DNA from: an uncultured bacterium
Lineage (GTDB): Bacteria; Patescibacteriota; Minisyncoccia; Phycocordibacterales; GWA1-40-21
Assembly (NCBI GenBank): GCA_903831305.1
Contig: CAIKXE010000011.1
Location: forward strand, 12,002-76,001
DNA length: 64,000 bases
Direction: 5' to 3'
Position numbers and translations under genes: made by a program. The stretch's first letter is position 1. The number at the start of each line of letters is the position of its first letter. Shown here one piece after another: positions 1 through 64,000 of this stretch. Below the pieces are notes generated by a model that made no database searches, was not told the origin of the DNA, and saw nothing but the letters and a program-made list of their open reading frames with translations.

Positions 1-222
1 ATCTAAAAATTCTCCATCATTTTTAATTCTGTATAACATTTCTTCCGTCTTGTTTTTTGCTACCTCTTTGTCATTTATATTAAATATTCCTTTCTGTTTC
101 TCAATTTCTTTGTAGTCAAAATTTATGTTAGTAATATGATCTGGTGTAATACCTACGTCGTCTCTTATGTCTATAAGTCTTTGAACAAACCACCGCATTT
201 CTCTTTTTGTAGGTATATTCAT
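1..222 (-). CDS. hypothetical protein, runs off the left edge (partial)
   Basis: Manually translated open frame MNIPTKREMRWFVQRLIDIRDD... from ATG at 222 to the window edge with no stop; preceded by TGCTATGAT on the minus strand. Confidence 0.6.
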   Translation of the reverse strand, partial: MNIPTKREMRWFVQRLIDIRDDVGITPDHITNINFDYKEIEKQKGIFNINDKEVAKNKTEEMLYRIKNDGEFLD

Positions 223-291
223 GTTGTTTATTATCATAGCAGAAAAACCGCTTAATTTCACTATTTGTCTGCCTGGGGGTGGAGTATACGG

Positions 292-1188
292 TTAATCGTT
301 TGTGCTGTAGTGTGCCTTAAGATTCTCTACATGCTGGGATGGAGAGATATCCACGGTTTGGCATAGAAGGGATAGTTTTCCTATGATTAACAGGATACTT
401 TCTTCAGTTAGACGTCCTTGCTCGAACTTTTTGAAATATTGGATTAGATCATCTATCTGGAGTACTCCTTCTATTGGTGGTGTTTTTATTTCACAAGCTT
501 CAGTAAAGACAACGATGCTTTCAAAACTATTTTCGGGGATAGCCGGAAACAGCTCCTTTAGCGCCATTATATGGGACCAGTTTTGTCTGATGGGATTTTG
601 AAATTGAAACTTATTTTCTCCACCCGGCAATGACTGTGTCCAGCTCTCTTGGTCTTTGCTACCAAATATCCAACCTTTATAATCCTTGCTTTCAATTACA
701 AAAATTCCAAATTTTGATATAACAAGGTGGTCTATCTGCGAGGAACCATTATTAGTTGCCGGGATGATCAGATTGTTGAAAATATAGTAGTCTTTATAGT
801 TTAAGCCTTCAGCGAGAATATCAGCCACTTCTTGTTCACCCCAGGATAGACCTTTAGTATAACACCGACTTGTGTGCTTTCTATAATTAATTTCGGCAAT
901 ATCTTCCGTCTTTGGATTAGCGGGTATTGATTCTGTATTATATGCGGCGCTCCATCCCAAAATCTTTCTTATGATTTTGACTATTAGGAAAACAATTACA
1001 AATAAAATACCGAGGGAGAAGATAGCACCAATAAATACTCCAGGTGAAGAGGTAAAAAATCCAATCAACAACAAAGAACCGACAAAGACAAATATGGGTT
1101 TTATCATTGAATCATCTCTTGAATTACGATATGCCGATCGGCGTAAATAATATGAACCTCTTTTTCTGTAGTTGTGAAAGTAACCCAT
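292..1188 (-). CDS. NERD (nuclease-related domain) protein with N-terminal TM segments
   Basis: GEQEV...QIDHLVISKFGIFVIESKDYKGWIFG...W.Q...FQNPIRQN is the NERD signature; two hydrophobic helices near the N-terminus. Confidence 0.9.
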   Translation of the reverse strand: MGYFHNYRKRGSYYLRRSAYRNSRDDSMIKPIFVFVGSLLLIGFFTSSPGVFIGAIFSLGILFVIVFLIVKIIRKILGWSAAYNTESIPANPKTEDIAEINYRKHTSRCYTKGLSWGEQEVADILAEGLNYKDYYIFNNLIIPATNNGSSQIDHLVISKFGIFVIESKDYKGWIFGSKDQESWTQSLPGGENKFQFQNPIRQNWSHIMALKELFPAIPENSFESIVVFTEACEIKTPPIEGVLQIDDLIQYFKKFEQGRLTEESILLIIGKLSLLCQTVDISPSQHVENLKAHYSTND

Positions 1189-1189
1189 A

Positions 1190-2032
1190 TTAATTACAAT
1201 TTAACGCTTTACGCCAACCGGCATCAGTAGCTTCTTTCTCAGTACAGAACCACCTTTCACCCTTACTTTCATCTATCGTTGTTTTAGCATAGGACCCACA
1301 ACCTATCATATGGTAGATCTTTTCCTTTGTTGAGCCAATATTACCCTTGATGGAGCAGGTACTCGTCCCATTTGTCTGGGTAGCTGCACCGGTAGTGGTG
1401 ACCCCAGCCGTTGAGGTAGCGTTTGGACAAACACTATCTCCCCACAGGCCAGCTTTATTAACCTCAGCCTCTTTTTGCGCTTTCTTGAACTCTGACTGAT
1501 ATTTATAGGGCACATCATAAGTATACTCGTAAGCATAGCCCTCCTTAATCATCAGGAGATTAAAACTGGTCCCATCTTCAAGAAAAACATATCTAAGTAA
1601 CCGGTCGTACTTATCTCTTTCGCCAGAAATTATATCAGCTTCCAAATATACTTTCTGACCACTTAAAAGTTTCTTAGCCTTATCTGAGGCTTCTCGTCCA
1701 AAACACTCTACTGGCTTCCTAGGGTCCACTGTTTCCGGTGTGTTTATTCCTATCAGCCTTACTCTCTCTGTTTTACCATCAAGTGAGACATCAATAGTAT
1801 CGCCGTCCACCACTTTGACTACATCAAGCAACTTCAGATCTGTTGTGAGTGGTTTGACAGAAAGACTTGCTCCAGTACTAGAAGCTATGGACCCTGCTAC
1901 CGTATTTATCTGCTCCTTTTTTGTGTTGGTATCATGACTAGATAGGGAGATAAAAATAATTAATAATACAACTGCTATAATTCCTGTAACATACGCCCTA
2001 TTTTTAAAAATATCTTTTATTTTATTGATCAT
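1190..2032 (-). CDS. thermonuclease (SNase family), membrane-anchored, with C-terminal Cys-containing domain
   Basis: [31 protein letters not shown] motifs; C-terminal CSIKGNI...IYH..GC..Y...GERWFC.E.EA..AGWR. Confidence 0.9.
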
Positions 2033-2152
2033 AATAAGGATAGTGTATAACCAAACGTGATACTTCGCAACTTTCCACGGGGCTAATAGTAGGGTGGTAA
2101 AAAGTCAAAAAACGTGTAATAATAAAGGCTATTATAAATATGATATTAAATT

Positions 2153-3949
2153 ATGCAAAAATATACAGTTAATCAGTATTTTGTAAGCAATATATTAAAT
2201 TGGGTTCAAGAAAAGGAAATAGCGATCCCCGAGATTCAGCGACCATTCGTTTGGGATTCAGTGAAGGTCCGTGATTTAATGGACTCTTTATATAAAGGTT
2301 TTCCTATCGGATATATTATTGCGTGGAAGAACCCTGATGTTCGCTTGAAAGATGGAACTATATCAGGTGGTAAAAAAGTATTAATTGATGGCCAGCAACG
2401 CATTACGGCACTTAGGGCGGCGGTTCTTGGTCAAAATATAGTAAATACTGATTACAAAGAAGGACGTATTTATATTGCCTTCCACCCAATTACCGAAGAG
2501 TTCGCAACACTTACACCGGCTATCGAAAAGGACAAGGCTTGGATTCCAGATATTTCTAAGTTAATGACTAAAGATGGCGGACTCTTTCAGGATGTTACAA
2601 ATTATTGTGAAAAAAATCCTGAAGTAAGCAGAGATCTTATAGAAAGGAATATAGAAAAATTACTTCAGATTAAGAGTAAGCAAGTTGGATTTATTGAACT
2701 TGATTCAAATTTGGACATTGAGACGGTCACAGAAATATTTATTCGCATTAACTCCAAAGGGGTAGTCTTAAGTCAGGCGGATTTTGCCATGTCCAAGATT
2801 GCCTCATATGACAATGAAGATAATTTTGGAGTGAACTTAAGAAAGTGTATTGATTATTTCTGTCACCTTTCTCGTGAACCGCATTTTTATAAATACATAA
2901 GTGAGAACGACCAGGAGTTCAGTAAGACCCAGTATCTTTCCAAGATAGCCTGGCTTAAAGATGAAAATGATGATCTGTATGATCCTGATTACTCAGACGT
3001 ATTAAGAGTTAGTTTTACAAAACAGTTTGAAAGAGGAAAGATGGCTGACCTGGTAGGATTACTTTCGGGAAGGAATTTTGAAACAAGGAGTTTTGAGCAA
3101 TCAATAATGGACGAGTCGTTTCAGAAGTTAAGCATGGCTCTATTGGACTTCGTAAACGAAACATATTTTAAAGATTTTGTGATGGCTATCAAGTCCTCCG
3201 GTTTTATAAGCAAGGATTTGGTCAATTCACAAAATACCTTAAACTTTGCATATATTTTATATCTCAAGCTTAGAGAAAAAGGCGTAAACAGGGATGAGAT
3301 TAAACGATTAGTTTCAAGGTGGTTCGTGATGTCTTTATTGACCGGCAGATATTCTGGTTCACCAGAGAGTAAGTTTGATTTTGACATCAAACAGATTTCA
3401 AAGGATGGCGCTGATAAGGTGTTAAAAGCAATTGAGGATGCGGAGCTATCTGATGCTTATTGGAATTTTGGCTTGGTCCAGGCGCTCGATAAGGCTACTA
3501 TAAATAGCCCCTTTCTGAACCTGTTCTTTGCTGCTCAAATTAAGGCTAATGACAGAGGCTTCTTGTCCACGGACATAACGGTGGGAAGCATGATTGAGCA
3601 CAGAGGTGATATACATCATCTATTCCCAAGGGATTATTTGAAATCTAAAGGCTTAGAGCGCGGTGAATATAATCAAATTGCAAACTTTGTGTATGCTCAG
3701 TCGGAAATTAATATCAATATTGGAAACAAAACACCGAAGGGCTACATGCTAGATGTCATTGAGCAGACAATGGGCGGCAAATCAAAGTATGGAGGAATTG
3801 ATAATAAAGAGATTCTGATTGAAAATCTAAGACAGAACTGTATCCCTGAAGGTTTTGAGAAAATGGAAGTCGGTGATTATGAAAATTTTCTTAAAGATAG
3901 GCGTAAGTTGATGGCAAAGAAGATAGAGGGGTATTATAAGAGTTTGTAA
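2153..3949 (+). CDS. GmrSD-family (DUF262 + HNH-like C-terminus) modification-dependent restriction protein
   Basis: IPEIQRPFVW, LIDGQQR and IFIRINSKG DUF262 motifs; C-terminal DIHHLFP...IANF...N..I. Confidence 0.85.
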   Translation: MQKYTVNQYFVSNILNWVQEKEIAIPEIQRPFVWDSVKVRDLMDSLYKGFPIGYIIAWKNPDVRLKDGTISGGKKVLIDGQQRITALRAAVLGQNIVNTDYKEGRIYIAFHPITEEFATLTPAIEKDKAWIPDISKLMTKDGGLFQDVTNYCEKNPEVSRDLIERNIEKLLQIKSKQVGFIELDSNLDIETVTEIFIRINSKGVVLSQADFAMSKIASYDNEDNFGVNLRKCIDYFCHLSREPHFYKYISENDQEFSKTQYLSKIAWLKDENDDLYDPDYSDVLRVSFTKQFERGKMADLVGLLSGRNFETRSFEQSIMDESFQKLSMALLDFVNETYFKDFVMAIKSSGFISKDLVNSQNTLNFAYILYLKLREKGVNRDEIKRLVSRWFVMSLLTGRYSGSPESKFDFDIKQISKDGADKVLKAIEDAELSDAYWNFGLVQALDKATINSPFLNLFFAAQIKANDRGFLSTDITVGSMIEHRGDIHHLFPRDYLKSKGLERGEYNQIANFVYAQSEININIGNKTPKGYMLDVIEQTMGGKSKYGGIDNKEILIENLRQNCIPEGFEKMEVGDYENFLKDRRKLMAKKIEGYYKSL

Positions 3950-3957
3950 TTGTAATT

Positions 3958-6900
3958 ATGTCTAAAGAGCCTAGAAAAACAAATAAATCTAACGATATAA
4001 ATGAAACTTTTTCATACGGTGTAGTTTATGTTTATTCTATTCCGGACGAAAAACATAAGGGGCGTTTAAAAATCGGTAGTGCAACTATAACTTCAGCCAA
4101 GTCAACTCAAGATGACGTCAATTTAGCTGCTGAAGAGCGAATACAGCAACAAACAAAAACGGCTGATATTTCTTATGTACTTGAGCATGCAGAGCTCGCT
4201 ATTACAAATGACAACTGTTTTTTCCGTGATCATGATGTTCATGAAGTTCTCAAGCGATCAGGTTATGAACGTAAAACAGAGAATGTTAAAAATGCACACT
4301 CGGAGTGGTTTGAAGTTAGTTTAGACGTTGCAAAGAAAGCAATTCAAGCTGTAAAAGAAGGGCGAACAGCATTAATGACTGGAGAAAAAATTGCTCCCAA
4401 GACTTCTGAATTTTCTTTTCGTCCAAACCAGCGCGAAGCGATTGATAAAACTATCAGAGCCATTAAGAAAAATCGCAAACATTTTCTTTGGAATGCAAAG
4501 ATGCGTTTCGGTAAAACATCAGCGGCTATGCAAGTGGCTAAAGAGAATGAAATGAAAAGAGTCATTATCGTCACTCATCGCCCTAGCGTAAGTGTTGATT
4601 GGTACGATGACTTCAACAAAGTATTTATTGGCACAAACTATGAATACTCTTCAAAAACAAAAGGCTTAAATATAAGTACCCTCATGAAAGGTGACAAACC
4701 TTTTGTTTATTTTGCATCTTTACAAGATTTACGCTTATCAAAACGGGTAGTAGAGGATGGGTCCGCTGGATCTAAGGCTGCAGGATTTGATAAAAATGAT
4801 GAAGTTTTTGATACAACCTGGGACATGCTAATTATTGATGAAGCCCATGAGGGAACACAAAGTAATCTCGGGGATGCTACTTTTTTAAAGATACCAACAA
4901 ACTTTACGCTACAGCTTTCCGGCACACCTTTTAATATTCTACATAAGCACGAAGAAGAAGATATATACACCTGGGACTATGTAATGGAACAGGAAGCAAA
5001 GCTCAATTGGGACGAGCGCAATCCCGGAGTACCAAACCCTTATGCTGAACTACCAGCTCTGAGTATTTTTACTTACGACATAGATACATTTGCTAGCCAT
5101 ATTGGTAAATTAGGCGAAGGTTTTCATGATTCCTTAGACGGTGCTTTTAAATTCCATGAGTTTTTCCGTGTACAAAAAGATAATGAGGGTAATGATACTG
5201 CTGAGTTTGTCCATGAGCCGATGGTTAAGAAGTTCTTAGATTTATTGGCTGATGATAAGTTAAAGACAAAATTCCCATACGCGACAGAAGAATACCGTAA
5301 CTATAACAAGCATTCCCTCTGGTTATTACCGAATCGTGTCAAAGTTATTGAAGCAATGGAGAAATTGCTTAAGGACCACCAGATTTTTGGTTCTAATCAA
5401 TTTGGCGTTGTAAATATTTCTGGAGATAGTCGTGATGATGAAGAAGATAAAGACGCCAAGGATCGCGTTACCAAGGCAATTAAAAATTATGACTATACAA
5501 TAACACTAACAGGTCAACGTCTCACAACTGGGGCATCTGTTCCTGAATGGACAGCAATCTTTATGATGTCTGACACAAACTCTGCCACTACCTACTTACA
5601 GACAGCTTTTAGATGTCAAACTCCAGCAAGAATAGATGGTAAGCTAAAAACACAAGGATATGTATTTGATTTTGCTCCAGATCGTACTTTGAAACTGGTC
5701 GCTGAGGCGATAGAGCTTAACCACAAATCAGGAAAGACTAATTCACCAGAACAGAAAGAAGCGATGAGACAATTTCTTAACTTCTGCCCAATTTTAGCCG
5801 CGGAGGGTGGAACAATGAAGCTATATGATGTGGGGAAAATGCTCGTTCAATTGAAAAAAGCCATTATTGAAAGGGTTAGCCGTAATGGTTTTGATGATCC
5901 TAAATTATACAACGATGAGTTGTTACGACTTGATGAGCTAGATGTAGCTAAGTTTAATGCGCTCAAAGCTATTGTTGGTAAATCTACTAGTGAAAGAATA
6001 AACGAAATTGAGATTAACAGTCTTGGTATGACTGATCTCCAAGCAAAGAAAGCAGAAGAAGCTGAACGTAAGAATAAACAAAAGAAAGAGCTATCAGAAG
6101 AAGAAAAGGAAAATTTGAAAAAATTAAAGGAAGCCCGTGAGCAGAAGCAGACGGCTATTAGTATATTACGCGCTGTGAGTATACGTATGCCGATGTTGGT
6201 ATATGGAGCAAATGTATCAATCCACGATGATATAACTTTGCAAAAGTTTATTGAGCTTGTTGATGAAGAGTCTTGGCAAGAGTTTATGCCGGTGGGACTA
6301 ACAAAAGAAAAGTTTAAGGAATTTACTAAATATTATGATGAGGAAGTATTTAAGGGGGTTGCTCACAGTATTCGGGCCAAAGCTTTTGATTGTGATGACC
6401 TCTTACCGACAGATAGAATACGCACAATTTCTGAAATATTCAGCACTTTTAAGAATCCAGACAAGGAAACCGTCCTAACACCTTGGAATGTGGTGAATAT
6501 GCATCTAACCAAAGCTTTTGGTGGCCATGATTTTTGTAGTGAGGTTATAGATAAAAAAGGAAAACCAGAATGGAAGAGTTATAATGTTGATACTAGTGTA
6601 TGGTCCCAGGACGACACAAAGATCCTTGAAATAAATTCAAAGTCTGGTTTGTATCCCTTGTTAGCATGTTATAATGTATATTCGAGACAGCTTAAGAATA
6701 GTAAAGAGAGAAATAAACTAGAAGAGAAGATATTTAGACAAGTATGGAATAAGGTTTTGGCGGATAATATTTTCGTGCTTTGTAAGAGTCCAATGGCTGT
6801 GAGTATCACAAGACGAACGCTTGCCGGATATAGCGGTGCTAGGACGAATATTATTTATATTAAGGACCTGGTTAATAAACTCCAACAGAAAGGTGGTTTT

Positions 6901-7974
6901 AAGGATTATAATTTAAAGAATGAATTATTAGAAAAGTTTAATTTAAAAGATAAAGATATGAAATTCACAGCCGCCGTAGGAAATCCCCCATATCAAATAC
7001 AAACTAAAGATACGAGTGATAATCCTGTCTACCATCTTTTTATGGATGAGTCTTACAAATTAGCAGATAAGGTTGCATTGATTCATCCAGCTCGTTTTTT
7101 ATTTAATGCCGGAAAGACTCCAAAAGAATGGAATAAAAAGATATTAAATGATAAGCATACTAAAGTCATTTTTTATGAACAGCAGTCGTCCAAGGTTTTC
7201 CCGAACACAGATATTAAAGGAGGGATTGCAATAACCTACCATGATATTAGTAAGGATTTTGGTAAAATTGGTTCATTTACTAGTCATCCTGAACTTAAAA
7301 CGATACAGGAGAAAGTCGAGAACCACGACAATTTTGCACCGCTGAGCGGAATGATATACCTACAGAACAAATTTAATCTTGATGCGTTATATAAAGATAA
7401 TCCATCGTTTAAAAAAATAATTGGAAGTAGTGGCAGAGAGAAACGTTTAACTTCTCCAATATTTGAACAACTTAATGTTTTTGTGGATAATCCAAAGCAC
7501 GATACAGATGTTAGAATTTTTGGTTTGATAAAAAATAATCGAACCTATAAATGGATAGGCAAAAACTATTTAGAAAAACATCCGAACTTAGAGAAGTATA
7601 AAGTCTTAGTTGCTAAGGCTAATGGAAGCGGGGCTCTTGGTGAGGTGCTCTCATCTCCTATTATCTGTGAACCTTTTACAGGTTTTACATTTAGTTTTAT
7701 CTCATTTGGCGCCTTTAATGATGAAGATGAAGCTCAAGCGGTTCTAAAATATATCAAAACAAAGTTTGCGCGAACTATGTTGGGAGTATTAAAAATTACA
7801 CAGGATAATCTTCCTAGGACTTGGTCAAAAGTTCCTCTTCAGAATTTCACTAATAAATCTGATATTGATTGGTCGAAATCTATTCCTGAGATAGATAAAC
7901 AACTGTATGCGAAATATGGTCTTGATAAAAAAGAAATAGACTTCATCGAGACACATGTGAAGCCTATGGTTTAA
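3958..7974 (+). CDS. restriction-modification fusion: GIY-YIG/T5orf172-like nuclease + SF2 helicase + Eco57I-type N6-adenine methyltransferase + target-recognition domain
   Basis: N-terminal VYVY...LKIG...SEWF; Walker A AKMRFGKT, DEAH, LSGTP, QTAFRCQ; motif-I-like ILEINSKSG and motif IV GNPPY; C-terminal IDWSKSIPEIDKQLYAKYGL. Confidence 0.85.
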   Translation: MSKEPRKTNKSNDINETFSYGVVYVYSIPDEKHKGRLKIGSATITSAKSTQDDVNLAAEERIQQQTKTADISYVLEHAELAITNDNCFFRDHDVHEVLKRSGYERKTENVKNAHSEWFEVSLDVAKKAIQAVKEGRTALMTGEKIAPKTSEFSFRPNQREAIDKTIRAIKKNRKHFLWNAKMRFGKTSAAMQVAKENEMKRVIIVTHRPSVSVDWYDDFNKVFIGTNYEYSSKTKGLNISTLMKGDKPFVYFASLQDLRLSKRVVEDGSAGSKAAGFDKNDEVFDTTWDMLIIDEAHEGTQSNLGDATFLKIPTNFTLQLSGTPFNILHKHEEEDIYTWDYVMEQEAKLNWDERNPGVPNPYAELPALSIFTYDIDTFASHIGKLGEGFHDSLDGAFKFHEFFRVQKDNEGNDTAEFVHEPMVKKFLDLLADDKLKTKFPYATEEYRNYNKHSLWLLPNRVKVIEAMEKLLKDHQIFGSNQFGVVNISGDSRDDEEDKDAKDRVTKAIKNYDYTITLTGQRLTTGASVPEWTAIFMMSDTNSATTYLQTAFRCQTPARIDGKLKTQGYVFDFAPDRTLKLVAEAIELNHKSGKTNSPEQKEAMRQFLNFCPILAAEGGTMKLYDVGKMLVQLKKAIIERVSRNGFDDPKLYNDELLRLDELDVAKFNALKAIVGKSTSERINEIEINSLGMTDLQAKKAEEAERKNKQKKELSEEEKENLKKLKEAREQKQTAISILRAVSIRMPMLVYGANVSIHDDITLQKFIELVDEESWQEFMPVGLTKEKFKEFTKYYDEEVFKGVAHSIRAKAFDCDDLLPTDRIRTISEIFSTFKNPDKETVLTPWNVVNMHLTKAFGGHDFCSEVIDKKGKPEWKSYNVDTSVWSQDDTKILEINSKSGLYPLLACYNVYSRQLKNSKERNKLEEKIFRQVWNKVLADNIFVLCKSPMAVSITRRTLAGYSGARTNIIYIKDLVNKLQQKGGFKDYNLKNELLEKFNLKDKDMKFTAAVGNPPYQIQTKDTSDNPVYHLFMDESYKLADKVALIHPARFLFNAGKTPKEWNKKILNDKHTKVIFYEQQSSKVFPNTDIKGGIAITYHDISKDFGKIGSFTSHPELKTIQEKVENHDNFAPLSGMIYLQNKFNLDALYKDNPSFKKIIGSSGREKRLTSPIFEQLNVFVDNPKHDTDVRIFGLIKNNRTYKWIGKNYLEKHPNLEKYKVLVAKANGSGALGEVLSSPIICEPFTGFTFSFISFGAFNDEDEAQAVLKYIKTKFARTMLGVLKITQDNLPRTWSKVPLQNFTNKSDIDWSKSIPEIDKQLYAKYGLDKKEIDFIETHVKPMV

Positions 7975-7977
7975 ATT

Positions 7978-8910
7978 ATGAAAGTCTCGACGCGTAATAT
8001 TGATATACTCGAAAACACGCTTCGTCGTACCGGTGATTTGCTGGATATTCTTCTATTGGACCGCACCACAAAAAAGAATATCATCTGGGCAACAGATTCA
8101 TATGAAAAACATGGCAGAGATTTTTTAGCTAAAACGAGAATCATGCCAGAATTGGTAACTGGTAAGTGTGGCTTGCTCATACAACCACGCGCTGCTAAAA
8201 GTTTGGATGAACAACGTCTACGCACTAAAGACAAGGCTGAGGTTTTTACACCATTAAAGATTGTAGATCAGATGAATAAAATGATTGAGACTGCTGACCA
8301 CAGTAGTCTGCCTAGTAAAAGTAATTGGCAAGAATACGTTCGTGAATTGAAGATTGAGATTACCTGCGGTGAGGCCCCCTTTATTGTTAGTCGCTATAAT
8401 CCAATTGCAAATACTCGCAAAATTATTAAATTAGATAGTCGCGTTGGTTTTTTAGATAGAAAATTGAAAATAGTATCTAAATATTGTCCTACGAAAAAAG
8501 AGTGGTTGTTTTGGGCAAAAGAAGCTTTTAGGGCAAGTTATGGCTATGAATGGCAGGGGGATAATGTGCTGCTTGCGCGTGAGAACTTGTTGTACACGCT
8601 TATTGACTATTACAAAGCTAAATTTAAAGAGAAACCATCTCTCAAGATACAAGAAGAATTTGCGGAAATTATAAGTTGGAATATATTCCAAATGGACGGC
8701 CTGCGGTACGTTATTCCTATGAGTTGCCATCATGAGAGCAGGGTTATTCCTAGTGTAGCTACGCTTTTTGGTGAAATACCAGGTAAGGTTGAGAAGAATG
8801 AATGTGAAGGCTGTAAGTATAATCGTCCAAATAAACACAACGGAAGACATGTCCAAATTATGGATTGGAGTAAGAATAAGGTAGTAAGGTTCGTGGATTT
8901 AATTAAATAA
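7978..8910 (+). CDS. RM accessory methyltransferase-like subunit (SAM-binding half, no NPPY motif)
   Basis: KAEVFTP, EITCGEAPF, YGYEWQGDN, WNIFQMDG; no (N/D)PPY; starts 3 nt after the RM fusion gene. Confidence 0.75.
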   Translation: MKVSTRNIDILENTLRRTGDLLDILLLDRTTKKNIIWATDSYEKHGRDFLAKTRIMPELVTGKCGLLIQPRAAKSLDEQRLRTKDKAEVFTPLKIVDQMNKMIETADHSSLPSKSNWQEYVRELKIEITCGEAPFIVSRYNPIANTRKIIKLDSRVGFLDRKLKIVSKYCPTKKEWLFWAKEAFRASYGYEWQGDNVLLARENLLYTLIDYYKAKFKEKPSLKIQEEFAEIISWNIFQMDGLRYVIPMSCHHESRVIPSVATLFGEIPGKVEKNECEGCKYNRPNKHNGRHVQIMDWSKNKVVRFVDLIK

Positions 8911-8992
8911 GACTAAAATTAGGGGCGTAATATATAAAGTATCCAGTAGTAGGTAGTTACGGCGGTTTAATGGAAAAAATAAGGAAACAAAT

Positions 8993-11900
8993 ATGAAGAC
9001 ATTTTTTTACAAAAATATTATTTTAAAAATAAAGAGCTTTTTTCAAAAGAAAGAAAGGTCCTTATTAGACATAGCAAATAGAGAAAAAAAGAATAATAAA
9101 GAACTAAAACGTATTGTTAAAAATAAACTTCCACCGCTATGGATGCCATCCGTTTCGTCCTTTCTAAGAATATTTTTTGTAATGATGTTTTTTTGGATAA
9201 TTTCACATCCAAAATATTTAGTAGAGTTAATACTTTCACCGTTACATAGTTTGTTTTTACACACACCATTTCTTAAAACGGTAGTTCCTTACATTATAAA
9301 AATGTTTAGCTTATTACCACATTCAATACCTATTATTAGCGAAGGTGGTAATTTATTAGCAGTTCACGCGGGTGTAGGATCTGTTTTGATTGGGTTAGCC
9401 TTTTTTGTTGCACAAAGTTTAACAGACAAGAGCGATTCTGAAAAATCTAGGGTGCTATTGTATAAAAGTTATTTTTTCCCCTTACTGGTAGCTGAGGTAA
9501 TGGCTTTCTTTTTCTTTATTGGAAAGACCAACGTCTTGGTATATATACCGATTGCAGGAATTGCTTTTTGGACTTTGTATTCTTTGGGTAAGGTAATAGA
9601 TATTCTTGTTAAAGAGTATAAAATGGAAGAAGCGAAAAAGAGAGTTCTTTTAAACGTAACAAAAGAGAATTTTATTAGAATATTAGATAGAGAAACAACA
9701 TATAGAATTGGTAATAATTTTATTTATAAAAAATATGAGAGTAGCGGGATTTTAGATGTCAATCCTTTTGGATTTTCCAGAGATAAAAAGACGGTGGTCA
9801 GAATAAAATCACAAAAAAGTGGTGCAATCGTGGATATTAAAATGAACGAGCTTGAGAGATTAATACTACTATTGAGTCAGGCGGTAAAAGTAGATTTTCC
9901 TATAGGAAATGCTGAGACAACTAACGATAATGGGGTCAAAGTTAAAAGTGAATCACTATGTTGTTTATTAACATTACTAGGTCATAAAATAGAATTAGAG
10001 CAGCCATTATTCGAGATCAAAAAAGAAATCGCTGATAAGATTGGTGTGAAAAGATTAGAAAAAATAATCGAGAGAGTGTTTTTAATAAAAGATGACATCT
10101 CAGAAGTTGAGGCACGTACCGAAGTTTTAAAATTAAAGGATAGGTGTATCCTAGCAATAAACAATCAACAAACAGGAGAATTAGAGAAGATAATAAAATT
10201 GTATGTCGAACTTGTTAATGAATTTTCTAAATATTTTAATTTGTATCATGGCGGATGTTTTTCGTCAGAACAAGCAAGACAGGAAAGAAACTCATTTTTT
10301 GAAAGACTTAAGCCTCTAGACTGGATATCAAAAGATATTAGAGAAATTTTTGATAGAGGGATAAATTCTGAAGATCTAAATATTATCAGAGATGTTGCCT
10401 ACTTGCCCATAATGCTGGTGCAACAAGCTATTGAAAGTAAAGACCATCTTATTTTTCAGGAATTCATACCTTATTCTTTGGTTCTGTACGAAAAAGCCTT
10501 TGATTTCTCAAAAAAAGATAGAGAAAAGGAATCAGAGATAATGTTTGATCGGACTTGGCGATATTTGAAGGAACTATCCGCATATTATCTCGAATCAAAA
10601 TTAAAGGAAGAAGATTACCCTGAGGGTGACTTTAAAGACTATTACATCCAGATACTTAAAATTTTACAGGCACTATTAAAGTCATCATTTGATAAGAAGG
10701 ATTTGACTAATTTTAATAAGTTCTTAAAAGTTACCTCAGATTTATTTAACAGATTAGATAGACCGTACTCAAATTCTTCTTATACTAATACTGAAAAAGT
10801 CTTTAATCTTCTAGACGGTAAACGTCAGGAAATGTTCTTTGGGGTTTCTAGTTGGATTTTATTTATCTTAAAGAACAATAAAGATCTCCAGGTCAGAGAA
10901 TTTTATAATGCAGTACAAAATGAATTACCTTCAGATATCATCGAATTCACAAGGGTGTTTTTACAATCTCATAGTTTTGATACCGAAGATCATTGGGGTT
11001 GGGATTGGTGGGAATCCAGGCCGGATGAGGGCGTACATACGATAAATGTACTTGAAAAACTTGAGCAATTCTTTGTGGTTAGACTATTGATATTATTAGG
11101 ATCAAAAAGTGACCAAGAAATTGAAAAAATTAGTTTACCTCATAATAGGGATTTAGCTTTTCTTGCCGAAGGAACAAGAGACGCAATCAAGATTATAGAT
11201 GATATTGAAAAAAACCCTGGTAATTGGACTTTTATTTTAGATAGCGAATCTGTAAAAAGATGTCTAGCATTACGTAATCTACTTAAAAAAGCACATGATC
11301 AGCAGGAACAAGATGATTTAAGGTGTAAACGTGAAGCTGATATTTCAAGAGATAAAGTTGAAAAATTTAAGAAGTATTTTATTGAAAATTATAAACAGAG
11401 TCATCCAATCAAAGAGATGTTAAAAGACTTTGGTCTTCTTTCAAATAAAACCAATAAAAAAGTTGGAAAAGAGATAAAAAAACTGGGAATTAATACTTTG
11501 TTTGATAAAGGTGCTTTTTTGGGTGATGAGGTCAATTGGTACATTCATTATACGGGAATTAAAGAAGCTTTTGGTTTTGGTAGGAGTATGGTTTATGGTG
11601 AGAATGAATATGTTCTTGGAAAAATCAGAGGTAAAGCTAAAGAAATAACAGAAGATAGGTTTGAAAATACTTTGGCGGGGATCCAATTATCTAACATCGT
11701 CCTTATTGCTACAAACCATGCTGTATGGAAGTTCTTTGAGAGATCAAATAGTAATTGGATACCTAAGTGGCATAGCGAATTTCCTAAAGAGCTCTTCGGT
11801 AATCAAATAATTGAAGGTGTCTACAGATTTAAAGATAAAATCATTCCGGTCTATCAGCTATTTACTTCAGGTTCTAGTAGTTCAGATATCTTTATTTTAG

Positions 11901-12190
11901 ATAAAACTAAAATTGGGAAATTGGTACAATTTTCTCCACTTGAGGATGGTGATAGTACAGATGTATTGTTCGATGTTTTCCTTATAGATGTTCAGGAATT
12001 TATTTTAAACTCTACCTTAATTACCGAATTTATTGATAAGCCTCCACAGTGGCTGTCGGATATTGGTAATAAAGAGAAACAGATTGAACATCTGCAAGAG
12101 TGTGTTTTGATTCATGTCTTTGAAAAAATTCAATTTAAACTTCACAATGAATTTAGTGGGTATATATTACTAACAGATAAGATAAAATAA
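8993..12190 (+). CDS. large hypothetical membrane protein (N-terminal TM bundle, long soluble region)
   Basis: 1065-aa ORF with several hydrophobic helices in roughly residues 50-205; no family recognised. Confidence 0.8.
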   Translation: MKTFFYKNIILKIKSFFQKKERSLLDIANREKKNNKELKRIVKNKLPPLWMPSVSSFLRIFFVMMFFWIISHPKYLVELILSPLHSLFLHTPFLKTVVPYIIKMFSLLPHSIPIISEGGNLLAVHAGVGSVLIGLAFFVAQSLTDKSDSEKSRVLLYKSYFFPLLVAEVMAFFFFIGKTNVLVYIPIAGIAFWTLYSLGKVIDILVKEYKMEEAKKRVLLNVTKENFIRILDRETTYRIGNNFIYKKYESSGILDVNPFGFSRDKKTVVRIKSQKSGAIVDIKMNELERLILLLSQAVKVDFPIGNAETTNDNGVKVKSESLCCLLTLLGHKIELEQPLFEIKKEIADKIGVKRLEKIIERVFLIKDDISEVEARTEVLKLKDRCILAINNQQTGELEKIIKLYVELVNEFSKYFNLYHGGCFSSEQARQERNSFFERLKPLDWISKDIREIFDRGINSEDLNIIRDVAYLPIMLVQQAIESKDHLIFQEFIPYSLVLYEKAFDFSKKDREKESEIMFDRTWRYLKELSAYYLESKLKEEDYPEGDFKDYYIQILKILQALLKSSFDKKDLTNFNKFLKVTSDLFNRLDRPYSNSSYTNTEKVFNLLDGKRQEMFFGVSSWILFILKNNKDLQVREFYNAVQNELPSDIIEFTRVFLQSHSFDTEDHWGWDWWESRPDEGVHTINVLEKLEQFFVVRLLILLGSKSDQEIEKISLPHNRDLAFLAEGTRDAIKIIDDIEKNPGNWTFILDSESVKRCLALRNLLKKAHDQQEQDDLRCKREADISRDKVEKFKKYFIENYKQSHPIKEMLKDFGLLSNKTNKKVGKEIKKLGINTLFDKGAFLGDEVNWYIHYTGIKEAFGFGRSMVYGENEYVLGKIRGKAKEITEDRFENTLAGIQLSNIVLIATNHAVWKFFERSNSNWIPKWHSEFPKELFGNQIIEGVYRFKDKIIPVYQLFTSGSSSSDIFILDKTKIGKLVQFSPLEDGDSTDVLFDVFLIDVQEFILNSTLITEFIDKPPQWLSDIGNKEKQIEHLQECVLIHVFEKIQFKLHNEFSGYILLTDKIK

Positions 12191-12193
12191 TTT

Positions 12194-13696
12194 ATGAAGC
12201 CCATATCCAAATCTCTATTCCTTCAATACTTAATCTGTCCTAAAGACGCGTGGTTTAGGCTGCACCAGCCGGACCTGGAGGAATTTAATGTCTCCTTTTC
12301 GGACCAAAATGTGATGGCCCAGGGTAATGTGGTGGAGGATTGTGCTAAGAAACTTAAGATATTCTCCGGTTTTGTGGAAGTCAAAAGCCGGGCTTTCTCG
12401 GCCAGCAAGGAGATAGACAAGCTGATTGCTGAAGAAGTACCAGCAATCTATCAGCCAACCTTCAGCGTTGATGGTTTTATAATCCGCTGTGACTTTCTGG
12501 TTTGGAATGCCAAAACCAAGAAATGGGACTTATACGAGGTTAAAGGTACAAATTCCAAGAAGGATGACGATGGACCGCGGGACCATATCTCTGATCTAGC
12601 TTTCCAAACAATTGTGCTGGAGCGATACGGTCTTAGCATCGGTAGTAAATATATTGTTCATTTGAACAAAGAATACGTTAGGGGTAAGGAGCTGGATGTT
12701 GAAGAACTCTTTGTTATTAATGATAGCACCGAGCAGGTAGAACTAAAGAAAGCTACTACCGATGCGCAGATGGAGAAAGCTAAGGCGTATTTGAATCAAG
12801 AGGATGAGCCTAAAGACGGCTGTAACTGTCATTTATTAGGTAGAAGTAATCATTGTGAGACATTTAAGAAATCACACCCCGAGATACCGGATTATTCCGT
12901 CCATGATATATCCAGGATAGGTTCAACGCCTGATAAGCTGATTCAACTGGTCAAGAACGGTATCTATCATCTCCACGAAGCGGAAGACATATCTGATTTT
13001 ACCATTCCCCAACAAAACCAGATTCAGGCCCATAAGACAAAGAAAGAGATAATTGTCAGAGAAGAAATTGCTAATATTCTGGACAATTATACCTATCCGC
13101 TGTACTTCTTTGATTATGAGACCTTTGCACCTGCCGTGCCTATCTATGAAGGATTTAGCTCATATCAGCGTATACCAATCCAATTTTCCTTGCATATTAT
13201 TGAAAAGATGGCCGGACCTGTCCGTCATCTGGACTATCTTCACCTAGAGAATACTGACCCTTCAGAAACTGTTGCTAAGATGCTAGGCGAGGTCATAGAT
13301 CCTAAAGGAACAGTCCTGGCCTGGAATGTCTCTTTTGAGAAAGGCGTTACATCGGAGATAGCGGAAAGACTGCCTAAGTATGAGCCGGTGATAACGAGGA
13401 TTTGTGGCCAGATGAGAGACCTTCGGGATATTTTTTCCCAGCAGCATTATGTCCATAAGGATTTTAAAGGGAAAACCTCAATTGAAGCTGTTATGAACGT
13501 GTTATTGCCAGATATGACTTATGATCATTTACCATATACTGGTAGTGATGTGGGTTTTGTCTGGTGGAATGATATAGTCAATCAAGGTAAGGAACCTTCT
13601 GAAAGGGAGGAGAAGATACATCTAATCCGGGAATACTGTAAACAAGATACTTTTGTAATGGTGGAGATTTTTAGAATATTGAATAGTATTATATAA
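12194..13696 (+). CDS. DUF2779 protein (PD-(D/E)xK/Cas4-like N-terminus + RNase H-like domain)
   Basis: ISKS..LQYLICPK, RCDFL...LYEVKG...DLAFQ, YPLYFFDYET, PIQFSLH, YCKQDT. Confidence 0.85.
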   Translation: MKPISKSLFLQYLICPKDAWFRLHQPDLEEFNVSFSDQNVMAQGNVVEDCAKKLKIFSGFVEVKSRAFSASKEIDKLIAEEVPAIYQPTFSVDGFIIRCDFLVWNAKTKKWDLYEVKGTNSKKDDDGPRDHISDLAFQTIVLERYGLSIGSKYIVHLNKEYVRGKELDVEELFVINDSTEQVELKKATTDAQMEKAKAYLNQEDEPKDGCNCHLLGRSNHCETFKKSHPEIPDYSVHDISRIGSTPDKLIQLVKNGIYHLHEAEDISDFTIPQQNQIQAHKTKKEIIVREEIANILDNYTYPLYFFDYETFAPAVPIYEGFSSYQRIPIQFSLHIIEKMAGPVRHLDYLHLENTDPSETVAKMLGEVIDPKGTVLAWNVSFEKGVTSEIAERLPKYEPVITRICGQMRDLRDIFSQQHYVHKDFKGKTSIEAVMNVLLPDMTYDHLPYTGSDVGFVWWNDIVNQGKEPSEREEKIHLIREYCKQDTFVMVEIFRILNSII

Positions 13697-13727
13697 TCAA
13701 TTTAATACAAAAATCTGTAAATAAAAT

Positions 13728-14444
13728 ATGAAAAATAAAAGATATATAATCATAGTGCTTACAGTCCTTTTGTTGCTTATTTTGGGTGCGTATCAATTAT
13801 TTATTCTTAATCAAGAAAAACAACTAGATGTAGTCAATAAAAACACTGTTCGTGTTTGGGATGCAGAAACCGCATCATTCGTAGAATACGCTTCTTATGA
13901 AGAAATGGAGCAAGAATGGGAGAATGAAAGAAAAAGAGAAGTTGAGGAATATGATAAAACCACTAGGGGGACAATTGTGGAGCAAATTCAAAATATAAAT
14001 ATCCCATCAGATGTTGATGAAAGTGAGGTAGCCCAATTACAACAAGGAGAGGTAGAGGTTCGTAGCGAAAAATCGGAGGATTTTCCAGACGGGATTTTCT
14101 CGTGGGGAGCTTACTTAGTTGAAAATATAAAATCTTTCACTATTGGTGATTTTAATAACGACGGACTAGATGATGTTGCCCATATCATTGCATACACAGG
14201 TGGCGGTAGTGGAATGTTTTACAATCTCGTTATCTTTATGAATAATCAAGGCAAATTAAAGTATTTAACTCAAGAAGGGTTGGGTGACAGAGTTATCATC
14301 CAGAGTGTAAAATATGAATCTGGAGAGTTTATTGTTGATATAATTACTCAAGGTGAAGGGGATAATTTTAAAGGGTATTGTTGTCCAAACGTACCAAAGA
14401 CTGTTAAATTTAAGCTAGAAAATAGTAAATTAGTAGAATTTTAA
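13728..14444 (+). CDS. membrane-anchored extracytoplasmic hypothetical protein
   Basis: N-terminal TM helix; GDFNNDGLDD Ca-binding-like loop, GGGSG, LGDRV, CCP. Confidence 0.75.
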   Translation: MKNKRYIIIVLTVLLLLILGAYQLFILNQEKQLDVVNKNTVRVWDAETASFVEYASYEEMEQEWENERKREVEEYDKTTRGTIVEQIQNINIPSDVDESEVAQLQQGEVEVRSEKSEDFPDGIFSWGAYLVENIKSFTIGDFNNDGLDDVAHIIAYTGGGSGMFYNLVIFMNNQGKLKYLTQEGLGDRVIIQSVKYESGEFIVDIITQGEGDNFKGYCCPNVPKTVKFKLENSKLVEF

Positions 14445-14445
14445 A

Positions 14446-14583
14446 ATGGATATGGATGATGAAGTATTTGAAAAAGCAAAAGAGGAGGATTTGACACTAG
14501 ATGAAGCTGAACAGCTTCAGGAGCTTGTCGACGAAACAGGTCTTGATGTTGATGAAGCTGAAGAACTTCGCCAGGAATTATAA
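14446..14583 (+). CDS. small hyper-acidic protein (45 aa), absent from the ORF track
   Basis: MDMDDEVFEKAKEEDLTLDEAEQLQELVDETGLDVDEAEELRQEL*; starts 1 nt after the upstream stop and ends 7 nt before the next ATG at 14591. Confidence 0.7.
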   Translation: MDMDDEVFEKAKEEDLTLDEAEQLQELVDETGLDVDEAEELRQEL

Positions 14584-14590
14584 AAAAGTC

Positions 14591-15127
14591 ATGGGAGAAG
14601 AAAATAAACAAAAGTATATCAAGATATTAAAATTGGACCCAAACCTTGCTAGGACCGGTAGGTATACCAGGTCACTTGAAAAGTATCTTGAAAAGAATAA
14701 CCGGTCATTTAACATAGTAGACGGTAATTACATTGTCTATGTGTCTGATAAAAATGAGGCTATAAGAATAGGTTTTGAATTGAGAAAATATGAAATTGAG
14801 TATTTTGATGGTGTGGAATTATTACCCTTGGAACTTGAACCAAAAAGAATAAAAGGCGAACGAGCAAAAAGAGCGGCGCCAGATTCTTCCTCCGGTAAGA
14901 CAGTGACAGTTAGTCAGTTCATGAAAAAAACCAAACAAGATATCAAGCTAGATTGTTTAGTTAAGGCTGAAATAATCAAAAGGAAATTACTAACAAGAAA
15001 AGAAATGGAGACGGCTATATCTTGGGGGAAGTTAAAGACAATAAAGTTTAGAAATAAGGAGTATTTTGATCGTCAGGAAATATTTGATTACCTGAAAAGT
15101 AATTTTCGTTATGATACTGGAAACTAA
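14591..15127 (+). CDS. hypothetical protein with a C-terminal excisionase/MerR-like HTH
   Basis: Start moved to MGEENK (14591) because 14501-14583 is occupied by the acidic ORF; C-terminus AISWGKLKTIKFRNKEYFDRQEIFDYL resembles HTH_17. Confidence 0.6.
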   Translation: MGEENKQKYIKILKLDPNLARTGRYTRSLEKYLEKNNRSFNIVDGNYIVYVSDKNEAIRIGFELRKYEIEYFDGVELLPLELEPKRIKGERAKRAAPDSSSGKTVTVSQFMKKTKQDIKLDCLVKAEIIKRKLLTRKEMETAISWGKLKTIKFRNKEYFDRQEIFDYLKSNFRYDTGN

Positions 15128-15132
15128 TTTTA

Positions 15133-16053
15133 CTACCAGCAAATCACTGGCTCCCCATCAGTAACTTCATTTAGATAGGCTTTAGCTTCTTCAATTCCTC
15201 CTATTTTATCTATCAGGCCTAGTTCCTTAGCTTTCTCTCCTAAGACGGATGAACTATCAGCAAAGCTTTTGACCGCAGCCATGGTGAGTCCACGATTCTC
15301 AGAAACTGACTTGATAAAATTGTTATAAATAATATTTATATCTCTCATAAAAAGAGCCTTTTCACCGGCAGTTAAGGCTTTGTCAGGATTGCCAGAATCT
15401 TTAAACTCCCCAGAAGAAATTTGCTCATAGATCAACCCTTCCTTTTTATTTTTCTCTACATTGCTGACATAAGACATGGTGACGCCAATACTACCCACAT
15501 CAGAATTAGCCGAGGCAAATATTTTATCCGCACTACTTATTGCCCAATAGGCAGATGAAACGCCTAGATCTCGTATAACAGCAATGACTGGTTTTGCACT
15601 AGCTTTTACCGCCTTAGCAATTTCCTCACCGGCTACTGGAGAACCACCACCAGAATCAACTTCTATTAGAATAGCCTTAATGTCTGGATCTAAATTAGCA
15701 TCTTCAATTGACCAGGTGACTTCTTCGCTGGAGGTTTGATCATAATCAAAGAATGAATCACCTTCAGCGTGATTCGGAATATAGGTGACGACTGTGCCAT
15801 GGAGGTTAATACCTATAACAGAACAAGCTTGATCTGAACTAGTCTCTGATTCACTACTATAATCACTCGAAGATAAATCTTCTGAGTTGTAACCAGAAGA
15901 TCCACCAAAAACATAAAAAGAAATAAAGCAACCAATAAAGACACCGGCGGCAATGACAGCTATACCAATAAGCGCTGGCGAAATCTTTTTTAAAAAAGCG
16001 TAGACTTTTTTAACCTGACCTTTTTCTTTTTTTGTTACATTTATTCCTTCCAT
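15133..16053 (-). CDS. sppA: signal peptide peptidase SppA (S49), copy 1
   Basis: VDSGGGSP, SSAYWAISSADKIFA, VGSIGV, SGEFKD, GLIDKIG; start set at MEGINV. Confidence 0.9.
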   Translation of the reverse strand: MEGINVTKKEKGQVKKVYAFLKKISPALIGIAVIAAGVFIGCFISFYVFGGSSGYNSEDLSSSDYSSESETSSDQACSVIGINLHGTVVTYIPNHAEGDSFFDYDQTSSEEVTWSIEDANLDPDIKAILIEVDSGGGSPVAGEEIAKAVKASAKPVIAVIRDLGVSSAYWAISSADKIFASANSDVGSIGVTMSYVSNVEKNKKEGLIYEQISSGEFKDSGNPDKALTAGEKALFMRDINIIYNNFIKSVSENRGLTMAAVKSFADSSSVLGEKAKELGLIDKIGGIEEAKAYLNEVTDGEPVICW

Positions 16054-16132
16054 AAAGTTATAGTGATTATAGCACAAGATTGTTTGGTAATCCTATTTTT
16101 CAGTTATTTCTATTTGTGCTATCATCGAATAT

Positions 16133-16630
16133 ATGAAAAGAGAGATTAAATCACTGATGAAAACCCGGCAAATGGGTGTCCTGCCTTATACCTACAGAGA
16201 CTTGGATAGCTTGGAGGAGATAAGAGACCGGAAGATAGATGGTGTTCACGCCTATTGTTTTTATAATGATAAATTGGTTCTGGTTTATTCTGATAAAAAA
16301 GGCTATTGGACCCCAGCCGGCGGAGGAACAGAGAAAGGAGAAAATGTTGAAGAAACAGTTATAAGAGAAGTTAAGGAGGAAACCAATATGAGAGTTTTGA
16401 AGCAGAAAATAATTGGCTATCAGGAAGTCTTTGAACCAGACAGAATCCATGTTCAAACCAGATCAGTTTGTTTGGTAGAACCTTATGGACCTTTTGTTTC
16501 TGATCCCGACGGTGATATTACGGTCATAAAATTAATTGATCCAAAAGATTACAAACAATATTTTGACTGGGGAGAGGTGGGGGATTATATTATGCAGAGA
16601 GCGTTGGAATTATTAAAAGATTTAAAGTAA
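16133..16630 (+). CDS. NUDIX hydrolase
   Basis: Nudix box GGGTEKGENVEETVIREVKEET. Confidence 0.9.
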   Translation: MKREIKSLMKTRQMGVLPYTYRDLDSLEEIRDRKIDGVHAYCFYNDKLVLVYSDKKGYWTPAGGGTEKGENVEETVIREVKEETNMRVLKQKIIGYQEVFEPDRIHVQTRSVCLVEPYGPFVSDPDGDITVIKLIDPKDYKQYFDWGEVGDYIMQRALELLKDLK

Positions 16631-16631
16631 A

Positions 16632-17702
16632 ATGGAAAAAGGCAGTAATAAAAAAATACACGTCGCCCTCTTGTTCGGCGGAAAATCGGCGGAACATGAA
16701 GTCTCTATAAGATCGGCACAGAGTATTTATAATGTTCTAGACAAGAGTAAATATAAAATCACGCTTGTTGGCATTGATAAGAACGGTACTTGGTTGTCTT
16801 TGAATACTCAGCAATTTCTTTCAAGTAAAGAAATTCTTTTAGACAAACAAATACTACCCTATAGTATTGATAATTTATTCCAGTCAGACAAATCAAAAGT
16901 CGATGTTGTCTTTCCAGTCCTTCACGGTCCTTTTGGTGAAGACGGCACGATTCAAGGTTTGCTAAAATTAGCTAATATCTCTTTTGTCGGGGCGGGTGTC
17001 CTTGGTTCAGCGGTGGGTATGGATAAGGAAGTTGCTAAGAGACTTTTGCGAGATGCTGGATTATCGACCGCTAAGTTTAATGTCTACAGTGAATTTGAAA
17101 GAAAAACTATTTCCTTTGAAAAAGTCAGAAAAAATCTTGGTTTGCCACTCTTCGTTAAGCCAGCGAATCTGGGATCTTCTGTTGGTATTACGAAGGTTCA
17201 TAATAAAGCTGAGTTTATAAAAGCAATTAATTTTGCTTTCCAGTATGACAGCAAAATCCTCATCGAAGAATTCATAAAAGGGAAAGAGATAGAGTGTTCC
17301 GTATTGGGAAATGAAAAGCCTATCGCTTCAGTTTGTGGTGAGATTATACCTCATCACGAGTTTTATTCTTACGAAGCAAAATATTTGGATGATAATGGTG
17401 CAGCTCTTTCCATCCCCGCTAAGATTACAAAACCACTTATGAAAAAGATTCAGACACTAGCCGTAAGAGCATTTAATGTCCTCTGCTGTGAAGGAATGGC
17501 GAGAGTAGATTTTTTCTTAAAGGAAAATGGAGAAATTTATATAAACGAAATAAACACCATTCCGGGTTTTACTTCAATCAGTATGTACCCTAAACTTTGG
17601 GAGGAAAGTGGTATCCCTTATGGAAAACTTATTGATACCTTAATTAAACTAGCAATCAGCAGACACAATAAGGAACAAAAATTAAAAACATCTTTTAAAT
17701 AA
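16632..17702 (+). CDS. ddl: D-alanine--D-alanine ligase
   Basis: GGKSAEHEVS, LHGPFGEDG, GSSVG, FYSYEAKY, EINTIPGFT. Confidence 0.95.
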   Translation: MEKGSNKKIHVALLFGGKSAEHEVSIRSAQSIYNVLDKSKYKITLVGIDKNGTWLSLNTQQFLSSKEILLDKQILPYSIDNLFQSDKSKVDVVFPVLHGPFGEDGTIQGLLKLANISFVGAGVLGSAVGMDKEVAKRLLRDAGLSTAKFNVYSEFERKTISFEKVRKNLGLPLFVKPANLGSSVGITKVHNKAEFIKAINFAFQYDSKILIEEFIKGKEIECSVLGNEKPIASVCGEIIPHHEFYSYEAKYLDDNGAALSIPAKITKPLMKKIQTLAVRAFNVLCCEGMARVDFFLKENGEIYINEINTIPGFTSISMYPKLWEESGIPYGKLIDTLIKLAISRHNKEQKLKTSFK

Positions 17703-17706
17703 AAAT

Positions 17707-18669
17707 ATGACATATAAATATTCATCACAAGTAGAGTCTGAGTATGGTCTCAAAGGACCTCTAGCTTTTGACCAAATCCATAATGGTCCGGATAACGATG
17801 TTTTTATTGTCACTGATTTTAAAAATACTAATTATGTCTTAAGACAGAGCAAAAGACTGGGTAAAAACGCCATGTTTGAAATGGAGGTACTTACCAAACT
17901 TGCTCAAGTTAGTTTTTTATCGCCGGAACCATTACAAACAAAGTCTAAAGCATTTTTAATAAATATTGATAAAATCCAGTTAGTCCTTTTTACTTATATA
18001 AAAGGAACACAAATTCCCCAGCTTGGTACCGAGCATCTGGAAACCGATGTTATAGAGCGTGGTGCTAAAAAGCTTGGTGAATTGCATAGTCTGACCAAAA
18101 ACATAAAAGTTAGTGATATACCTTCGCGGACTATTTTTACCGAGTATGACCGTCTACTCGCGCTTGACATGGAAAAGCTCAAGCCTTTTAAGGATTTTGA
18201 AATTCTTTTGGATCAAGTAAAAGATTTTTATTCAAAGGCGGAATCGAGAATTAAGGGTGGCAAAGAATTATATGGTGTAATCCATAATGATTATGGTATC
18301 CAAAATTTAATTTACATAAAGGACGATTGCTATATTATTGATTTTGACTGGGCGTGTTATGGGCCATTGTTAAAGGATCTTGGATTAGCCGTCGCTATCT
18401 GGCCTCTATATTCAAAAGATGGTGTTCCGTCCAGAACTATAATTGACAGATTTCTTAAGAGTTATAACGAAACAGCGCCTCAAACAGTCGCTTACGATAA
18501 AGATCTGATTTTTTGGGTATGTTTCGCTTGTTTATCTGATACATGTACTTTTATCACCGATACAGTTCAAAATAATTACAAATATGGTGAGAAGGCCATT
18601 AATGATGTGGAACAATGTCGAATGTATAAGAAATTCGAGTATTTTTATAAGGAACTAAAAAATAAATAA
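17707..18669 (+). CDS. APH / type II homoserine kinase-like phosphotransferase
   Basis: LGELH, IHNDYGIQN, IIDFDWA, DLG kinase-fold motifs. Confidence 0.85.
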   Translation: MTYKYSSQVESEYGLKGPLAFDQIHNGPDNDVFIVTDFKNTNYVLRQSKRLGKNAMFEMEVLTKLAQVSFLSPEPLQTKSKAFLINIDKIQLVLFTYIKGTQIPQLGTEHLETDVIERGAKKLGELHSLTKNIKVSDIPSRTIFTEYDRLLALDMEKLKPFKDFEILLDQVKDFYSKAESRIKGGKELYGVIHNDYGIQNLIYIKDDCYIIDFDWACYGPLLKDLGLAVAIWPLYSKDGVPSRTIIDRFLKSYNETAPQTVAYDKDLIFWVCFACLSDTCTFITDTVQNNYKYGEKAINDVEQCRMYKKFEYFYKELKNK

Positions 18670-18830
18670 AATATTAGAATAATTTAGAAGGATATGAGGA
18701 AAGAATTAAGAAATTTGGTATTTACAGGATTGAGGTGGGGCCAGTTTTGTAGTTCTGATTTTTGTGTTATTATCCTTAATATAAAAGGTATCATGCAAAT
18801 CTAAATGCCGTGTAGTATAGTTATAATTTA

Positions 18831-20324
18831 ATGCAAAATAATCTAAACGAGAAAACTACAGAAAAGAAAATAACAAGTCGAAGCGAGGATTATTCCCAGT
18901 GGTATTTAGATGTTATTGAGGCCGCTGATTTAGCTGATAGCAGTCCAGTTCGTGGTTGCATGATCATTAAGCCTTATGGCTACGCGATTTGGGAGAAAAT
19001 TCATGATATTTTAGACAAGAAGTTCAAACAGCAAGGTGTTCAGAACGCGTATTTTCCACTATTTATACCGCAAAGCTTTTTGACGAAAGAAGCTAAACAT
19101 GTCGAGGGTTTTGCTAAAGAGGTGGCTATAGTAACTCATCACCGGTTAGAAAGTGACGGCCATGGTGGATTAAAACCTGCTGGTGAACTAGCCGAGCCTC
19201 TAATTATACGTCCAACCTCTGAAACCATAATTTATGATACTTTTTCTCGTTGGATCCACTCCTATCGTGATTTACCATTATTAATTAACCAATGGGCAAA
19301 TGTGGTTCGTTGGGAAATGAGAACGCGTCCGTTTCTCCGTACTACGGAATTCCTATGGCAGGAGGGACATACTGCTCACAAAAATAAAGAGGAAGCCGAA
19401 GAAATGACCTTAAAGATGATCAAAGAATATCAAGATTTTTCGGAAACATATATGGCTCTGCCTGTTATCCCGGGATACAAAACTGAGAGTGAAAAATTTG
19501 CCGGCGCAGATTATACCACCTGCATCGAGGCTATGATGCAAGACGGAAAATCTTTACAAGCCGGTACCTCTCATCTGCTAGGTCAAAACTTTGCGAAGGC
19601 TTTTGAGGTTTCTTTTTTAAATGAAAAAGGTGAAAAAGAGTATGTCTGGCAAACAAGCTGGGGCGTCAGTACTCGTCTGATTGGCGCTTTAATTATGGCT
19701 CATAGTGATGATAAAGGATTAGTCTTGCCTCCTAATTTAGCACCTATTCCAGTAGTCATCATTCCTATCGGCCAAGGGAAACCAGATTATGAGCAGGTTC
19801 TAAGTTTTGCCAAGAATCTGTCAGTGAAGATAAGCAAAGAAACTAATTTAACAATTAATCTTGACGATCGAGACCTTCGTCCTGGAGAAAAATTTTTCTA
19901 TTGGGAAAAAAGAGGTGTGCCTATTAGGATTGAAATTGGACCCAAGGATTTGCAAAACAATTCTGTCGTCTTTGCTCGTAGAGACACCGGGGAGAAGGCC
20001 ACCGTCTTAATTCAGGATGTTATTCTTAAAACTCGAGAAACTCTTAACGATATTCAAAAGAGTTTATATCTGAAGGCTGAATCATTCAGAAATGATAACA
20101 CTCATTTCATTGATAATCTGGCTGATTTTAAGAAAATGGTTGATGGTAAAGGAGGATTTATTAATTCTCATTGGTGCGGAAGCTCTGAGTGTGAAGCTAA
20201 GATTAAGGAAACAACTGGGGCGACCATCCGTTGTGTACCTTTTAATCAGAAAGAAGAGGTAGGGAAGTGTATTTTATGTGGAGGTAAATCTAATGGTCGG
20301 GTCATGTTTGCAAAGTCGTACTAA
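18831..20324 (+). CDS. proS: proline--tRNA ligase (archaeal/eukaryote-type)
   Basis: IRPTSET, QWANVVRWE, FLRTTEFLWQEGHT, TSWGVSTR, C-terminal Zn domain ending FAKSY. Confidence 0.97.
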   Translation: MQNNLNEKTTEKKITSRSEDYSQWYLDVIEAADLADSSPVRGCMIIKPYGYAIWEKIHDILDKKFKQQGVQNAYFPLFIPQSFLTKEAKHVEGFAKEVAIVTHHRLESDGHGGLKPAGELAEPLIIRPTSETIIYDTFSRWIHSYRDLPLLINQWANVVRWEMRTRPFLRTTEFLWQEGHTAHKNKEEAEEMTLKMIKEYQDFSETYMALPVIPGYKTESEKFAGADYTTCIEAMMQDGKSLQAGTSHLLGQNFAKAFEVSFLNEKGEKEYVWQTSWGVSTRLIGALIMAHSDDKGLVLPPNLAPIPVVIIPIGQGKPDYEQVLSFAKNLSVKISKETNLTINLDDRDLRPGEKFFYWEKRGVPIRIEIGPKDLQNNSVVFARRDTGEKATVLIQDVILKTRETLNDIQKSLYLKAESFRNDNTHFIDNLADFKKMVDGKGGFINSHWCGSSECEAKIKETTGATIRCVPFNQKEEVGKCILCGGKSNGRVMFAKSY

Positions 20325-20422
20325 TTTTTTTAGTCTTAACGACATGAAACAAATTTTATTGCTTAATCTATAAAGGCCACTAAAAAGAGGTAAAAAGCTA
20401 GAAATTGGGTTATAATACCAAG

Positions 20423-21229
20423 ATGAAAGTTGCTTTAGTAAATTTTGCCGAATATGAGAAATTCAATAGCACTGTTTCCTTTAAACAGGACTTGGAATTC
20501 TTAGTGGAAAACAAAATTGACTATGTTGATTATTGTTTTAACTACGATAAGAAGTTAGACCTATTGGCCGGTTTCAGAAAGGCCCTTGCTAATCCTGAGA
20601 TAGATTTGATTTGGTTTGTCTGTGGCGGAAATAAAACAATAAAATTTCTGGACGATATTGATTGGGAGGTCGTCAAAAAAGCTAATAAAATATATGCCGG
20701 GGCGTCTGACTTTACTCATTTCTCATTTAAAGCAGTTCAAAACGGGCAGGTTTGTTATTACGGTACTAGTTTACAAGAAATCAAAAAATATCATCCATCG
20801 CCTAAATCAAGAAAATATCTAGCTGATTTTTTACAGACTGGAAAAATTGAAAAATATAATCATACAAATCTGTATAAAACTGTGAGTAATTTGGATGAGG
20901 AGAAAATCGTAGGTGGACATACTTTCCTGACCACTTTTATGCTTAATGAGGTCAAAATTGATTTAAGAGATAGATTTCTGTTTCTTGAACACCACTATAT
21001 ACCAGGTGAATCCCTAGAGGATCTTGAATATTTTGTTGATCAAATCAAAATGGTCACCAAAGGTAATTTACCAAAGGGCTTTATCTTTGGTCACAGCATG
21101 TTGTTTGGAAAAAAAGGTAAAATTATGAATGTCGCCACGATTAATAAAAAAATGGTTGAATGGCTAAGGGAGTATGATTTGCCTATAGCCTATATTGATC
21201 ATTTTAAACAGATCGTTAAATTTTCTTAA
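20423..21229 (+). CDS. S66 family LD-carboxypeptidase / MccF-like peptidase (divergent)
   Basis: NPEIDLIWFVCGG, GASDFT (catalytic Ser), IVGG, LFLE; ATG 6 nt after TATAAT. Confidence 0.75.
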   Translation: MKVALVNFAEYEKFNSTVSFKQDLEFLVENKIDYVDYCFNYDKKLDLLAGFRKALANPEIDLIWFVCGGNKTIKFLDDIDWEVVKKANKIYAGASDFTHFSFKAVQNGQVCYYGTSLQEIKKYHPSPKSRKYLADFLQTGKIEKYNHTNLYKTVSNLDEEKIVGGHTFLTTFMLNEVKIDLRDRFLFLEHHYIPGESLEDLEYFVDQIKMVTKGNLPKGFIFGHSMLFGKKGKIMNVATINKKMVEWLREYDLPIAYIDHFKQIVKFS

Positions 21230-21234
21230 ATATT

Positions 21235-22146
21235 ATGTACAGGAAAGGTGTCTCAGCGCTTATAATCAACAATAAGAACGAGTTTCTTTTAGTTAATTTA
21301 GAATCTTTTGAGGATAAGTATTTTGCAATTCCCGGCGGTGGAGTTGAACTAGGAGAGACTTTAGAAAACGCAGTATATCGAGAGATACATGAAGAGTTGA
21401 GCATAGAGAAAAAATCTCTTCAATTTGTAGGGCAAAGTGATATTCCTGTTAGATTTAAATTCAAGTTAATAAAAATGATTCGTGACGATAAGGATTATGA
21501 AGGGTCAGAACGATATTTTTTTGGATTCTGCTTTGTTGGAGATAATAATGAAATTAAACCGAAAAAAGGAGAGGTTAGATTTTATAAGTGGATACCCCTT
21601 ATACAGTTGAAAGACTATTTACTTTTTGATGGGCAATTAAAAGATACTCAAGAAAAAATAAAAGAAATATTTTCTGACCTGCAACAAATTCAAACAGGAG
21701 ATAAAAAAATGGAAACTGTTCTCCAGTGCGTTATAGATGTATCAGAGAAAACCTTGAAAGAGATGGCGGAAACTTTAGGAATGTCTTGGGTTAATCCACG
21801 AGTTACTGATACATTCTATCCTTTCCGGGATTCGTTCTTAGGAAAGTGGAAGGTTGAAGTGCAAAGACTTCGAAGAAAGGAGAAATTCGAGGAAATTGTA
21901 CGGGCGACCAGAGAAGACAATTGGCAGCCAGCGACTATTTATCACCTTCTAACCCTTCTCACTTCACCAGATAGTAAGCATCTATCTGGGTCATTTATGG
22001 CACCGGGATCCTTGTGTATAGATGACTTTGAATATCCGGGGTGTGTTGTGTTAAGTATAAAGGGTGAGGACAAAAAGATAGGCCTCGGTAATTGGAGAGG
22101 TTCTAAAATTGGTGGTTATGATGTCGTAAGGGTGAAGAGAGAGTAA
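21235..22146 (+). CDS. NUDIX hydrolase fused to an unknown C-terminal domain
   Basis: PGGGVELGETLENAVYREIHEE; internal AGGAG plus in-frame ATG at 21709. Confidence 0.8.
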   Translation: MYRKGVSALIINNKNEFLLVNLESFEDKYFAIPGGGVELGETLENAVYREIHEELSIEKKSLQFVGQSDIPVRFKFKLIKMIRDDKDYEGSERYFFGFCFVGDNNEIKPKKGEVRFYKWIPLIQLKDYLLFDGQLKDTQEKIKEIFSDLQQIQTGDKKMETVLQCVIDVSEKTLKEMAETLGMSWVNPRVTDTFYPFRDSFLGKWKVEVQRLRRKEKFEEIVRATREDNWQPATIYHLLTLLTSPDSKHLSGSFMAPGSLCIDDFEYPGCVVLSIKGEDKKIGLGNWRGSKIGGYDVVRVKRE

Positions 22147-22222
22147 GCCGTAATTATAAATGATGGGGAATGGGAGATAACTCCATAATGATTTTTCACC
22201 AGATTTTAATATAAAATATTAT

Positions 22223-22723
22223 ATGAATGATTCATCACACACAATTCTTATACCATATCAACCGTCCTGGAAAGATAAGTTTGAGGTAGAGAAGATAAAA
22301 ATTAAAGATATATTTGGCGATAAAGCTATTGCCGTTGAGCATATCGGTAGTACCTCGATTCCTGGTCTTTCGGCAAAACCAATTATTGATATTGCCGTGA
22401 TGATAGAAAATCATAAAGAAGCCGATGTTTTTACTGGATTATTAGATAAAATAAATTATCGATTTGATTCATTCAGCACCGAGAGACACTTTTATACCAA
22501 AGGTGATCCCATAGAATATCATCTCTCTATTGCCTATAAAGATAAGGGTGGTTTTTGGGAAAGGCAGATTTTATTTAGAGATTATTTAAGAAATCACTCA
22601 GATTTACGGGGTGAATATCAAAAATTAAAAGAAGATTTACTTAAAAATGATCCAACCGGTAAAGACATGTATATTAGTGGTAAAACTGAGTTTATAAAAA
22701 AAATCTTAGACTTGTGTAAATAA
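22223..22723 (+). CDS. GrpB-family nucleotidyltransferase-fold protein
   Basis: EHIGSTSIPGLSAKPIIDI, FRDYLR, Y..GKTEFI. Confidence 0.9.
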   Translation: MNDSSHTILIPYQPSWKDKFEVEKIKIKDIFGDKAIAVEHIGSTSIPGLSAKPIIDIAVMIENHKEADVFTGLLDKINYRFDSFSTERHFYTKGDPIEYHLSIAYKDKGGFWERQILFRDYLRNHSDLRGEYQKLKEDLLKNDPTGKDMYISGKTEFIKKILDLCK

Positions 22724-22741
22724 TATGATATCATCCAATAT

Positions 22742-23410
22742 ATGAAGGAATCTTTAATAAATAAATTAATTCTAATCTCTAAGAATCGGCAAGTAAAAAA
22801 TGATCCATCTCATGACTTTCAACATGTTCAGCGAGTATTAAATCTTGCTGTTGAGATTGGTAAAAAAGTTGAAGCAGATCTTGATATTGTCATTCCTGCG
22901 GCCTTATTTCATGATACGGTTGTTTATCGTAAAGACAGTCCGAAGAGTAAATATGAGACCGATGAAAGTGCTGAAGTTGCTGGTCATATTTTAAAAAAGA
23001 TTCGCGAGTATCCAAAAGAAAAAATCGAAAAAGTAAAGATCTGTATTAGACAGTGTTCTTTTTCTAAGGGTATTATTCCTGATATTTTGGAGTCAAAAGT
23101 ATTACAGGATGCTGATATGCTTGAATCTACTGGAGCCATATCAATTATGCGTACTTTTTCGTCCGGTGGACAAATGAATCGTCCATTCTATGATTTAAAT
23201 GATCCTTTTTGCAAAAAAGGTTTATTCGGAGTACACTCAGGATTGTGGTTGTTTTATAAAAGGTTGTTACTTGTTGAAAAAAGAATGCATACAAAATTTG
23301 CTAAAAAGATAGCAAAAAGAAGGACTAATTTTCTGATAACTTTTCTAGATGAATTTAAAAAAGAGCTTATTGAAACCGAAATAATTTATGAAAAAAGAAG
23401 ATCTAGATAA
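22742..23410 (+). CDS. HD-domain phosphohydrolase (YedJ-like)
   Basis: SHDFQHVQRV, AALFHD, LQDADML..TGA..I.R.F. Confidence 0.9.
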   Translation: MKESLINKLILISKNRQVKNDPSHDFQHVQRVLNLAVEIGKKVEADLDIVIPAALFHDTVVYRKDSPKSKYETDESAEVAGHILKKIREYPKEKIEKVKICIRQCSFSKGIIPDILESKVLQDADMLESTGAISIMRTFSSGGQMNRPFYDLNDPFCKKGLFGVHSGLWLFYKRLLLVEKRMHTKFAKKIAKRRTNFLITFLDEFKKELIETEIIYEKRRSR

Positions 23411-24263
23411 CACTGGTAATCTGTGTGATAAATTGGACCTTGTTGGAGAAAACAGACGGCAGGATGCTGAAAAAATTATAAAAATAGTAGAACACGAAAA
23501 GGAATCGTGGAATAATATATTTGAGGAGGAATTAAAAAATATAGATAATGTAAATTATTTATCTTACTGGTGGAGTGATCATTATTGCCAGATTGTAGAA
23601 TATATAGATAAATCCATAAAGTTTAAATGTACACCATCAATTTTGGAAGCTGGGTGTGGCTCTGGTCAATCAACTCTTCAGTTGTCAACAAAAACAAAGT
23701 TGATATCACTTTTGGATATTTCACCAGTTGCACTTGATTTAGCTAAAAAACTTTCAAAAATATACAATAAAAATAATGTCGAATTTATAGAGGGTAATAT
23801 TTTATCTATGCCATTTAAAGACAAGGAATATGATCTTACCTGGAATATTGGCGTTTTGGAGCATTACGATAAAACATTGATTCCTTATTTGCTAAAGGAA
23901 ATGATTAGGGTAACAAAAGATGGTGGTTATATAGCAATAGGAATACCTAATCCAAAGTCTTTGGCTATAAAAAAAGCTAAATTTCTCGCAAACGAGAAGT
24001 TAAAAAATCTTTTAAAATTTATCCCTGGTTATAGACTAGATACTGAAAATTTATATTCAGCTAAAGAGGTAGAAGAGATTCTTTTTGAAGTTAGTAGAAA
24101 AATAGGGCTTAAATTAAGTGAAATAAAAGTAACCCACGTAGGTAGTCCTTTGTTAGTGTGGTCTCCTAAATTTCTTATTAAGTTTTTTAAAATTTTTGAA
24201 AAATTTGAATTTATAAAAAAAAGAAAGTTTCTAATATTGATAATTGCTAAAATTAATTATTAA
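23388..24263 (+). CDS. class I SAM-dependent methyltransferase
   Basis: ILEAGCGSG, LDIS, GNIL.MPF, GVLEH, EMIRVTKDGG; overlaps the upstream HD gene. Confidence 0.9.
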   Translation: MKKEDLDNTGNLCDKLDLVGENRRQDAEKIIKIVEHEKESWNNIFEEELKNIDNVNYLSYWWSDHYCQIVEYIDKSIKFKCTPSILEAGCGSGQSTLQLSTKTKLISLLDISPVALDLAKKLSKIYNKNNVEFIEGNILSMPFKDKEYDLTWNIGVLEHYDKTLIPYLLKEMIRVTKDGGYIAIGIPNPKSLAIKKAKFLANEKLKNLLKFIPGYRLDTENLYSAKEVEEILFEVSRKIGLKLSEIKVTHVGSPLLVWSPKFLIKFFKIFEKFEFIKKRKFLILIIAKINY

Positions 24264-24269
24264 AATATC

Positions 24270-25727
24270 GTGGCAAACTATTTCAACAAATTTATTAAAA
24301 TTGCAGAAATTAATAAAGATAATGTTGCTATTATCTATCCTATTTATAAAGATGGGATAAATAATGGATGTATAAAATATTTATATATAGATATAATCAA
24401 TCATATTCTATCAGCCGGGCCTATTATCTATAAAACAAATATTAAAAAAAATCCTGTTGGCTTATTTATTCCGAACCATCCATTATTTACGTCTGCACTT
24501 ATTAGCGTCTTATCGCAGGATTTTATTGCCGTTCCGATTAATCCAAAATCAACAAAGGAAATAATTTTAAAAATAATATCTGATAATAATTTAGACGTAA
24601 TTATTACTGATAATCATTATTATCAATATTTGATTGGTATCTGTTCCACTAATCAGGTTATTCTAAAAATAGGTGATATAATTTCGACACCTTCTTTTCA
24701 AAAAATCCCTAAAAGTCAGAAAAAATCTGGTGATATTGCAATTATCTCTTACACCAGTGGTACCTCAGGTAACCCCAAAGGGGCATTAATTACAAACAAG
24801 AATATACTATTTGTAACAATGAAATACTGTAGTATCTATCGTCTTGATAAAAACAGCCATGTATTAGCTGCTCTGCCTCTTTGGCATAATTACGGGACAT
24901 TTGATGTTTTGCTGGATACACTCATTAGTGCAGGAACTATTGTCTTAATGGATGATTGGGTAAGTAAAAAAGCGATTGATATAATACATAAGTACAAAAT
25001 TTCTGTATTTCCTGGTTTCCCATTTATGTTTATGGATATTGTTAATGATGATTCCAGAGAATTAGATTTTTCAACTTTAAAAGTTTGCGAGTCAGGCGGA
25101 TCTGGATTACCTCGCAGATATATTGAGCGGTTTAAGAAAAAGACAGGTATAGTTATAACTGAAGGTTACGGTTCAGCAGAAACCACGTCTCTTACACATA
25201 TAAATAATCTAACTGAGACCAGAAGAGCTGGAAGTATTGGTGAAAATATTCCTGAAGCTTTCTGTAAAATACTAGACCAAGGGGGGAGGAGAGTTAAAAC
25301 TGGTGAATGTGGAGTATTGTGGGTTCGTGGTCCAATGGTTTGTAAAGGTTATTCTAATCTTAAGTCAAACAGTTTTAATGGAAAATGGTTTAATACTGGG
25401 GATATTGCTTGTCTTGATTCGAACAATAATTATTGTGTCGTCGGTAGATTAGATAATACTAAAAAGGTTGATACTGATATTGACTCATATTCAACCAGCG
25501 TCGGGGAAATTTTGTACGAATTTGATGGCTTAATTAAATTTAACATTAAAAAAAAGGCAGGAAATAATTTAGATTATTTGTACGTTGTTTTAAAAGATAA
25601 TAGACGAAGAGCTGATTTCAGAGATTTTTTGAAAAGTAAATTTGATAAAGGTAGGTTCTACAAAATAGTTTTTGTAAAAGATATTCCAATCACGGCAACT
25701 GGTAAAATTAAGCATAGTCTTTCTTAA
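24270..25727 (+). CDS. adenylate-forming (AMP-binding) enzyme 1
   Basis: YTSGTSGNPKG, EGYGSAET, FNTGD, TATGK; degenerate A8 hinge; GTG start. Confidence 0.9.
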   Translation: MANYFNKFIKIAEINKDNVAIIYPIYKDGINNGCIKYLYIDIINHILSAGPIIYKTNIKKNPVGLFIPNHPLFTSALISVLSQDFIAVPINPKSTKEIILKIISDNNLDVIITDNHYYQYLIGICSTNQVILKIGDIISTPSFQKIPKSQKKSGDIAIISYTSGTSGNPKGALITNKNILFVTMKYCSIYRLDKNSHVLAALPLWHNYGTFDVLLDTLISAGTIVLMDDWVSKKAIDIIHKYKISVFPGFPFMFMDIVNDDSRELDFSTLKVCESGGSGLPRRYIERFKKKTGIVITEGYGSAETTSLTHINNLTETRRAGSIGENIPEAFCKILDQGGRRVKTGECGVLWVRGPMVCKGYSNLKSNSFNGKWFNTGDIACLDSNNNYCVVGRLDNTKKVDTDIDSYSTSVGEILYEFDGLIKFNIKKKAGNNLDYLYVVLKDNRRRADFRDFLKSKFDKGRFYKIVFVKDIPITATGKIKHSLS

Positions 25728-25818
25728 ATATTAGCTAATATATAATTGTGGGCTGGTCAGCTTTTTTAAAGAGTAAAATTTAGTGTTTAACTTAAGGACG
25801 CATACTTGTGCGTGTGTG

Positions 25819-25872
25819 TTGAATAAATATGCATTGTATGTTATATTATAAACTATTAAGTTTAATAGTTTA
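25819..25872 (+). promoter_or_regulatory. sigma70-type promoter with a palindromic operator-like site
   Basis: TTGAAT(25819)-17 nt-TATATT(25842) with extended TG; perfect inverted repeat TAAACTATTAA-GT-TTAATAGTTTA at 25849-25872. Confidence 0.55.
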
Positions 25873-25884
25873 AATTAGTAAATT

Positions 25885-27357
25885 ATGTATTTAATATCAC
25901 AGACAACAGGTATAACAACGTTATTAATTTTTGGATTAGTAATGATAGTCATTGTTTATTTTCTGACAAGAAAGCAATTTAACTCCAAAGATGCTTTCTT
26001 GGTGGCAAGACGTGAGGTTGGCTGGCTTCGTGGATCCTTAAGTATTGCTGTAAGTTGGATCTGGGCCCCAGCAGTTTTTATCGCTTCAATGCAGGCCTAC
26101 AATCAAGGTATAGCTGGAGCTTTCTGGTTTATTGTACCTAATGTTGTCTGTTTTTTTGTTTTTGCACCTTTGGCGATTAGGTTAAGGAGGTTTTTACCAG
26201 AAGGATATACCTTGCCGCAGTTTATTTTAAAAAGGTATGATAATGATAAAAAAACTCATTTAGCTTTTCTGGTACTATTTTTTGGTTATCAATTAGGTGC
26301 AATTATTATTAACACATTAGCTGCCGGAGTCTTGTTAAATGCTTTGACTGGCATCAGTTTTTATCTTGTCGTCTCATTGATAATGGTTTTGGTATTAATA
26401 TATGCAATAATGAGTGGTTTAGAGGCTTCAATAATTACTGATGTTATTCAAATGGCAATGGTTCTGCTATTTTGTTTTATTCTAGTCCCGTGGGTAATTA
26501 TAAAAGCCGGTGGCTTTTCTGCAGTTACTGGAGGGTTTGGTGGTATAACTGGAATGTTTGGTAATGTGTTTAACCCTTGGATTGCCTATTCCTTTGGTAT
26601 AGCCACAACACTAAGCTTAATCTCTGGTCCAATTGGTGATCAAATGTTTTTTCAGAGAGTTTATGCTTCAAAAAAAGAGCAAATTGTTAAAACTTTTGTC
26701 GCTGGCGGTTTAATTTTTGGATTAGTTCCAACTATCTTGTGTCTCTTAGGTTTTATCGCAGCCAATCCACATTTTAGTTCCCTTATTACCGTTGCAGATC
26801 CTCAAATGGTGGGACCAGTTGTTATTGGTTATTTCTTACCAAAGATAGCATTAGTGGCGTTCCTTTTTATGGCCTTTGCAGCTTTGGCATCCACTATTGA
26901 TAGTGCATATTGTGCGATAAGTTCATTAGGTACAATAGATATTTATAGAAAATATTTTAATCCGGAAGCTAGTGATAGACAATTGCTAAGTATGTCACGT
27001 AAGGTCATGTTGGCTATGGCACTACTTGGTACTGGAATAGCCCTACTTCAACCTAAGCTTTTATGGGTCTTCTTAATTTATGGTGCTTTAGCATCAGCCG
27101 GTTTTTTCCCAACAGTTTTCAGTCTATATTGGAAAAAATTAAACAAACAAGGAGTGTTTTGGGCAGTTACGCTTTCTTTAATTATCGGTTTACCTCTTTC
27201 GATATATGCCAATATTACAGAGAATGTGAACCTTATTGTGTTGGCGTCAATATTAAGTGTGGTTATCGGATTAATTACTTGTTTGATAGCTGGTTTCTTA
27301 AATAAAAAAACTGTATACAACTTTGCAAGTGGTGAAATCGAGGCAGTTGTCGAATAA
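25885..27357 (+). CDS. sodium:solute symporter (SSS) family transporter
   Basis: About 13 hydrophobic helices; FLVARR, SWIWA, GYTLPQF, GLEASIITDVIQ, STIDS. Confidence 0.9.
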   Translation: MYLISQTTGITTLLIFGLVMIVIVYFLTRKQFNSKDAFLVARREVGWLRGSLSIAVSWIWAPAVFIASMQAYNQGIAGAFWFIVPNVVCFFVFAPLAIRLRRFLPEGYTLPQFILKRYDNDKKTHLAFLVLFFGYQLGAIIINTLAAGVLLNALTGISFYLVVSLIMVLVLIYAIMSGLEASIITDVIQMAMVLLFCFILVPWVIIKAGGFSAVTGGFGGITGMFGNVFNPWIAYSFGIATTLSLISGPIGDQMFFQRVYASKKEQIVKTFVAGGLIFGLVPTILCLLGFIAANPHFSSLITVADPQMVGPVVIGYFLPKIALVAFLFMAFAALASTIDSAYCAISSLGTIDIYRKYFNPEASDRQLLSMSRKVMLAMALLGTGIALLQPKLLWVFLIYGALASAGFFPTVFSLYWKKLNKQGVFWAVTLSLIIGLPLSIYANITENVNLIVLASILSVVIGLITCLIAGFLNKKTVYNFASGEIEAVVE

Positions 27358-27358
27358 A

Positions 27359-28336
27359 ATGAAAAAAATTCTTTTGATAGGTCTAGGCGGTACAATAGCT
27401 TGTTCGGCCACTAAAGAAGGTTTAGTCCCGATGTATTCGCCTGAAAGGTTTCTTTCTCAAGAACCCAGACTTTTAACGGTTGCTCATATAAAGACTATTC
27501 AGTTGATGATGAGGACCATTATCTACCCTAAGGACTGGATAACTATTGCCAAATTCATATCAAAGTCCGTTAAAGATTTTGATGGTTTTGTGATAACGAT
27601 GGGAACAGATACTCTAGCTTATACTTCCTCGATGTTGTCTTTTATGCTTAGAAGTATCAATAAACCTGTAATTATAACCGGGGCCATGATTCCGATCGAG
27701 AAGGAAAATTCTGATGCTAGGAAAAATCTGATAGACAGCGTTATATTCGCCTGTGAACCAACCTCAGGAATTTTTGTTGTCTTTAATGGTAACGTTATCA
27801 GGGGGTGCCGAGCGTCCAAAGTGTCTGGAGTAGAAATTGACGCGTTTAAGAGTATTAATTTTCCTTTGATCGCAAAGATTATTAATGGACAAGTCAAATA
27901 TGATTTATCAATAAAAGAAGAAATTAGAGAAAATAATAAACTCTCTTTAGAGGTAAAAATCGATACAAAAGTATTGGATATTAAGCTTACCCCACAGGTA
28001 GAGCCAGATTTATTTGGGAAGCTTTTAGGTTACAAAGGTTTTGTAATTGAAGGGTATGGTGACGGCAATATATCTGATAATTTAATTCCAGTGATTATAA
28101 AACTAATTAAGGGAGGGAAAGTGGTAGTTTTAGCGTCTCAATGTGCTTACGGCCATGTAGAGCATAAATATAGAGGTGGTCTTATGGCGGTGAAGAATGG
28201 TGCAATTTCGGTCAGAGACATGACTAAGGAAAGTGCCCTTACTAAATTGATGTGGTGTATGGGAAAGACGAAGAATGTAAAAACCATAGGTAATATGATG
28301 ACTAGTAATATGTGCGGCGAAATTAAGATAATATAA
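27359..28336 (+). CDS. type I L-asparaginase/glutaminase-like amidohydrolase
   Basis: GGTIA, GTDTLAYT, KPVIITGA, SDARKN, ASK, GYGDGN, DMTKESALTKL; start set at MKKILL. Confidence 0.9.
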   Translation: MKKILLIGLGGTIACSATKEGLVPMYSPERFLSQEPRLLTVAHIKTIQLMMRTIIYPKDWITIAKFISKSVKDFDGFVITMGTDTLAYTSSMLSFMLRSINKPVIITGAMIPIEKENSDARKNLIDSVIFACEPTSGIFVVFNGNVIRGCRASKVSGVEIDAFKSINFPLIAKIINGQVKYDLSIKEEIRENNKLSLEVKIDTKVLDIKLTPQVEPDLFGKLLGYKGFVIEGYGDGNISDNLIPVIIKLIKGGKVVVLASQCAYGHVEHKYRGGLMAVKNGAISVRDMTKESALTKLMWCMGKTKNVKTIGNMMTSNMCGEIKII

Positions 28337-28340
28337 ATAT

Positions 28341-28982
28341 ATGAGATTGTATTTATCATCATTTAAAATAGGAAATCACCCAGAGAGATTAGCTGATTTA
28401 ACTGATGGTGGTAAGAAAGCGGTCTTTATCGTTAATGCTTTGGATTATAAGTTGGAATCTCGAAATAAATTTTTAGCAAGCGAAATCCAAATGCTTGGTG
28501 AGTTAGGTTATGATGTTGAAGAATTGGATTTGAGGATGTGGTTTGGCAAGAAAGAAAAAGATCTTGAAGAATATCTAAGAACAAAGAATCTCGTTTGGGT
28601 TAATGGAGGGAATTCCTTCTTACTTAGAAGAGCTATGAAACAAAGTGGGTTTGATAAAATTATAACTAAGCTTCTGAAAGAGGACGTGATTGTTTATGCC
28701 GGCTTTAGTGCCGGATGTGCTGTCCTTCATAAGGATTTGCACGGAATTGATATAACTGATGATCCATACATCTTAGCCGAAGGATATCATAAGAATGTTG
28801 AATGGGTGGGTCTCGATATTATTGATTTCAATATTGTGACTCATTTTGATTCTAATCAGAATGAGTCAGACGAGTCCAGAAAGGAGATGAAATTTTATAA
28901 AGATAATAATATACCATTTAAGACATTACGTGACGGTGAGGTCTTAATCGTTAATGGCAAAAATGTAGAAATAATAAAATAA
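28341..28982 (+). CDS. peptidase E (S51, class I glutamine amidotransferase-like)
   Basis: MRLYLSS, VNGGNSFLL, YAGFSAG (nucleophile Ser), VTH, LRDGE. Confidence 0.85.
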   Translation: MRLYLSSFKIGNHPERLADLTDGGKKAVFIVNALDYKLESRNKFLASEIQMLGELGYDVEELDLRMWFGKKEKDLEEYLRTKNLVWVNGGNSFLLRRAMKQSGFDKIITKLLKEDVIVYAGFSAGCAVLHKDLHGIDITDDPYILAEGYHKNVEWVGLDIIDFNIVTHFDSNQNESDESRKEMKFYKDNNIPFKTLRDGEVLIVNGKNVEIIK

Positions 28983-28983
28983 T

Positions 28984-30216
28984 ATGAGATACATAGTTAC
29001 CAAAAATAAACAGATAAAAAAAAGAATGCGCTCTTTTAACGAATATTATTCATTATTAAGAGAGGCAATAGTTAGCGGTAATCTCAAAAGTTCATTAGAC
29101 CGTGGTGCTTTTACGCATCCAAAACAAATCTTAAATCGTGAAATTATAAATTCTCTTGGTCTAAAAAGACATAGGATTTCTTTAGGTTATGGTCAAGAGG
29201 TTGGAGAAGATATCGTCAGAGAAAAGATTGTCGAACGAGAGAATCTTATTCATGGTACAGATTATAATCTAGAAAATGTAACGGTGGTTGCTGGGGCATG
29301 GTTTGGTGTTGAGGTTGTTATTGAGGAAATTACACAAAAATATGCAAATAAGAAACCAAAAATTGCTGTAATTGGCCCCACTCATTATCAGTTGTTCCAA
29401 AGACCAATTGAAGTCCTCGGTTTGGAGGTAATAGGTTTTGACTTCGTAAATTTTAAAGGTAGTACTCCTAAGACAAAGGAAGAAATTGATCAGATATTAA
29501 AATGTAAGCCAAACGTTGTTTTTGTTACTAATCCTAATAATCCAATTGGAGAATATTTTCCATCAAATTTACTTAGGTATCTTATCTCAACATGTAAAAA
29601 GAGGAAAATATTTGTCATTATTGATGAAATGCAGAATTTTTTAGCTACAGATGGTAAAGGAATAAATTATGGAAAATGGATAAAAGCTAAAAATGTTATC
29701 CGTATAGATTCTTTTTCAAAGCATTATGCTTTGGCAGAATATCGCGTTGGATGGGTTATTGCTGATAAAAGTATTATTGGTAGCAGATATACTGGAATCA
29801 CACAACATGTAAGAGGCTTGATGGGTAATGCTCCAAGGGCCGCGAATGATGCCATTGTAAAATTATTAGACTTTGAGATAAACGAGATTAGAAATAAAAT
29901 AGAGCATCCTCTGGGACGAAGAATTAAGCTGTTGTATAAAAAAGAGGATTTTATAATTAAACTTCTTTCTAAGAACCCAAGAATAGAAATAATACATAGA
30001 GATGCCTGTTTTAATTTGACCGTCAGAATAAAAGACTTTCCAAGTGATATAGAAATGTCGAGACGATTGATGAACCGTGGTACTCTAATTATGCCATGCA
30101 CTGGTTATGGGTATCGAACTGAGGACGTGGTTATGAGGATAACTTTTGCGGAAAGATGGAGTAGAATAAAGCATTCCATGGCAGTTCTGACTAGTATATT
30201 GAATGAAAAAAAATGA
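28984..30216 (+). CDS. PLP-dependent class I/II aminotransferase-fold enzyme
   Basis: NPNNPIG, IIDE, SFSK (Schiff-base Lys), YRVGW, MRITFA. Confidence 0.9.
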   Translation: MRYIVTKNKQIKKRMRSFNEYYSLLREAIVSGNLKSSLDRGAFTHPKQILNREIINSLGLKRHRISLGYGQEVGEDIVREKIVERENLIHGTDYNLENVTVVAGAWFGVEVVIEEITQKYANKKPKIAVIGPTHYQLFQRPIEVLGLEVIGFDFVNFKGSTPKTKEEIDQILKCKPNVVFVTNPNNPIGEYFPSNLLRYLISTCKKRKIFVIIDEMQNFLATDGKGINYGKWIKAKNVIRIDSFSKHYALAEYRVGWVIADKSIIGSRYTGITQHVRGLMGNAPRAANDAIVKLLDFEINEIRNKIEHPLGRRIKLLYKKEDFIIKLLSKNPRIEIIHRDACFNLTVRIKDFPSDIEMSRRLMNRGTLIMPCTGYGYRTEDVVMRITFAERWSRIKHSMAVLTSILNEKK

Positions 30217-31607
30217 AAGAAAAAGTTTGGATAAAATTTTATGAAGGAGGTGTCTTAAGGGAAGAATTGACCTTTATACAAGCTGAAGAAAGAATTAAGG
30301 CAAAAGTCGCTGAATTGTCTCAACTTGGTATTGAGAATGGGGATCGTGTTGTAATTAGACTACCTAATTCACCTCTGTGTGTTATAACATATTTGGGAAT
30401 ATACCGTTTGGGTGCCGTAGCTGTTCCCGTCGGTCTATTGGAGGATCAGATTAGGTTGAATTTTATAATCTCTGACTCCGGATCAAAAGCAATAATTGAT
30501 AATTCTGGTATTAAGATCTTACCTTTAAAATCTTTGAATAATAAAATAAAGAGTGTCTGTACGATAATTTATACTTCTGGGACGACTGGTACGCCTAAGG
30601 GTGTATGTTTAAATTGGAATAACTGGGTGAAGAATGCAGAGTCGTTAATTAAGCACCATCATATTAATGAAAATACGGTTTTTGCGAGTCCTCTTTTTTT
30701 GTCGCATTGTAACGCTCATGGTTTGGCAATGATCACTACATATATCTCGAAATGTACGTGGATATTGTTTGATAAAAGTCCGAAAAATATCTTGGAAATA
30801 ATTTCAAAAGAAAAAGTACGTATTCTTAGTGTGGTCCCGTCCATTTTATATGATATTTATAATTCAAATAAAAATTGGAAGCCAAATAAAGAACTTCGGT
30901 ATATCATAACCGCGGCTGCGCCACTGAGCCCCGATCTGTTACAAAGCGTTATGGATACTTGGAAGACTAGGGTAATTCAAGGTTATGGTCTCTCAGAAAG
31001 TACTAATTTTTCATGTACTATGCCGACCAATCTAAGTGAAAAGGTATATAAACAGGTAATGTTTCCATGGCCATCTATTGGTGTGGCATTAAGTGGAGTT
31101 AAAATAAAGATAGGTCGTAAAAATAAAGAGGAAGAATTGGGGGAATTATTTATATCATCAAAATCAAACTTTAGTGGATATTGGAATAAAGATAAGATCA
31201 AACTAAGGCCGACTATTCATACGGGCGATTGGGGTTATTACAAAACTATAGCACGAAAAAGATACTTTTATTTTAAGGGAAGAATTAAGGAAATAATAAA
31301 TAGGGGTGGTGAAAAAATTAGTCCAATTGAATTGGAATATGAGTTAAGAAAAAATGGCTTGAAGGGAGAATTCGCTATAATATCATTGCGTAGTGAAAAA
31401 TATGGTGAAGAAGTTGGCCTTGCAGTTTGCAAACATTTTGATCTGTCGTTAATCGAGAAGATACCAAGATATCGTAGACCAAAACAGGTATTTCTTCTAA
31501 AGACTCTCTTTTATACACCGAATGGTAAATTACAAAGGAGGAAAATTTCAGAATTTTGTTGTAATAGTAAAGCTGAAATACTAATTAACCCGGATCCATT
31601 GACTTAA
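30213..31607 (+). CDS. adenylate-forming (AMP-binding) enzyme 2, acyl-CoA ligase-like
   Basis: YTSGTTGTPKG, QGYGLSE, HTGD, GRIKEIINRGGEKISPIELE, TPNGKLQR; ATGA overlap with the upstream gene. Confidence 0.92.
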   Translation: MKEKVWIKFYEGGVLREELTFIQAEERIKAKVAELSQLGIENGDRVVIRLPNSPLCVITYLGIYRLGAVAVPVGLLEDQIRLNFIISDSGSKAIIDNSGIKILPLKSLNNKIKSVCTIIYTSGTTGTPKGVCLNWNNWVKNAESLIKHHHINENTVFASPLFLSHCNAHGLAMITTYISKCTWILFDKSPKNILEIISKEKVRILSVVPSILYDIYNSNKNWKPNKELRYIITAAAPLSPDLLQSVMDTWKTRVIQGYGLSESTNFSCTMPTNLSEKVYKQVMFPWPSIGVALSGVKIKIGRKNKEEELGELFISSKSNFSGYWNKDKIKLRPTIHTGDWGYYKTIARKRYFYFKGRIKEIINRGGEKISPIELEYELRKNGLKGEFAIISLRSEKYGEEVGLAVCKHFDLSLIEKIPRYRRPKQVFLLKTLFYTPNGKLQRRKISEFCCNSKAEILINPDPLT

Positions 31608-31627
31608 TCTCCTTGAGATGGTAAACT
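31599..31627 (+). promoter_or_regulatory. sigma70-type promoter of the LysRS-like gene
   Basis: TTGACT-17 nt-TAAACT with TG at the extended -10 position. Confidence 0.65.
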
Positions 31628-31654
31628 TGGTTTAGATTTTGTTTATAGGTAAGA

Positions 31655-32980
31655 ATGTACATTAACAAGCCACCCATAACGGTGGCAGAAAGGGAGTGTT
31701 ATATGTGGCAGATAAAGGTTCTTCTTGAGAAGTTCGTGTCGTTACTTGGTGTCGAAGTCAAGGTACGTGGACGGATCATCTCGATTCGTCGAATGAAGAG
31801 ATCAGTATTCGCTGATCTTTTTTCCATCGACTCGAAAGTACAATGTCGCTTTGATCCGGCAGGCGGTCTCTGCCCGAACAATGGCGACTTGGTTGAGGTC
31901 GTTGGGAAATGTGTTGTGTCAAAGAGTGGTGAATCGACGATTGACGTCTCAAGCGTAGTGGTTGTGGGCAAATGGTCTGCTAACATCGACTTTAAGGAAG
32001 TGTCGAATGGCGGATCTAGTCCACTTCTGGCTTTCATGCCAGGGGCGTATGGTCGCTTCCACTACTCACAGGTCGCTAGAAACCAAGTGAGGACATTCTT
32101 GACTTCCGAGGGTTATTTCGAGGTTCAGACCCCAATTCTTGGAAGGAATTACAACGGAGGTAGATCCTTTCCTGTATCGAGCTTTTGTTCTGGTAACAGG
32201 ATTGGTTTCAACAGAACGACGGTGGAAGATCGCATGCAAGCATTGATTGCAATGGGGTACGAAAGAGTTTTCCAGGTCGGTAGTGTGTTTCGTAGCGGAA
32301 AGGAATTAACCTTCCTCGAAGGGTACGAAGCATTCACTGAATGGGAAGCCGGCAAATGTCGTATCAAGCAGTTGCTTGCATCTGTAGTAGAAAAGCTCAT
32401 TCAAAGCGGAATCGGGAGTCCAAATGACACATCCGACCACCTGATTGGTTGTGATTGGTTAGAAGTGGATTTCCTTGACAGTGTGAGTGAGTCGACTAAG
32501 GTGTCGTCACAGCAGATAATGGAGGTAGACAGTACTCTTGCTGGATTTCTCAGAGATAGAGGGGTCATTAAGGAGGAAGAAGTATCGCCAGAAACCATCG
32601 CCGACGAACTGGCTAATCTTGTCGCCGAGGCGACGGGTGTGCCAACGATAGTCAATGGTTTTCCGGTCTGGTCATCTCCGTTGTATGCATTAAGTGAGGA
32701 TGGTGGTGAACGACTCGTTCGTAGTCGCATGTACATTCCAGGTCAAAAGGGTGGGTTTGAAATAGGTATGCAGGAAAACAATTACGAGAGATTTACTGAA
32801 AGGATTTCCCGACAGCGAAAGATGTGGAATTTGGCTACTGATGACGACCGAGTGAGAGAGTCGGATCTCTCTACGGTTATATCAGGTGGCTTACCACCAA
32901 CCTTTGGCTACGGGCTCAGTCCAGACAGACTCGTAAAGATATGGCGTCAGGATTGCAGTAATGACCCATATCGTGAGTAG
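31655..32980 (+). CDS. divergent class II lysyl-tRNA synthetase paralogue (OB fold + catalytic domain)
   Basis: VRGRIISIR..FADL OB fold; motif 1 GYFEVQTPIL; motif 2 ERVFQVGSVFR; motif 3 GLPPTFGYGLSPDRL. Confidence 0.85.
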   Translation: MYINKPPITVAERECYMWQIKVLLEKFVSLLGVEVKVRGRIISIRRMKRSVFADLFSIDSKVQCRFDPAGGLCPNNGDLVEVVGKCVVSKSGESTIDVSSVVVVGKWSANIDFKEVSNGGSSPLLAFMPGAYGRFHYSQVARNQVRTFLTSEGYFEVQTPILGRNYNGGRSFPVSSFCSGNRIGFNRTTVEDRMQALIAMGYERVFQVGSVFRSGKELTFLEGYEAFTEWEAGKCRIKQLLASVVEKLIQSGIGSPNDTSDHLIGCDWLEVDFLDSVSESTKVSSQQIMEVDSTLAGFLRDRGVIKEEEVSPETIADELANLVAEATGVPTIVNGFPVWSSPLYALSEDGGERLVRSRMYIPGQKGGFEIGMQENNYERFTERISRQRKMWNLATDDDRVRESDLSTVISGGLPPTFGYGLSPDRLVKIWRQDCSNDPYRE

Positions 32981-33013
32981 GTGTTTCTCGAAGGTTTGAG
33001 AACCCATCCATGA

Positions 33014-33043
33014 AGCCGCCGAGGTTACACTCGGCGGCTCTTT
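33014..33043 (+). terminator. intrinsic terminator-like hairpin
   Basis: AGCCGCCGAG-GTTACA-CTCGGCGGCT followed by CTTT. Confidence 0.7.
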
Positions 33044-33102
33044 CATCATTTATAAATATTTTTTCGCTTTCTTTTTATGTTTTTTTATGTTTAGATAGTT
33101 GT

Positions 33103-33507
33103 ATGTTGAACGATATTTTAACTATTTCAATCTCAGAGAAGTATATCGGTAGTAGTGGGTGTGTGAATCGCACTCATTATCTGAACTTACTTATGGAAGC
33201 ACAAAATATTTCTTTGATTAAGCACAAAATAAGTTTTGATGATATTGAGAAAAAAAATAATATACATTTTGTTCAAAGAGCATTTTCTATTGAATTTATT
33301 AAGCCTTTATTTCTGAATGATGAGGTCGTTATAAAAATATCAATACCCACACTTGGTTTGTCCAGTTTTGTATTAAAACAAGAGATTACAAAAAATAATC
33401 AAATTGTAACAACTGCCCAGACCGTGTATGTTGCCGTTGACAACTCAAAGAATAAAATATTATTACCTGATAGTATTCGAACTTTATTTTCATTAAAAAA
33501 GGGGTAA
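33103..33507 (+). CDS. hot-dog fold acyl-CoA thioesterase (4HBT/YbgC-like)
   Basis: GCVNRTHYLNLLMEA, IEFIKPL..NDEV, SSFVLKQEI, V.VD......LPD; start moved past the terminator hairpin. Confidence 0.8.
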   Translation: MLNDILTISISEKYIGSSGCVNRTHYLNLLMEAQNISLIKHKISFDDIEKKNNIHFVQRAFSIEFIKPLFLNDEVVIKISIPTLGLSSFVLKQEITKNNQIVTTAQTVYVAVDNSKNKILLPDSIRTLFSLKKG

Positions 33508-33520
33508 TTATATAAATAAT

Positions 33521-34006
33521 ATGAAACTTACGCCTAAAATTGCAAAATTAACAGCTGAAAAGTATTTTAGAAAGCATAAAGATAAGGAGGAACGGGACTT
33601 TGCTAGGGTTCATACTGCGGCCGTAGTTGAAATAGCAGTAATTCTTGCAAAAAAGTTTAAAACGGATGTTTCTACAGTAGAAATATCTGGCTGGCTTCAT
33701 GATATCGGTTCTATCGTAGAGAGATCTGATCACGCTAAATACAGCCTTGATTTATTGAACAAAGAAGGATTTGAAGTCAGTCCGTTGATTAAGGATTGTA
33801 TTCTTAATCACGGGACAGATGGCAAACCGGAATCTAAAGAGGCTAAAATACTACAGATAGCGGACAAGCTCAGTATTTTGAGTATTCCTGTACTTAAACT
33901 CTTATTTAAACAAAAAAGCATCACCCCGTATGATATTGAATTTGTTGATAAAATGACAACAGGAGCGGTAGCTTACCTGAAAGAATTAAGCACAAAAGGA
34001 ATATAA
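33521..34006 (+). CDS. HD-domain protein
   Basis: HTAAV, GWLHDIG, DHAKYS, ILNH, ILQIADKLS. Confidence 0.9.
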   Translation: MKLTPKIAKLTAEKYFRKHKDKEERDFARVHTAAVVEIAVILAKKFKTDVSTVEISGWLHDIGSIVERSDHAKYSLDLLNKEGFEVSPLIKDCILNHGTDGKPESKEAKILQIADKLSILSIPVLKLLFKQKSITPYDIEFVDKMTTGAVAYLKELSTKGI

Positions 34007-34617
34007 TGCTTCACGATATTACTTTCATAGCAATTGGCGTCATAGTTCTAGGAATAATCATCTTTCTCATCTCCAAAAACCTAAAACGAACCGCCCAAGT
34101 GATGTCCGGCTGGGGGATATACGAGGCGTATAATTTCTCTGTCGATTATGTTCTCTGGCCGGTCTTGCAGTCCCTCTACGGACTGTATGGTATTTTGATT
34201 TTAATTGTCATGGCCTTGATCAACAACTTTATCATCCTACTCTGGTATCACCGGAAGAAAGTTGACTGGTTGGGAGTCAGTGAAGTGGAGAATTTGAAGG
34301 CCAAGGGTCACTTATGGGTCCATCAGGTCAGTAATCATGAGAACTTGGTAAGAAGATTCAGTCTGTACCTCCCAGCCAAGTTCCTGCAATTTATGATTTG
34401 GATTCTTAATAAGAATGATATCTTTGCTTTCGTAACCCTTTCCGTCTGGCAGGATTCTTTTATTACTACCATTTTTCTCCGACACGGCTCCTTTGAAAAG
34501 TTAGATAAGCGTGATTACTTTATCTTTATTTTTAGCACCATTTTTGGCTGTTTGGGTTGGAGTTTGCTTATGCAGGTCATAATTACCGCCATCAGAGCTA
34601 TTTTAGGTTTTTTCTGA
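34006..34617 (+). CDS. hypothetical integral membrane protein
   Basis: Several hydrophobic helices; TAATG stop/start overlap with the HD gene. Confidence 0.75.
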   Translation: MLHDITFIAIGVIVLGIIIFLISKNLKRTAQVMSGWGIYEAYNFSVDYVLWPVLQSLYGLYGILILIVMALINNFIILLWYHRKKVDWLGVSEVENLKAKGHLWVHQVSNHENLVRRFSLYLPAKFLQFMIWILNKNDIFAFVTLSVWQDSFITTIFLRHGSFEKLDKRDYFIFIFSTIFGCLGWSLLMQVIITAIRAILGFF

Positions 34618-34630
34618 TATAATGTCTGAC

Positions 34631-35008
34631 ATGGATCGGAAATCTAAAATCCTGCTGACAGTTTTCCTTTTGCTTTTGATTGGCACTATTGCTGTGACGG
34701 TTTATAAGTATGGAATCAAGAAGGATTATCTAATTGCCGGGCAAGCTCCTTGTGATATTCAAACGGAGGCCTGTTTTTATTTTCCTTGTGAAGAAGGTGA
34801 TGCAACCTGTGATCTGGCCGAAATAGAATATTACAAAAAAGTCGAAAAGAAAGCCTACAACATTACCTTATGTGACCCAGCGGTGGAAGGTTGTAACCCT
34901 CTGGTTTGTACAGAAGGGGAAAATGATTGCACTGTCACCTATTGCTCCTCTGATACGCTGGATGAAGGAGAAGAATGTTCAACCGCTACACCCGCAATAC
35001 AAGAATAA
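34631..35008 (+). CDS. membrane-anchored cysteine-rich protein
   Basis: N-terminal TM helix then 10 Cys; ATG 7 nt after TGATATAAT. Confidence 0.75.
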   Translation: MDRKSKILLTVFLLLLIGTIAVTVYKYGIKKDYLIAGQAPCDIQTEACFYFPCEEGDATCDLAEIEYYKKVEKKAYNITLCDPAVEGCNPLVCTEGENDCTVTYCSSDTLDEGEECSTATPAIQE

Positions 35009-35017
35009 TATACTGTT

Positions 35018-35770
35018 ATGAACCTAGACGAAATCTACACACCGCTCGAAGAAGCGAAGGAAGAAATACAGAGAAGATGGGAAGACAAGGAGCTGAAGAA
35101 AAAAGTGGATGAGTTTTTAGGTGGCGATATTCCGGATTTTCTGCTGGATAGTCCCAAGGCATATTTGGCTAGGCACGTGGCTAGCCCTAATTTTGAATTT
35201 TTCCGGTTTTTGGAGCAAGCTCACAATACAAATATGGATTATATTGTCCCCGAATATTTAAATGATAAATTTCATCCGGCCAATTCAATGAAATATCACC
35301 TGGGAAGAATCTTTATTTATAACGGAAAGAACAAAAACGGCGGTCATAATATTGAGTCTGAAACTATTATTGATTTTAATAAATCAAATGGAAAGAAGTT
35401 TACTGAAATGGTAACCATGTGGGATGAAAATTTTGTCGATTTTCACCATCGTATTTTAAAAGATAAGGTTTGCGATTCCCATCTAAAGGTTTGTAATATG
35501 TCAGATTGGATAAAAAAAATGGGGGATACCCCGGAAAAGTTTTATGTGTATTTTTTAGCCCTATTCATTAGAAATGGAATTTTATTTGAAAACTTTTTAA
35601 ACAACAATGAAGAAAGGATGTTTACCCTGGAAAATGTTATCCCTAGCTTAAAAATTTTACTTAAAAAGTTTGGTGTTAAACCTTTAATTGTTAGGCTTGT
35701 ACCCAAAGAAACAGAGGAAGATATTTATTGGTTATGTTATAATAATAGTGTTAAAGATCATTTAAAATAA
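35018..35770 (+). CDS. cytoplasmic hypothetical protein directly upstream of a sensor kinase
   Basis: 250-aa ORF ending 2 nt before the kinase start; enzyme-like stretches ARHVASPNFE, EYLNDKF, VDFHH, GILFENF. Confidence 0.8.
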   Translation: MNLDEIYTPLEEAKEEIQRRWEDKELKKKVDEFLGGDIPDFLLDSPKAYLARHVASPNFEFFRFLEQAHNTNMDYIVPEYLNDKFHPANSMKYHLGRIFIYNGKNKNGGHNIESETIIDFNKSNGKKFTEMVTMWDENFVDFHHRILKDKVCDSHLKVCNMSDWIKKMGDTPEKFYVYFLALFIRNGILFENFLNNNEERMFTLENVIPSLKILLKKFGVKPLIVRLVPKETEEDIYWLCYNNSVKDHLK

Positions 35771-35772
35771 TT

Positions 35773-37404
35773 ATGTCATTTGATTTAATAAAGAATATTG
35801 AGATATGCTTTGCCTATAGATCTGAAGCTCCTCTAGCTTTGATTTACTATTCTCACCTTTCCACGGTTTGTATTGCAATTATTGTGGGTATCTTTGTTTT
35901 TGTAAAGGACAAAAATTCTCTATTAAGTATGCTCCTTTTGACGCTTTCTGCCTCCTTTTCTTCTTGGGTATTGTTGGATTATATTATATGGAATTGGGGG
36001 TATAACAGTATTTTGACAATGGTGGCCTGGTCGCTACTCGGAATTATGGCTGGTTTGATCTCAGTTTCATCCTTCTATTTTTTCTATGTTTTTTCTTTTA
36101 AAAAGGACTTGAGTTTTTCTAGTAAGAGTCTGTTGTTTGCACTATTACTGCCGATATTGTTTTTTACGCCTACAGTATTCAATCTTACCCATTTTGATTT
36201 AATTAACTGTGAAGCAACTGAAAACTTTTATTTTACTAATTATTACTATGCTCTTGGAGGACTTGCTATGGTTGGGATTTTACTTTTGGCCATTTTTGGC
36301 TGGAAAAGAGCTGAAAAGACCTTTAAAAAAGAAATAGCATTAATGGCTACGGGGTTAGAATTATTCTTATTTTCATTTTTCTCACTGGGATTTATTTCAA
36401 GCTATTTTGATAATTATAGTATTGAGTTTTATGGTTTAGTCGGCATTGCTATATTTATGGCCTTCCTCGCTTATCTCATTGTTAAATTTAAGACTTTTAA
36501 TATCAAATTAATTGGAACACAAGCCCTGGTCTGGGCGTCGGCGATTCTGATTGGGTCCCAATTCTTCTTTATTCAGACGAATGTAAATCGAGTTCTGACT
36601 GGCATTACTTTAATTGTCTTTTCCTTTGTCGGCTGGATGATTGTCCGTAGTGTCAAGAAGGAAATCAGACAGAAGCAGGAGATTGAGCATTTGTTAAAGA
36701 TCAAGTCAGAGTTTATAGATATTGTGTCTCATCAGTTACGAACCCCGGTGTCCGTGATAAAAGGAATGGCCTCAATGTTGAAAGAAGGGGATTTAGATGA
36801 TGCCCCTAAAGAGCAAAAGGACCAATTCATTGCCGGTATTTATGAGAAGTCGGAAAAGTTGGCAGATATTTTGAACGACATTTTGAAAGCAGCGGAATTG
36901 GATATGGACAATTTTACTTTTGCCCCTGGTAGCGTCAAACCGGTTAATTTGGTTTTGCTGGTAAAAGGAATATTTACTGACCTCACTAGTCTGGCGGAAA
37001 CCAAAAAGCTTAATTATCAAATTAAAATCAGCCCAGAAGTCAGTGATTTAAATTTACTGACCGACGAGTCATTCTTAAAACATGCCTTTCAAAATACCAT
37101 AGACAATGCCATTAAATATTCCCGAGAAGGTGGTTTTGTAACTGTGGACATAAGTAAAGAAGGCAACTATTTTCTGTGCAAGATTATTGATAGTGGAATC
37201 GGCATACCGGCGGATCAGGCTAGCCGATTATTTGAAAAGTTCTTCCGGGCCAAGAATGCGGTTGACGCCCACGCTTATGGTACCGGCCTAGGTTTGTTTA
37301 TTACCAGGAAGATTTTTGAAGCTCATGCCGGAGGGAAAATCTGGTTTGAGTCGGTTGTAGATAAGGGCACCACTTTTTACATAAAGTTACCAATAGTCAA
37401 ATAG
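35773..37404 (+). CDS. multi-TM (HisKA_7TM-like) sensor histidine kinase
   Basis: Polytopic N-terminus; H-box VSHQLRTP, N-box NTIDNAIKYS, DSGIGI, FEKFFR, GTGLGL. Confidence 0.95.
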   Translation: MSFDLIKNIEICFAYRSEAPLALIYYSHLSTVCIAIIVGIFVFVKDKNSLLSMLLLTLSASFSSWVLLDYIIWNWGYNSILTMVAWSLLGIMAGLISVSSFYFFYVFSFKKDLSFSSKSLLFALLLPILFFTPTVFNLTHFDLINCEATENFYFTNYYYALGGLAMVGILLLAIFGWKRAEKTFKKEIALMATGLELFLFSFFSLGFISSYFDNYSIEFYGLVGIAIFMAFLAYLIVKFKTFNIKLIGTQALVWASAILIGSQFFFIQTNVNRVLTGITLIVFSFVGWMIVRSVKKEIRQKQEIEHLLKIKSEFIDIVSHQLRTPVSVIKGMASMLKEGDLDDAPKEQKDQFIAGIYEKSEKLADILNDILKAAELDMDNFTFAPGSVKPVNLVLLVKGIFTDLTSLAETKKLNYQIKISPEVSDLNLLTDESFLKHAFQNTIDNAIKYSREGGFVTVDISKEGNYFLCKIIDSGIGIPADQASRLFEKFFRAKNAVDAHAYGTGLGLFITRKIFEAHAGGKIWFESVVDKGTTFYIKLPIVK

Positions 37405-37431
37405 GTATTTAGTAGTATAATTAAGATAAAT

Positions 37432-37809
37432 ATGAAAAAACTATTATACATTGATGATGATCAAGAACAATTAGACCTCTATAAAATGTCTTTTGCTATT
37501 AACGCCCCGCAAATTGATTTCTACACGGAAAGTGATCCGTTTAAGTCTATTAAAAGGATTAGAGAAATAAAACCAGATGTTGTGCTTTTGGATTTGGTAA
37601 TGTCCGCGGAAATGAGTGGAATCGATGTTCTTAAGCTTATTCGCAAGCAGGAAGATATCAAGGATATTTTGATAATTGCCTTTACTAATTCTATGCTTAC
37701 TAGTGTAGTCTCTGAGCTGAATAGTCTGGAAGTAACGGAAATCTGGGAGAAGATAAAGGGTACACCGAAGAGCTTTGCGCTGAAGATAAATAAGATTTTA
37801 AATTTGTAG
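37432..37809 (+). CDS. single-domain response regulator (receiver only)
   Basis: IDDD, PDVVLLDLVM, SGIDVL, AFTN, conserved Lys. Confidence 0.92.
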   Translation: MKKLLYIDDDQEQLDLYKMSFAINAPQIDFYTESDPFKSIKRIREIKPDVVLLDLVMSAEMSGIDVLKLIRKQEDIKDILIIAFTNSMLTSVVSELNSLEVTEIWEKIKGTPKSFALKINKILNL

Positions 37810-37835
37810 TCTATTCAATCCTGATAGAGTGACAT

Positions 37836-37882
37836 AAAAAAACGGCAGGACCCAATTAATTAAGGATCCCGCCGTTATTTTA
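37836..37882. terminator. likely bidirectional terminator between convergent genes
   Basis: AAAAAAACGGCAGGA...TCCCGCCGTTATTTT imperfect inverted repeat with A/T tails. Confidence 0.55.
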
Positions 37883-37892
37883 TTTATGCTTT

Positions 37893-38135
37893 CTACCCCA
37901 AACGAGAGGTTTCAAAAATATAGTCATCTGCTTCACTTTGTGTAAGCTCGTTCAAGGCATCGATTTTTTCTTCTTTTTCCTCTTCGCTCTCATTTCCAGA
38001 AGCTAGGATATAGGCTGTGAGCTGACGCTTCTGTTTCTCGGTGATCATTTCTGTACTTCTGCAATCTTCATAATCAGGGAAGAAGTACCCCTTCCTAGGG
38101 CCAAACATACCACACTTTACTTTTGCTGTTGTCAT
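37893..38135 (-). CDS. small phage/plasmid-like hypothetical protein
   Basis: ITEKQKRQL...LTQSEADDYI, similar to the C-terminus of the upstream ORF; start set at MTTAKV. Confidence 0.6.
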   Translation of the reverse strand: MTTAKVKCGMFGPRKGYFFPDYEDCRSTEMITEKQKRQLTAYILASGNESEEEKEEKIDALNELTQSEADDYIFETSRLG

Positions 38136-38152
38136 AATATTTTGATAAATAA

Positions 38153-38770
38153 TTAAGCTGGTAATAAACTTGAAATCAACTCTGACGCTTGAAAACTGCT
38201 CAAGTAAGGTTCGTTCAACTGGCAAAGATATTCTTTCTTCGACTCTTCGTCACATTTAGTCTCAATCAAATTTTGCAAAAAAGTTCTTTGCTTTTGACTG
38301 GCAATTTTCAATGTCCCATCATCAGAAAAGGAACAGGTGCGATCTCGACCCTCAAGGTCTGGCTCATCTTTTACTGGAAATGCCCCAGCCGTGGCTACTA
38401 CATCAGGAGAATCAATTTTCAAGGCATCTATCATCTTACAGGCCATCATTATTGAATTGATTATGGCCGTATTCCGGGCAAAAGCTAAACCACGCTCAAT
38501 CCAACGGTTCTCTTGATTAAGAAGTACACTACCATGACCCAAACCCACGATCTCTGATTCTCGGCGTAAGGTAGCCACAAAACTAACCAAACCGGGCCTC
38601 TTGAATTGGTTCATGAGTTGAGTATCTTCTGTAATTTTCAAGGATAAATTGATTTCACCGGTATTTTTGATAATCAGCTTATTAACCGGATGTCGTTTAT
38701 CATGAATATCAGCCTTTTCTTTAAGCACCGAATAAGGTGATTTAACGCTTGTTGGTTTATAATTGTTCAT
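38153..38770 (-). CDS. hypothetical protein, possibly a single-strand annealing (Rad52/Sak-like) protein
   Basis: Beta-rich core with GLGHG then a helix; C-terminal ASQKQRTFL...LSSFQASELI motif typical of phage recombination proteins; fold call is tentative. Confidence 0.5.
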   Translation of the reverse strand: MNNYKPTSVKSPYSVLKEKADIHDKRHPVNKLIIKNTGEINLSLKITEDTQLMNQFKRPGLVSFVATLRRESEIVGLGHGSVLLNQENRWIERGLAFARNTAIINSIMMACKMIDALKIDSPDVVATAGAFPVKDEPDLEGRDRTCSFSDDGTLKIASQKQRTFLQNLIETKCDEESKKEYLCQLNEPYLSSFQASELISSLLPA

Positions 38771-38964
38771 AATTTGTAACTTAGATTAGACTTCTTGATA
38801 ATAATTTCTCCGAATGAATAACAAACGGTCACTCTCTCGTTAATATCAAAGCCGGAGATATTTTTGATATGATGATTGGCTAAAGAAATATAGGGGACGG
38901 GTGGCAAGTCATGATGGGATCCTTCACGGTTCTGGTAGCCCACCTTTTGTTCACGTTCTAACAT
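38767..38964 (-). CDS. SymE-like / AbrB-fold small protein
   Basis: VPYISLANHHIKNISGFDINERVTVCYSFGEIIIKK matches the SymE pattern P.I.L......GF..G..V.V....G.I.I. Confidence 0.55.
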   Translation of the reverse strand: MLEREQKVGYQNREGSHHDLPPVPYISLANHHIKNISGFDINERVTVCYSFGEIIIKKSNLSYKL

Positions 38965-39290
38965 GACTTTTTATCTTTTAACGGTTCCACACTGCGATAG
39001 TAGAAGAGATTGATGGTTCGTGGATAACGGCTGATAACATTACCTTGAGCATCCTTCTTTTCAATAATTGTGATACTCTTCAAAGCTTTTGAGCCCTTCC
39101 TCGGGGCGTAACCCAGACTCAACCATTTACTAAACGGAAGAGCTGACCTCTCGGGAGAATAGTTCTTTAGTTCTGCTTTTCCCCAGATTTTTTCCACCTG
39201 CGCGGCAACGGCGTCTCTCGTTTTCTTGGAATCGTGCCAATTGGAAACCTTGGGTCCAGCCAAGATCTCGGCAATACTTAATACTGTCAT
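38958..39290 (-). CDS. ArdC N-terminal (DUF1738)-like ssDNA-binding protein
   Basis: PFSKWLSLGYAPRKGSKALK...INLF...V resembles ArdC-N TF.QW...G..V.KG.K. Confidence 0.6.
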   Translation of the reverse strand: MTVLSIAEILAGPKVSNWHDSKKTRDAVAAQVEKIWGKAELKNYSPERSALPFSKWLSLGYAPRKGSKALKSITIIEKKDAQGNVISRYPRTINLFYYRSVEPLKDKKSC

Positions 39291-39570
39291 TTGATTTATA
39301 GATTAATAATAAATTTACACGAGGGACTAACTCGTGTGCTATGAGGATCTATATCGACCTGATTCTCATTGATATAGTTTTAAATGGTTTGTGGTGATAA
39401 TTTAAAAGGGGGTATGGGGGGGGCTGTCTGATTTGTTCCATGGCCGGTAGCGGGTGGATAGGGGGAAACGACCCTATTTGTGTCCTGGGCTACTATTTTA
39501 AAAAAGGTGGGGGGTTGTTTCAAAAGTGTGTCTCCATAAAATTTCTGCCGGAATTTTTGGAAAAGGACGT

Positions 39571-39599
39571 TTGCCTTATTTTGACTTTGGAGCTATGAT
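39571..39599 (+). promoter_or_regulatory. sigma70-type promoter upstream of the structured leader
   Basis: TTGCCT-17 nt-TATGAT. Confidence 0.6.
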
Positions 39600-39636
39600 T
39601 ATGGAGTCGGAAAAATTGAATAAATAGTAATCTAAA

Positions 39637-39772
39637 TCAGAGAGTAAAATCTCTGACATGATGAAAAAATCTGCAACAGTTTAAAGAACCCAGCATATGG
39701 GGCTACTGTTGCAGTCATATCGGGAAACCGGTATGGAGGGCCACAAGCTCTCACCTATGTGCTGGGCTTTTT
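39637..39772 (+). ncRNA. unclassified structured RNA / cis-regulatory leader
   Basis: Five helices read by eye, two of them crossing (39671-80 with 39705-14; 39689-701 with 39754-66), plus a GAAA tetraloop stem and a 3' U-run. Confidence 0.55.
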
Positions 39773-39790
39773 GCGTCTAAAAATTAAAAC

Positions 39791-41803
39791 ATGCAAACAT
39801 TAAATCTTGATAATATTGAGACAATAATCGGCCACTGGGGAGAATTTAAAACAAATGCTCTGGAGCTTTTGGACAGGATGTTAGAATCATACCCAAATAA
39901 TGTAATTTTGTTACAGAATAGAGGATCCGTCTTAAATGACCGTGGTGAATTTCAAGAAGCAATAAATAATTCCGATAAATTGCTAGAGATTGATAGTCAA
40001 AATATAACGGCATTAAATAGTTTGGGGTATGCGCTGAGAAAGCTTGATAGGAATCAAGATGCAATTAGGATTCTTGATGAAGCACTTAAAATAGACCCTC
40101 AGAATTTAAATGCTCTAAACAATAAAGGTGTTGCTCTCAGTAATATGAATAAAAATCAGGAGGCTATCGAATTATATAATGAGATTCTAAAAATTGACCC
40201 GAGTTTTGAATATGCACTAAATAATAGAGAATATGCTCAAAAAAGTCTAAAAAAAGATAGCATTTTTTTAGGGAGTGATTTTGAGAATGCTATAAATCTA
40301 ATGAATGAAACGAACGGTAATCTATTTTTAACGGGTAGTGCTGGTACTGGAAAATCTACAGCAATTGAGTATTTTAGAAAAAAAACAAAGAAAAAAATTG
40401 TGATTCTAGCACCGACAGGTGTCGCCGCTTTAAATGTCGGGGGTGAAACGATCCATTCATTTTTTCATTTTGGCATCGATATTACCCCAGATTCTGTTAA
40501 AAAAAATGATTTGCTAAACCAAGGTAACGATATTTACAGGAATATAGACACAATAGTAATAGATGAAATATCAATGGTCAGGGCTGATTTGATGGATTGT
40601 GTAGATAAATTCATGAGGCTTAATGGTAAGGATGCTAATAAACCTTTTGGCGGTGTGCAGATTATACTTGTTGGTGATCCGTACCAGCTTCCACCAGTTG
40701 TCACAAAAGATGAAGAAGAACTATTCACTTCATATTATAAAAGCCCATATTTTTTTGATTCAAAAGTTTTTAGTCAAGCAGCATTCTTGTTTGTTGAGCT
40801 TAAAAAAATATATCGACAAAATGATTTGAAATTTATACAAACATTGGAAGCTTTTCGTCTTGGTCAATTTACTGGGAGTCATTTAGAATTGATAAATACG
40901 AGGTATTCAAGCCAGGCCTTATCTGAGCACGATTTACATATTAATCTTGTATCAACCAATGCTGTGGCAGATGCAATTAATAATAAAAGGCTTTCTAAGT
41001 TATCAACTAAACAATACATATCCACAGCTATGGTAACTGGAAGGTTTGATAGGAATCCACCAGCAAATAAAGAGCTACTTATTAAGGAGGGGTCAAAAAT
41101 AATGTTGTTAAAAAATGATCCGGGTGATAGGTGGGTTAATGGTGATCTTGGTGAAATAGTCAGTATTAAAGAAGAAAATAGTCAGATAAAAGAAATTGTA
41201 ATAAAGCTTGATGATAAATCGGAACATATTATCAATCGTATAACTTGGGAAAAAATCAAATTTTTTTACAACAGAAATACTAAATCGATTGAAACAGAGG
41301 TTATAGGCACCTTTACTCAATTTCCTATAAAATTAGCCTGGGCGGTTACGATCCATAAAGGTCAAGGTAAAACATACAAAAATATGGTTGTGAATTTTGG
41401 AAGAAGAACTTTTGCTCATGGGCAAGCATACGTAGCAATAAGTAGGTGTCAAAGCTTAGGTGGCTTATTTCTCACTACTCCATTAAGAAAGGATGATGTT
41501 TTAATTGACAAAAGAGTGTGCGAATTCATGGAAAGTAATATCTGTTCTGAAAAAGTAAACTCTAAGTCTCCAGAAAATGAACTAATGGGTCTCGTAGAAA
41601 GACAGGGGCAAGAATTAGGAGAATTTAGAAAGTTTTTTTCTGACATCGCACCACTCCTAGATAAACTAGATAAGAGTCCTGAAATTGTACAGGCGATTAT
41701 GAATGGAAGAATAACAACAGACATAGCTAAAGCTCTCACTGAAGATAATTTAAATCCTAAAGAAGCCCCAGAAAAAATTAATCCCAATGACATTCCGTTT
41801 TAA
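39791..41803 (+). CDS. TPR-repeat + PIF1/RecD-like SF1B helicase
   Basis: TPR repeats (ALNNKGVAL); GSAGTGKS, APTGVAA, TIHSFF, IDEISM, GDPYQLPP, TIHKGQG, GQAYVAISR. Confidence 0.92.
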   Translation: MQTLNLDNIETIIGHWGEFKTNALELLDRMLESYPNNVILLQNRGSVLNDRGEFQEAINNSDKLLEIDSQNITALNSLGYALRKLDRNQDAIRILDEALKIDPQNLNALNNKGVALSNMNKNQEAIELYNEILKIDPSFEYALNNREYAQKSLKKDSIFLGSDFENAINLMNETNGNLFLTGSAGTGKSTAIEYFRKKTKKKIVILAPTGVAALNVGGETIHSFFHFGIDITPDSVKKNDLLNQGNDIYRNIDTIVIDEISMVRADLMDCVDKFMRLNGKDANKPFGGVQIILVGDPYQLPPVVTKDEEELFTSYYKSPYFFDSKVFSQAAFLFVELKKIYRQNDLKFIQTLEAFRLGQFTGSHLELINTRYSSQALSEHDLHINLVSTNAVADAINNKRLSKLSTKQYISTAMVTGRFDRNPPANKELLIKEGSKIMLLKNDPGDRWVNGDLGEIVSIKEENSQIKEIVIKLDDKSEHIINRITWEKIKFFYNRNTKSIETEVIGTFTQFPIKLAWAVTIHKGQGKTYKNMVVNFGRRTFAHGQAYVAISRCQSLGGLFLTTPLRKDDVLIDKRVCEFMESNICSEKVNSKSPENELMGLVERQGQELGEFRKFFSDIAPLLDKLDKSPEIVQAIMNGRITTDIAKALTEDNLNPKEAPEKINPNDIPF

Positions 41804-41819
41804 TTATTATTATCAACGA

Positions 41820-42596
41820 ATGACAAAACTCACCCCTAAAACAATAATCTCTATCCTCCTACCAATAATGGTTATTCTTCTTGTCGTTAATTTTTTTCTT
41901 TATTATCACCCTAAATCAAAACCTATTCACCAGAAATGCCCTGACGAATACAGCACTGATGCCGCCGGAACAGCGGAATCCAATACCGCCTTTTATAAAT
42001 GGACTAATGATTTTTATGACAACTACCCACAAGCCACCGTGGCGGACTGGTCTAAGGCCAGAGTTCAGTTTTGGGTAGATAATGACTGTAAAGCCGCCCT
42101 ACAGAGATACAAAGAAGCAAAGGATGGCACAGTGGATACTGCCAAAATGAACGCTATAAAAATTATGGTGTCGGAAATGGTAGTTAATTCTAAATACGTC
42201 AGCGAACTGGGTTTCTCCTTTAATCTCCCAAACGGTATGTCGGTTATGGCCGATCCTGATGCCCCTCGCTTATTTATAATTCTGGATTCCTGGGATGCTA
42301 AGGGAGACCAAGACCCCGTAGCCGTGATAATAACCGCAACGCCAAATGATCCCTCACAAACACCTTTACAATGGCTTAATGGACCGAATTCTGGTGCTGA
42401 TATGTCAAAGGGATATACGACGATAAAGATCGACGGACAGGAAGCTATATCATTGAGGGAAGGGACTTGGGTTACCGTTAACACGCCGGACAGCAAAAGA
42501 CAGTTGAGTATTGCCACTCTTCCGTCCCTGGACCCTAGTTCAGAATTGATAGCGAAGATGAAATCTATCATAGATTCTCTTGTTTTTACTAGATAA
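41820..42596 (+). CDS. membrane-anchored hypothetical protein (PsbP-like C-terminal half)
   Basis: N-terminal TM helix; LGFSFNLP...IDGQEA...IIDSL.F pattern. Confidence 0.7.
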   Translation: MTKLTPKTIISILLPIMVILLVVNFFLYYHPKSKPIHQKCPDEYSTDAAGTAESNTAFYKWTNDFYDNYPQATVADWSKARVQFWVDNDCKAALQRYKEAKDGTVDTAKMNAIKIMVSEMVVNSKYVSELGFSFNLPNGMSVMADPDAPRLFIILDSWDAKGDQDPVAVIITATPNDPSQTPLQWLNGPNSGADMSKGYTTIKIDGQEAISLREGTWVTVNTPDSKRQLSIATLPSLDPSSELIAKMKSIIDSLVFTR

Positions 42597-42605
42597 TAAT
42601 TAATT

Positions 42606-43394
42606 ATGAATAAAATATTCAATAAGTTCACCATTGCTTCGTACGTTCTAGGTTTGATCACTATCTGTGGCCTTGGTTACTATCTTATATATCTAGATGA
42701 CGTTTCTTGCGATGGTAATAATGTGGGGGTAATTGACATAATTGGAGATATTGATATTTTAGAAGATTCAGAATACATCAGTGTGTCGTCGATAAACGTT
42801 GTTCAACAAATTCAAGATCTGGAAGATAACCCAGATATCAAAGGAATAGTGTTAGATATTGACTCTAGTGGCGGCCGATTAGAACCAGGAGAGGAGATAA
42901 TGCTGGCTATACAAAAAGTTTCCAAGCCAACGATAGCGGTGATTCGTGACACTGGTGCCTCAGCGGCCTACTTAATTGCCAGTGGTGCGGATAGAATTTT
43001 TGCTAGTCGTTTATCTAGTGTGGGCTCAATTGGAGTTACGACCGACTTCTTAGACACCAGTGAAAGAGATAGGAGAAATGGTGTTATTTTCTATGACCTG
43101 TCATCCGGTATTCATAAGGGGGCCATGAAAGAGAATAGTCAACTTACTTCTGCCCAAAAGCAAGTGATTATGGGAGATATAATGAAACTTTATGAGGTCT
43201 TTGTTGAATATGTAGCTAAAAATCGAAATTTATCGGTAGAGAAGGTAAAAAACCTGGCAGATGGGCGTGTCTACGTGGGTGACGATGCTTTAAAATTTGA
43301 ACTTATAGATCAAATAGGAGGTATGCCAGAAGCGACGGAATGGCTGGAAAATAAGATAGGAGAGGAAGTGAGTTATTGCTATTTGGGAGAGTAG
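42606..43394 (+). CDS. sppA: signal peptide peptidase SppA (S49), copy 2
   Basis: IDSSGG, ASAAYLIASGADRIFA, VGSIGV, ADGRVY, LIDQIG. Confidence 0.9.
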   Translation: MNKIFNKFTIASYVLGLITICGLGYYLIYLDDVSCDGNNVGVIDIIGDIDILEDSEYISVSSINVVQQIQDLEDNPDIKGIVLDIDSSGGRLEPGEEIMLAIQKVSKPTIAVIRDTGASAAYLIASGADRIFASRLSSVGSIGVTTDFLDTSERDRRNGVIFYDLSSGIHKGAMKENSQLTSAQKQVIMGDIMKLYEVFVEYVAKNRNLSVEKVKNLADGRVYVGDDALKFELIDQIGGMPEATEWLENKIGEEVSYCYLGE

Positions 43395-43417
43395 TAGGAC
43401 TAGTGTATCATGTAAGT

Positions 43418-43978
43418 ATGGCTGAATTAATTGAATATTGCTTTGCTATAACCACTAAAAGGTTCAGACAGGACCTGCAGCGAGTAAAGGAGCAAGGAAA
43501 GAGTGTAAGTGGCTATATTGATATAAAACACGGGAATAAGACATCTGTGGCTGATTATACTGTGGAATATGGCACTGAATATGACTATTTAGTGATCCAT
43601 AATGCCGGAGTGGAGCAAAGAATCAGGCTTGTGGACGGTCAACTAAAGTTGGGGGTCAGAATCTGGTTTTTGTGTGAGTGCGGGGCACATATGGCCAAAC
43701 TATACCTACCACCCGGCGGTAAGGAGTTTAAATGCCGAAAATGTCACCATTTGGTATACCAAAGATCCAGTATTAATAAGAACAGTAAACATGGGGCTTT
43801 TATTTATAAAAATAGTCTTATATTAAAGATTATGGCGATGAGGGAAAACTTGGGACGTATATTCTACTGTTCAAAATACACCAAGCGCTTCAAACGTTGG
43901 CTTGATTTGTGTGATAAGGCCGGACTGACAGACGAGAGGGTGAACGCAAATAATCTTATGAGCGGTATTAATCGTTGA
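43418..43978 (+). CDS. zinc-ribbon hypothetical protein (mobile-element type)
   Basis: WFLCECG...KLY...FKCRKCHHLVY; ATG 6 nt after TATCAT. Confidence 0.7.
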   Translation: MAELIEYCFAITTKRFRQDLQRVKEQGKSVSGYIDIKHGNKTSVADYTVEYGTEYDYLVIHNAGVEQRIRLVDGQLKLGVRIWFLCECGAHMAKLYLPPGGKEFKCRKCHHLVYQRSSINKNSKHGAFIYKNSLILKIMAMRENLGRIFYCSKYTKRFKRWLDLCDKAGLTDERVNANNLMSGINR

Positions 43979-44100
43979 TATCAGTAGATTTAGATAATCA
44001 CAGTGGATTTAGTGTGTTTGGAGCTTTAATAGCCATTAGTGGGTATATACAGGGGGCGGAAAAATCCGTAATTATCTTAGAAGTTACGTGTGGCCAGATT

Positions 44101-44134
44101 AAAAACACACCGCTTGTTTTACGGCGTGTTTTTT
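44101..44134 (+). terminator. terminator-like hairpin at the accessory/core boundary
   Basis: AAAAACACACCG...CGGCGTGTTTTTT. Confidence 0.5.
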
Positions 44135-44214
44135 GTTAATAGGTATGCTATATTTTACCTATGTTAATAAGGGTGGGGAACTGTTCCTATCTTAATAACA
44201 CCTCAAACATTGTC

Positions 44215-45717
44215 ATGGAAAATAAATACAAAGCGACAATAGGGCTGGAAATACATGCGGAGATGAAGACCAAAACAAAGATGTTTTGTGCTTGTAAAAA
44301 CAATCCGGATGAGGATAAACCCAATGTAAATATCTGCCCCATCTGTACCGGTCAGCCGGGGACCTTGCCGGTGATAAATAAGCAGGCGGTAAAGAATGTG
44401 CTGAAAATGGGAGTGGCGCTAGGGGCTAAATTGGCGGATTTTACGGAGTGGGATCGGAAGAATTACTTTTATCCAGATATTCCAAAAGGGTATCAGATCA
44501 GTCAGTATAAATATCCGCTTATCACCGGCGGTAGACTAAATGGTATAAATATCACTCGGGTGCATTTGGAGGAGGACACGGCTAAGTCCAGTCATGATCA
44601 AGGGGAGTTTTCACTAGTGGATTTTAACCGAGCTGGGGTGCCTTTGATGGAGCTCGTGACTGAGCCAGAGCTACATAGTGGTAAGGAGACGGCGGATTTT
44701 GCGCGTGAGCTTCAGTTGCTTTTACAATATTTAGGCGTGGGCGATGCGAATATGGAGAAAGGTGAGATGCGTATTGAAGCCAATATCTCCGTCAGTACCA
44801 CGGACAAGCTGGGTACTAAAGTGGAAGTAAAAAATATAAACTCTTTCAAGGCGGTGGAAAAGGCGGTGGCTTATGAAATCGACCGCCATATTCAGGTACT
44901 TGAAGGTGGTGGTAAAATAGTGCAGGAGACCAGGGGTTGGAATGAAGATAAACAAATCACTTTTACCCAGCGTCTAAAGGAGGATTCTCATGATTACCGC
45001 TATTTCCCTGATCCGGATTTGCCAAAGATGAAGATTTCCGAGATGACTGAATTTTCTGCAGAGAATTTGAGTAAAGAACTGCCAGAATTACCTTGGCAGA
45101 AGCGGGAGCGCTATGAAAAGGATTATGGTATAAAGGCGGTGGATGTAGAGATATTTGTTCGTCCCGGAATTATCAGTTCCTTCTTTGAAAAAGTGTGTGC
45201 GGATTTTGCGGGTGATACCCGTCCGACCGAGTCATCCGGGCGGGAAAACTTAATTAAATTAGCTTCAAACTACATTATTTCAGACTTGTTAGGTTTGATG
45301 AAAAATGTATCAGAAAAAGTCGGGGAGAATCCTCTCCGCTTAACGGAGTACCTAATCGCTCCGAGGAATCTCCCCGGCTTTTTAACAGATAAAGATTTTG
45401 CTAATCTGATAAAGATGGTAGCAGAGGCCAAGATTTCTTCTCGTGGCGCCAAGGATATTTTAAAGATTATGTTTGAACAGGGTGGAAGTCCGGCTGAGAT
45501 TGCGGAGAAAGAGGGTTTACTTCAAAAGAGTGATTTAGGTGAATTAGAAAAGATTGCGGAGAAGATTATTACAGATAATCCCAAAGTAGTGGCAGATTAT
45601 AAGGCCGGTAAGGAAGCCGCTCTGATGTCACTTGTTGGCCAGGGGATGAAGGCCACTAAAGGCTCTGGTAATCCGGTGGTTTTGAAGGAATTGTTTTTGA
45701 AATTGTTGGTCAAATAG
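44215..45717 (+). CDS. gatB: Asp-tRNA(Asn)/Glu-tRNA(Gln) amidotransferase subunit B
   Basis: IGLEIH, TKMFC, DRKNYFYPD, HLEED, NRAGVPLMELVTEP, YRYFPDPDL; start set at MENKY. Confidence 0.97.
   Translation: MENKYKATIGLEIHAEMKTKTKMFCACKNNPDEDKPNVNICPICTGQPGTLPVINKQAVKNVLKMGVALGAKLADFTEWDRKNYFYPDIPKGYQISQYKYPLITGGRLNGINITRVHLEEDTAKSSHDQGEFSLVDFNRAGVPLMELVTEPELHSGKETADFARELQLLLQYLGVGDANMEKGEMRIEANISVSTTDKLGTKVEVKNINSFKAVEKAVAYEIDRHIQVLEGGGKIVQETRGWNEDKQITFTQRLKEDSHDYRYFPDPDLPKMKISEMTEFSAENLSKELPELPWQKRERYEKDYGIKAVDVEIFVRPGIISSFFEKVCADFAGDTRPTESSGRENLIKLASNYIISDLLGLMKNVSEKVGENPLRLTEYLIAPRNLPGFLTDKDFANLIKMVAEAKISSRGAKDILKIMFEQGGSPAEIAEKEGLLQKSDLGELEKIAEKIITDNPKVVADYKAGKEAALMSLVGQGMKATKGSGNPVVLKELFLKLLVK
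45218..45244. repeat. in-frame palindromic insert in gatB (1)
   Basis: CCCGTCCG...CGGGCGGG hairpin encoding TRPTESSGR. Confidence 0.6.
45314..45383. repeat. in-frame palindromic insert in gatB (2)
   Basis: AAAAAGTCGGGGAGA...TCTCCCCGGCTTTTT long inverted repeat with an inner hairpin. Confidence 0.6.
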
Positions 45718-45739
45718 TGTATTATTAGAGAGTGCCTAG

Positions 45740-45871
45740 TAAGATTAAGATTAATTCTTTTTTCTTTGCACGATAATAATTTTGTCGTCACAAAATTATT
45801 TCTCTACTCCCTCACTTTTTTGCTAAAAAGTTCAGTCCGTAAGGCACGAAAAAGTATTAATTATAATCTTA
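45740..45871. repeat. MITE-like intergenic element with terminal inverted repeats
   Basis: TAAGATTAAGATTAATTCTTTTT matches the reverse complement of the right end at 20/23 positions; inner AATAATTTTGT-CGTC-ACAAAATTATT hairpin. Confidence 0.5.
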
Positions 45872-45881
45872 TAAAAAAGTA

Positions 45882-46394
45882 ATGGTGTCATCCAAAACAA
45901 AAAAAGAAATAGTGCATATTGGGGCGGATCATGCCGGCTATTATTTGAAGGAAGCACTGGTAGATTATTTGAAAAAACTCCATTATGAAGTGGTGGATCA
46001 TGGCGCACACTTTTTTGATGAATATGATGATTATCCGGATTTTGTTGGTCCGGTGGGTAAGGCGGTGTCAGACCGGCCGAGTGTGGTAAAGGGGATTGTG
46101 ATCGGTGGGTCTGGCCAGGGTGAGGCCATGGTGGCTAATCAGTTTCCGGGCGTCCGAGCGGTAGTCTTTTACGGTAATAAATTTTTAAAAGGTTCGGATA
46201 TTATCAAATTATCACGCGAGCATAATGATGCCAATGTGTTGTCCTTGGGGGCCAGGTTTTTAACAACCGGGGAGGCCAAGCGAGCAGTGAAAACCTGGCT
46301 TACCACTCCTTTTTCTGGTGAATATAAACACCTCCGCCGAATTAAAAAGATTGAAAAGGTTTTACGTGAGGTACGTTTAAAGAAGAATTTTTAA
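45882..46394 (+). CDS. rpiB: ribose-5-phosphate isomerase B
   Basis: GADHAG, DYPD, GGSGQGE, REHNDANVLSLGAR, HLRRI. Confidence 0.93.
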   Translation: MVSSKTKKEIVHIGADHAGYYLKEALVDYLKKLHYEVVDHGAHFFDEYDDYPDFVGPVGKAVSDRPSVVKGIVIGGSGQGEAMVANQFPGVRAVVFYGNKFLKGSDIIKLSREHNDANVLSLGARFLTTGEAKRAVKTWLTTPFSGEYKHLRRIKKIEKVLREVRLKKNF

Positions 46395-46398
46395 TAGC

Positions 46399-46545
46399 AC
46401 ATAAAAATATAAATATCAAAATTTTGTGCAGAACATTTTTCCAGCGAAAAATCTTCTTATTCCTCGCTGATTTTTTCGTCTCAGAAGCCGAAACCAAGCA
46501 AAATCAGCTGCGGCACCCAAAATTTTAATATTCTTATTTTTATGT
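46399..46545. repeat. MITE-like intergenic element with 28-bp terminal inverted repeats
   Basis: ACATAAAAATATAAATATCAAAATTTTG matches the reverse complement of the right end at 25/28 positions. Confidence 0.6.
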
Positions 46546-46557
46546 TAGAATAGTGTT

Positions 46558-47286
46558 ATGATAGAAATAATACCCGCCATATTACCAAAAGATTTAGAAG
46601 ACTTGAGAGACAAGATGGCTCAAGTGAGTGGTCTGGCGCCTTTGGTGCAGATAGACATTTGTGATGGTAAATTTGTTCCGAGTAAGACCTGGCCTTATGT
46701 GAAAGGTGGTATGGCCGAGTTTGAGGGAATTATCACCGAGGATGAAGGTTTCCCTTTTTGGGATTCTCTGGATTTGGAGATTGATCTCATGGTCAGAAAT
46801 CCTGGGGATGTGGTGGATGGTTGGATCAAGGCCGGGGCAAAACGGCTAGTTTTACATTGGGAGTCCGCGCCAAATATTTTAGAGATTGTGGAAAAACTGC
46901 GCGCCGAATATGGTACCGCTAGAGAGGAGGCCTTTGGCCTGGAGATTGGTGTAGCCCTAGACATCCGGACGCCCAATGAGGAGATCTATGAAGTGTTGGA
47001 TCTGATAGATGATGAAGGTAATTGCATTATTGATTTTGTGCAGTTTATGGGAATAGACAATGTGGGTTACCAAGGTCAGGAATTTGATGATTTGGTTTTA
47101 GAAAAAATTAGTGATTTGCGTGACCTGTATCCCAATATTCCGATCAGTGTGGATGGCGGTGTAGGCTTTGATAATGCGGCGGATCTGATTTCCGCTGGGG
47201 CTACCAAACTCATTTCTGGTTCAGCTATTTTTGACAGTGGTGACATTGCCGAGGCTATCCATAATCTGGCTAATTCGGGAGAATAA
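46558..47286 (+). CDS. rpe: ribulose-phosphate 3-epimerase
   Basis: IIPAIL, QIDICDGKFVP, DLMV, FMG...GYQGQ, VDGGV, GSAIF. Confidence 0.9.
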   Translation: MIEIIPAILPKDLEDLRDKMAQVSGLAPLVQIDICDGKFVPSKTWPYVKGGMAEFEGIITEDEGFPFWDSLDLEIDLMVRNPGDVVDGWIKAGAKRLVLHWESAPNILEIVEKLRAEYGTAREEAFGLEIGVALDIRTPNEEIYEVLDLIDDEGNCIIDFVQFMGIDNVGYQGQEFDDLVLEKISDLRDLYPNIPISVDGGVGFDNAADLISAGATKLISGSAIFDSGDIAEAIHNLANSGE

Positions 47287-47302
47287 ATGTTATAATTAAA
47301 AT

Positions 47303-48172
47303 ATGAAGACTTTAAAACAATATATTTTAGAAGCGGAGAAAAAGGGGATAGCGATCGGACATTTTAATATCTCTAACCTGGAGACTTTGAAAGGCATCTT
47401 TGAAGCCGCTCGGAAGCTGGACTTGCCGGTGATTATTGGTACCGCGGAGGGAGAGAGAAATTATATTGGTGTTAAGCAAGCCGTGGCACTCGTAAAAAGT
47501 CTACGGGAGGAGTTTGATTACCCTATTTTTCTAAATGCTGATCATACTTACTCCTTTGATAAAGTAAAAGAAGCCGTGGATGCTGGTTATGATGCGGTGA
47601 TCTTTGATGCTACCAGCCTACCCTTTGAGGAAAATATTAAAATTACCAAGCAGTGTGTGGAGTATGCTAGAAGTGTGAATCCGGATATTATCGTGGAAGC
47701 GGAGCTTGGTTTTATTGGTAGCTCATCTAAGGTGCTGGATGGTATTCCGGAAGGAGTAAAAATTACAGAAGAATATTTGACCAAGCCTGAAGAAGCCAAA
47801 AAGTTTGTGGTGGAAACTGGGGTGGATATGCTGGCCCCAGCAGTCGGTAATATTCACGGGATGCTCAAAGGTGGTAAGGACCCAGCCTTAAATATCAAGC
47901 GTATCAAGGAGATTAAGAAAGCCGTGGGTATCCCTATGGTTCTACATGGGGCTTCGGGTAACTCGGCTTCAGATGTAAAAGAAGCTATTTTAGCTGGAAT
48001 GTCTGTGGTCCATGTCAGTACGGAAATTCGCGTGGCTTTCCGCAAGGCCTTGGTTAAGTCTCTCCAGGATAATCCTGACGAAGTGGCGCCATATAAATAC
48101 CTCAAGGAAGCCGTTATGGCGGTGGAACAAGTAGTGGAGCAAAAACTCAGCCTTTTTAGTAATTTGGATTAG
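47303..48172 (+). CDS. fba: class II fructose-bisphosphate aldolase
   Basis: GHFN, NADH, VEAELG, GVDMLAPAVGNIHG, LHGASG. Confidence 0.92.
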   Translation: MKTLKQYILEAEKKGIAIGHFNISNLETLKGIFEAARKLDLPVIIGTAEGERNYIGVKQAVALVKSLREEFDYPIFLNADHTYSFDKVKEAVDAGYDAVIFDATSLPFEENIKITKQCVEYARSVNPDIIVEAELGFIGSSSKVLDGIPEGVKITEEYLTKPEEAKKFVVETGVDMLAPAVGNIHGMLKGGKDPALNIKRIKEIKKAVGIPMVLHGASGNSASDVKEAILAGMSVVHVSTEIRVAFRKALVKSLQDNPDEVAPYKYLKEAVMAVEQVVEQKLSLFSNLD

Positions 48173-50088
48173 ACACCGATAATCACCGGGATCACCATCG
48201 GTTTTTTAGCCGTCTTTTGGAAGAGGTATTTACTGATGGCATCGGTGACGGCATTTTTTACATAGTCAAAATCAATCGGCTTCATGCCAGCTGCGGTAGT
48301 CTCAATAGTTTTCTTAATGATAAACCGAGTTTCAGTCAAAAGTTCTTGGGACTCACGTAAGTAGACAAACCCGCGTGAAATAATATCTGGGGATTTTTTG
48401 AGCTTACAAGTAGTGGTGTTGATACTAGCAATGATGACAAACATCCCGTCTTGAGCCAGCATTTGACGGTCTCTGATTACCACTTCCTGGACATCACCAA
48501 TGGAGAAACCATCCACCATCACTAGTCCGGATGGTGCCTTTTCTTTCAGGATTTGAATTTTCTCGCCATCACGGATTTCAATAATACTACCATTGTCTGG
48601 TACCACAATATTTTCTCGGGGGGTGCCGAGGGAAGCGGAGAGGTCCGCATTCATCTTGAGCATATAGTGATGTCCGTGCACGGGCATAAAAAACTTGTGT
48701 GGAATCTGTTTTTGGATCCAGGCTAGTTCTTCACGTTTGCCGTGTCCACCAGCATGCACATCCGTATCAGAATAAGTGATAATCCGGGCATCATGGCGGT
48801 AGAGGTTATCCTTTAGACCAGTGATAGCACGTTCGTTGCCAGGAATTACGGAGGAAGAAAGGATGATAGTATCAGTTTTATTCAGTTTGATTTGTTTATG
48901 ATTATTGTTAGCCATACGCATGAGCGCTGCAAACTCTTCACCCTGGGCACCAGTAGCAAGGATCATGAGCTTGTGTGGAGGATAATCTGCAATATCTTCC
49001 ACGGCAATAATGTGCTCCACGTCAGCTAGTTTGAGGAATTTGATTACTTCCACATTGTTCTTCATACTGCGACCTTCAATCACTAGTTTCTTGCCATACT
49101 TTTTGGCCATATTGATAAAGTGGATAATGCGCTCAACCTGCGAGGCAAAGGTGGCAATCACAATCCGTCCGGTCACCTCACTCACTATCTTATCAATGGT
49201 TTTAATCACTTGATTTTCGGAGATGGTCCAACCCGGTTTTTCAATACCGGTGGAGTCCATGGTCAAAAGCAGGACTTTGCGGTCTTTGAAAAATTTGTAT
49301 TGCTCAAATTCTTTTGGGGCCACTACTCCGTTTTCATTTTCCACGCGAACATCACCGGTGTTTACAATGTCACCAAGTGGAGTTTCAATGATGATACCAG
49401 TAGAATCAGGAATAGAGTGGGTAAGGCCAAAAAATTTTAGTTTTAAATCAGGGGTGAGTGGTAAAAAGCCATCATCTTTACCCACTATCTTAATATTTAA
49501 TTCTGGCAGATGAGGAAATTCGGTTTGCCTCTTTTTGATAAGTAAGGCGCCAAATTCTCTGGTGTAAATAGGTGGGTTACCAAGCTTTTCAATGAGATAG
49601 GGAATACCACCGATATGGTCCAAGTGGCCGTGGGTAATCACTAGAGCGCGAATCTTACCCCGCCTTTCCTCAAGATATTTAGTGTTAGGTAAAATGTAGT
49701 CAATACCAGGGGTTTCTTCGGTTTTAAATTGAATACCAGCATCTATCACAATGATGTCATTCTTGTACTCAATGGCGATCATGTTTTTACCCACCTCTTC
49801 CACTCCACCCAAAGGGATTACTCGGAGGGTCTTTTCTTTTAATAGGGGTACCACATCCTCAAACTTTTTGTGAGTACTTGGGCCGGTTCTTTTTTGAGGA
49901 GTAGGCCTCCGAGTATTTTTTAATTGCCTTTTGGCATTATGTTGAAGTCCAATCATAGAAGATAGGTGACCATCATGTTTTGGTACCTGCACATTTTTAA
50001 AGATAGAGCTATCGGCATGAAAAGGAGTAGAACGGCGTCTTTCGCCACCGGGGGTGTTTACGTTGCTAGTAGTGTTGTTTGTAATCAT
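48169..50088 (-). CDS. rnj: ribonuclease J
   Basis: PLGGVEEVGKNM, THGHLDHIG, HSIPD, GAQGE, HAGGH, PVHG. Confidence 0.96.
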   Translation of the reverse strand: MITNNTTSNVNTPGGERRRSTPFHADSSIFKNVQVPKHDGHLSSMIGLQHNAKRQLKNTRRPTPQKRTGPSTHKKFEDVVPLLKEKTLRVIPLGGVEEVGKNMIAIEYKNDIIVIDAGIQFKTEETPGIDYILPNTKYLEERRGKIRALVITHGHLDHIGGIPYLIEKLGNPPIYTREFGALLIKKRQTEFPHLPELNIKIVGKDDGFLPLTPDLKLKFFGLTHSIPDSTGIIIETPLGDIVNTGDVRVENENGVVAPKEFEQYKFFKDRKVLLLTMDSTGIEKPGWTISENQVIKTIDKIVSEVTGRIVIATFASQVERIIHFINMAKKYGKKLVIEGRSMKNNVEVIKFLKLADVEHIIAVEDIADYPPHKLMILATGAQGEEFAALMRMANNNHKQIKLNKTDTIILSSSVIPGNERAITGLKDNLYRHDARIITYSDTDVHAGGHGKREELAWIQKQIPHKFFMPVHGHHYMLKMNADLSASLGTPRENIVVPDNGSIIEIRDGEKIQILKEKAPSGLVMVDGFSIGDVQEVVIRDRQMLAQDGMFVIIASINTTTCKLKKSPDIISRGFVYLRESQELLTETRFIIKKTIETTAAGMKPIDFDYVKNAVTDAISKYLFQKTAKKPMVIPVIIGV

Positions 50089-50097
50089 TATTGTTAA

Positions 50098-51837
50098 TTA
50101 TTTTAATAAAAAGTTCCAAATCTGGTCCGTTTCGATATACCATTTATAGACCTCGTCAAACCGCTCCGAGCGGTTGTTCACTAGTCCGGATTTAAAGCCT
50201 TGGATTCTGGCTGGTAAAACATAAATAAATTTTGGGGAATAAATGAAAATGGCTGGAATATCGTTTTTAATTTCTGTTTCAAAAAGAGTATACTTTTTTA
50301 AGCGGGTAGCTTTGTCTGATATTTGTCTAGCATCTTCTAATAATTTATCAGCCTTGCTGTTAGTATACATGGCTATGTTATAGCCAGTATTTCTTTGTGA
50401 GGAGTGCCAAAAAGCAAAAAGGTCTAAACTCCGGTTGATAATTTCCCCAAAAAGCAAGGCGTCATATTTTCTAGGTCCGATGACACTTTGATTCAGGTCA
50501 CTGGGATCAAAGGTCTCAATTTCCACTTGTACACCAAGTAAAGCCCAGTCTTCTTTTAAAATATCCGCCACTTTTTTAAGTTCAACGGCGTTAGAAGTAG
50601 AAATAGAAAAAGCTAATTTTAAGGTTTCGGTCTTGCTTATCTTTTTTTCCCAAACACTGCCAGTTTCGTTAAATTTCCAGCCGCCTTTGGTTAGTATTTC
50701 CTTGGCTGTGGTTATGGCTTTTTCTTTATTATAGGAATTTGGTTTGCTTTCATTATTATCTAGAACCCCGTTGGGAAGGGGACCGTCTATCATTTCTCCA
50801 TAACCACCAAGCGCCTCGTTCACAATCCGGTTTTTATCCACCGTTATATCTAGAGCTTGTCTGACTTCCTTATTTAAAAATATTTTAGCTTGATTCTGAT
50901 TAAAGAATAAACCAAAGACTCGTGGTAAGGAAATCTCTTCGGTATTTGCGTTATCGTTCTTTTTAAGACTTTCCAAGCCCTGTAGTGATAGGGCATTGGT
51001 GCCATCTATCTCTCCTCTTAAATAGCCATTTAATAAATCTTTTTCGTTTAAATAAAAAATAAATTTTAAATCAGTAATATATGGTTTGCCTAGGGTGTAT
51101 TTATCAAAAGATTTTAAATCATAACTTGCAGGGATACCCAAATTATTCCGACTGACTTTACTGATGAGGTATGGTCCGGAACCAATAGGCTCAATGTTAT
51201 ATAGGCTTTGAGAAAACTGATTAGTCGTTGCGGTGCCCCAGATATGTTTTGGTAAAATACCCAAAGTGGTGTTTTCTAAAAAGGGTGAGTACGGTTGATT
51301 AAGCTTGAAGGTGACTTCTGTCTCGCTCATTTTTTTTGTTTCTACACCAACCCAGTTATTTCTCTTGGGACTGCGGAGGTTCATATCTTGGGTCATCTCA
51401 ACTGTATAGATAATATCATCAGCTGTAACCTTTACTCCGTCATGAAAATAAGCATTTGGGCGTAATTTAAAAGTATAGGTTAGTCCATCTTCAGAGACCG
51501 TATAACTCTCAGCCAAGTCTGGTATCAAATCACCACTGGCGGTGGCCCGCATCAGTCCAGAATAAATAAGGTAAGTTAAATCTCGGTCAGAATCTGATAA
51601 TTCTAGTAGGGGGTTTATAAACTGGGCTCCACCGATCAAGCCTTCAGTAAATGAACCACCATAAGCTGGTACACTGGTAACAAAGTTTAGGTTCATTTTC
51701 CAGAGTAATGATAAGCTGGATATCATGAGGACTATAGTCAAAGTTATAAAAAGAGCTTTTTCCGTCAAGCCAAAAGATTTGGCAATTTTTTCCAAATAGT
51801 TAATCCTGGTCCGATATATATTTTTGATATTTAACAT
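50098..51837 (-). CDS. peptide ABC transporter substrate-binding protein (family 5)
   Basis: INPLL, LIYSGL, PDLAESY, FHDG..VTADD, PIGSGPY. Confidence 0.9.
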   Translation of the reverse strand: MLNIKNIYRTRINYLEKIAKSFGLTEKALFITLTIVLMISSLSLLWKMNLNFVTSVPAYGGSFTEGLIGGAQFINPLLELSDSDRDLTYLIYSGLMRATASGDLIPDLAESYTVSEDGLTYTFKLRPNAYFHDGVKVTADDIIYTVEMTQDMNLRSPKRNNWVGVETKKMSETEVTFKLNQPYSPFLENTTLGILPKHIWGTATTNQFSQSLYNIEPIGSGPYLISKVSRNNLGIPASYDLKSFDKYTLGKPYITDLKFIFYLNEKDLLNGYLRGEIDGTNALSLQGLESLKKNDNANTEEISLPRVFGLFFNQNQAKIFLNKEVRQALDITVDKNRIVNEALGGYGEMIDGPLPNGVLDNNESKPNSYNKEKAITTAKEILTKGGWKFNETGSVWEKKISKTETLKLAFSISTSNAVELKKVADILKEDWALLGVQVEIETFDPSDLNQSVIGPRKYDALLFGEIINRSLDLFAFWHSSQRNTGYNIAMYTNSKADKLLEDARQISDKATRLKKYTLFETEIKNDIPAIFIYSPKFIYVLPARIQGFKSGLVNNRSERFDEVYKWYIETDQIWNFLLK

Positions 51838-51906
51838 AAATAAAGAATAAAGAGATTTAGCTTGGGCAAGCTAAGAAAATGACTTTTAATAAATAAAAAT
51901 AAATGA

Positions 51907-52143
51907 TTATTTTATAATCAGGGCTAGTAGGGAAGAAACCACAAACAGGACGGCACAGGCGATGGTGAAGTAAAATAATTTTTGTTCAAAACCTCGTCTG
52001 GTGTGAAAACCGGCGTTAAAATTGTCACCCCCGCCGAAAGAACCGCCGACGCCAGCTTCTGACTTTTGTATTAAAACAGCCACCACTAAAAGGACAGACA
52101 AGGCTATTTGGATGTATGGCAATATGCCGGCTAAACTGGTCAT
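51907..52143 (-). CDS. secG: preprotein translocase subunit SecG
   Basis: Two TM helices, LIQ...G.GG.FGG, TRRG.E; ATG 7 nt after TGCTATAAT. Confidence 0.9.
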   Translation of the reverse strand: MTSLAGILPYIQIALSVLLVVAVLIQKSEAGVGGSFGGGDNFNAGFHTRRGFEQKLFYFTIACAVLFVVSSLLALIIK

Positions 52144-52276
52144 TCGTGCCATTATAGCATAGGGGTATATTATTGCAACCTCTTGGAACCATTTTACTGG
52201 TGGATATTTATCCGATTATATGGTATACTTTTGAGCAGTCGGTTTAATAGCTTAGCAATTATTTAATTAAAATTTT

Positions 52277-52831
52277 ATGACCATTATTTATGTTTTGATT
52301 GGAATTATCATTATTTTAGCCGTTTGGGTTATCTTTGCCTATAATCATTTTATTTCTCTGATTAACAATGCCAAGGAAGCTTGGTCTGATATTGATGTCC
52401 AGCTCAAGAGGCGTTATGATTTGATTCCAAACTTGGTTAATACGGTAAAAGGGTATGCTACTCACGAAAGTAGTGCCTTTGAAAAGGTGACTCAGGCCCG
52501 CACTGCGGCTATGGGTGCCGGTAATGTGGCTGACAAGGGTAAGGCTGAGAATATGCTGACCGGAGCCTTAAAATCTGTTTTTGCTATCGCTGAGGCTTAT
52601 CCGGATCTTAAAGCTAATCAGAATTTCCTCAGTTTGCAGACCGAGCTATCAGATACTGAAAATAAAATTCAGGCTTCCCGCCGTTTTTATAATGGTAATG
52701 TCCGTGATCTAAATATTGCTATTGAGGCCTTTCCGGGCAATTTGATTGCTGGCCGTTTTCACTTTGCTAAGATGGAGCTTTTTACTCTGGAAGAAGAGGC
52801 TGCCAAGCAACCAGTTGAGGTCAAGTTCTAA
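52277..52831 (+). CDS. lemA: LemA family protein
   Basis: AWSDIDVQLKRRYDLIPNLV, EAYPDLKAN, RRFYN. Confidence 0.95.
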   Translation: MTIIYVLIGIIIILAVWVIFAYNHFISLINNAKEAWSDIDVQLKRRYDLIPNLVNTVKGYATHESSAFEKVTQARTAAMGAGNVADKGKAENMLTGALKSVFAIAEAYPDLKANQNFLSLQTELSDTENKIQASRRFYNGNVRDLNIAIEAFPGNLIAGRFHFAKMELFTLEEEAAKQPVEVKF

Positions 52832-53749
52832 ATGTCCACACTGTATACTGAACAATCTAAGAATGTCCGAAATACTTGGTTTTTGATGACCATGTTTTTG
52901 GTCGTGATTGTCGCCCTTGGCTACTTTATTAGTTACTACTACAGCAGTCCGGTAATTTTGTATGGGGCAATTATTTTTAGCTTGCTGATGAATATTTTAA
53001 GCTATTGGTATTCGGATAAAATAGTGCTTACTATGGCCGGGGCCAAGGAAGCGGATCATGATACTTATACAGATTTATATCATACGGTGGAGAATCTCTC
53101 TCTTACGGCCGGTTTGCCCATGCCCCGGGTTTACCTTATAAAGGACGGTTCACCAAATGCTTTTGCGACCGGGCGGGATAAGGAGCACGCGGTGGTAGCG
53201 GTAACTACCGGACTGTTACAGATTTTAAATAAGACCGAGCTTGAAGGTGTGATTGCTCATGAGTTATCACATATCGGCAATAGAGATATTTTACTTCAAA
53301 CCGTGATTGTGGTCTTGGTGGGCTTTGTGTCTATCCTGGCTAATATTTTTATGCGGGGTGGTATGAGGCGAGGGGATAGGGATAATGATAAGGGCGGGGG
53401 AATCCTTATGGTGGCGGGTATTGTTTTAGTTATTTTATCACCACTTTTTGCTAAATTGATTCAACTGGCTATTTCACGAAAGAGAGAATTTCTGGCCGAT
53501 GCCTCCGGGGTTCTCCTCACTCGGTATCCGGAAGGTCTTGCTTCTGCTTTGCAGAAGATTTCTCAGGCCAATATTCCTCTGCGTAATCCTAATCAGGCTA
53601 CTGCTCATCTGTTTATTGCTAATCCTTTCCCTCAAGTAAACTTGGGACAAGTTAGTAATTTAGGTAATAAGTTCTCTAGCTTATTTAGTACACATCCGCC
53701 GGTAACTGAACGTATAAAAGCTATTTTAGGAGAAAGAAAAGTAGAATAG
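52832..53749 (+). CDS. htpX: M48 zinc metalloprotease HtpX
   Basis: PNAFATG, HELSH, SRKREFLAD, STHPP. Confidence 0.93.
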   Translation: MSTLYTEQSKNVRNTWFLMTMFLVVIVALGYFISYYYSSPVILYGAIIFSLLMNILSYWYSDKIVLTMAGAKEADHDTYTDLYHTVENLSLTAGLPMPRVYLIKDGSPNAFATGRDKEHAVVAVTTGLLQILNKTELEGVIAHELSHIGNRDILLQTVIVVLVGFVSILANIFMRGGMRRGDRDNDKGGGILMVAGIVLVILSPLFAKLIQLAISRKREFLADASGVLLTRYPEGLASALQKISQANIPLRNPNQATAHLFIANPFPQVNLGQVSNLGNKFSSLFSTHPPVTERIKAILGERKVE

Positions 53750-53753
53750 GATA

Positions 53754-54419
53754 ATGAATAAAACTAAGCTTAAAAAAATAGAGGAGAAAATAAATAACCG
53801 GATTGAAGATAAAATCCTATCCCTGAAGATTTTTGATGAGCCACGCCCAAATTATATTTCTGATGTCACTATTATTGATCGGGTTTTAGAGAAGACTGTT
53901 TTGAAACTGTTCCCGCTCTTTATTCGCCCAAACTTTTTAACTATTTTTAGGTTTATTTCTATTCCTTTCATTGTTTTACTTTTGTTATCAGAAAATTATG
54001 TGTTTGGTTTTTGGTTGTTTATTGTGTCAGCTTTTACAGATGCTTTAGACGGGGCCATGGCCAGAACCAGGAATCAGATCACCGACTGGGGAATAGTTTT
54101 TGATCCTTTTGCTGATAAACTTTTAATTAGCAGTGTTTCTTTAATTGTGATTTCTAAATTCATTAGTCCGGTTTTGGCGGGGATAATAGTAGCCATAGAA
54201 GCTTTTTTGATAATTTCTTCTTATATTCGCTTCAAAGGGGAAGTGGTACCAGCCAAAACTGCGGGCAAGATAAAAATGATTTTACAATCTGTGGGAGTGG
54301 GGTTTTTATTATTATCAATTATGCTTAATCTGCCAGTCCTTATTATTGTTTCTACCTATATTTTGTATTTAGCTATCATCTTTGCTCTCCTTAGCTTGTT
54401 TGTCTATCGGTCTATTTAG
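53754..54419 (+). CDS. pgsA: CDP-alcohol phosphatidyltransferase
   Basis: PNFLTIFR, TDALDGAMAR...G..FDPFADK. Confidence 0.85.
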   Translation: MNKTKLKKIEEKINNRIEDKILSLKIFDEPRPNYISDVTIIDRVLEKTVLKLFPLFIRPNFLTIFRFISIPFIVLLLLSENYVFGFWLFIVSAFTDALDGAMARTRNQITDWGIVFDPFADKLLISSVSLIVISKFISPVLAGIIVAIEAFLIISSYIRFKGEVVPAKTAGKIKMILQSVGVGFLLLSIMLNLPVLIIVSTYILYLAIIFALLSLFVYRSI

Positions 54420-54422
54420 TAC

Positions 54423-54451
54423 TTGACAAAACGTATTTAATTGTCTATTCT
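54423..54451 (+). promoter_or_regulatory. sigma70 promoter
   Basis: TTGACA-17 nt-TATTCT. Confidence 0.7.
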
Positions 54452-54503
54452 ATTTTTAGATTGTTTGAGCACCTAGATTCTATGTAGAGAGAAAGGGGTA
54501 GCT

Positions 54504-55088
54504 ATGGCCACGAAGTTTGTGTACCTGCAAGGGGAGGATAGAGAGTTTTTGACTGATCTGTGCCAAGGGATGTATCTGGACGGTTCCTGCTACATCTTTG
54601 CCTTGGCCATGCATCGTGCCCTGGGCTGGCCGATCATCGGTCTCATGGAGGGACGCACTATCCGGCATGCTCTAGTGAGGCACCCCGGTGGTAAGCTCTG
54701 GGATGTCCGTGGGCCGGTGCCGGAGGAGATGGCGGTTGCCCCGTTTGGTCTCGCCACCTATGACTTCTCAGAAGTGGCCGAGGCCGAGCTCGTTACCCTC
54801 TGTCATGGTGAGGAGCACGTGGAGTACAAGGTAGAAATGGCCGAGAGGATGGCCCAGTCCCTGTGGCCGAACTTGCCCTGGAAGTCCAGTCAAAAGGAAC
54901 GTCTTCAGGAGTTTGCGGATGGGCTGGAGGAGTTGTCCAGGCGGACAGGGGTTTGGATTCGCAGTCCGGTGCCTGGTTGCCCGCCTGTTCTCGCCCCTGG
55001 TCTGGGGGATGAGGGCGGCTACCGGCTGAGTCAGATGCCCGTCCCCCAAGGCTACACAATAGACCGGTACTTCCCGGCCTTGATGTAA
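54504..55088 (+). CDS. GC-rich hypothetical protein with a Cys-His-Asp (papain/transglutaminase-like) arrangement
   Basis: GSCYIFALAMH...HALV...WDVRG; AAGGGG RBS-like sequence upstream. Confidence 0.7.
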   Translation: MATKFVYLQGEDREFLTDLCQGMYLDGSCYIFALAMHRALGWPIIGLMEGRTIRHALVRHPGGKLWDVRGPVPEEMAVAPFGLATYDFSEVAEAELVTLCHGEEHVEYKVEMAERMAQSLWPNLPWKSSQKERLQEFADGLEELSRRTGVWIRSPVPGCPPVLAPGLGDEGGYRLSQMPVPQGYTIDRYFPALM

Positions 55089-55106
55089 AAAAAGGAAAGC
55101 ACAAAT

Positions 55107-55150
55107 ATCACTCGAGAAGGTCACCCGACCGCTCGGGTGATTTTCTTTTT
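55107..55150 (+). terminator. intrinsic terminator
   Basis: ATCACTCGAG...CTCGGGTGAT followed by TTTCTTTTT. Confidence 0.7.
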
Positions 55151-55194
55151 AGGCTGTAAAATTATCCTTTTATATGTTAGGATACTTTTTAGAT

Positions 55195-55279
55195 GGAGAG
55201 ATGCGAGAGTGGTTTAATCGACAGACCTGGAAAGTCTGCGTGGGGCAACCCACCAAGGGTTCGAATCCCTTTCTCTCCG
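55195..55279 (+). tRNA. tRNA-Ser(GGA)
   Basis: GGAGAGA/TCTCTCC acceptor stem, CAGAC-CT-GGA-AA-GTCTG anticodon arm, long variable arm, GGTTCGAATCC; CCA not encoded. Confidence 0.95.
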
Positions 55280-55305
55280 CAATTTTTAGTGATATTATGT
55301 AGGTT

Positions 55306-55743
55306 ATGAAATCTAAGATATTAATAACCAGCATAATAATTTTAGTGGTGGTTTTTGTTTTAGTGGCGTTTTCCGCAAGGAAAAGTCCCCAAATAACCAT
55401 TGCCGGTAATACTTGGGTAGTGGAGCTAGCTGATACGGAGGATAAACAGACTTTGGGTTTGTCCAGCCGAGCCAGCTTGGTGGAAAAAACTGGTTTACTT
55501 TTTACTTTTCCAAGATTAGATAAACAATATTTCTGGATGAAGGACATGCTTTTCCCGATTGATATGATTTTTCTTGATGATAAGTGGAAAATTGTTTTAA
55601 TTGAATCAAATGTTGGGCCAGAAACTTTTCCCACAACTTTTGGTGGGCAAATTTTGGCTAAATACGTATTAGAAGTGAATGCAGGAGAAGCCAAGAAGGC
55701 AGATTTGAAAGTGGGGGACACGGCCGTTTTTCAAATTAACTAA
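55306..55743 (+). CDS. DUF192 family protein
   Basis: VELADT, GLS.R, GLLF.F, FWMKDMLFPIDMIF, YVLEVNAG. Confidence 0.92.
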   Translation: MKSKILITSIIILVVVFVLVAFSARKSPQITIAGNTWVVELADTEDKQTLGLSSRASLVEKTGLLFTFPRLDKQYFWMKDMLFPIDMIFLDDKWKIVLIESNVGPETFPTTFGGQILAKYVLEVNAGEAKKADLKVGDTAVFQIN

Positions 55744-55942
55744 TTTTTCCTAAAATTTAGGTCCTTTTTGTCTTGTATTATAAGTAAATTTTTCTGACTG
55801 GCTTTACACCTCCTTTTTTTTGACTCAGACTGTGGATTTTTAGACTTTTCCTATTCTTTTGTGTTTGGAATTAGTGTAAAATTAGCAGACCTTAAAAATA
55901 TTTTAAGAAAATTTTATTAGTCAGGATAATTTAATAAGAAAA

Positions 55943-58225
55943 ATGGTAAAGAACACTGTCGGCGGTAAAAAAGAAGTGATGTTGGTCAAGAGCATTCAGA
56001 AAAGAGACGGCACTATCGTTCCTTTTGATTTAGCCAAGATTGTTTCCGCTATTCATAAAGGGATGCTCGTGGTCAATGAGGGTTCTTTAGAGGAGGCGGA
56101 GCTTGTAGCTACTAAAGTTTTTGCTGATTTGGTCCGAATTACCAAAAAATATCCGAATTTTGTGCCGACGGTGGAGGGGATACAGGACTCCGTGGAAAAG
56201 GAACTGATCCTAAGTGAATATGTGAAGACCGCCAAGGAATATATTCTCTATCGTCAGGAGCGGGCCAGATTGCGCGAGCAAGGGGTGAGTGTTCCACCTA
56301 AAGTGCGTAAACTAACCGCTGAAAGTAAAAAATATTTTCGTAACTCTTTGGGTGAGTTGGTTTATTACCGTTCTTATTCCAAATGGATTGAGGAGGAGTC
56401 TAGACGTGAGACCTGGATTGAGACAGTGGATAGGTATATGGATTATATGAAAAGCAAAATGGGTGCCAAATTAAAAACGGCTGAGTATGCGGAGCTCCGG
56501 GAGTCTATCCTCAAACAAGAAGTGATGCCGTCTATGCGTATGTTTCAGTTTGCGGGTCGGGCAGTGGAGAAGACAAACGTCTGTGCTTATAACTGTTCCT
56601 TTATTGCCCCATCTTGTTTACAAGACTTTGGGGAGATCATGTATCTATCCATGTGTGGAACCGGGGTGGGCTTCTCGGTGGAGAGTAAAAATATTCAGTC
56701 CTTACCACAGATAAAAATACAGACCAAGAAAAAGCTACCCACTTTTGTGATACCTGATACTAAGGAAGGTTGGGCTGATGCTCTGGTCTTTGGGATGAAG
56801 ACCTGGTATGACGGTCATGATGTGGATTTTGATTTTTCTAAGATCCGTCCCTCAGGTGCTAGACTAAAAATTATGGGTGGTCGTGCTTCTGGTCCGGATC
56901 CATTGATTCGCCTCTTGAAATTAGTGGGGGAGAAAGTCATGAAGAAGCAGGGTCGCCGTCTGTCAAACTTGGATGCTCATGACATTATCTGCTCTATCGG
57001 TGACTGTGTAGTGTCCGGTGGGGTGCGCCGTAGTGCTCTGATTTCACTTTCTGATTTAGATGATGAAACTATGCGTGATGCCAAGAAAGGTCAGTTTTAT
57101 CTCACTGATCCACAAAGAAGTATTGCTAATAACTCTGCCGTCTATATGCAGAAGCCTAGCAGTGTAGAGTTTATGGATGAGTGGGTGGCCTTGATGAAAA
57201 GTGGTTCCGGTGAGCGAGGAATATTTAACCGTGGGTCTTTAGCTAAGATGCTTCCCGAGAGAAGGATCAAAGCCCTTAAGGGTCATATTGAAGACTTAGG
57301 AACTAATCCTTGTGGTGAAATAATTTTACCTTCTAAGAGTTTTTGTAACTTGTCTGAAGTGGTGGCTCGTTTTGAAGATGATGAAAAGACCCTTTTAAAG
57401 AAAGCCAGACTCGCCACCATCCTCGGCACCTATCAGAGCACTTTGACAAACTTTGGTTATTTATCTAAAGAGTGGAAGGAAAATTGTGAGCGGGAGAGAC
57501 TCATCGGCGTGTCTATCACTGGTCAGTGGGATTGTCCGGCTATTAGGAATGAAGAGATGCTCCGCAAGATGAGGAAGGAAGTGTTAAAAGTAAATGAGAT
57601 CTATGCCAAACGTTTTGGTATTAATGCCTCTACTTGTACCACTTGTGTGAAGCCATCTGGTACTGTATCCCAGACGGTGGACTGCTCTTCCGGTATGCAC
57701 ACCAGACACGCACCGTATTATATCCGCCGCGTGCGCATTTCCGCTACGGATTCTTTATTTAAAATGCTCAAGGATCAAGGCGTACCATATTTTCCAGAAG
57801 TCGGTCAGTCCAAAGAAAGTGCCACCACCTTTGTTTTGGAGTTTCCTATCAAGGCTCCCAAGGCCGCAGTGTATAAGGACAGCTTGACCGCTATTGAACA
57901 GCTAGAATTTTGGAAGATGGTTAAAATAAATTATACCGAGCATAATCCTTCTATCACTATCTCAGTGGGGGAGAATGAGTGGATTTTGGTGGCTAACTGG
58001 GTGTATGAAAATTGGGATATTGTGGGTGGACTTTCTTTCTTGCCTCGTAGTGAGCATGTCTATCAGCTGGCCCCTTATGAGGAGATAGATGAGAAGAGAT
58101 ATAACGAGCTGTCTGAGAAAATGCGCAATATTGATTTCTCCAAGATCATTACTTATGAAAAGCATGATGAGACCGAGGCTAAAAAGGAGTTAGCTTGCAG
58201 CGGTGGAACTTGTGAAGTAGTGTAA
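55943..58225 (+). CDS. nrdJ: class II (adenosylcobalamin-dependent) ribonucleotide reductase with N-terminal ATP-cone
   Basis: KRDG...FD..KI ATP-cone; YNCSF, GTGVGFS, GGVRRSA, TNPCGEI, CNL, VKPSGT, C-terminal CSGGTC. Confidence 0.92.
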   Translation: MVKNTVGGKKEVMLVKSIQKRDGTIVPFDLAKIVSAIHKGMLVVNEGSLEEAELVATKVFADLVRITKKYPNFVPTVEGIQDSVEKELILSEYVKTAKEYILYRQERARLREQGVSVPPKVRKLTAESKKYFRNSLGELVYYRSYSKWIEEESRRETWIETVDRYMDYMKSKMGAKLKTAEYAELRESILKQEVMPSMRMFQFAGRAVEKTNVCAYNCSFIAPSCLQDFGEIMYLSMCGTGVGFSVESKNIQSLPQIKIQTKKKLPTFVIPDTKEGWADALVFGMKTWYDGHDVDFDFSKIRPSGARLKIMGGRASGPDPLIRLLKLVGEKVMKKQGRRLSNLDAHDIICSIGDCVVSGGVRRSALISLSDLDDETMRDAKKGQFYLTDPQRSIANNSAVYMQKPSSVEFMDEWVALMKSGSGERGIFNRGSLAKMLPERRIKALKGHIEDLGTNPCGEIILPSKSFCNLSEVVARFEDDEKTLLKKARLATILGTYQSTLTNFGYLSKEWKENCERERLIGVSITGQWDCPAIRNEEMLRKMRKEVLKVNEIYAKRFGINASTCTTCVKPSGTVSQTVDCSSGMHTRHAPYYIRRVRISATDSLFKMLKDQGVPYFPEVGQSKESATTFVLEFPIKAPKAAVYKDSLTAIEQLEFWKMVKINYTEHNPSITISVGENEWILVANWVYENWDIVGGLSFLPRSEHVYQLAPYEEIDEKRYNELSEKMRNIDFSKIITYEKHDETEAKKELACSGGTCEVV

Positions 58226-58227
58226 AT

Positions 58228-58301
58228 TAAAAAGATTAGGAAATTTTCTCGTAGCGATTAGTCCTGACGTTAAGCGAAGAGAATTTTTCCTAATCTTTTT
58301 A
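58228..58301. repeat. long intergenic inverted repeat (terminator or MITE-like)
   Basis: TAAAAAGATTAGGAAATTTTCTC...GAGAATTTTTCCTAATCTTTTTA. Confidence 0.6.
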
Positions 58302-58341
58302 TGTTGTTGCATTTATAATAAATATGTGTTATTATTATAAA

Positions 58342-58704
58342 GCTTCCGTATTGGACGATTGCTGGATATTAGCAATAGTATCTGGAGGAAAGTCCGAACA
58401 CAGCCAGGTGTTAGCAATAATATTTGGAGACAGGTAGTGGGTAACGCCCACCGTCCGCAAGGATAGAGGTGACCACAGTGACGTCAAAGGCGAAAGCCAG
58501 CGACTCCCTTCGGGGAGAATCCTACCGGAAGGTAGGAGTGCAACGAGCAAATCCTTACCCCTGTGCAAGGTCGTGTCCCGCAAAGCATTATGCGAAGTGG
58601 GAAGTGCCGCTTGATCCGCCGAGTAATCGGCGAGACAGATAAATGATCGTCCATCCTGCGATTTTTTCAAGGGAGGACAGAATTCGGCTTATAGGTACGA
58701 AAGC
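58342..58704 (+). ncRNA. rnpB: RNase P RNA
   Basis: GAGGAAAGTCC, GGGTAACGCCC, AGATAAATGAT and ACAGAATTCGGCTTA conserved regions; P1 GCTTCCGTA/TACGAAAGC. Confidence 0.95.
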
Positions 58705-58708
58705 ATTA

Positions 58709-58744
58709 TGCAAGATCGCTCCCCGAAGGGGCGATTTTGCATTT
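58709..58744 (+). terminator. hairpin terminator after rnpB
   Basis: TGCAAGATCGCTCC-CCGAA-GGGGCGATTTTGCA. Confidence 0.65.
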
Positions 58745-58820
58745 ACAGTGGTACGGTAATACGAGGTTGTTTTTGGTTTCCAAAAATATAAAAATTCCTG
58801 TATAATGACAAGTATTAGCA

Positions 58821-60497
58821 ATGGTTAAAAAGTTTTTCAATTTTTTTAATAAAGAAATTAGTGGCCTGCATGAGGCCGCATATTTACTTGGGTTTTTTGC
58901 TTTTATGTCACAGCTTTTGGCCTTGTTTCGGGATCGAATATTGGCAGCCACCTTTGGCGCTGGGCATGAGCTGGATTTATATTATTCGGCTTTTCGAATT
59001 CCCGATTTTATTTTTGTGACGGTGGCTTCACTCGTGGCTATATCTGTGCTTGTACCGTTTATTATTGAAAAAGTAAGCGTTAGTCCAGAAGAAAGTAAAA
59101 AATTTATTAATAATATCTTTTCTTTTTTCTTTCTACTGATCATCGCTGTCTGCCTGGTCACTTTTTTCTTGATACCGTATTTGGTACCAATTATTTTTAA
59201 AGGCTTTTCTACCGCGGATTTTTCTGAGCTGATAATCCTCACTCGGATTCTTCTCTTGTCACCGATCCTGCTTGGCCTTTCTAACTTTTTTGGTAGTATT
59301 ACTCAAGTCTATAAACGCTTCCTTATCTATTCTATTAGCCCGTTATTTTATAATCTTGGTATCATCTTGGGTATTTTGGTTCTATATCCGATATTAGGAA
59401 TTAAAGGCTTGGTCTACGGGGTAGTTTTGGGAGCAATTTTACATTTGGCAATCCAAGTTCCGTTTGTTATCAAACAGGGGATGTTTCCTAAATTCAGTTT
59501 CCGTTTTGATTTTAAAGAGATAAAAAAAGTCATGGTTTTGTCTGTCCCTAGAACCTTTACCTTAGGTCTCACCCAGATCACCACTATTTTCTTGATTGCT
59601 ATGGCTACTTATATGCAAGAGGGCTCAGTGGCGATTTTTAACTTTTCTTTGAATCTGCAGTCTGTCCCACTATCAATCATCGGTGTCAGTTATTCTATTG
59701 CGGCTTTCCCTGCGCTGGCTAGCTATTTTGCTAATAAGCAGAAGGAAAAGTTTTTGGCTGAAATAGTCACTTCCGCTCGACATATTATATTTTGGTCAAT
59801 ACCCATTTCCATTTTGTTTATTGTTTTACGGGCACAAGTGGTTCGAACCATTTTAGGAGCAGGGGAATTTAGCTGGTCAAACACCAGGCTCACGGCGGCA
59901 GCTCTCGCTCTCTTTTCGCTTTCGGCCATGGCTCAGGGTCTGATTTTGCTTTTTGTGCGCGGTTATTATGCTATGAATAATACTAAAAAGCCCCTCCTGA
60001 TCGGTACTATTTCTGGTATTCTGATTATTGTTTTGTCATATTCTTTTACCAAGCTTTTTGCTGGTAGCCTCCTCTTCCAATATTTTATTGAAGCACTCTT
60101 CCGGGTGAGTGATATTCCTGGTACTACGGTCTTAATGCTACCGCTTGGTTATACCCTGGCCGTCTTTATGAACTGTTTGCTCTTGTGGGTTTATTTTGAT
60201 CGGGAGTTTAAGGGTTTTACTAAGTCACTACTAGGCACACTCTTTCATAGTTTTTCCGCTTCAGTGATTATGGGGGCGGTTTCTTATCTCTGTCTAAATA
60301 TCTTTGACAATATCTTTAATATTAATAAGGTGTTTGGCATCTTTATGCAGGGTTTCCTGTCTGGTATTATTGGGATTCTGGCGGGGATCATAATTCTTAA
60401 AATATTAAAAAATAAGGAGCTAGAGGAAATCTGGCGTACGCTACACCACAAGATTTGGAAGGCTAAACCATTACCGGTGGATATTGTGGAGATTTAA
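58821..60497 (+). CDS. murJ: lipid II flippase MurJ (MviN)
   Basis: LLALFRDRILAATFGAG, AFRIPD, YNLGII, FVRGYYA..NTKKP. Confidence 0.93.
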   Translation: MVKKFFNFFNKEISGLHEAAYLLGFFAFMSQLLALFRDRILAATFGAGHELDLYYSAFRIPDFIFVTVASLVAISVLVPFIIEKVSVSPEESKKFINNIFSFFFLLIIAVCLVTFFLIPYLVPIIFKGFSTADFSELIILTRILLLSPILLGLSNFFGSITQVYKRFLIYSISPLFYNLGIILGILVLYPILGIKGLVYGVVLGAILHLAIQVPFVIKQGMFPKFSFRFDFKEIKKVMVLSVPRTFTLGLTQITTIFLIAMATYMQEGSVAIFNFSLNLQSVPLSIIGVSYSIAAFPALASYFANKQKEKFLAEIVTSARHIIFWSIPISILFIVLRAQVVRTILGAGEFSWSNTRLTAAALALFSLSAMAQGLILLFVRGYYAMNNTKKPLLIGTISGILIIVLSYSFTKLFAGSLLFQYFIEALFRVSDIPGTTVLMLPLGYTLAVFMNCLLLWVYFDREFKGFTKSLLGTLFHSFSASVIMGAVSYLCLNIFDNIFNINKVFGIFMQGFLSGIIGILAGIIILKILKNKELEEIWRTLHHKIWKAKPLPVDIVEI

Positions 60498-60633
60498 AAA
60501 GACACACCGCCCCGTCATCAGAATGCCACCCCGCCTTGACTAAGGCGGGGAAAGGGAACACTAGAAAAGTTAGGGTCTGCTTTCTCCTCCTTAGTCAAGG
60601 AGGAGTGGCGAGGCTTGGCGAGCCGAGGTGGTT
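60498..60633. repeat. REP/BIME-like pair of inverted palindromic units
   Basis: Forward unit ...GCCACCCCGCCTTGACTAAGGCGGGGA and a reverse unit TCTCCTCCTTAGTCAAGGAGGAGTGGC...GAGGTGGTT. Confidence 0.75.
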
Positions 60634-60649
60634 GTGTTAATATCTCATA

Positions 60650-62446
60650 ATGGATTTAAAGCATATCAGGAATTTCAGCATTATTGCCCATATTGATCAC
60701 GGTAAGTCCACCTTGGCTGACCGTATGCTTGAGATGACCCATACCATAGAAAAGCGTAAAATGATGGAGCAGGTGCTGGATAGTATGGAGCTCGAGCGTG
60801 AGCGGGGTATCACTATTAAAATGACCCCGGTTTGCATGAATTACAAATTAGATGGGGTGGATTATAAACTAAACTTGATTGATACGCCTGGGCATATAGA
60901 CTTCTCTTATGAGGTCTCTCGGGCTCTAAAGGCCGTGGAAGGCTCAATTCTGCTTGTAGACGCTACCCAAGGCGTTCAAGCTCAGACTCTCACTACCTTA
61001 AATATGGCTAGGGAATCAGGCCTTAAAATCATCCCAGTTGTCAGCAAGATAGACTCACCTTTGGCCCGGGTAGATGATGTCAAAATGGAAATTATCTCTC
61101 TTTTAGGGGTGGAGCCGGATGAGATTTTAGAAGTATCTGGTCGGACGGGTGAGGGAGTGGCAAATTTGTTAGCTGAAGTTATAAAGAGGGTGCCACCACC
61201 ACATGATGAATATCCCGGGGACAATACTTTCCGCTCTTTAGTTTTTGATTTTCAATATTCTAATCATCGTGGAGTGATTGTCTATATTCGGGTGCTTAAC
61301 GGCGAGGTGACAAAAAATACCCCACTTTTATTTAAAGTGGCCGATGAAAAGTTTTCTGCTCTTGAGGTCGGTATCTTTTCTCCTGGTGAAGTGCCAGTGG
61401 AGAAATTAACTTCCGGGGACATTGGTTATATTGTGACCGGAATCAAACAACCGGGCATTGCCTCAGTGGGAGACACTGTTTCTTCATTGAAGGACGCTAA
61501 TCCACCCTTGCATGGTTATATGACGCCAAATCCAGTGGTGTGGGCCTCAGTCTATCCAGAAAGTGCGGATGATTTTGATTTTTTGAAGCAAGCGCTCGGT
61601 CGGCTTCGATTATCTGACTCATCGTTTGTCCATGAGGAGGAATCCTCAGGAACTTTGGGGCGGGGCTTCCGTTGTGGTTTCTTGGGGATGCTTCATTTGG
61701 AAATAATCATGGAGAGGCTCAAGCGGGAGTTTAATTTAAATTTAGTGGTGACTAATCCGAGCATCACTTATAAAATTATTTATAAAAATGGCAAGGAAGA
61801 GATGATCTATTCACCGTCACTTTTCCCTGAGGATCATACCGTGGAGCAAGTGCTCGAACCTTGGGTCAATGTAAAAATTATTACACCAGCTAAATATTTG
61901 GGTGAAATAATGCAGAGTCTTTATGATCATGAAGCGGTGGTGGGGGACTCAGAAGTGTTTGGTGATACTAGGACTTCAGTCAGTTTGTCTATGCCACTGC
62001 GCGAGCTTATGCGTAATTATTTTAACGAGCTCAAAAGTCTGACTTCTGGTTATGCTTCTATTTCTTATGAGATTGGAGAGATGAAACTAGCTGATGTGGT
62101 CCGGTTAGATGTTTTAGTAGCGGATGAAATAGTCCCGGCTTTTTCTCGGGTAGTGTCTAGACGCCGAGCGGACATTGAGGCTGAGGATGCGGTGGAAAAA
62201 CTGCACAAGATATTACCTCGTCAGCTTTTTAATTTTAAAATTCAAGGTAAGGCTATGGGGCGGATTATTTCTTCCCGGAGTCTGTCTGGTATGAAGAAAA
62301 ATGTGACCGCCCATATGTACGGTGGTGATATTACTCGTAAAATGAAATTACGGGAAAGGCAAAAAGAGGGTAAGAAAAGAATGCAAGACCGGGGAGTGGT
62401 AAATATTCCCCAGGATGTGTTTCTCAAGATGATTCAGAATGATTAA
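60650..62446 (+). CDS. lepA: elongation factor 4
   Basis: IRNFSIIAHIDHGKSTLADR, ERERGITIK, DTPGH, GFRCGFLGMLH, YGGDITRKMKL. Confidence 0.97.
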   Translation: MDLKHIRNFSIIAHIDHGKSTLADRMLEMTHTIEKRKMMEQVLDSMELERERGITIKMTPVCMNYKLDGVDYKLNLIDTPGHIDFSYEVSRALKAVEGSILLVDATQGVQAQTLTTLNMARESGLKIIPVVSKIDSPLARVDDVKMEIISLLGVEPDEILEVSGRTGEGVANLLAEVIKRVPPPHDEYPGDNTFRSLVFDFQYSNHRGVIVYIRVLNGEVTKNTPLLFKVADEKFSALEVGIFSPGEVPVEKLTSGDIGYIVTGIKQPGIASVGDTVSSLKDANPPLHGYMTPNPVVWASVYPESADDFDFLKQALGRLRLSDSSFVHEEESSGTLGRGFRCGFLGMLHLEIIMERLKREFNLNLVVTNPSITYKIIYKNGKEEMIYSPSLFPEDHTVEQVLEPWVNVKIITPAKYLGEIMQSLYDHEAVVGDSEVFGDTRTSVSLSMPLRELMRNYFNELKSLTSGYASISYEIGEMKLADVVRLDVLVADEIVPAFSRVVSRRRADIEAEDAVEKLHKILPRQLFNFKIQGKAMGRIISSRSLSGMKKNVTAHMYGGDITRKMKLRERQKEGKKRMQDRGVVNIPQDVFLKMIQND

Positions 62447-62498
62447 AGACACACCACCTCGTCATCAGAATGCCACTCCTCCTTAGAAAAGGAGGAGA
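62445..62498. repeat. REP-like unit, same family as 60498-60551
   Basis: AAAGACACACCACCTCGTCATCAGAATGCCACTCCTCCTTAGAAAAGGAGGAGA. Confidence 0.75.
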
Positions 62499-62511
62499 TG
62501 CCGCCCGGGGA

Positions 62512-62622
62512 CTAGGACCAGAGAATAGGGATATACAAGGCAATCATACTAACAGCTACTAAAATACAAACAATCGCCCAAACTACACTGACCTTCTTTT
62601 TGTGTTTTTGATCAAATAACAT
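62512..62622 (-). CDS. 36-aa single-pass membrane microprotein, absent from the ORF track
   Basis: MLFDQKHKKKVSVVWAIVCILVAVSMIALYIPILWS*: basic N-terminus then one TM helix. Confidence 0.6.
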   Translation of the reverse strand: MLFDQKHKKKVSVVWAIVCILVAVSMIALYIPILWS

Positions 62623-62665
62623 ACGTTTGTTTTTAAATTATTAAGAGTTATACTATACTCTATAA

Positions 62666-63043
62666 ATGCTCGAATTTCAAGAAAAAAGAAGGTTAAAGCG
62701 GTTTATGTATTCAAGGGTCACTCTGGCTATTTTACTTATCATTGTTCTTTTTCTTTTTAATTCTGTTTGGAAAGTTTATCAAAAGCAGGATATGGCCAGG
62801 GATAATTTGACCAAGACCGCCGTCAGTTTGGCTAGTTTGCAGGCCCGAGAGAAAATGCTATCATCAGAAGTTGAGAGGTTAAAAACTGAGGCTGGCAAGG
62901 AAGAGGAGATCAGAGAAAAGTTTGGTCTGGTCAAGCCCGGAGAAGAAGTGATAGTGGTAGTGGATAAGGCTGACGGCCGGGGTCAAATTACCGCTACCTC
63001 ATCCCCGAGCTTCTGGGGAAAAATAGTAAATTGGTTTAGGTAA
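62666..63043 (+). CDS. septum formation initiator (FtsB/DivIC-like)
   Basis: TM helix, coiled coil, EEEIREKFGLVKPGEEVIVV. Confidence 0.85.
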   Translation: MLEFQEKRRLKRFMYSRVTLAILLIIVLFLFNSVWKVYQKQDMARDNLTKTAVSLASLQAREKMLSSEVERLKTEAGKEEEIREKFGLVKPGEEVIVVVDKADGRGQITATSSPSFWGKIVNWFR

Positions 63044-63047
63044 AACT

Positions 63048-63121
63048 TGGTGCGGGTAGCGAGAATCGAACTCGCGTCTCAACCTTGGGAAGGTCGCATT
63101 CTGCCACTGTACCATACCCGC
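63048..63121 (-). tRNA. tRNA-Gly(CCC)
   Basis: Reverse complement GCGGGTATGGTACAGTGG...CGACC-TT-CCC-AA-GGTTG...GTTCGATT...TACCCGCACCA. Confidence 0.95.
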
Positions 63122-63188
63122 GCTGGTACTTATCTTAGCAGATATGGTAGAATATTCCAGTGTTTATTAACAGTTAATAAAAAAAGAT

Positions 63189-63422
63189 ATGAAAAAAGTA
63201 GTTATATATTCCACCCCCACTTGTCATTATTGTCATTTAGCTAAGGGTTTCTTTGACGCTAAAGGTGTTAAGTATGAAGATTTTAACGTGGGTACTGACT
63301 TGGCTAAGAGGAAGGAGATGGTGGACAAGAGCGGTCAGATGGGGGTTCCGGTGATAGATATTGGCGGAGAAATCGTCGTTGGTTTTGACGAGGCTACCGT
63401 GTCACACCTGCTCGGTCTGTAG
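63189..63422 (+). CDS. glutaredoxin-like (NrdH/YruB-type) protein
   Basis: YSTPTCHYC, SGQMGVPVI, VGFD. Confidence 0.92.
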   Translation: MKKVVIYSTPTCHYCHLAKGFFDAKGVKYEDFNVGTDLAKRKEMVDKSGQMGVPVIDIGGEIVVGFDEATVSHLLGL

Positions 63423-63461
63423 TTTTAAATTTTTGGTTATTTGTGCTATATTGGGCACCAG

Positions 63462-63536
63462 GCCCTCATAGCTCAACGGATAGAGCAATCCCGTCCTAAG
63501 GGAGAGATGTAAGTTCAATTCCTACTGGGGGCACCA
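63462..63536 (+). tRNA. tRNA-Arg(CCT)
   Basis: GCCCTCA/TGGGGGC acceptor, TAGCTCAACGGATAGAGC D-arm, anticodon CCT, encoded CCA; one mismatch each in the anticodon and T stems. Confidence 0.88.
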
Positions 63537-63638
63537 AAAGACTGGAAATTAATTATAAAATAGTGTAATATCTTTTGTATACCAAACGCTGAGATATGCT
63601 GTTTTGGTAGATAACATCCTTTAGAAGAAAATACCAAT

Positions 63639-63711
63639 GCCGAGATAGCTCAGTTGGTAGAGCATTCCCCTGAAGAGGGAAGGGTCCCCAGTTCGAGCCT
63701 GGGTCTCGGCA
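63639..63711 (+). tRNA. tRNA-Phe(GAA)
   Basis: GCCGAGA/TCTCGGC acceptor, TTCCC-CT-GAA-GA-GGGAA anticodon arm, GTTCGAG T-loop. Confidence 0.95.
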
Positions 63712-63720
63712 CACAAAAAT

Positions 63721-64000
63721 CTACTGTTTTCCACCCATCCAAGTAGGGAGAGCGGGGAGCTTGTCTGTGATGGTTTTTATACTGTTTACACTATCACGCA
63801 TGCCGTTGTAGCTTTTTATCAAGGGGTCAATAAACGGTTGTATGGCGTAGTAAGCACCAAAAGTAGCTCCAATAATGATGACCCAATACAAGATCCGGAG
63901 GATAGTAGAGATCCGGGCACTACGGCGCATACCGCGTAACATTTTATTGTTTTCTTCAGCCAGCTCTATGGATTTGGTCAATAACTCTCTTTCTTCTGGT
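63721..64000 (-). CDS. small membrane protein, start lies beyond the right edge (partial)
   Basis: Frame stays open to the edge (PEERELLTKSIELAEENNKML...), one TM helix. Confidence 0.7.
   Translation of the reverse strand, partial: PEERELLTKSIELAEENNKMLRGMRRSARISTILRILYWVIIIGATFGAYYAIQPFIDPLIKSYNGMRDSVNSIKTITDKLPALPTWMGGKQ

What the first reader, a model, noticed from the sequence alone, without database searches (positions are those of the whole stretch)
22742..34006. Carrier-protein-free biosynthesis-like cluster with two adenylating ligases and a LysRS paralogue in a CPR-type genome
Seen: eleven co-oriented genes, several abutting or overlapping (HD/MTase overlap, ATGA coupling, gaps of 1-6 nt): HD hydrolase, SAM-MTase, AMP-ligase 1, SSS transporter, asparaginase-like, peptidase E, PLP enzyme, AMP-ligase 2, LysRS paralogue, hot-dog thioesterase, HD. 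No acyl/peptidyl carrier protein, condensation or ketosynthase gene is present. Known: stand-alone ANL enzymes such as NovL, McbA and CfaL act as amide synthetases, class II aaRS paralogues can act as amino-acid ligases, and CPR genomes are generally poor in biosynthetic pathways. Inference: a pathway that imports a precursor and builds or remodels a small acylated amino-acid or peptide metabolite. Asparaginase and peptidase E, both Asp/Asn-directed families, hint at Asn/Asp chemistry. I recognise no described pathway with this gene set.
Basis: partly seen in the sequence, partly recalled or inferred. Interest (0 to 1): 0.85.

Follow-up and report, generated by a model that had tools for sequence, protein, structure and literature searches.

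The report
Mobile operon with rebuilt lysyl-tRNA synthetase
Inside a longer row of unrelated genes, a tiny-genome bacterium carries a rare, conserved block built around a copy of the lysine tRNA-charging enzyme that has lost most of its ATP-site residues and likely moves lysine from charged tRNA onto a small molecule that its two neighbour enzymes are predicted to make.

Summary
All eleven genes are real and co-oriented, but they are not one unit. Homology with other genomes covers only 25880-33479. The fixed core is three genes: a PLP enzyme, an oxalyl-CoA-synthetase-like ligase (ANL2) and a LysRS paralogue (LysP). It is contiguous in 9 of 11 other LysP-bearing lineages (CPR- and Woesearchaeota-labelled or unnamed), usually with the SSS transporter (7 of 9) and asparaginase (6 of 9). 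The two HD genes, the methyltransferase and ANL1 were found in 0 of 9; ANL1's relatives belong to a different module. LysP keeps the anticodon domain and alpha-amino residues but has lost the motif-2 loop, the adenine-stacking Phe and both Mg-binding Glu. An intact lysS lies beside it in 5 of 11 lineages. Best reading (0.4): an AcmF-like aminoacyl-tRNA-dependent transferase in a carrier-free pathway. Main rival: a tRNA deacylase for a lysine analogue (0.25). Product unknown, nothing assayed. This scan had noted the same trio before, on another genome.

The parts
25885..27357 (+). Sodium:solute symporter (SSF), usual accessory gene; first gene of the conserved block
   Evidence: PF00474; present in 7 of 9 other trio lineages; homology block starts at 25880
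27359..28336 (+). Type I asparaginase, usual accessory gene; likely supplies Asp and/or ammonia
   Evidence: TIGR00519 over cut-off; GGTI, GTDT and RASK motifs present; 6 of 9 lineages
28341..28982 (+). Peptidase E (S51) family hydrolase, optional gene
   Evidence: PF03575; GFSAG and THF motifs; 3 of 9 lineages
28984..30216 (+). Core gene 1: fold-type I PLP enzyme of an unnamed family (K246 Schiff-base Lys, DExQ instead of DExY, several invariant Arg)
   Evidence: PF00155; 76 clusters; conserved columns; model pLDDT 94.5; AspAT-Ib-like fold at 14-20% identity
30213..31607 (+). Core gene 2: stand-alone ANL adenylating enzyme (ANL2), nearest solved relatives are oxalyl-CoA synthetases; all catalytic motifs intact
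   Evidence: PF00501; PDB 5ie0 and 6qjz are the only hits at E<=1e-30; alignment; motifs
31703..32980 (+). Core gene 3: LysRS paralogue (LysP), OB anticodon domain plus remodelled class II catalytic domain; longest ORF starts at 31655
   Evidence: own clade with SH-aLRT 98 in a quick tree
33010..33045 (+). GC-rich hairpin after LysP, likely terminator closing the core transcript
   Evidence: strong hairpin after LysP in 5 of 5 loci, z -2.9 to -4.0 against mononucleotide shuffles; not listed by the consensus terminator scan
33103..33507 (+). Hot-dog thioesterase, loosely attached (after the hairpin)
   Evidence: PF03061/PF13279; shared only with L009/L012, 1 of 9 lineages
22742..23410 (+). HD hydrolase; not part of the conserved system
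   Evidence: 0 of 9 trio lineages; a 68% identical copy lies in a congener, G008, with no core gene on the 20 kb fetched
23388..24263 (+). SAM methyltransferase; not part of the conserved system
   Evidence: 0 of 9 trio lineages
24270..25727 (+). ANL1, second AMP-ligase from a different module; lacks the usual CoA-ligase hinge motif
   Evidence: own small family at 34-53% identity; relatives sit beside AsnB-like, SDR, APH-like and ArgRS genes; AsnB not found in G000; 0 of 9 trio lineages
33521..34006 (+). Second HD protein; not part of the conserved system, overlaps the next gene block
   Evidence: 0 of 9 trio lineages; -1 nt overlap with 34006

Best explanation
The real unit is a mobile operon (25885-32980) whose LysRS-derived protein has lost most ATP-site residues and likely acts as an aminoacyl-tRNA-dependent transferase, predicted to move a lysyl group from charged tRNA-Lys onto a small acceptor that the PLP enzyme and the adenylating ligase likely build. 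Shown: gene content, synteny, fold, residue losses and selection. Inferred: (1) SSS imports a precursor, and asparaginase and peptidase E free Asp or ammonia; (2) the PLP enzyme remodels an amino acid; (3) ANL2 activates a small acid as acyl-AMP or acyl-CoA and forms an amide without a carrier protein; (4) LysP binds Lys-tRNA through its OB domain and runs the second half-reaction of a synthetase backwards, with the acceptor in the emptied AMP pocket; (5) the intact lysS beside it in some lineages supplies donor or gives self-resistance. The product is not identified; a lysyl-amide that mimics lysyl-AMP is one candidate.
For: Trio contiguous in 9 of 11 other LysP lineages. Pairwise identities of ANL2 and LysP co-vary over 9 loci (Spearman 0.77; PLP-LysP 0.57; pairs not independent). 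In 37 LysP sequences (LysU numbers recalled): anticodon F and Q 37/37, E240 and E278 equivalents 37/37, Y280 36/37, R262 36/37; the F274 position is never F, the E414 position is R/K/M, the E421 position is never E, motif-3 Gly is S/N/D, and 7 residues of the motif-2 loop are deleted. New invariant residues (N167, T189, W339, Y344, G371, Q373, E374) point to an active site under selection. LysRS fold confirmed. Intact lysS adjacent in 5 of 11 lineages; the three genomes checked hold another LysRS elsewhere; three of the cluster copies form their own clade (SH-aLRT 98). Precedent: AcmF lacks ATP-binding residues, uses Ala-tRNA made by the cluster-encoded AlaRS AcmD, and has a hydrolase partner AcmE (PMC12945691, passages).
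Against: No assay. The side-chain pocket is changed (F426 position G 37/37, E428 position Q 37/37, N424 position E/D), so the bound aminoacyl group may not be plain lysine. Both 'arginine tweezers' are mostly kept (36/37 and 33/37), and the residue two after R262 is E or D in 20/37, so residual nucleotide binding is not excluded. This genome and G045 have only one LysRS. In G041 the cluster contig also duplicates TyrRS and ArgRS, so that 'extra' lysS may be a binning artefact. Two Saccharibacteria-labelled loci have LysP with an ABC importer, and no PLP-family gene was found in those MAGs. SSS proteins are normally importers (own knowledge), and no exporter recurs. The PLP family also occurs without ANL2 and LysP in about 20 loci.
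Confidence: 0.4

Rival explanations
1. LysP is a trans-editing deacylase. It removes a lysine analogue from mischarged tRNA-Lys, while the PLP enzyme and ANL2 either degrade that analogue (imported as food) or make it; the second lysS discriminates against it.
For: Loss of the ATP site with tRNA and alpha-amino contacts kept fits hydrolysis equally well; F426-to-G widens the pocket and an acidic residue sits next to the acyl carbon. Importer + asparaginase + peptidase + CoA-ligase-like enzyme + thioesterase reads like catabolism. Precedents: CtdA beside a canavanine-utilisation operon (PMC10018355, passages) and deacylases as self-resistance markers in non-canonical amino-acid clusters (PMC13149037, abstract, section 7 and passages).
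Against: The deacylases in those papers are AlaX or B3/4 folds, not a synthetic class II site. New invariant residues in and around the former nucleotide pocket suggest a second bound substrate (inference).
Confidence: 0.25
2. LysP is non-catalytic: a lysine- or tRNA-binding regulatory or scaffold subunit (like HisZ or SLIMP), possibly pairing with LysRS or the partner enzymes.
For: No ATP site; such paralogues are known (PMC9437257, passages); adjacency to lysS.
Against: About a dozen invariant pocket residues in 37 sequences, several of them new; the C-terminal 'IRDVILFP'-type segment of LysRS is replaced.
Confidence: 0.13
3. Split aminoacylation: ANL2 activates a non-standard amino acid made by the PLP enzyme, and LysP loads it onto a tRNA with U35, bypassing ATP use by the synthetase fold.
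For: ANL2 and LysP are adjacent in every trio locus and co-vary most tightly; the anticodon triad is kept and the side-chain pocket is altered.
Against: LysP occurs without a detected PLP partner and without adjacent ANL2 in two loci. No tRNA-Lys, -Asn or -Asp gene lies in the 18 sources scanned. ANL2 has the His-type motif of acyl-CoA ligases, not the Asp of amino-acid A domains (motif meaning recalled).
Confidence: 0.1
4. One reading: all eleven genes form one pathway with two ligases, and LysP is an ATP-dependent amino-acid ligase.
For: Co-orientation and tight junctions; a recent local recruitment of ANL1 and the MTase cannot be excluded.
Against: HD1, MTase, ANL1 and HD2 in 0 of 9 trio lineages; homology edges at 25880 and 33479; ANL1's usual AsnB-like partner not found in the genome; LysP ATP-site losses.
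Confidence: 0.05
5. Random pile-up of unrelated cassettes with no shared function.
For: True of the flanks: S66, NUDIX, GrpB, HD and the kinase block occur separately in relatives.
Against: Core order conserved from about 80% down to about 40% protein identity across bacteria- and archaea-labelled contigs; dN/dS 0.05-0.19.
Confidence: 0.02

Closest known systems
AcmF / AcmD / AcmE of ascamycin biosynthesis (class II AlaRS-like aminoacyl-tRNA transferase)
   Same: Class II synthetase-derived protein that keeps tRNA recognition, lacks ATP-binding residues, and sits with an intact cognate synthetase and a hydrolase (PMC12945691, passages).
   Different: LysP derives from class IIb LysRS with an OB anticodon domain; no nucleoside-sulfamate genes are present; hosts are CPR/DPANN-labelled, not Streptomyces; activity untested.
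SbzA and the altemicidin / SB-203207 (sbz) cluster
   Same: PLP core enzyme + AMP-binding enzymes + a synthetase copy that transfers an amino acid from tRNA; cupin and GNAT genes appear beside some relatives of this PLP family.
   Different: sbz uses carrier proteins and a class I IleRS with residual charging activity. The PLP enzyme here is 410 aa against 523 for SbzP. PseP is Foldseek's top row but tied with ordinary aminotransferases, rank 29 by sequence (E 3e-10) and not among VIA's top 50.
Class II lysyl-tRNA synthetase (LysS/LysU)
   Same: Same two-domain fold (TM 0.67-0.77 by query), anticodon and alpha-amino residues.
   Different: 18-24% identity; motif-2 loop deleted; adenine, Mg and side-chain residues replaced; separate clade.
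EpmA (GenX/PoxA), EF-P beta-lysine ligase
   Same: LysRS paralogue with a role outside normal charging (PMC9437257, passages).
   Different: EpmA lacks the OB domain and uses ATP (recalled); LysP scores 44.5 bits against a cut-off of 286.9; no radical-SAM EpmB gene lies in the block.
Stand-alone tRNA deacylases (CtdA, AlaX-type BesG/AlfB)
   Same: A tRNA-acting protein beside amino-acid-modifying enzymes and often a synthetase.
   Different: Different folds; these papers name no LysRS-derived deacylase in the passages read (0 hits for 'lysyl' or 'LysRS' in PMC13149037).
Oxalyl-CoA synthetase AAE3 family (for ANL2)
   Same: Best solved relatives; shared GRIKEIINRGGEKISP hinge.
   Different: E about 1e-32 only; pocket motif H-C/V-N-A-H-G instead of H-V-H-G; about 45 residues shorter in the N-terminal domain.

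Membership tests
Class II LysRS (canonical) | OB anticodon domain plus class II catalytic domain | tested here: met
   Pfam, model and Foldseek
Class II LysRS (canonical) | Intact motif-2 loop, adenine-stacking Phe, Mg-binding Glu pair, motif-3 Gly | tested here: not met
   7-residue deletion; Phe 0/37; E414 and E421 positions 0/37 Glu; Gly 0/37
Class II LysRS (canonical) | Score over the lysS family cut-off | tested here: not met
   92 vs 427.6 bits (TIGR00499); 108 vs 468 (PRK00484)
EpmA/GenX | Catalytic domain only, score over TIGR00462 cut-off | tested here: not met
   OB domain present; 44.5 vs 286.9 bits
aaRS-like aminoacyl-tRNA-dependent transferases (AcmF kind) | Synthetase fold with tRNA-recognition part kept and ATP residues lost | tested here: met
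   both arginine tweezers mostly kept
aaRS-like aminoacyl-tRNA-dependent transferases (AcmF kind) | Intact cognate synthetase encoded in the cluster | tested here: inconclusive
   Absent from this window's cluster; adjacent in 5 of 11 other lineages; one of three duplications may be misbinning
aaRS-like aminoacyl-tRNA-dependent transferases (AcmF kind) | Aminoacyl transfer from charged tRNA to a small acceptor | not testable with these tools
   needs an assay
SbzP/PseP beta-NAD-alkylating PLP enzymes | Specific structural or sequence likeness above general fold-type I | tested here: inconclusive
   Foldseek rank 1 but tied (8e-20 vs 1e-19); sequence rank 29; not in VIA top 50
SbzP/PseP beta-NAD-alkylating PLP enzymes | NAD-binding residues F413, Y418, F457, R466, Y699 (PMC13518217) | not tested
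   no residue-level alignment to PseP was obtained
Azaindane (sbz) cluster | Carrier proteins, SbzQ dioxygenase and SbzN/O/H genes | tested here: not met
   no PP-binding or ACPS in the genome; none of these families among the eleven genes
GntC guanitoxin-type cyclodehydratase | Score over NF041364 cut-off | tested here: not met
   88.5 vs 415 bits, barely above generic aminotransferase models
NRPS/PKS-type cluster | Carrier protein and phosphopantetheinyl transferase | tested here: not met
   0 matches in G000
Trans-editing tRNA deacylases | AlaX, B3/4, YbaK or DTD fold | tested here: not met
   LysP is a class II synthetic-site fold; deacylase activity itself is untestable here

The most novel reading that the evidence does not exclude
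CPR bacteria and DPANN archaea, thought to lack secondary metabolism, exchange a compact carrier-free operon in which a class IIb LysRS has been rebuilt into an ATP-independent Lys-tRNA transferase that finishes a lysyl-adenylate mimic aimed at the LysRS of hosts or competitors, with a second lysS as immunity. The same PLP family has also recruited a degenerate ProRS, which suggests a wider set of synthetase-derived pathways.
Probability: 0.2. Interest if true: 0.88.

Novelty: new variant of a known kind. Interest (0 to 1): 0.6.

Why it matters
It defines a small, testable three-gene system in organisms with almost no biosynthetic capacity. A LysRS-derived enzyme that uses or edits charged tRNA without ATP would add class IIb to the short list of synthetase folds repurposed for non-ribosomal chemistry (reviews read list LysU, PoxA and LysX as the LysRS paralogues: PMC9437257, passages). 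Either leading reading, transferase or deacylase, marks an unknown lysine-related metabolite in the ecology of CPR and DPANN symbionts. The 11-gene, two-ligase picture should be dropped.

Full report
Observation. The window is C11:12002-76001 of a 760,696-base, 13-contig genome, 98.67% complete, whose relatives are 0.5-0.9 Mb. Its name is not given; 'CPR-type' is an inference from size and from its LysRS grouping with those of CPR-labelled genomes. Junctions are 23-nt overlap, 6, 157, 1, 4, 1, -4, 95, 122 and 13 nt. No carrier domain, no ACPS and no asparagine synthetase were found in the genome. Only three class IIb matches exist in the genome: one on C5, an intact LysRS on C8 and the paralogue. 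Co-orientation with short gaps continues on both sides, so it does not delimit a cluster.

What is conserved. I fetched loci with the PLP protein and with alignments of the PLP and LysP families and mapped 49 of them against the window's proteins (the other loci were weak generic aminotransferase hits and were left out). After collapsing repeated contigs and near-identical copies, LysP occurs in 11 other lineages. In 9 of them PLP-ANL2-LysP are contiguous in that order (one has a GNAT inserted). These are labelled Falkowbacteria, Shapirobacteria, Parcubacteria, Woesearchaeota or are unnamed. Among the 9: SSS in 7, asparaginase in 6, peptidase E in 3, thioesterase in 1, and HD1, MTase, ANL1 and HD2 in 0; some contigs are short, so absence is limited to what was assembled. 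A Caldithrix-labelled contig has SSS-to-ANL2 and ends there. The other 2 lineages (Saccharibacteria-labelled) have LysP behind an NMT1-type ABC importer, and the PLP family was not found in those MAGs. Independently, 11 longest-contig lengths are shared between 37 LysP hits and 75 PLP hits. The nearest locus matches the window in one block, 25880-33479, at 78.7% nucleotide identity; dN/dS is 0.05-0.19 for its seven genes (own NG86 script). A strong hairpin follows LysP in 5 of 5 loci folded, which places the thioesterase outside the likely transcript. The system is rare: 7 loci in the pattern scan of 185,579 genomes, 0 of 400 sampled genomes of the phylum, 0 of 40 relatives with a close PLP gene. 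tRNA genes and a serine recombinase flank some copies.

The flanks. ANL1 has its own small family. Its relatives in gut Clostridia/Bacilli MAGs sit with an AsnB-like amidotransferase, an SDR, an APH-like kinase and sometimes ArgRS (8 of 80 loci examined). It was not found in 300 phylum genomes, and the window's copy departs from several family-conserved positions. S66, NUDIX, GrpB, HD1 and the downstream kinase block occur in congeners without the core. The region is an accreted island.

LysP. Homologues fall from 100% to 34% identity (38 clusters) and then drop to ordinary LysRS at 23-26%; a profile search adds more distant members and three N-terminal fusions of no Pfam family. The model (pLDDT 90.6) matches LysRS structures at 17-24% identity. 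Using E. coli LysU numbers (recalled), 37 sequences keep the anticodon F85 and Q96 (37/37), E240 and E278 (37/37), Y280 (36/37), R262 (36/37) and R480 (33/37). They lose 7 residues of the motif-2 loop, F274 (0/37), E414 (R 32, M 3, K 2), E421 (0/37) and G477 (S/N/D), and change N424 to E/D, F426 to G and E428 to Q. The roles of the two arginines and of the motif-2 Glu, His, Asn and Phe in nucleotide binding are from passages of PMC5919687 and PMC5091859; the Mg and lysine-pocket roles are recalled. The register of residues 366-374 rests on gap-free alignment of short-hairpin members and an intermediate family and on strand and helix ends in the model. A quick tree (the careful search did not finish) puts 13 LysP rows in one clade (SH-aLRT 98) apart from canonical LysRS.

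The lysS link. An intact lysS lies beside LysP or the trio in 5 of 11 lineages, with canonical motifs. The three genomes that could be checked hold another LysRS elsewhere. In two of them ArgRS, TyrRS and TrpRS are single; in the third the cluster contig also duplicates TyrRS and ArgRS and may be misbinned. Three cluster copies from differently labelled hosts form one clade (98) apart from the housekeeping clade. The window's genome and G045 have no extra copy.

Mechanism. A protein that can hold a tRNA and an alpha-amino acyl group but not ATP can transfer that group to an acceptor, hydrolyse it, or merely bind. I favour transfer (0.4): new invariant residues line the vacated pocket, and the arrangement matches AcmF/AcmD/AcmE, where an ATP-blind class II paralogue uses aminoacyl-tRNA from a cluster-encoded synthetase and a hydrolase reverses the step (PMC12945691, passages). 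Editing of a lysine analogue (0.25) fits the widened pocket and the importer, and has precedent in other folds (PMC10018355, passages; PMC13149037, abstract, section 7 and passages). A non-catalytic role (0.13) and split aminoacylation (0.1) remain. None was assayed; expression is unknown.

Novelty. Synthetase-derived transferases are a known kind; a LysRS-derived one with this partner set was not found in the searches named nor in passages of two reviews (PMC9437257, PMC12945691). PMC13518217 was read in passages for the sbz cluster. Earlier notes of this scan describe the same trio on another genome; they are not independent support, my reading was stated before I saw them, and one is marked as partly fallen on later check. 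Verdict: the 11-gene claim fails, the 3-gene core (6 genes in this genome) is real, rare and undescribed as far as searched. New variant of a known kind, interest 0.6.

Noticed in passing
L033:438-1964: A PLP-family homologue (41%) lies directly after a cupin and a 509-aa ProRS-like protein with degenerate motifs 2 and 3: a second synthetase paralogue recruited by the same PLP family.
   Followed up: partly
P0163, P0165, P0166: A further LysRS-like family with a motif-2 loop 3 residues short, E414/E421 positions replaced and Y280 lost; forms its own clade. Context unknown.
   Followed up: partly
P0150, P0154, P0157: LysP members with 150-180 extra N-terminal residues of no Pfam family.
   Followed up: partly
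L144-L149, L154: Recurring module of AsnB-like amidotransferase + ANL1-type ligase + SDR + APH-like kinase, with ArgRS-like genes in some, and PLP, radical-SAM or PHP genes; looks like a separate undescribed pathway.
   Followed up: partly
L011:7759-16033 (G009): A congener carries a different enzyme row (alkaline-phosphatase-fold, SHMT-like, 30% PLP homologue, HAD, GTP cyclohydrolase II, glutamyl-tRNA-reductase-like) before the same kinase block.
   Followed up: partly
window 34006-37809: Block of three proteins with no Pfam family plus a membrane histidine kinase and response regulator; repeated on C9 of this genome and common in congeners, and parts of it lie near PLP-family clusters in L011, L014 and L100.
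   Followed up: no
window 31703-32980: LysP has GC3 0.48 against 0.25-0.35 for its partners; the same skew holds in L009, L013, L015 and L099 but not in L014, L016, L100 or L106.
   Followed up: yes
window 39629-39752: LOOT RNA motif (RF03000, 78.8 bits).
   Followed up: no
G000 C2:14545-14618: tRNA-Ile with a TAT anticodon; no tRNA-Asp was detected in the assembly.
   Followed up: no
window 2153-7974: GmrSD-type nuclease and a large restriction-modification fusion upstream, consistent with an island hot spot.
   Followed up: no
L032:9995-10761; L013:4815-6288: A broken 59% PLP copy beside a serine recombinase (L032); SSS split in L013 but whole in L102, probably an assembly difference.
   Followed up: no
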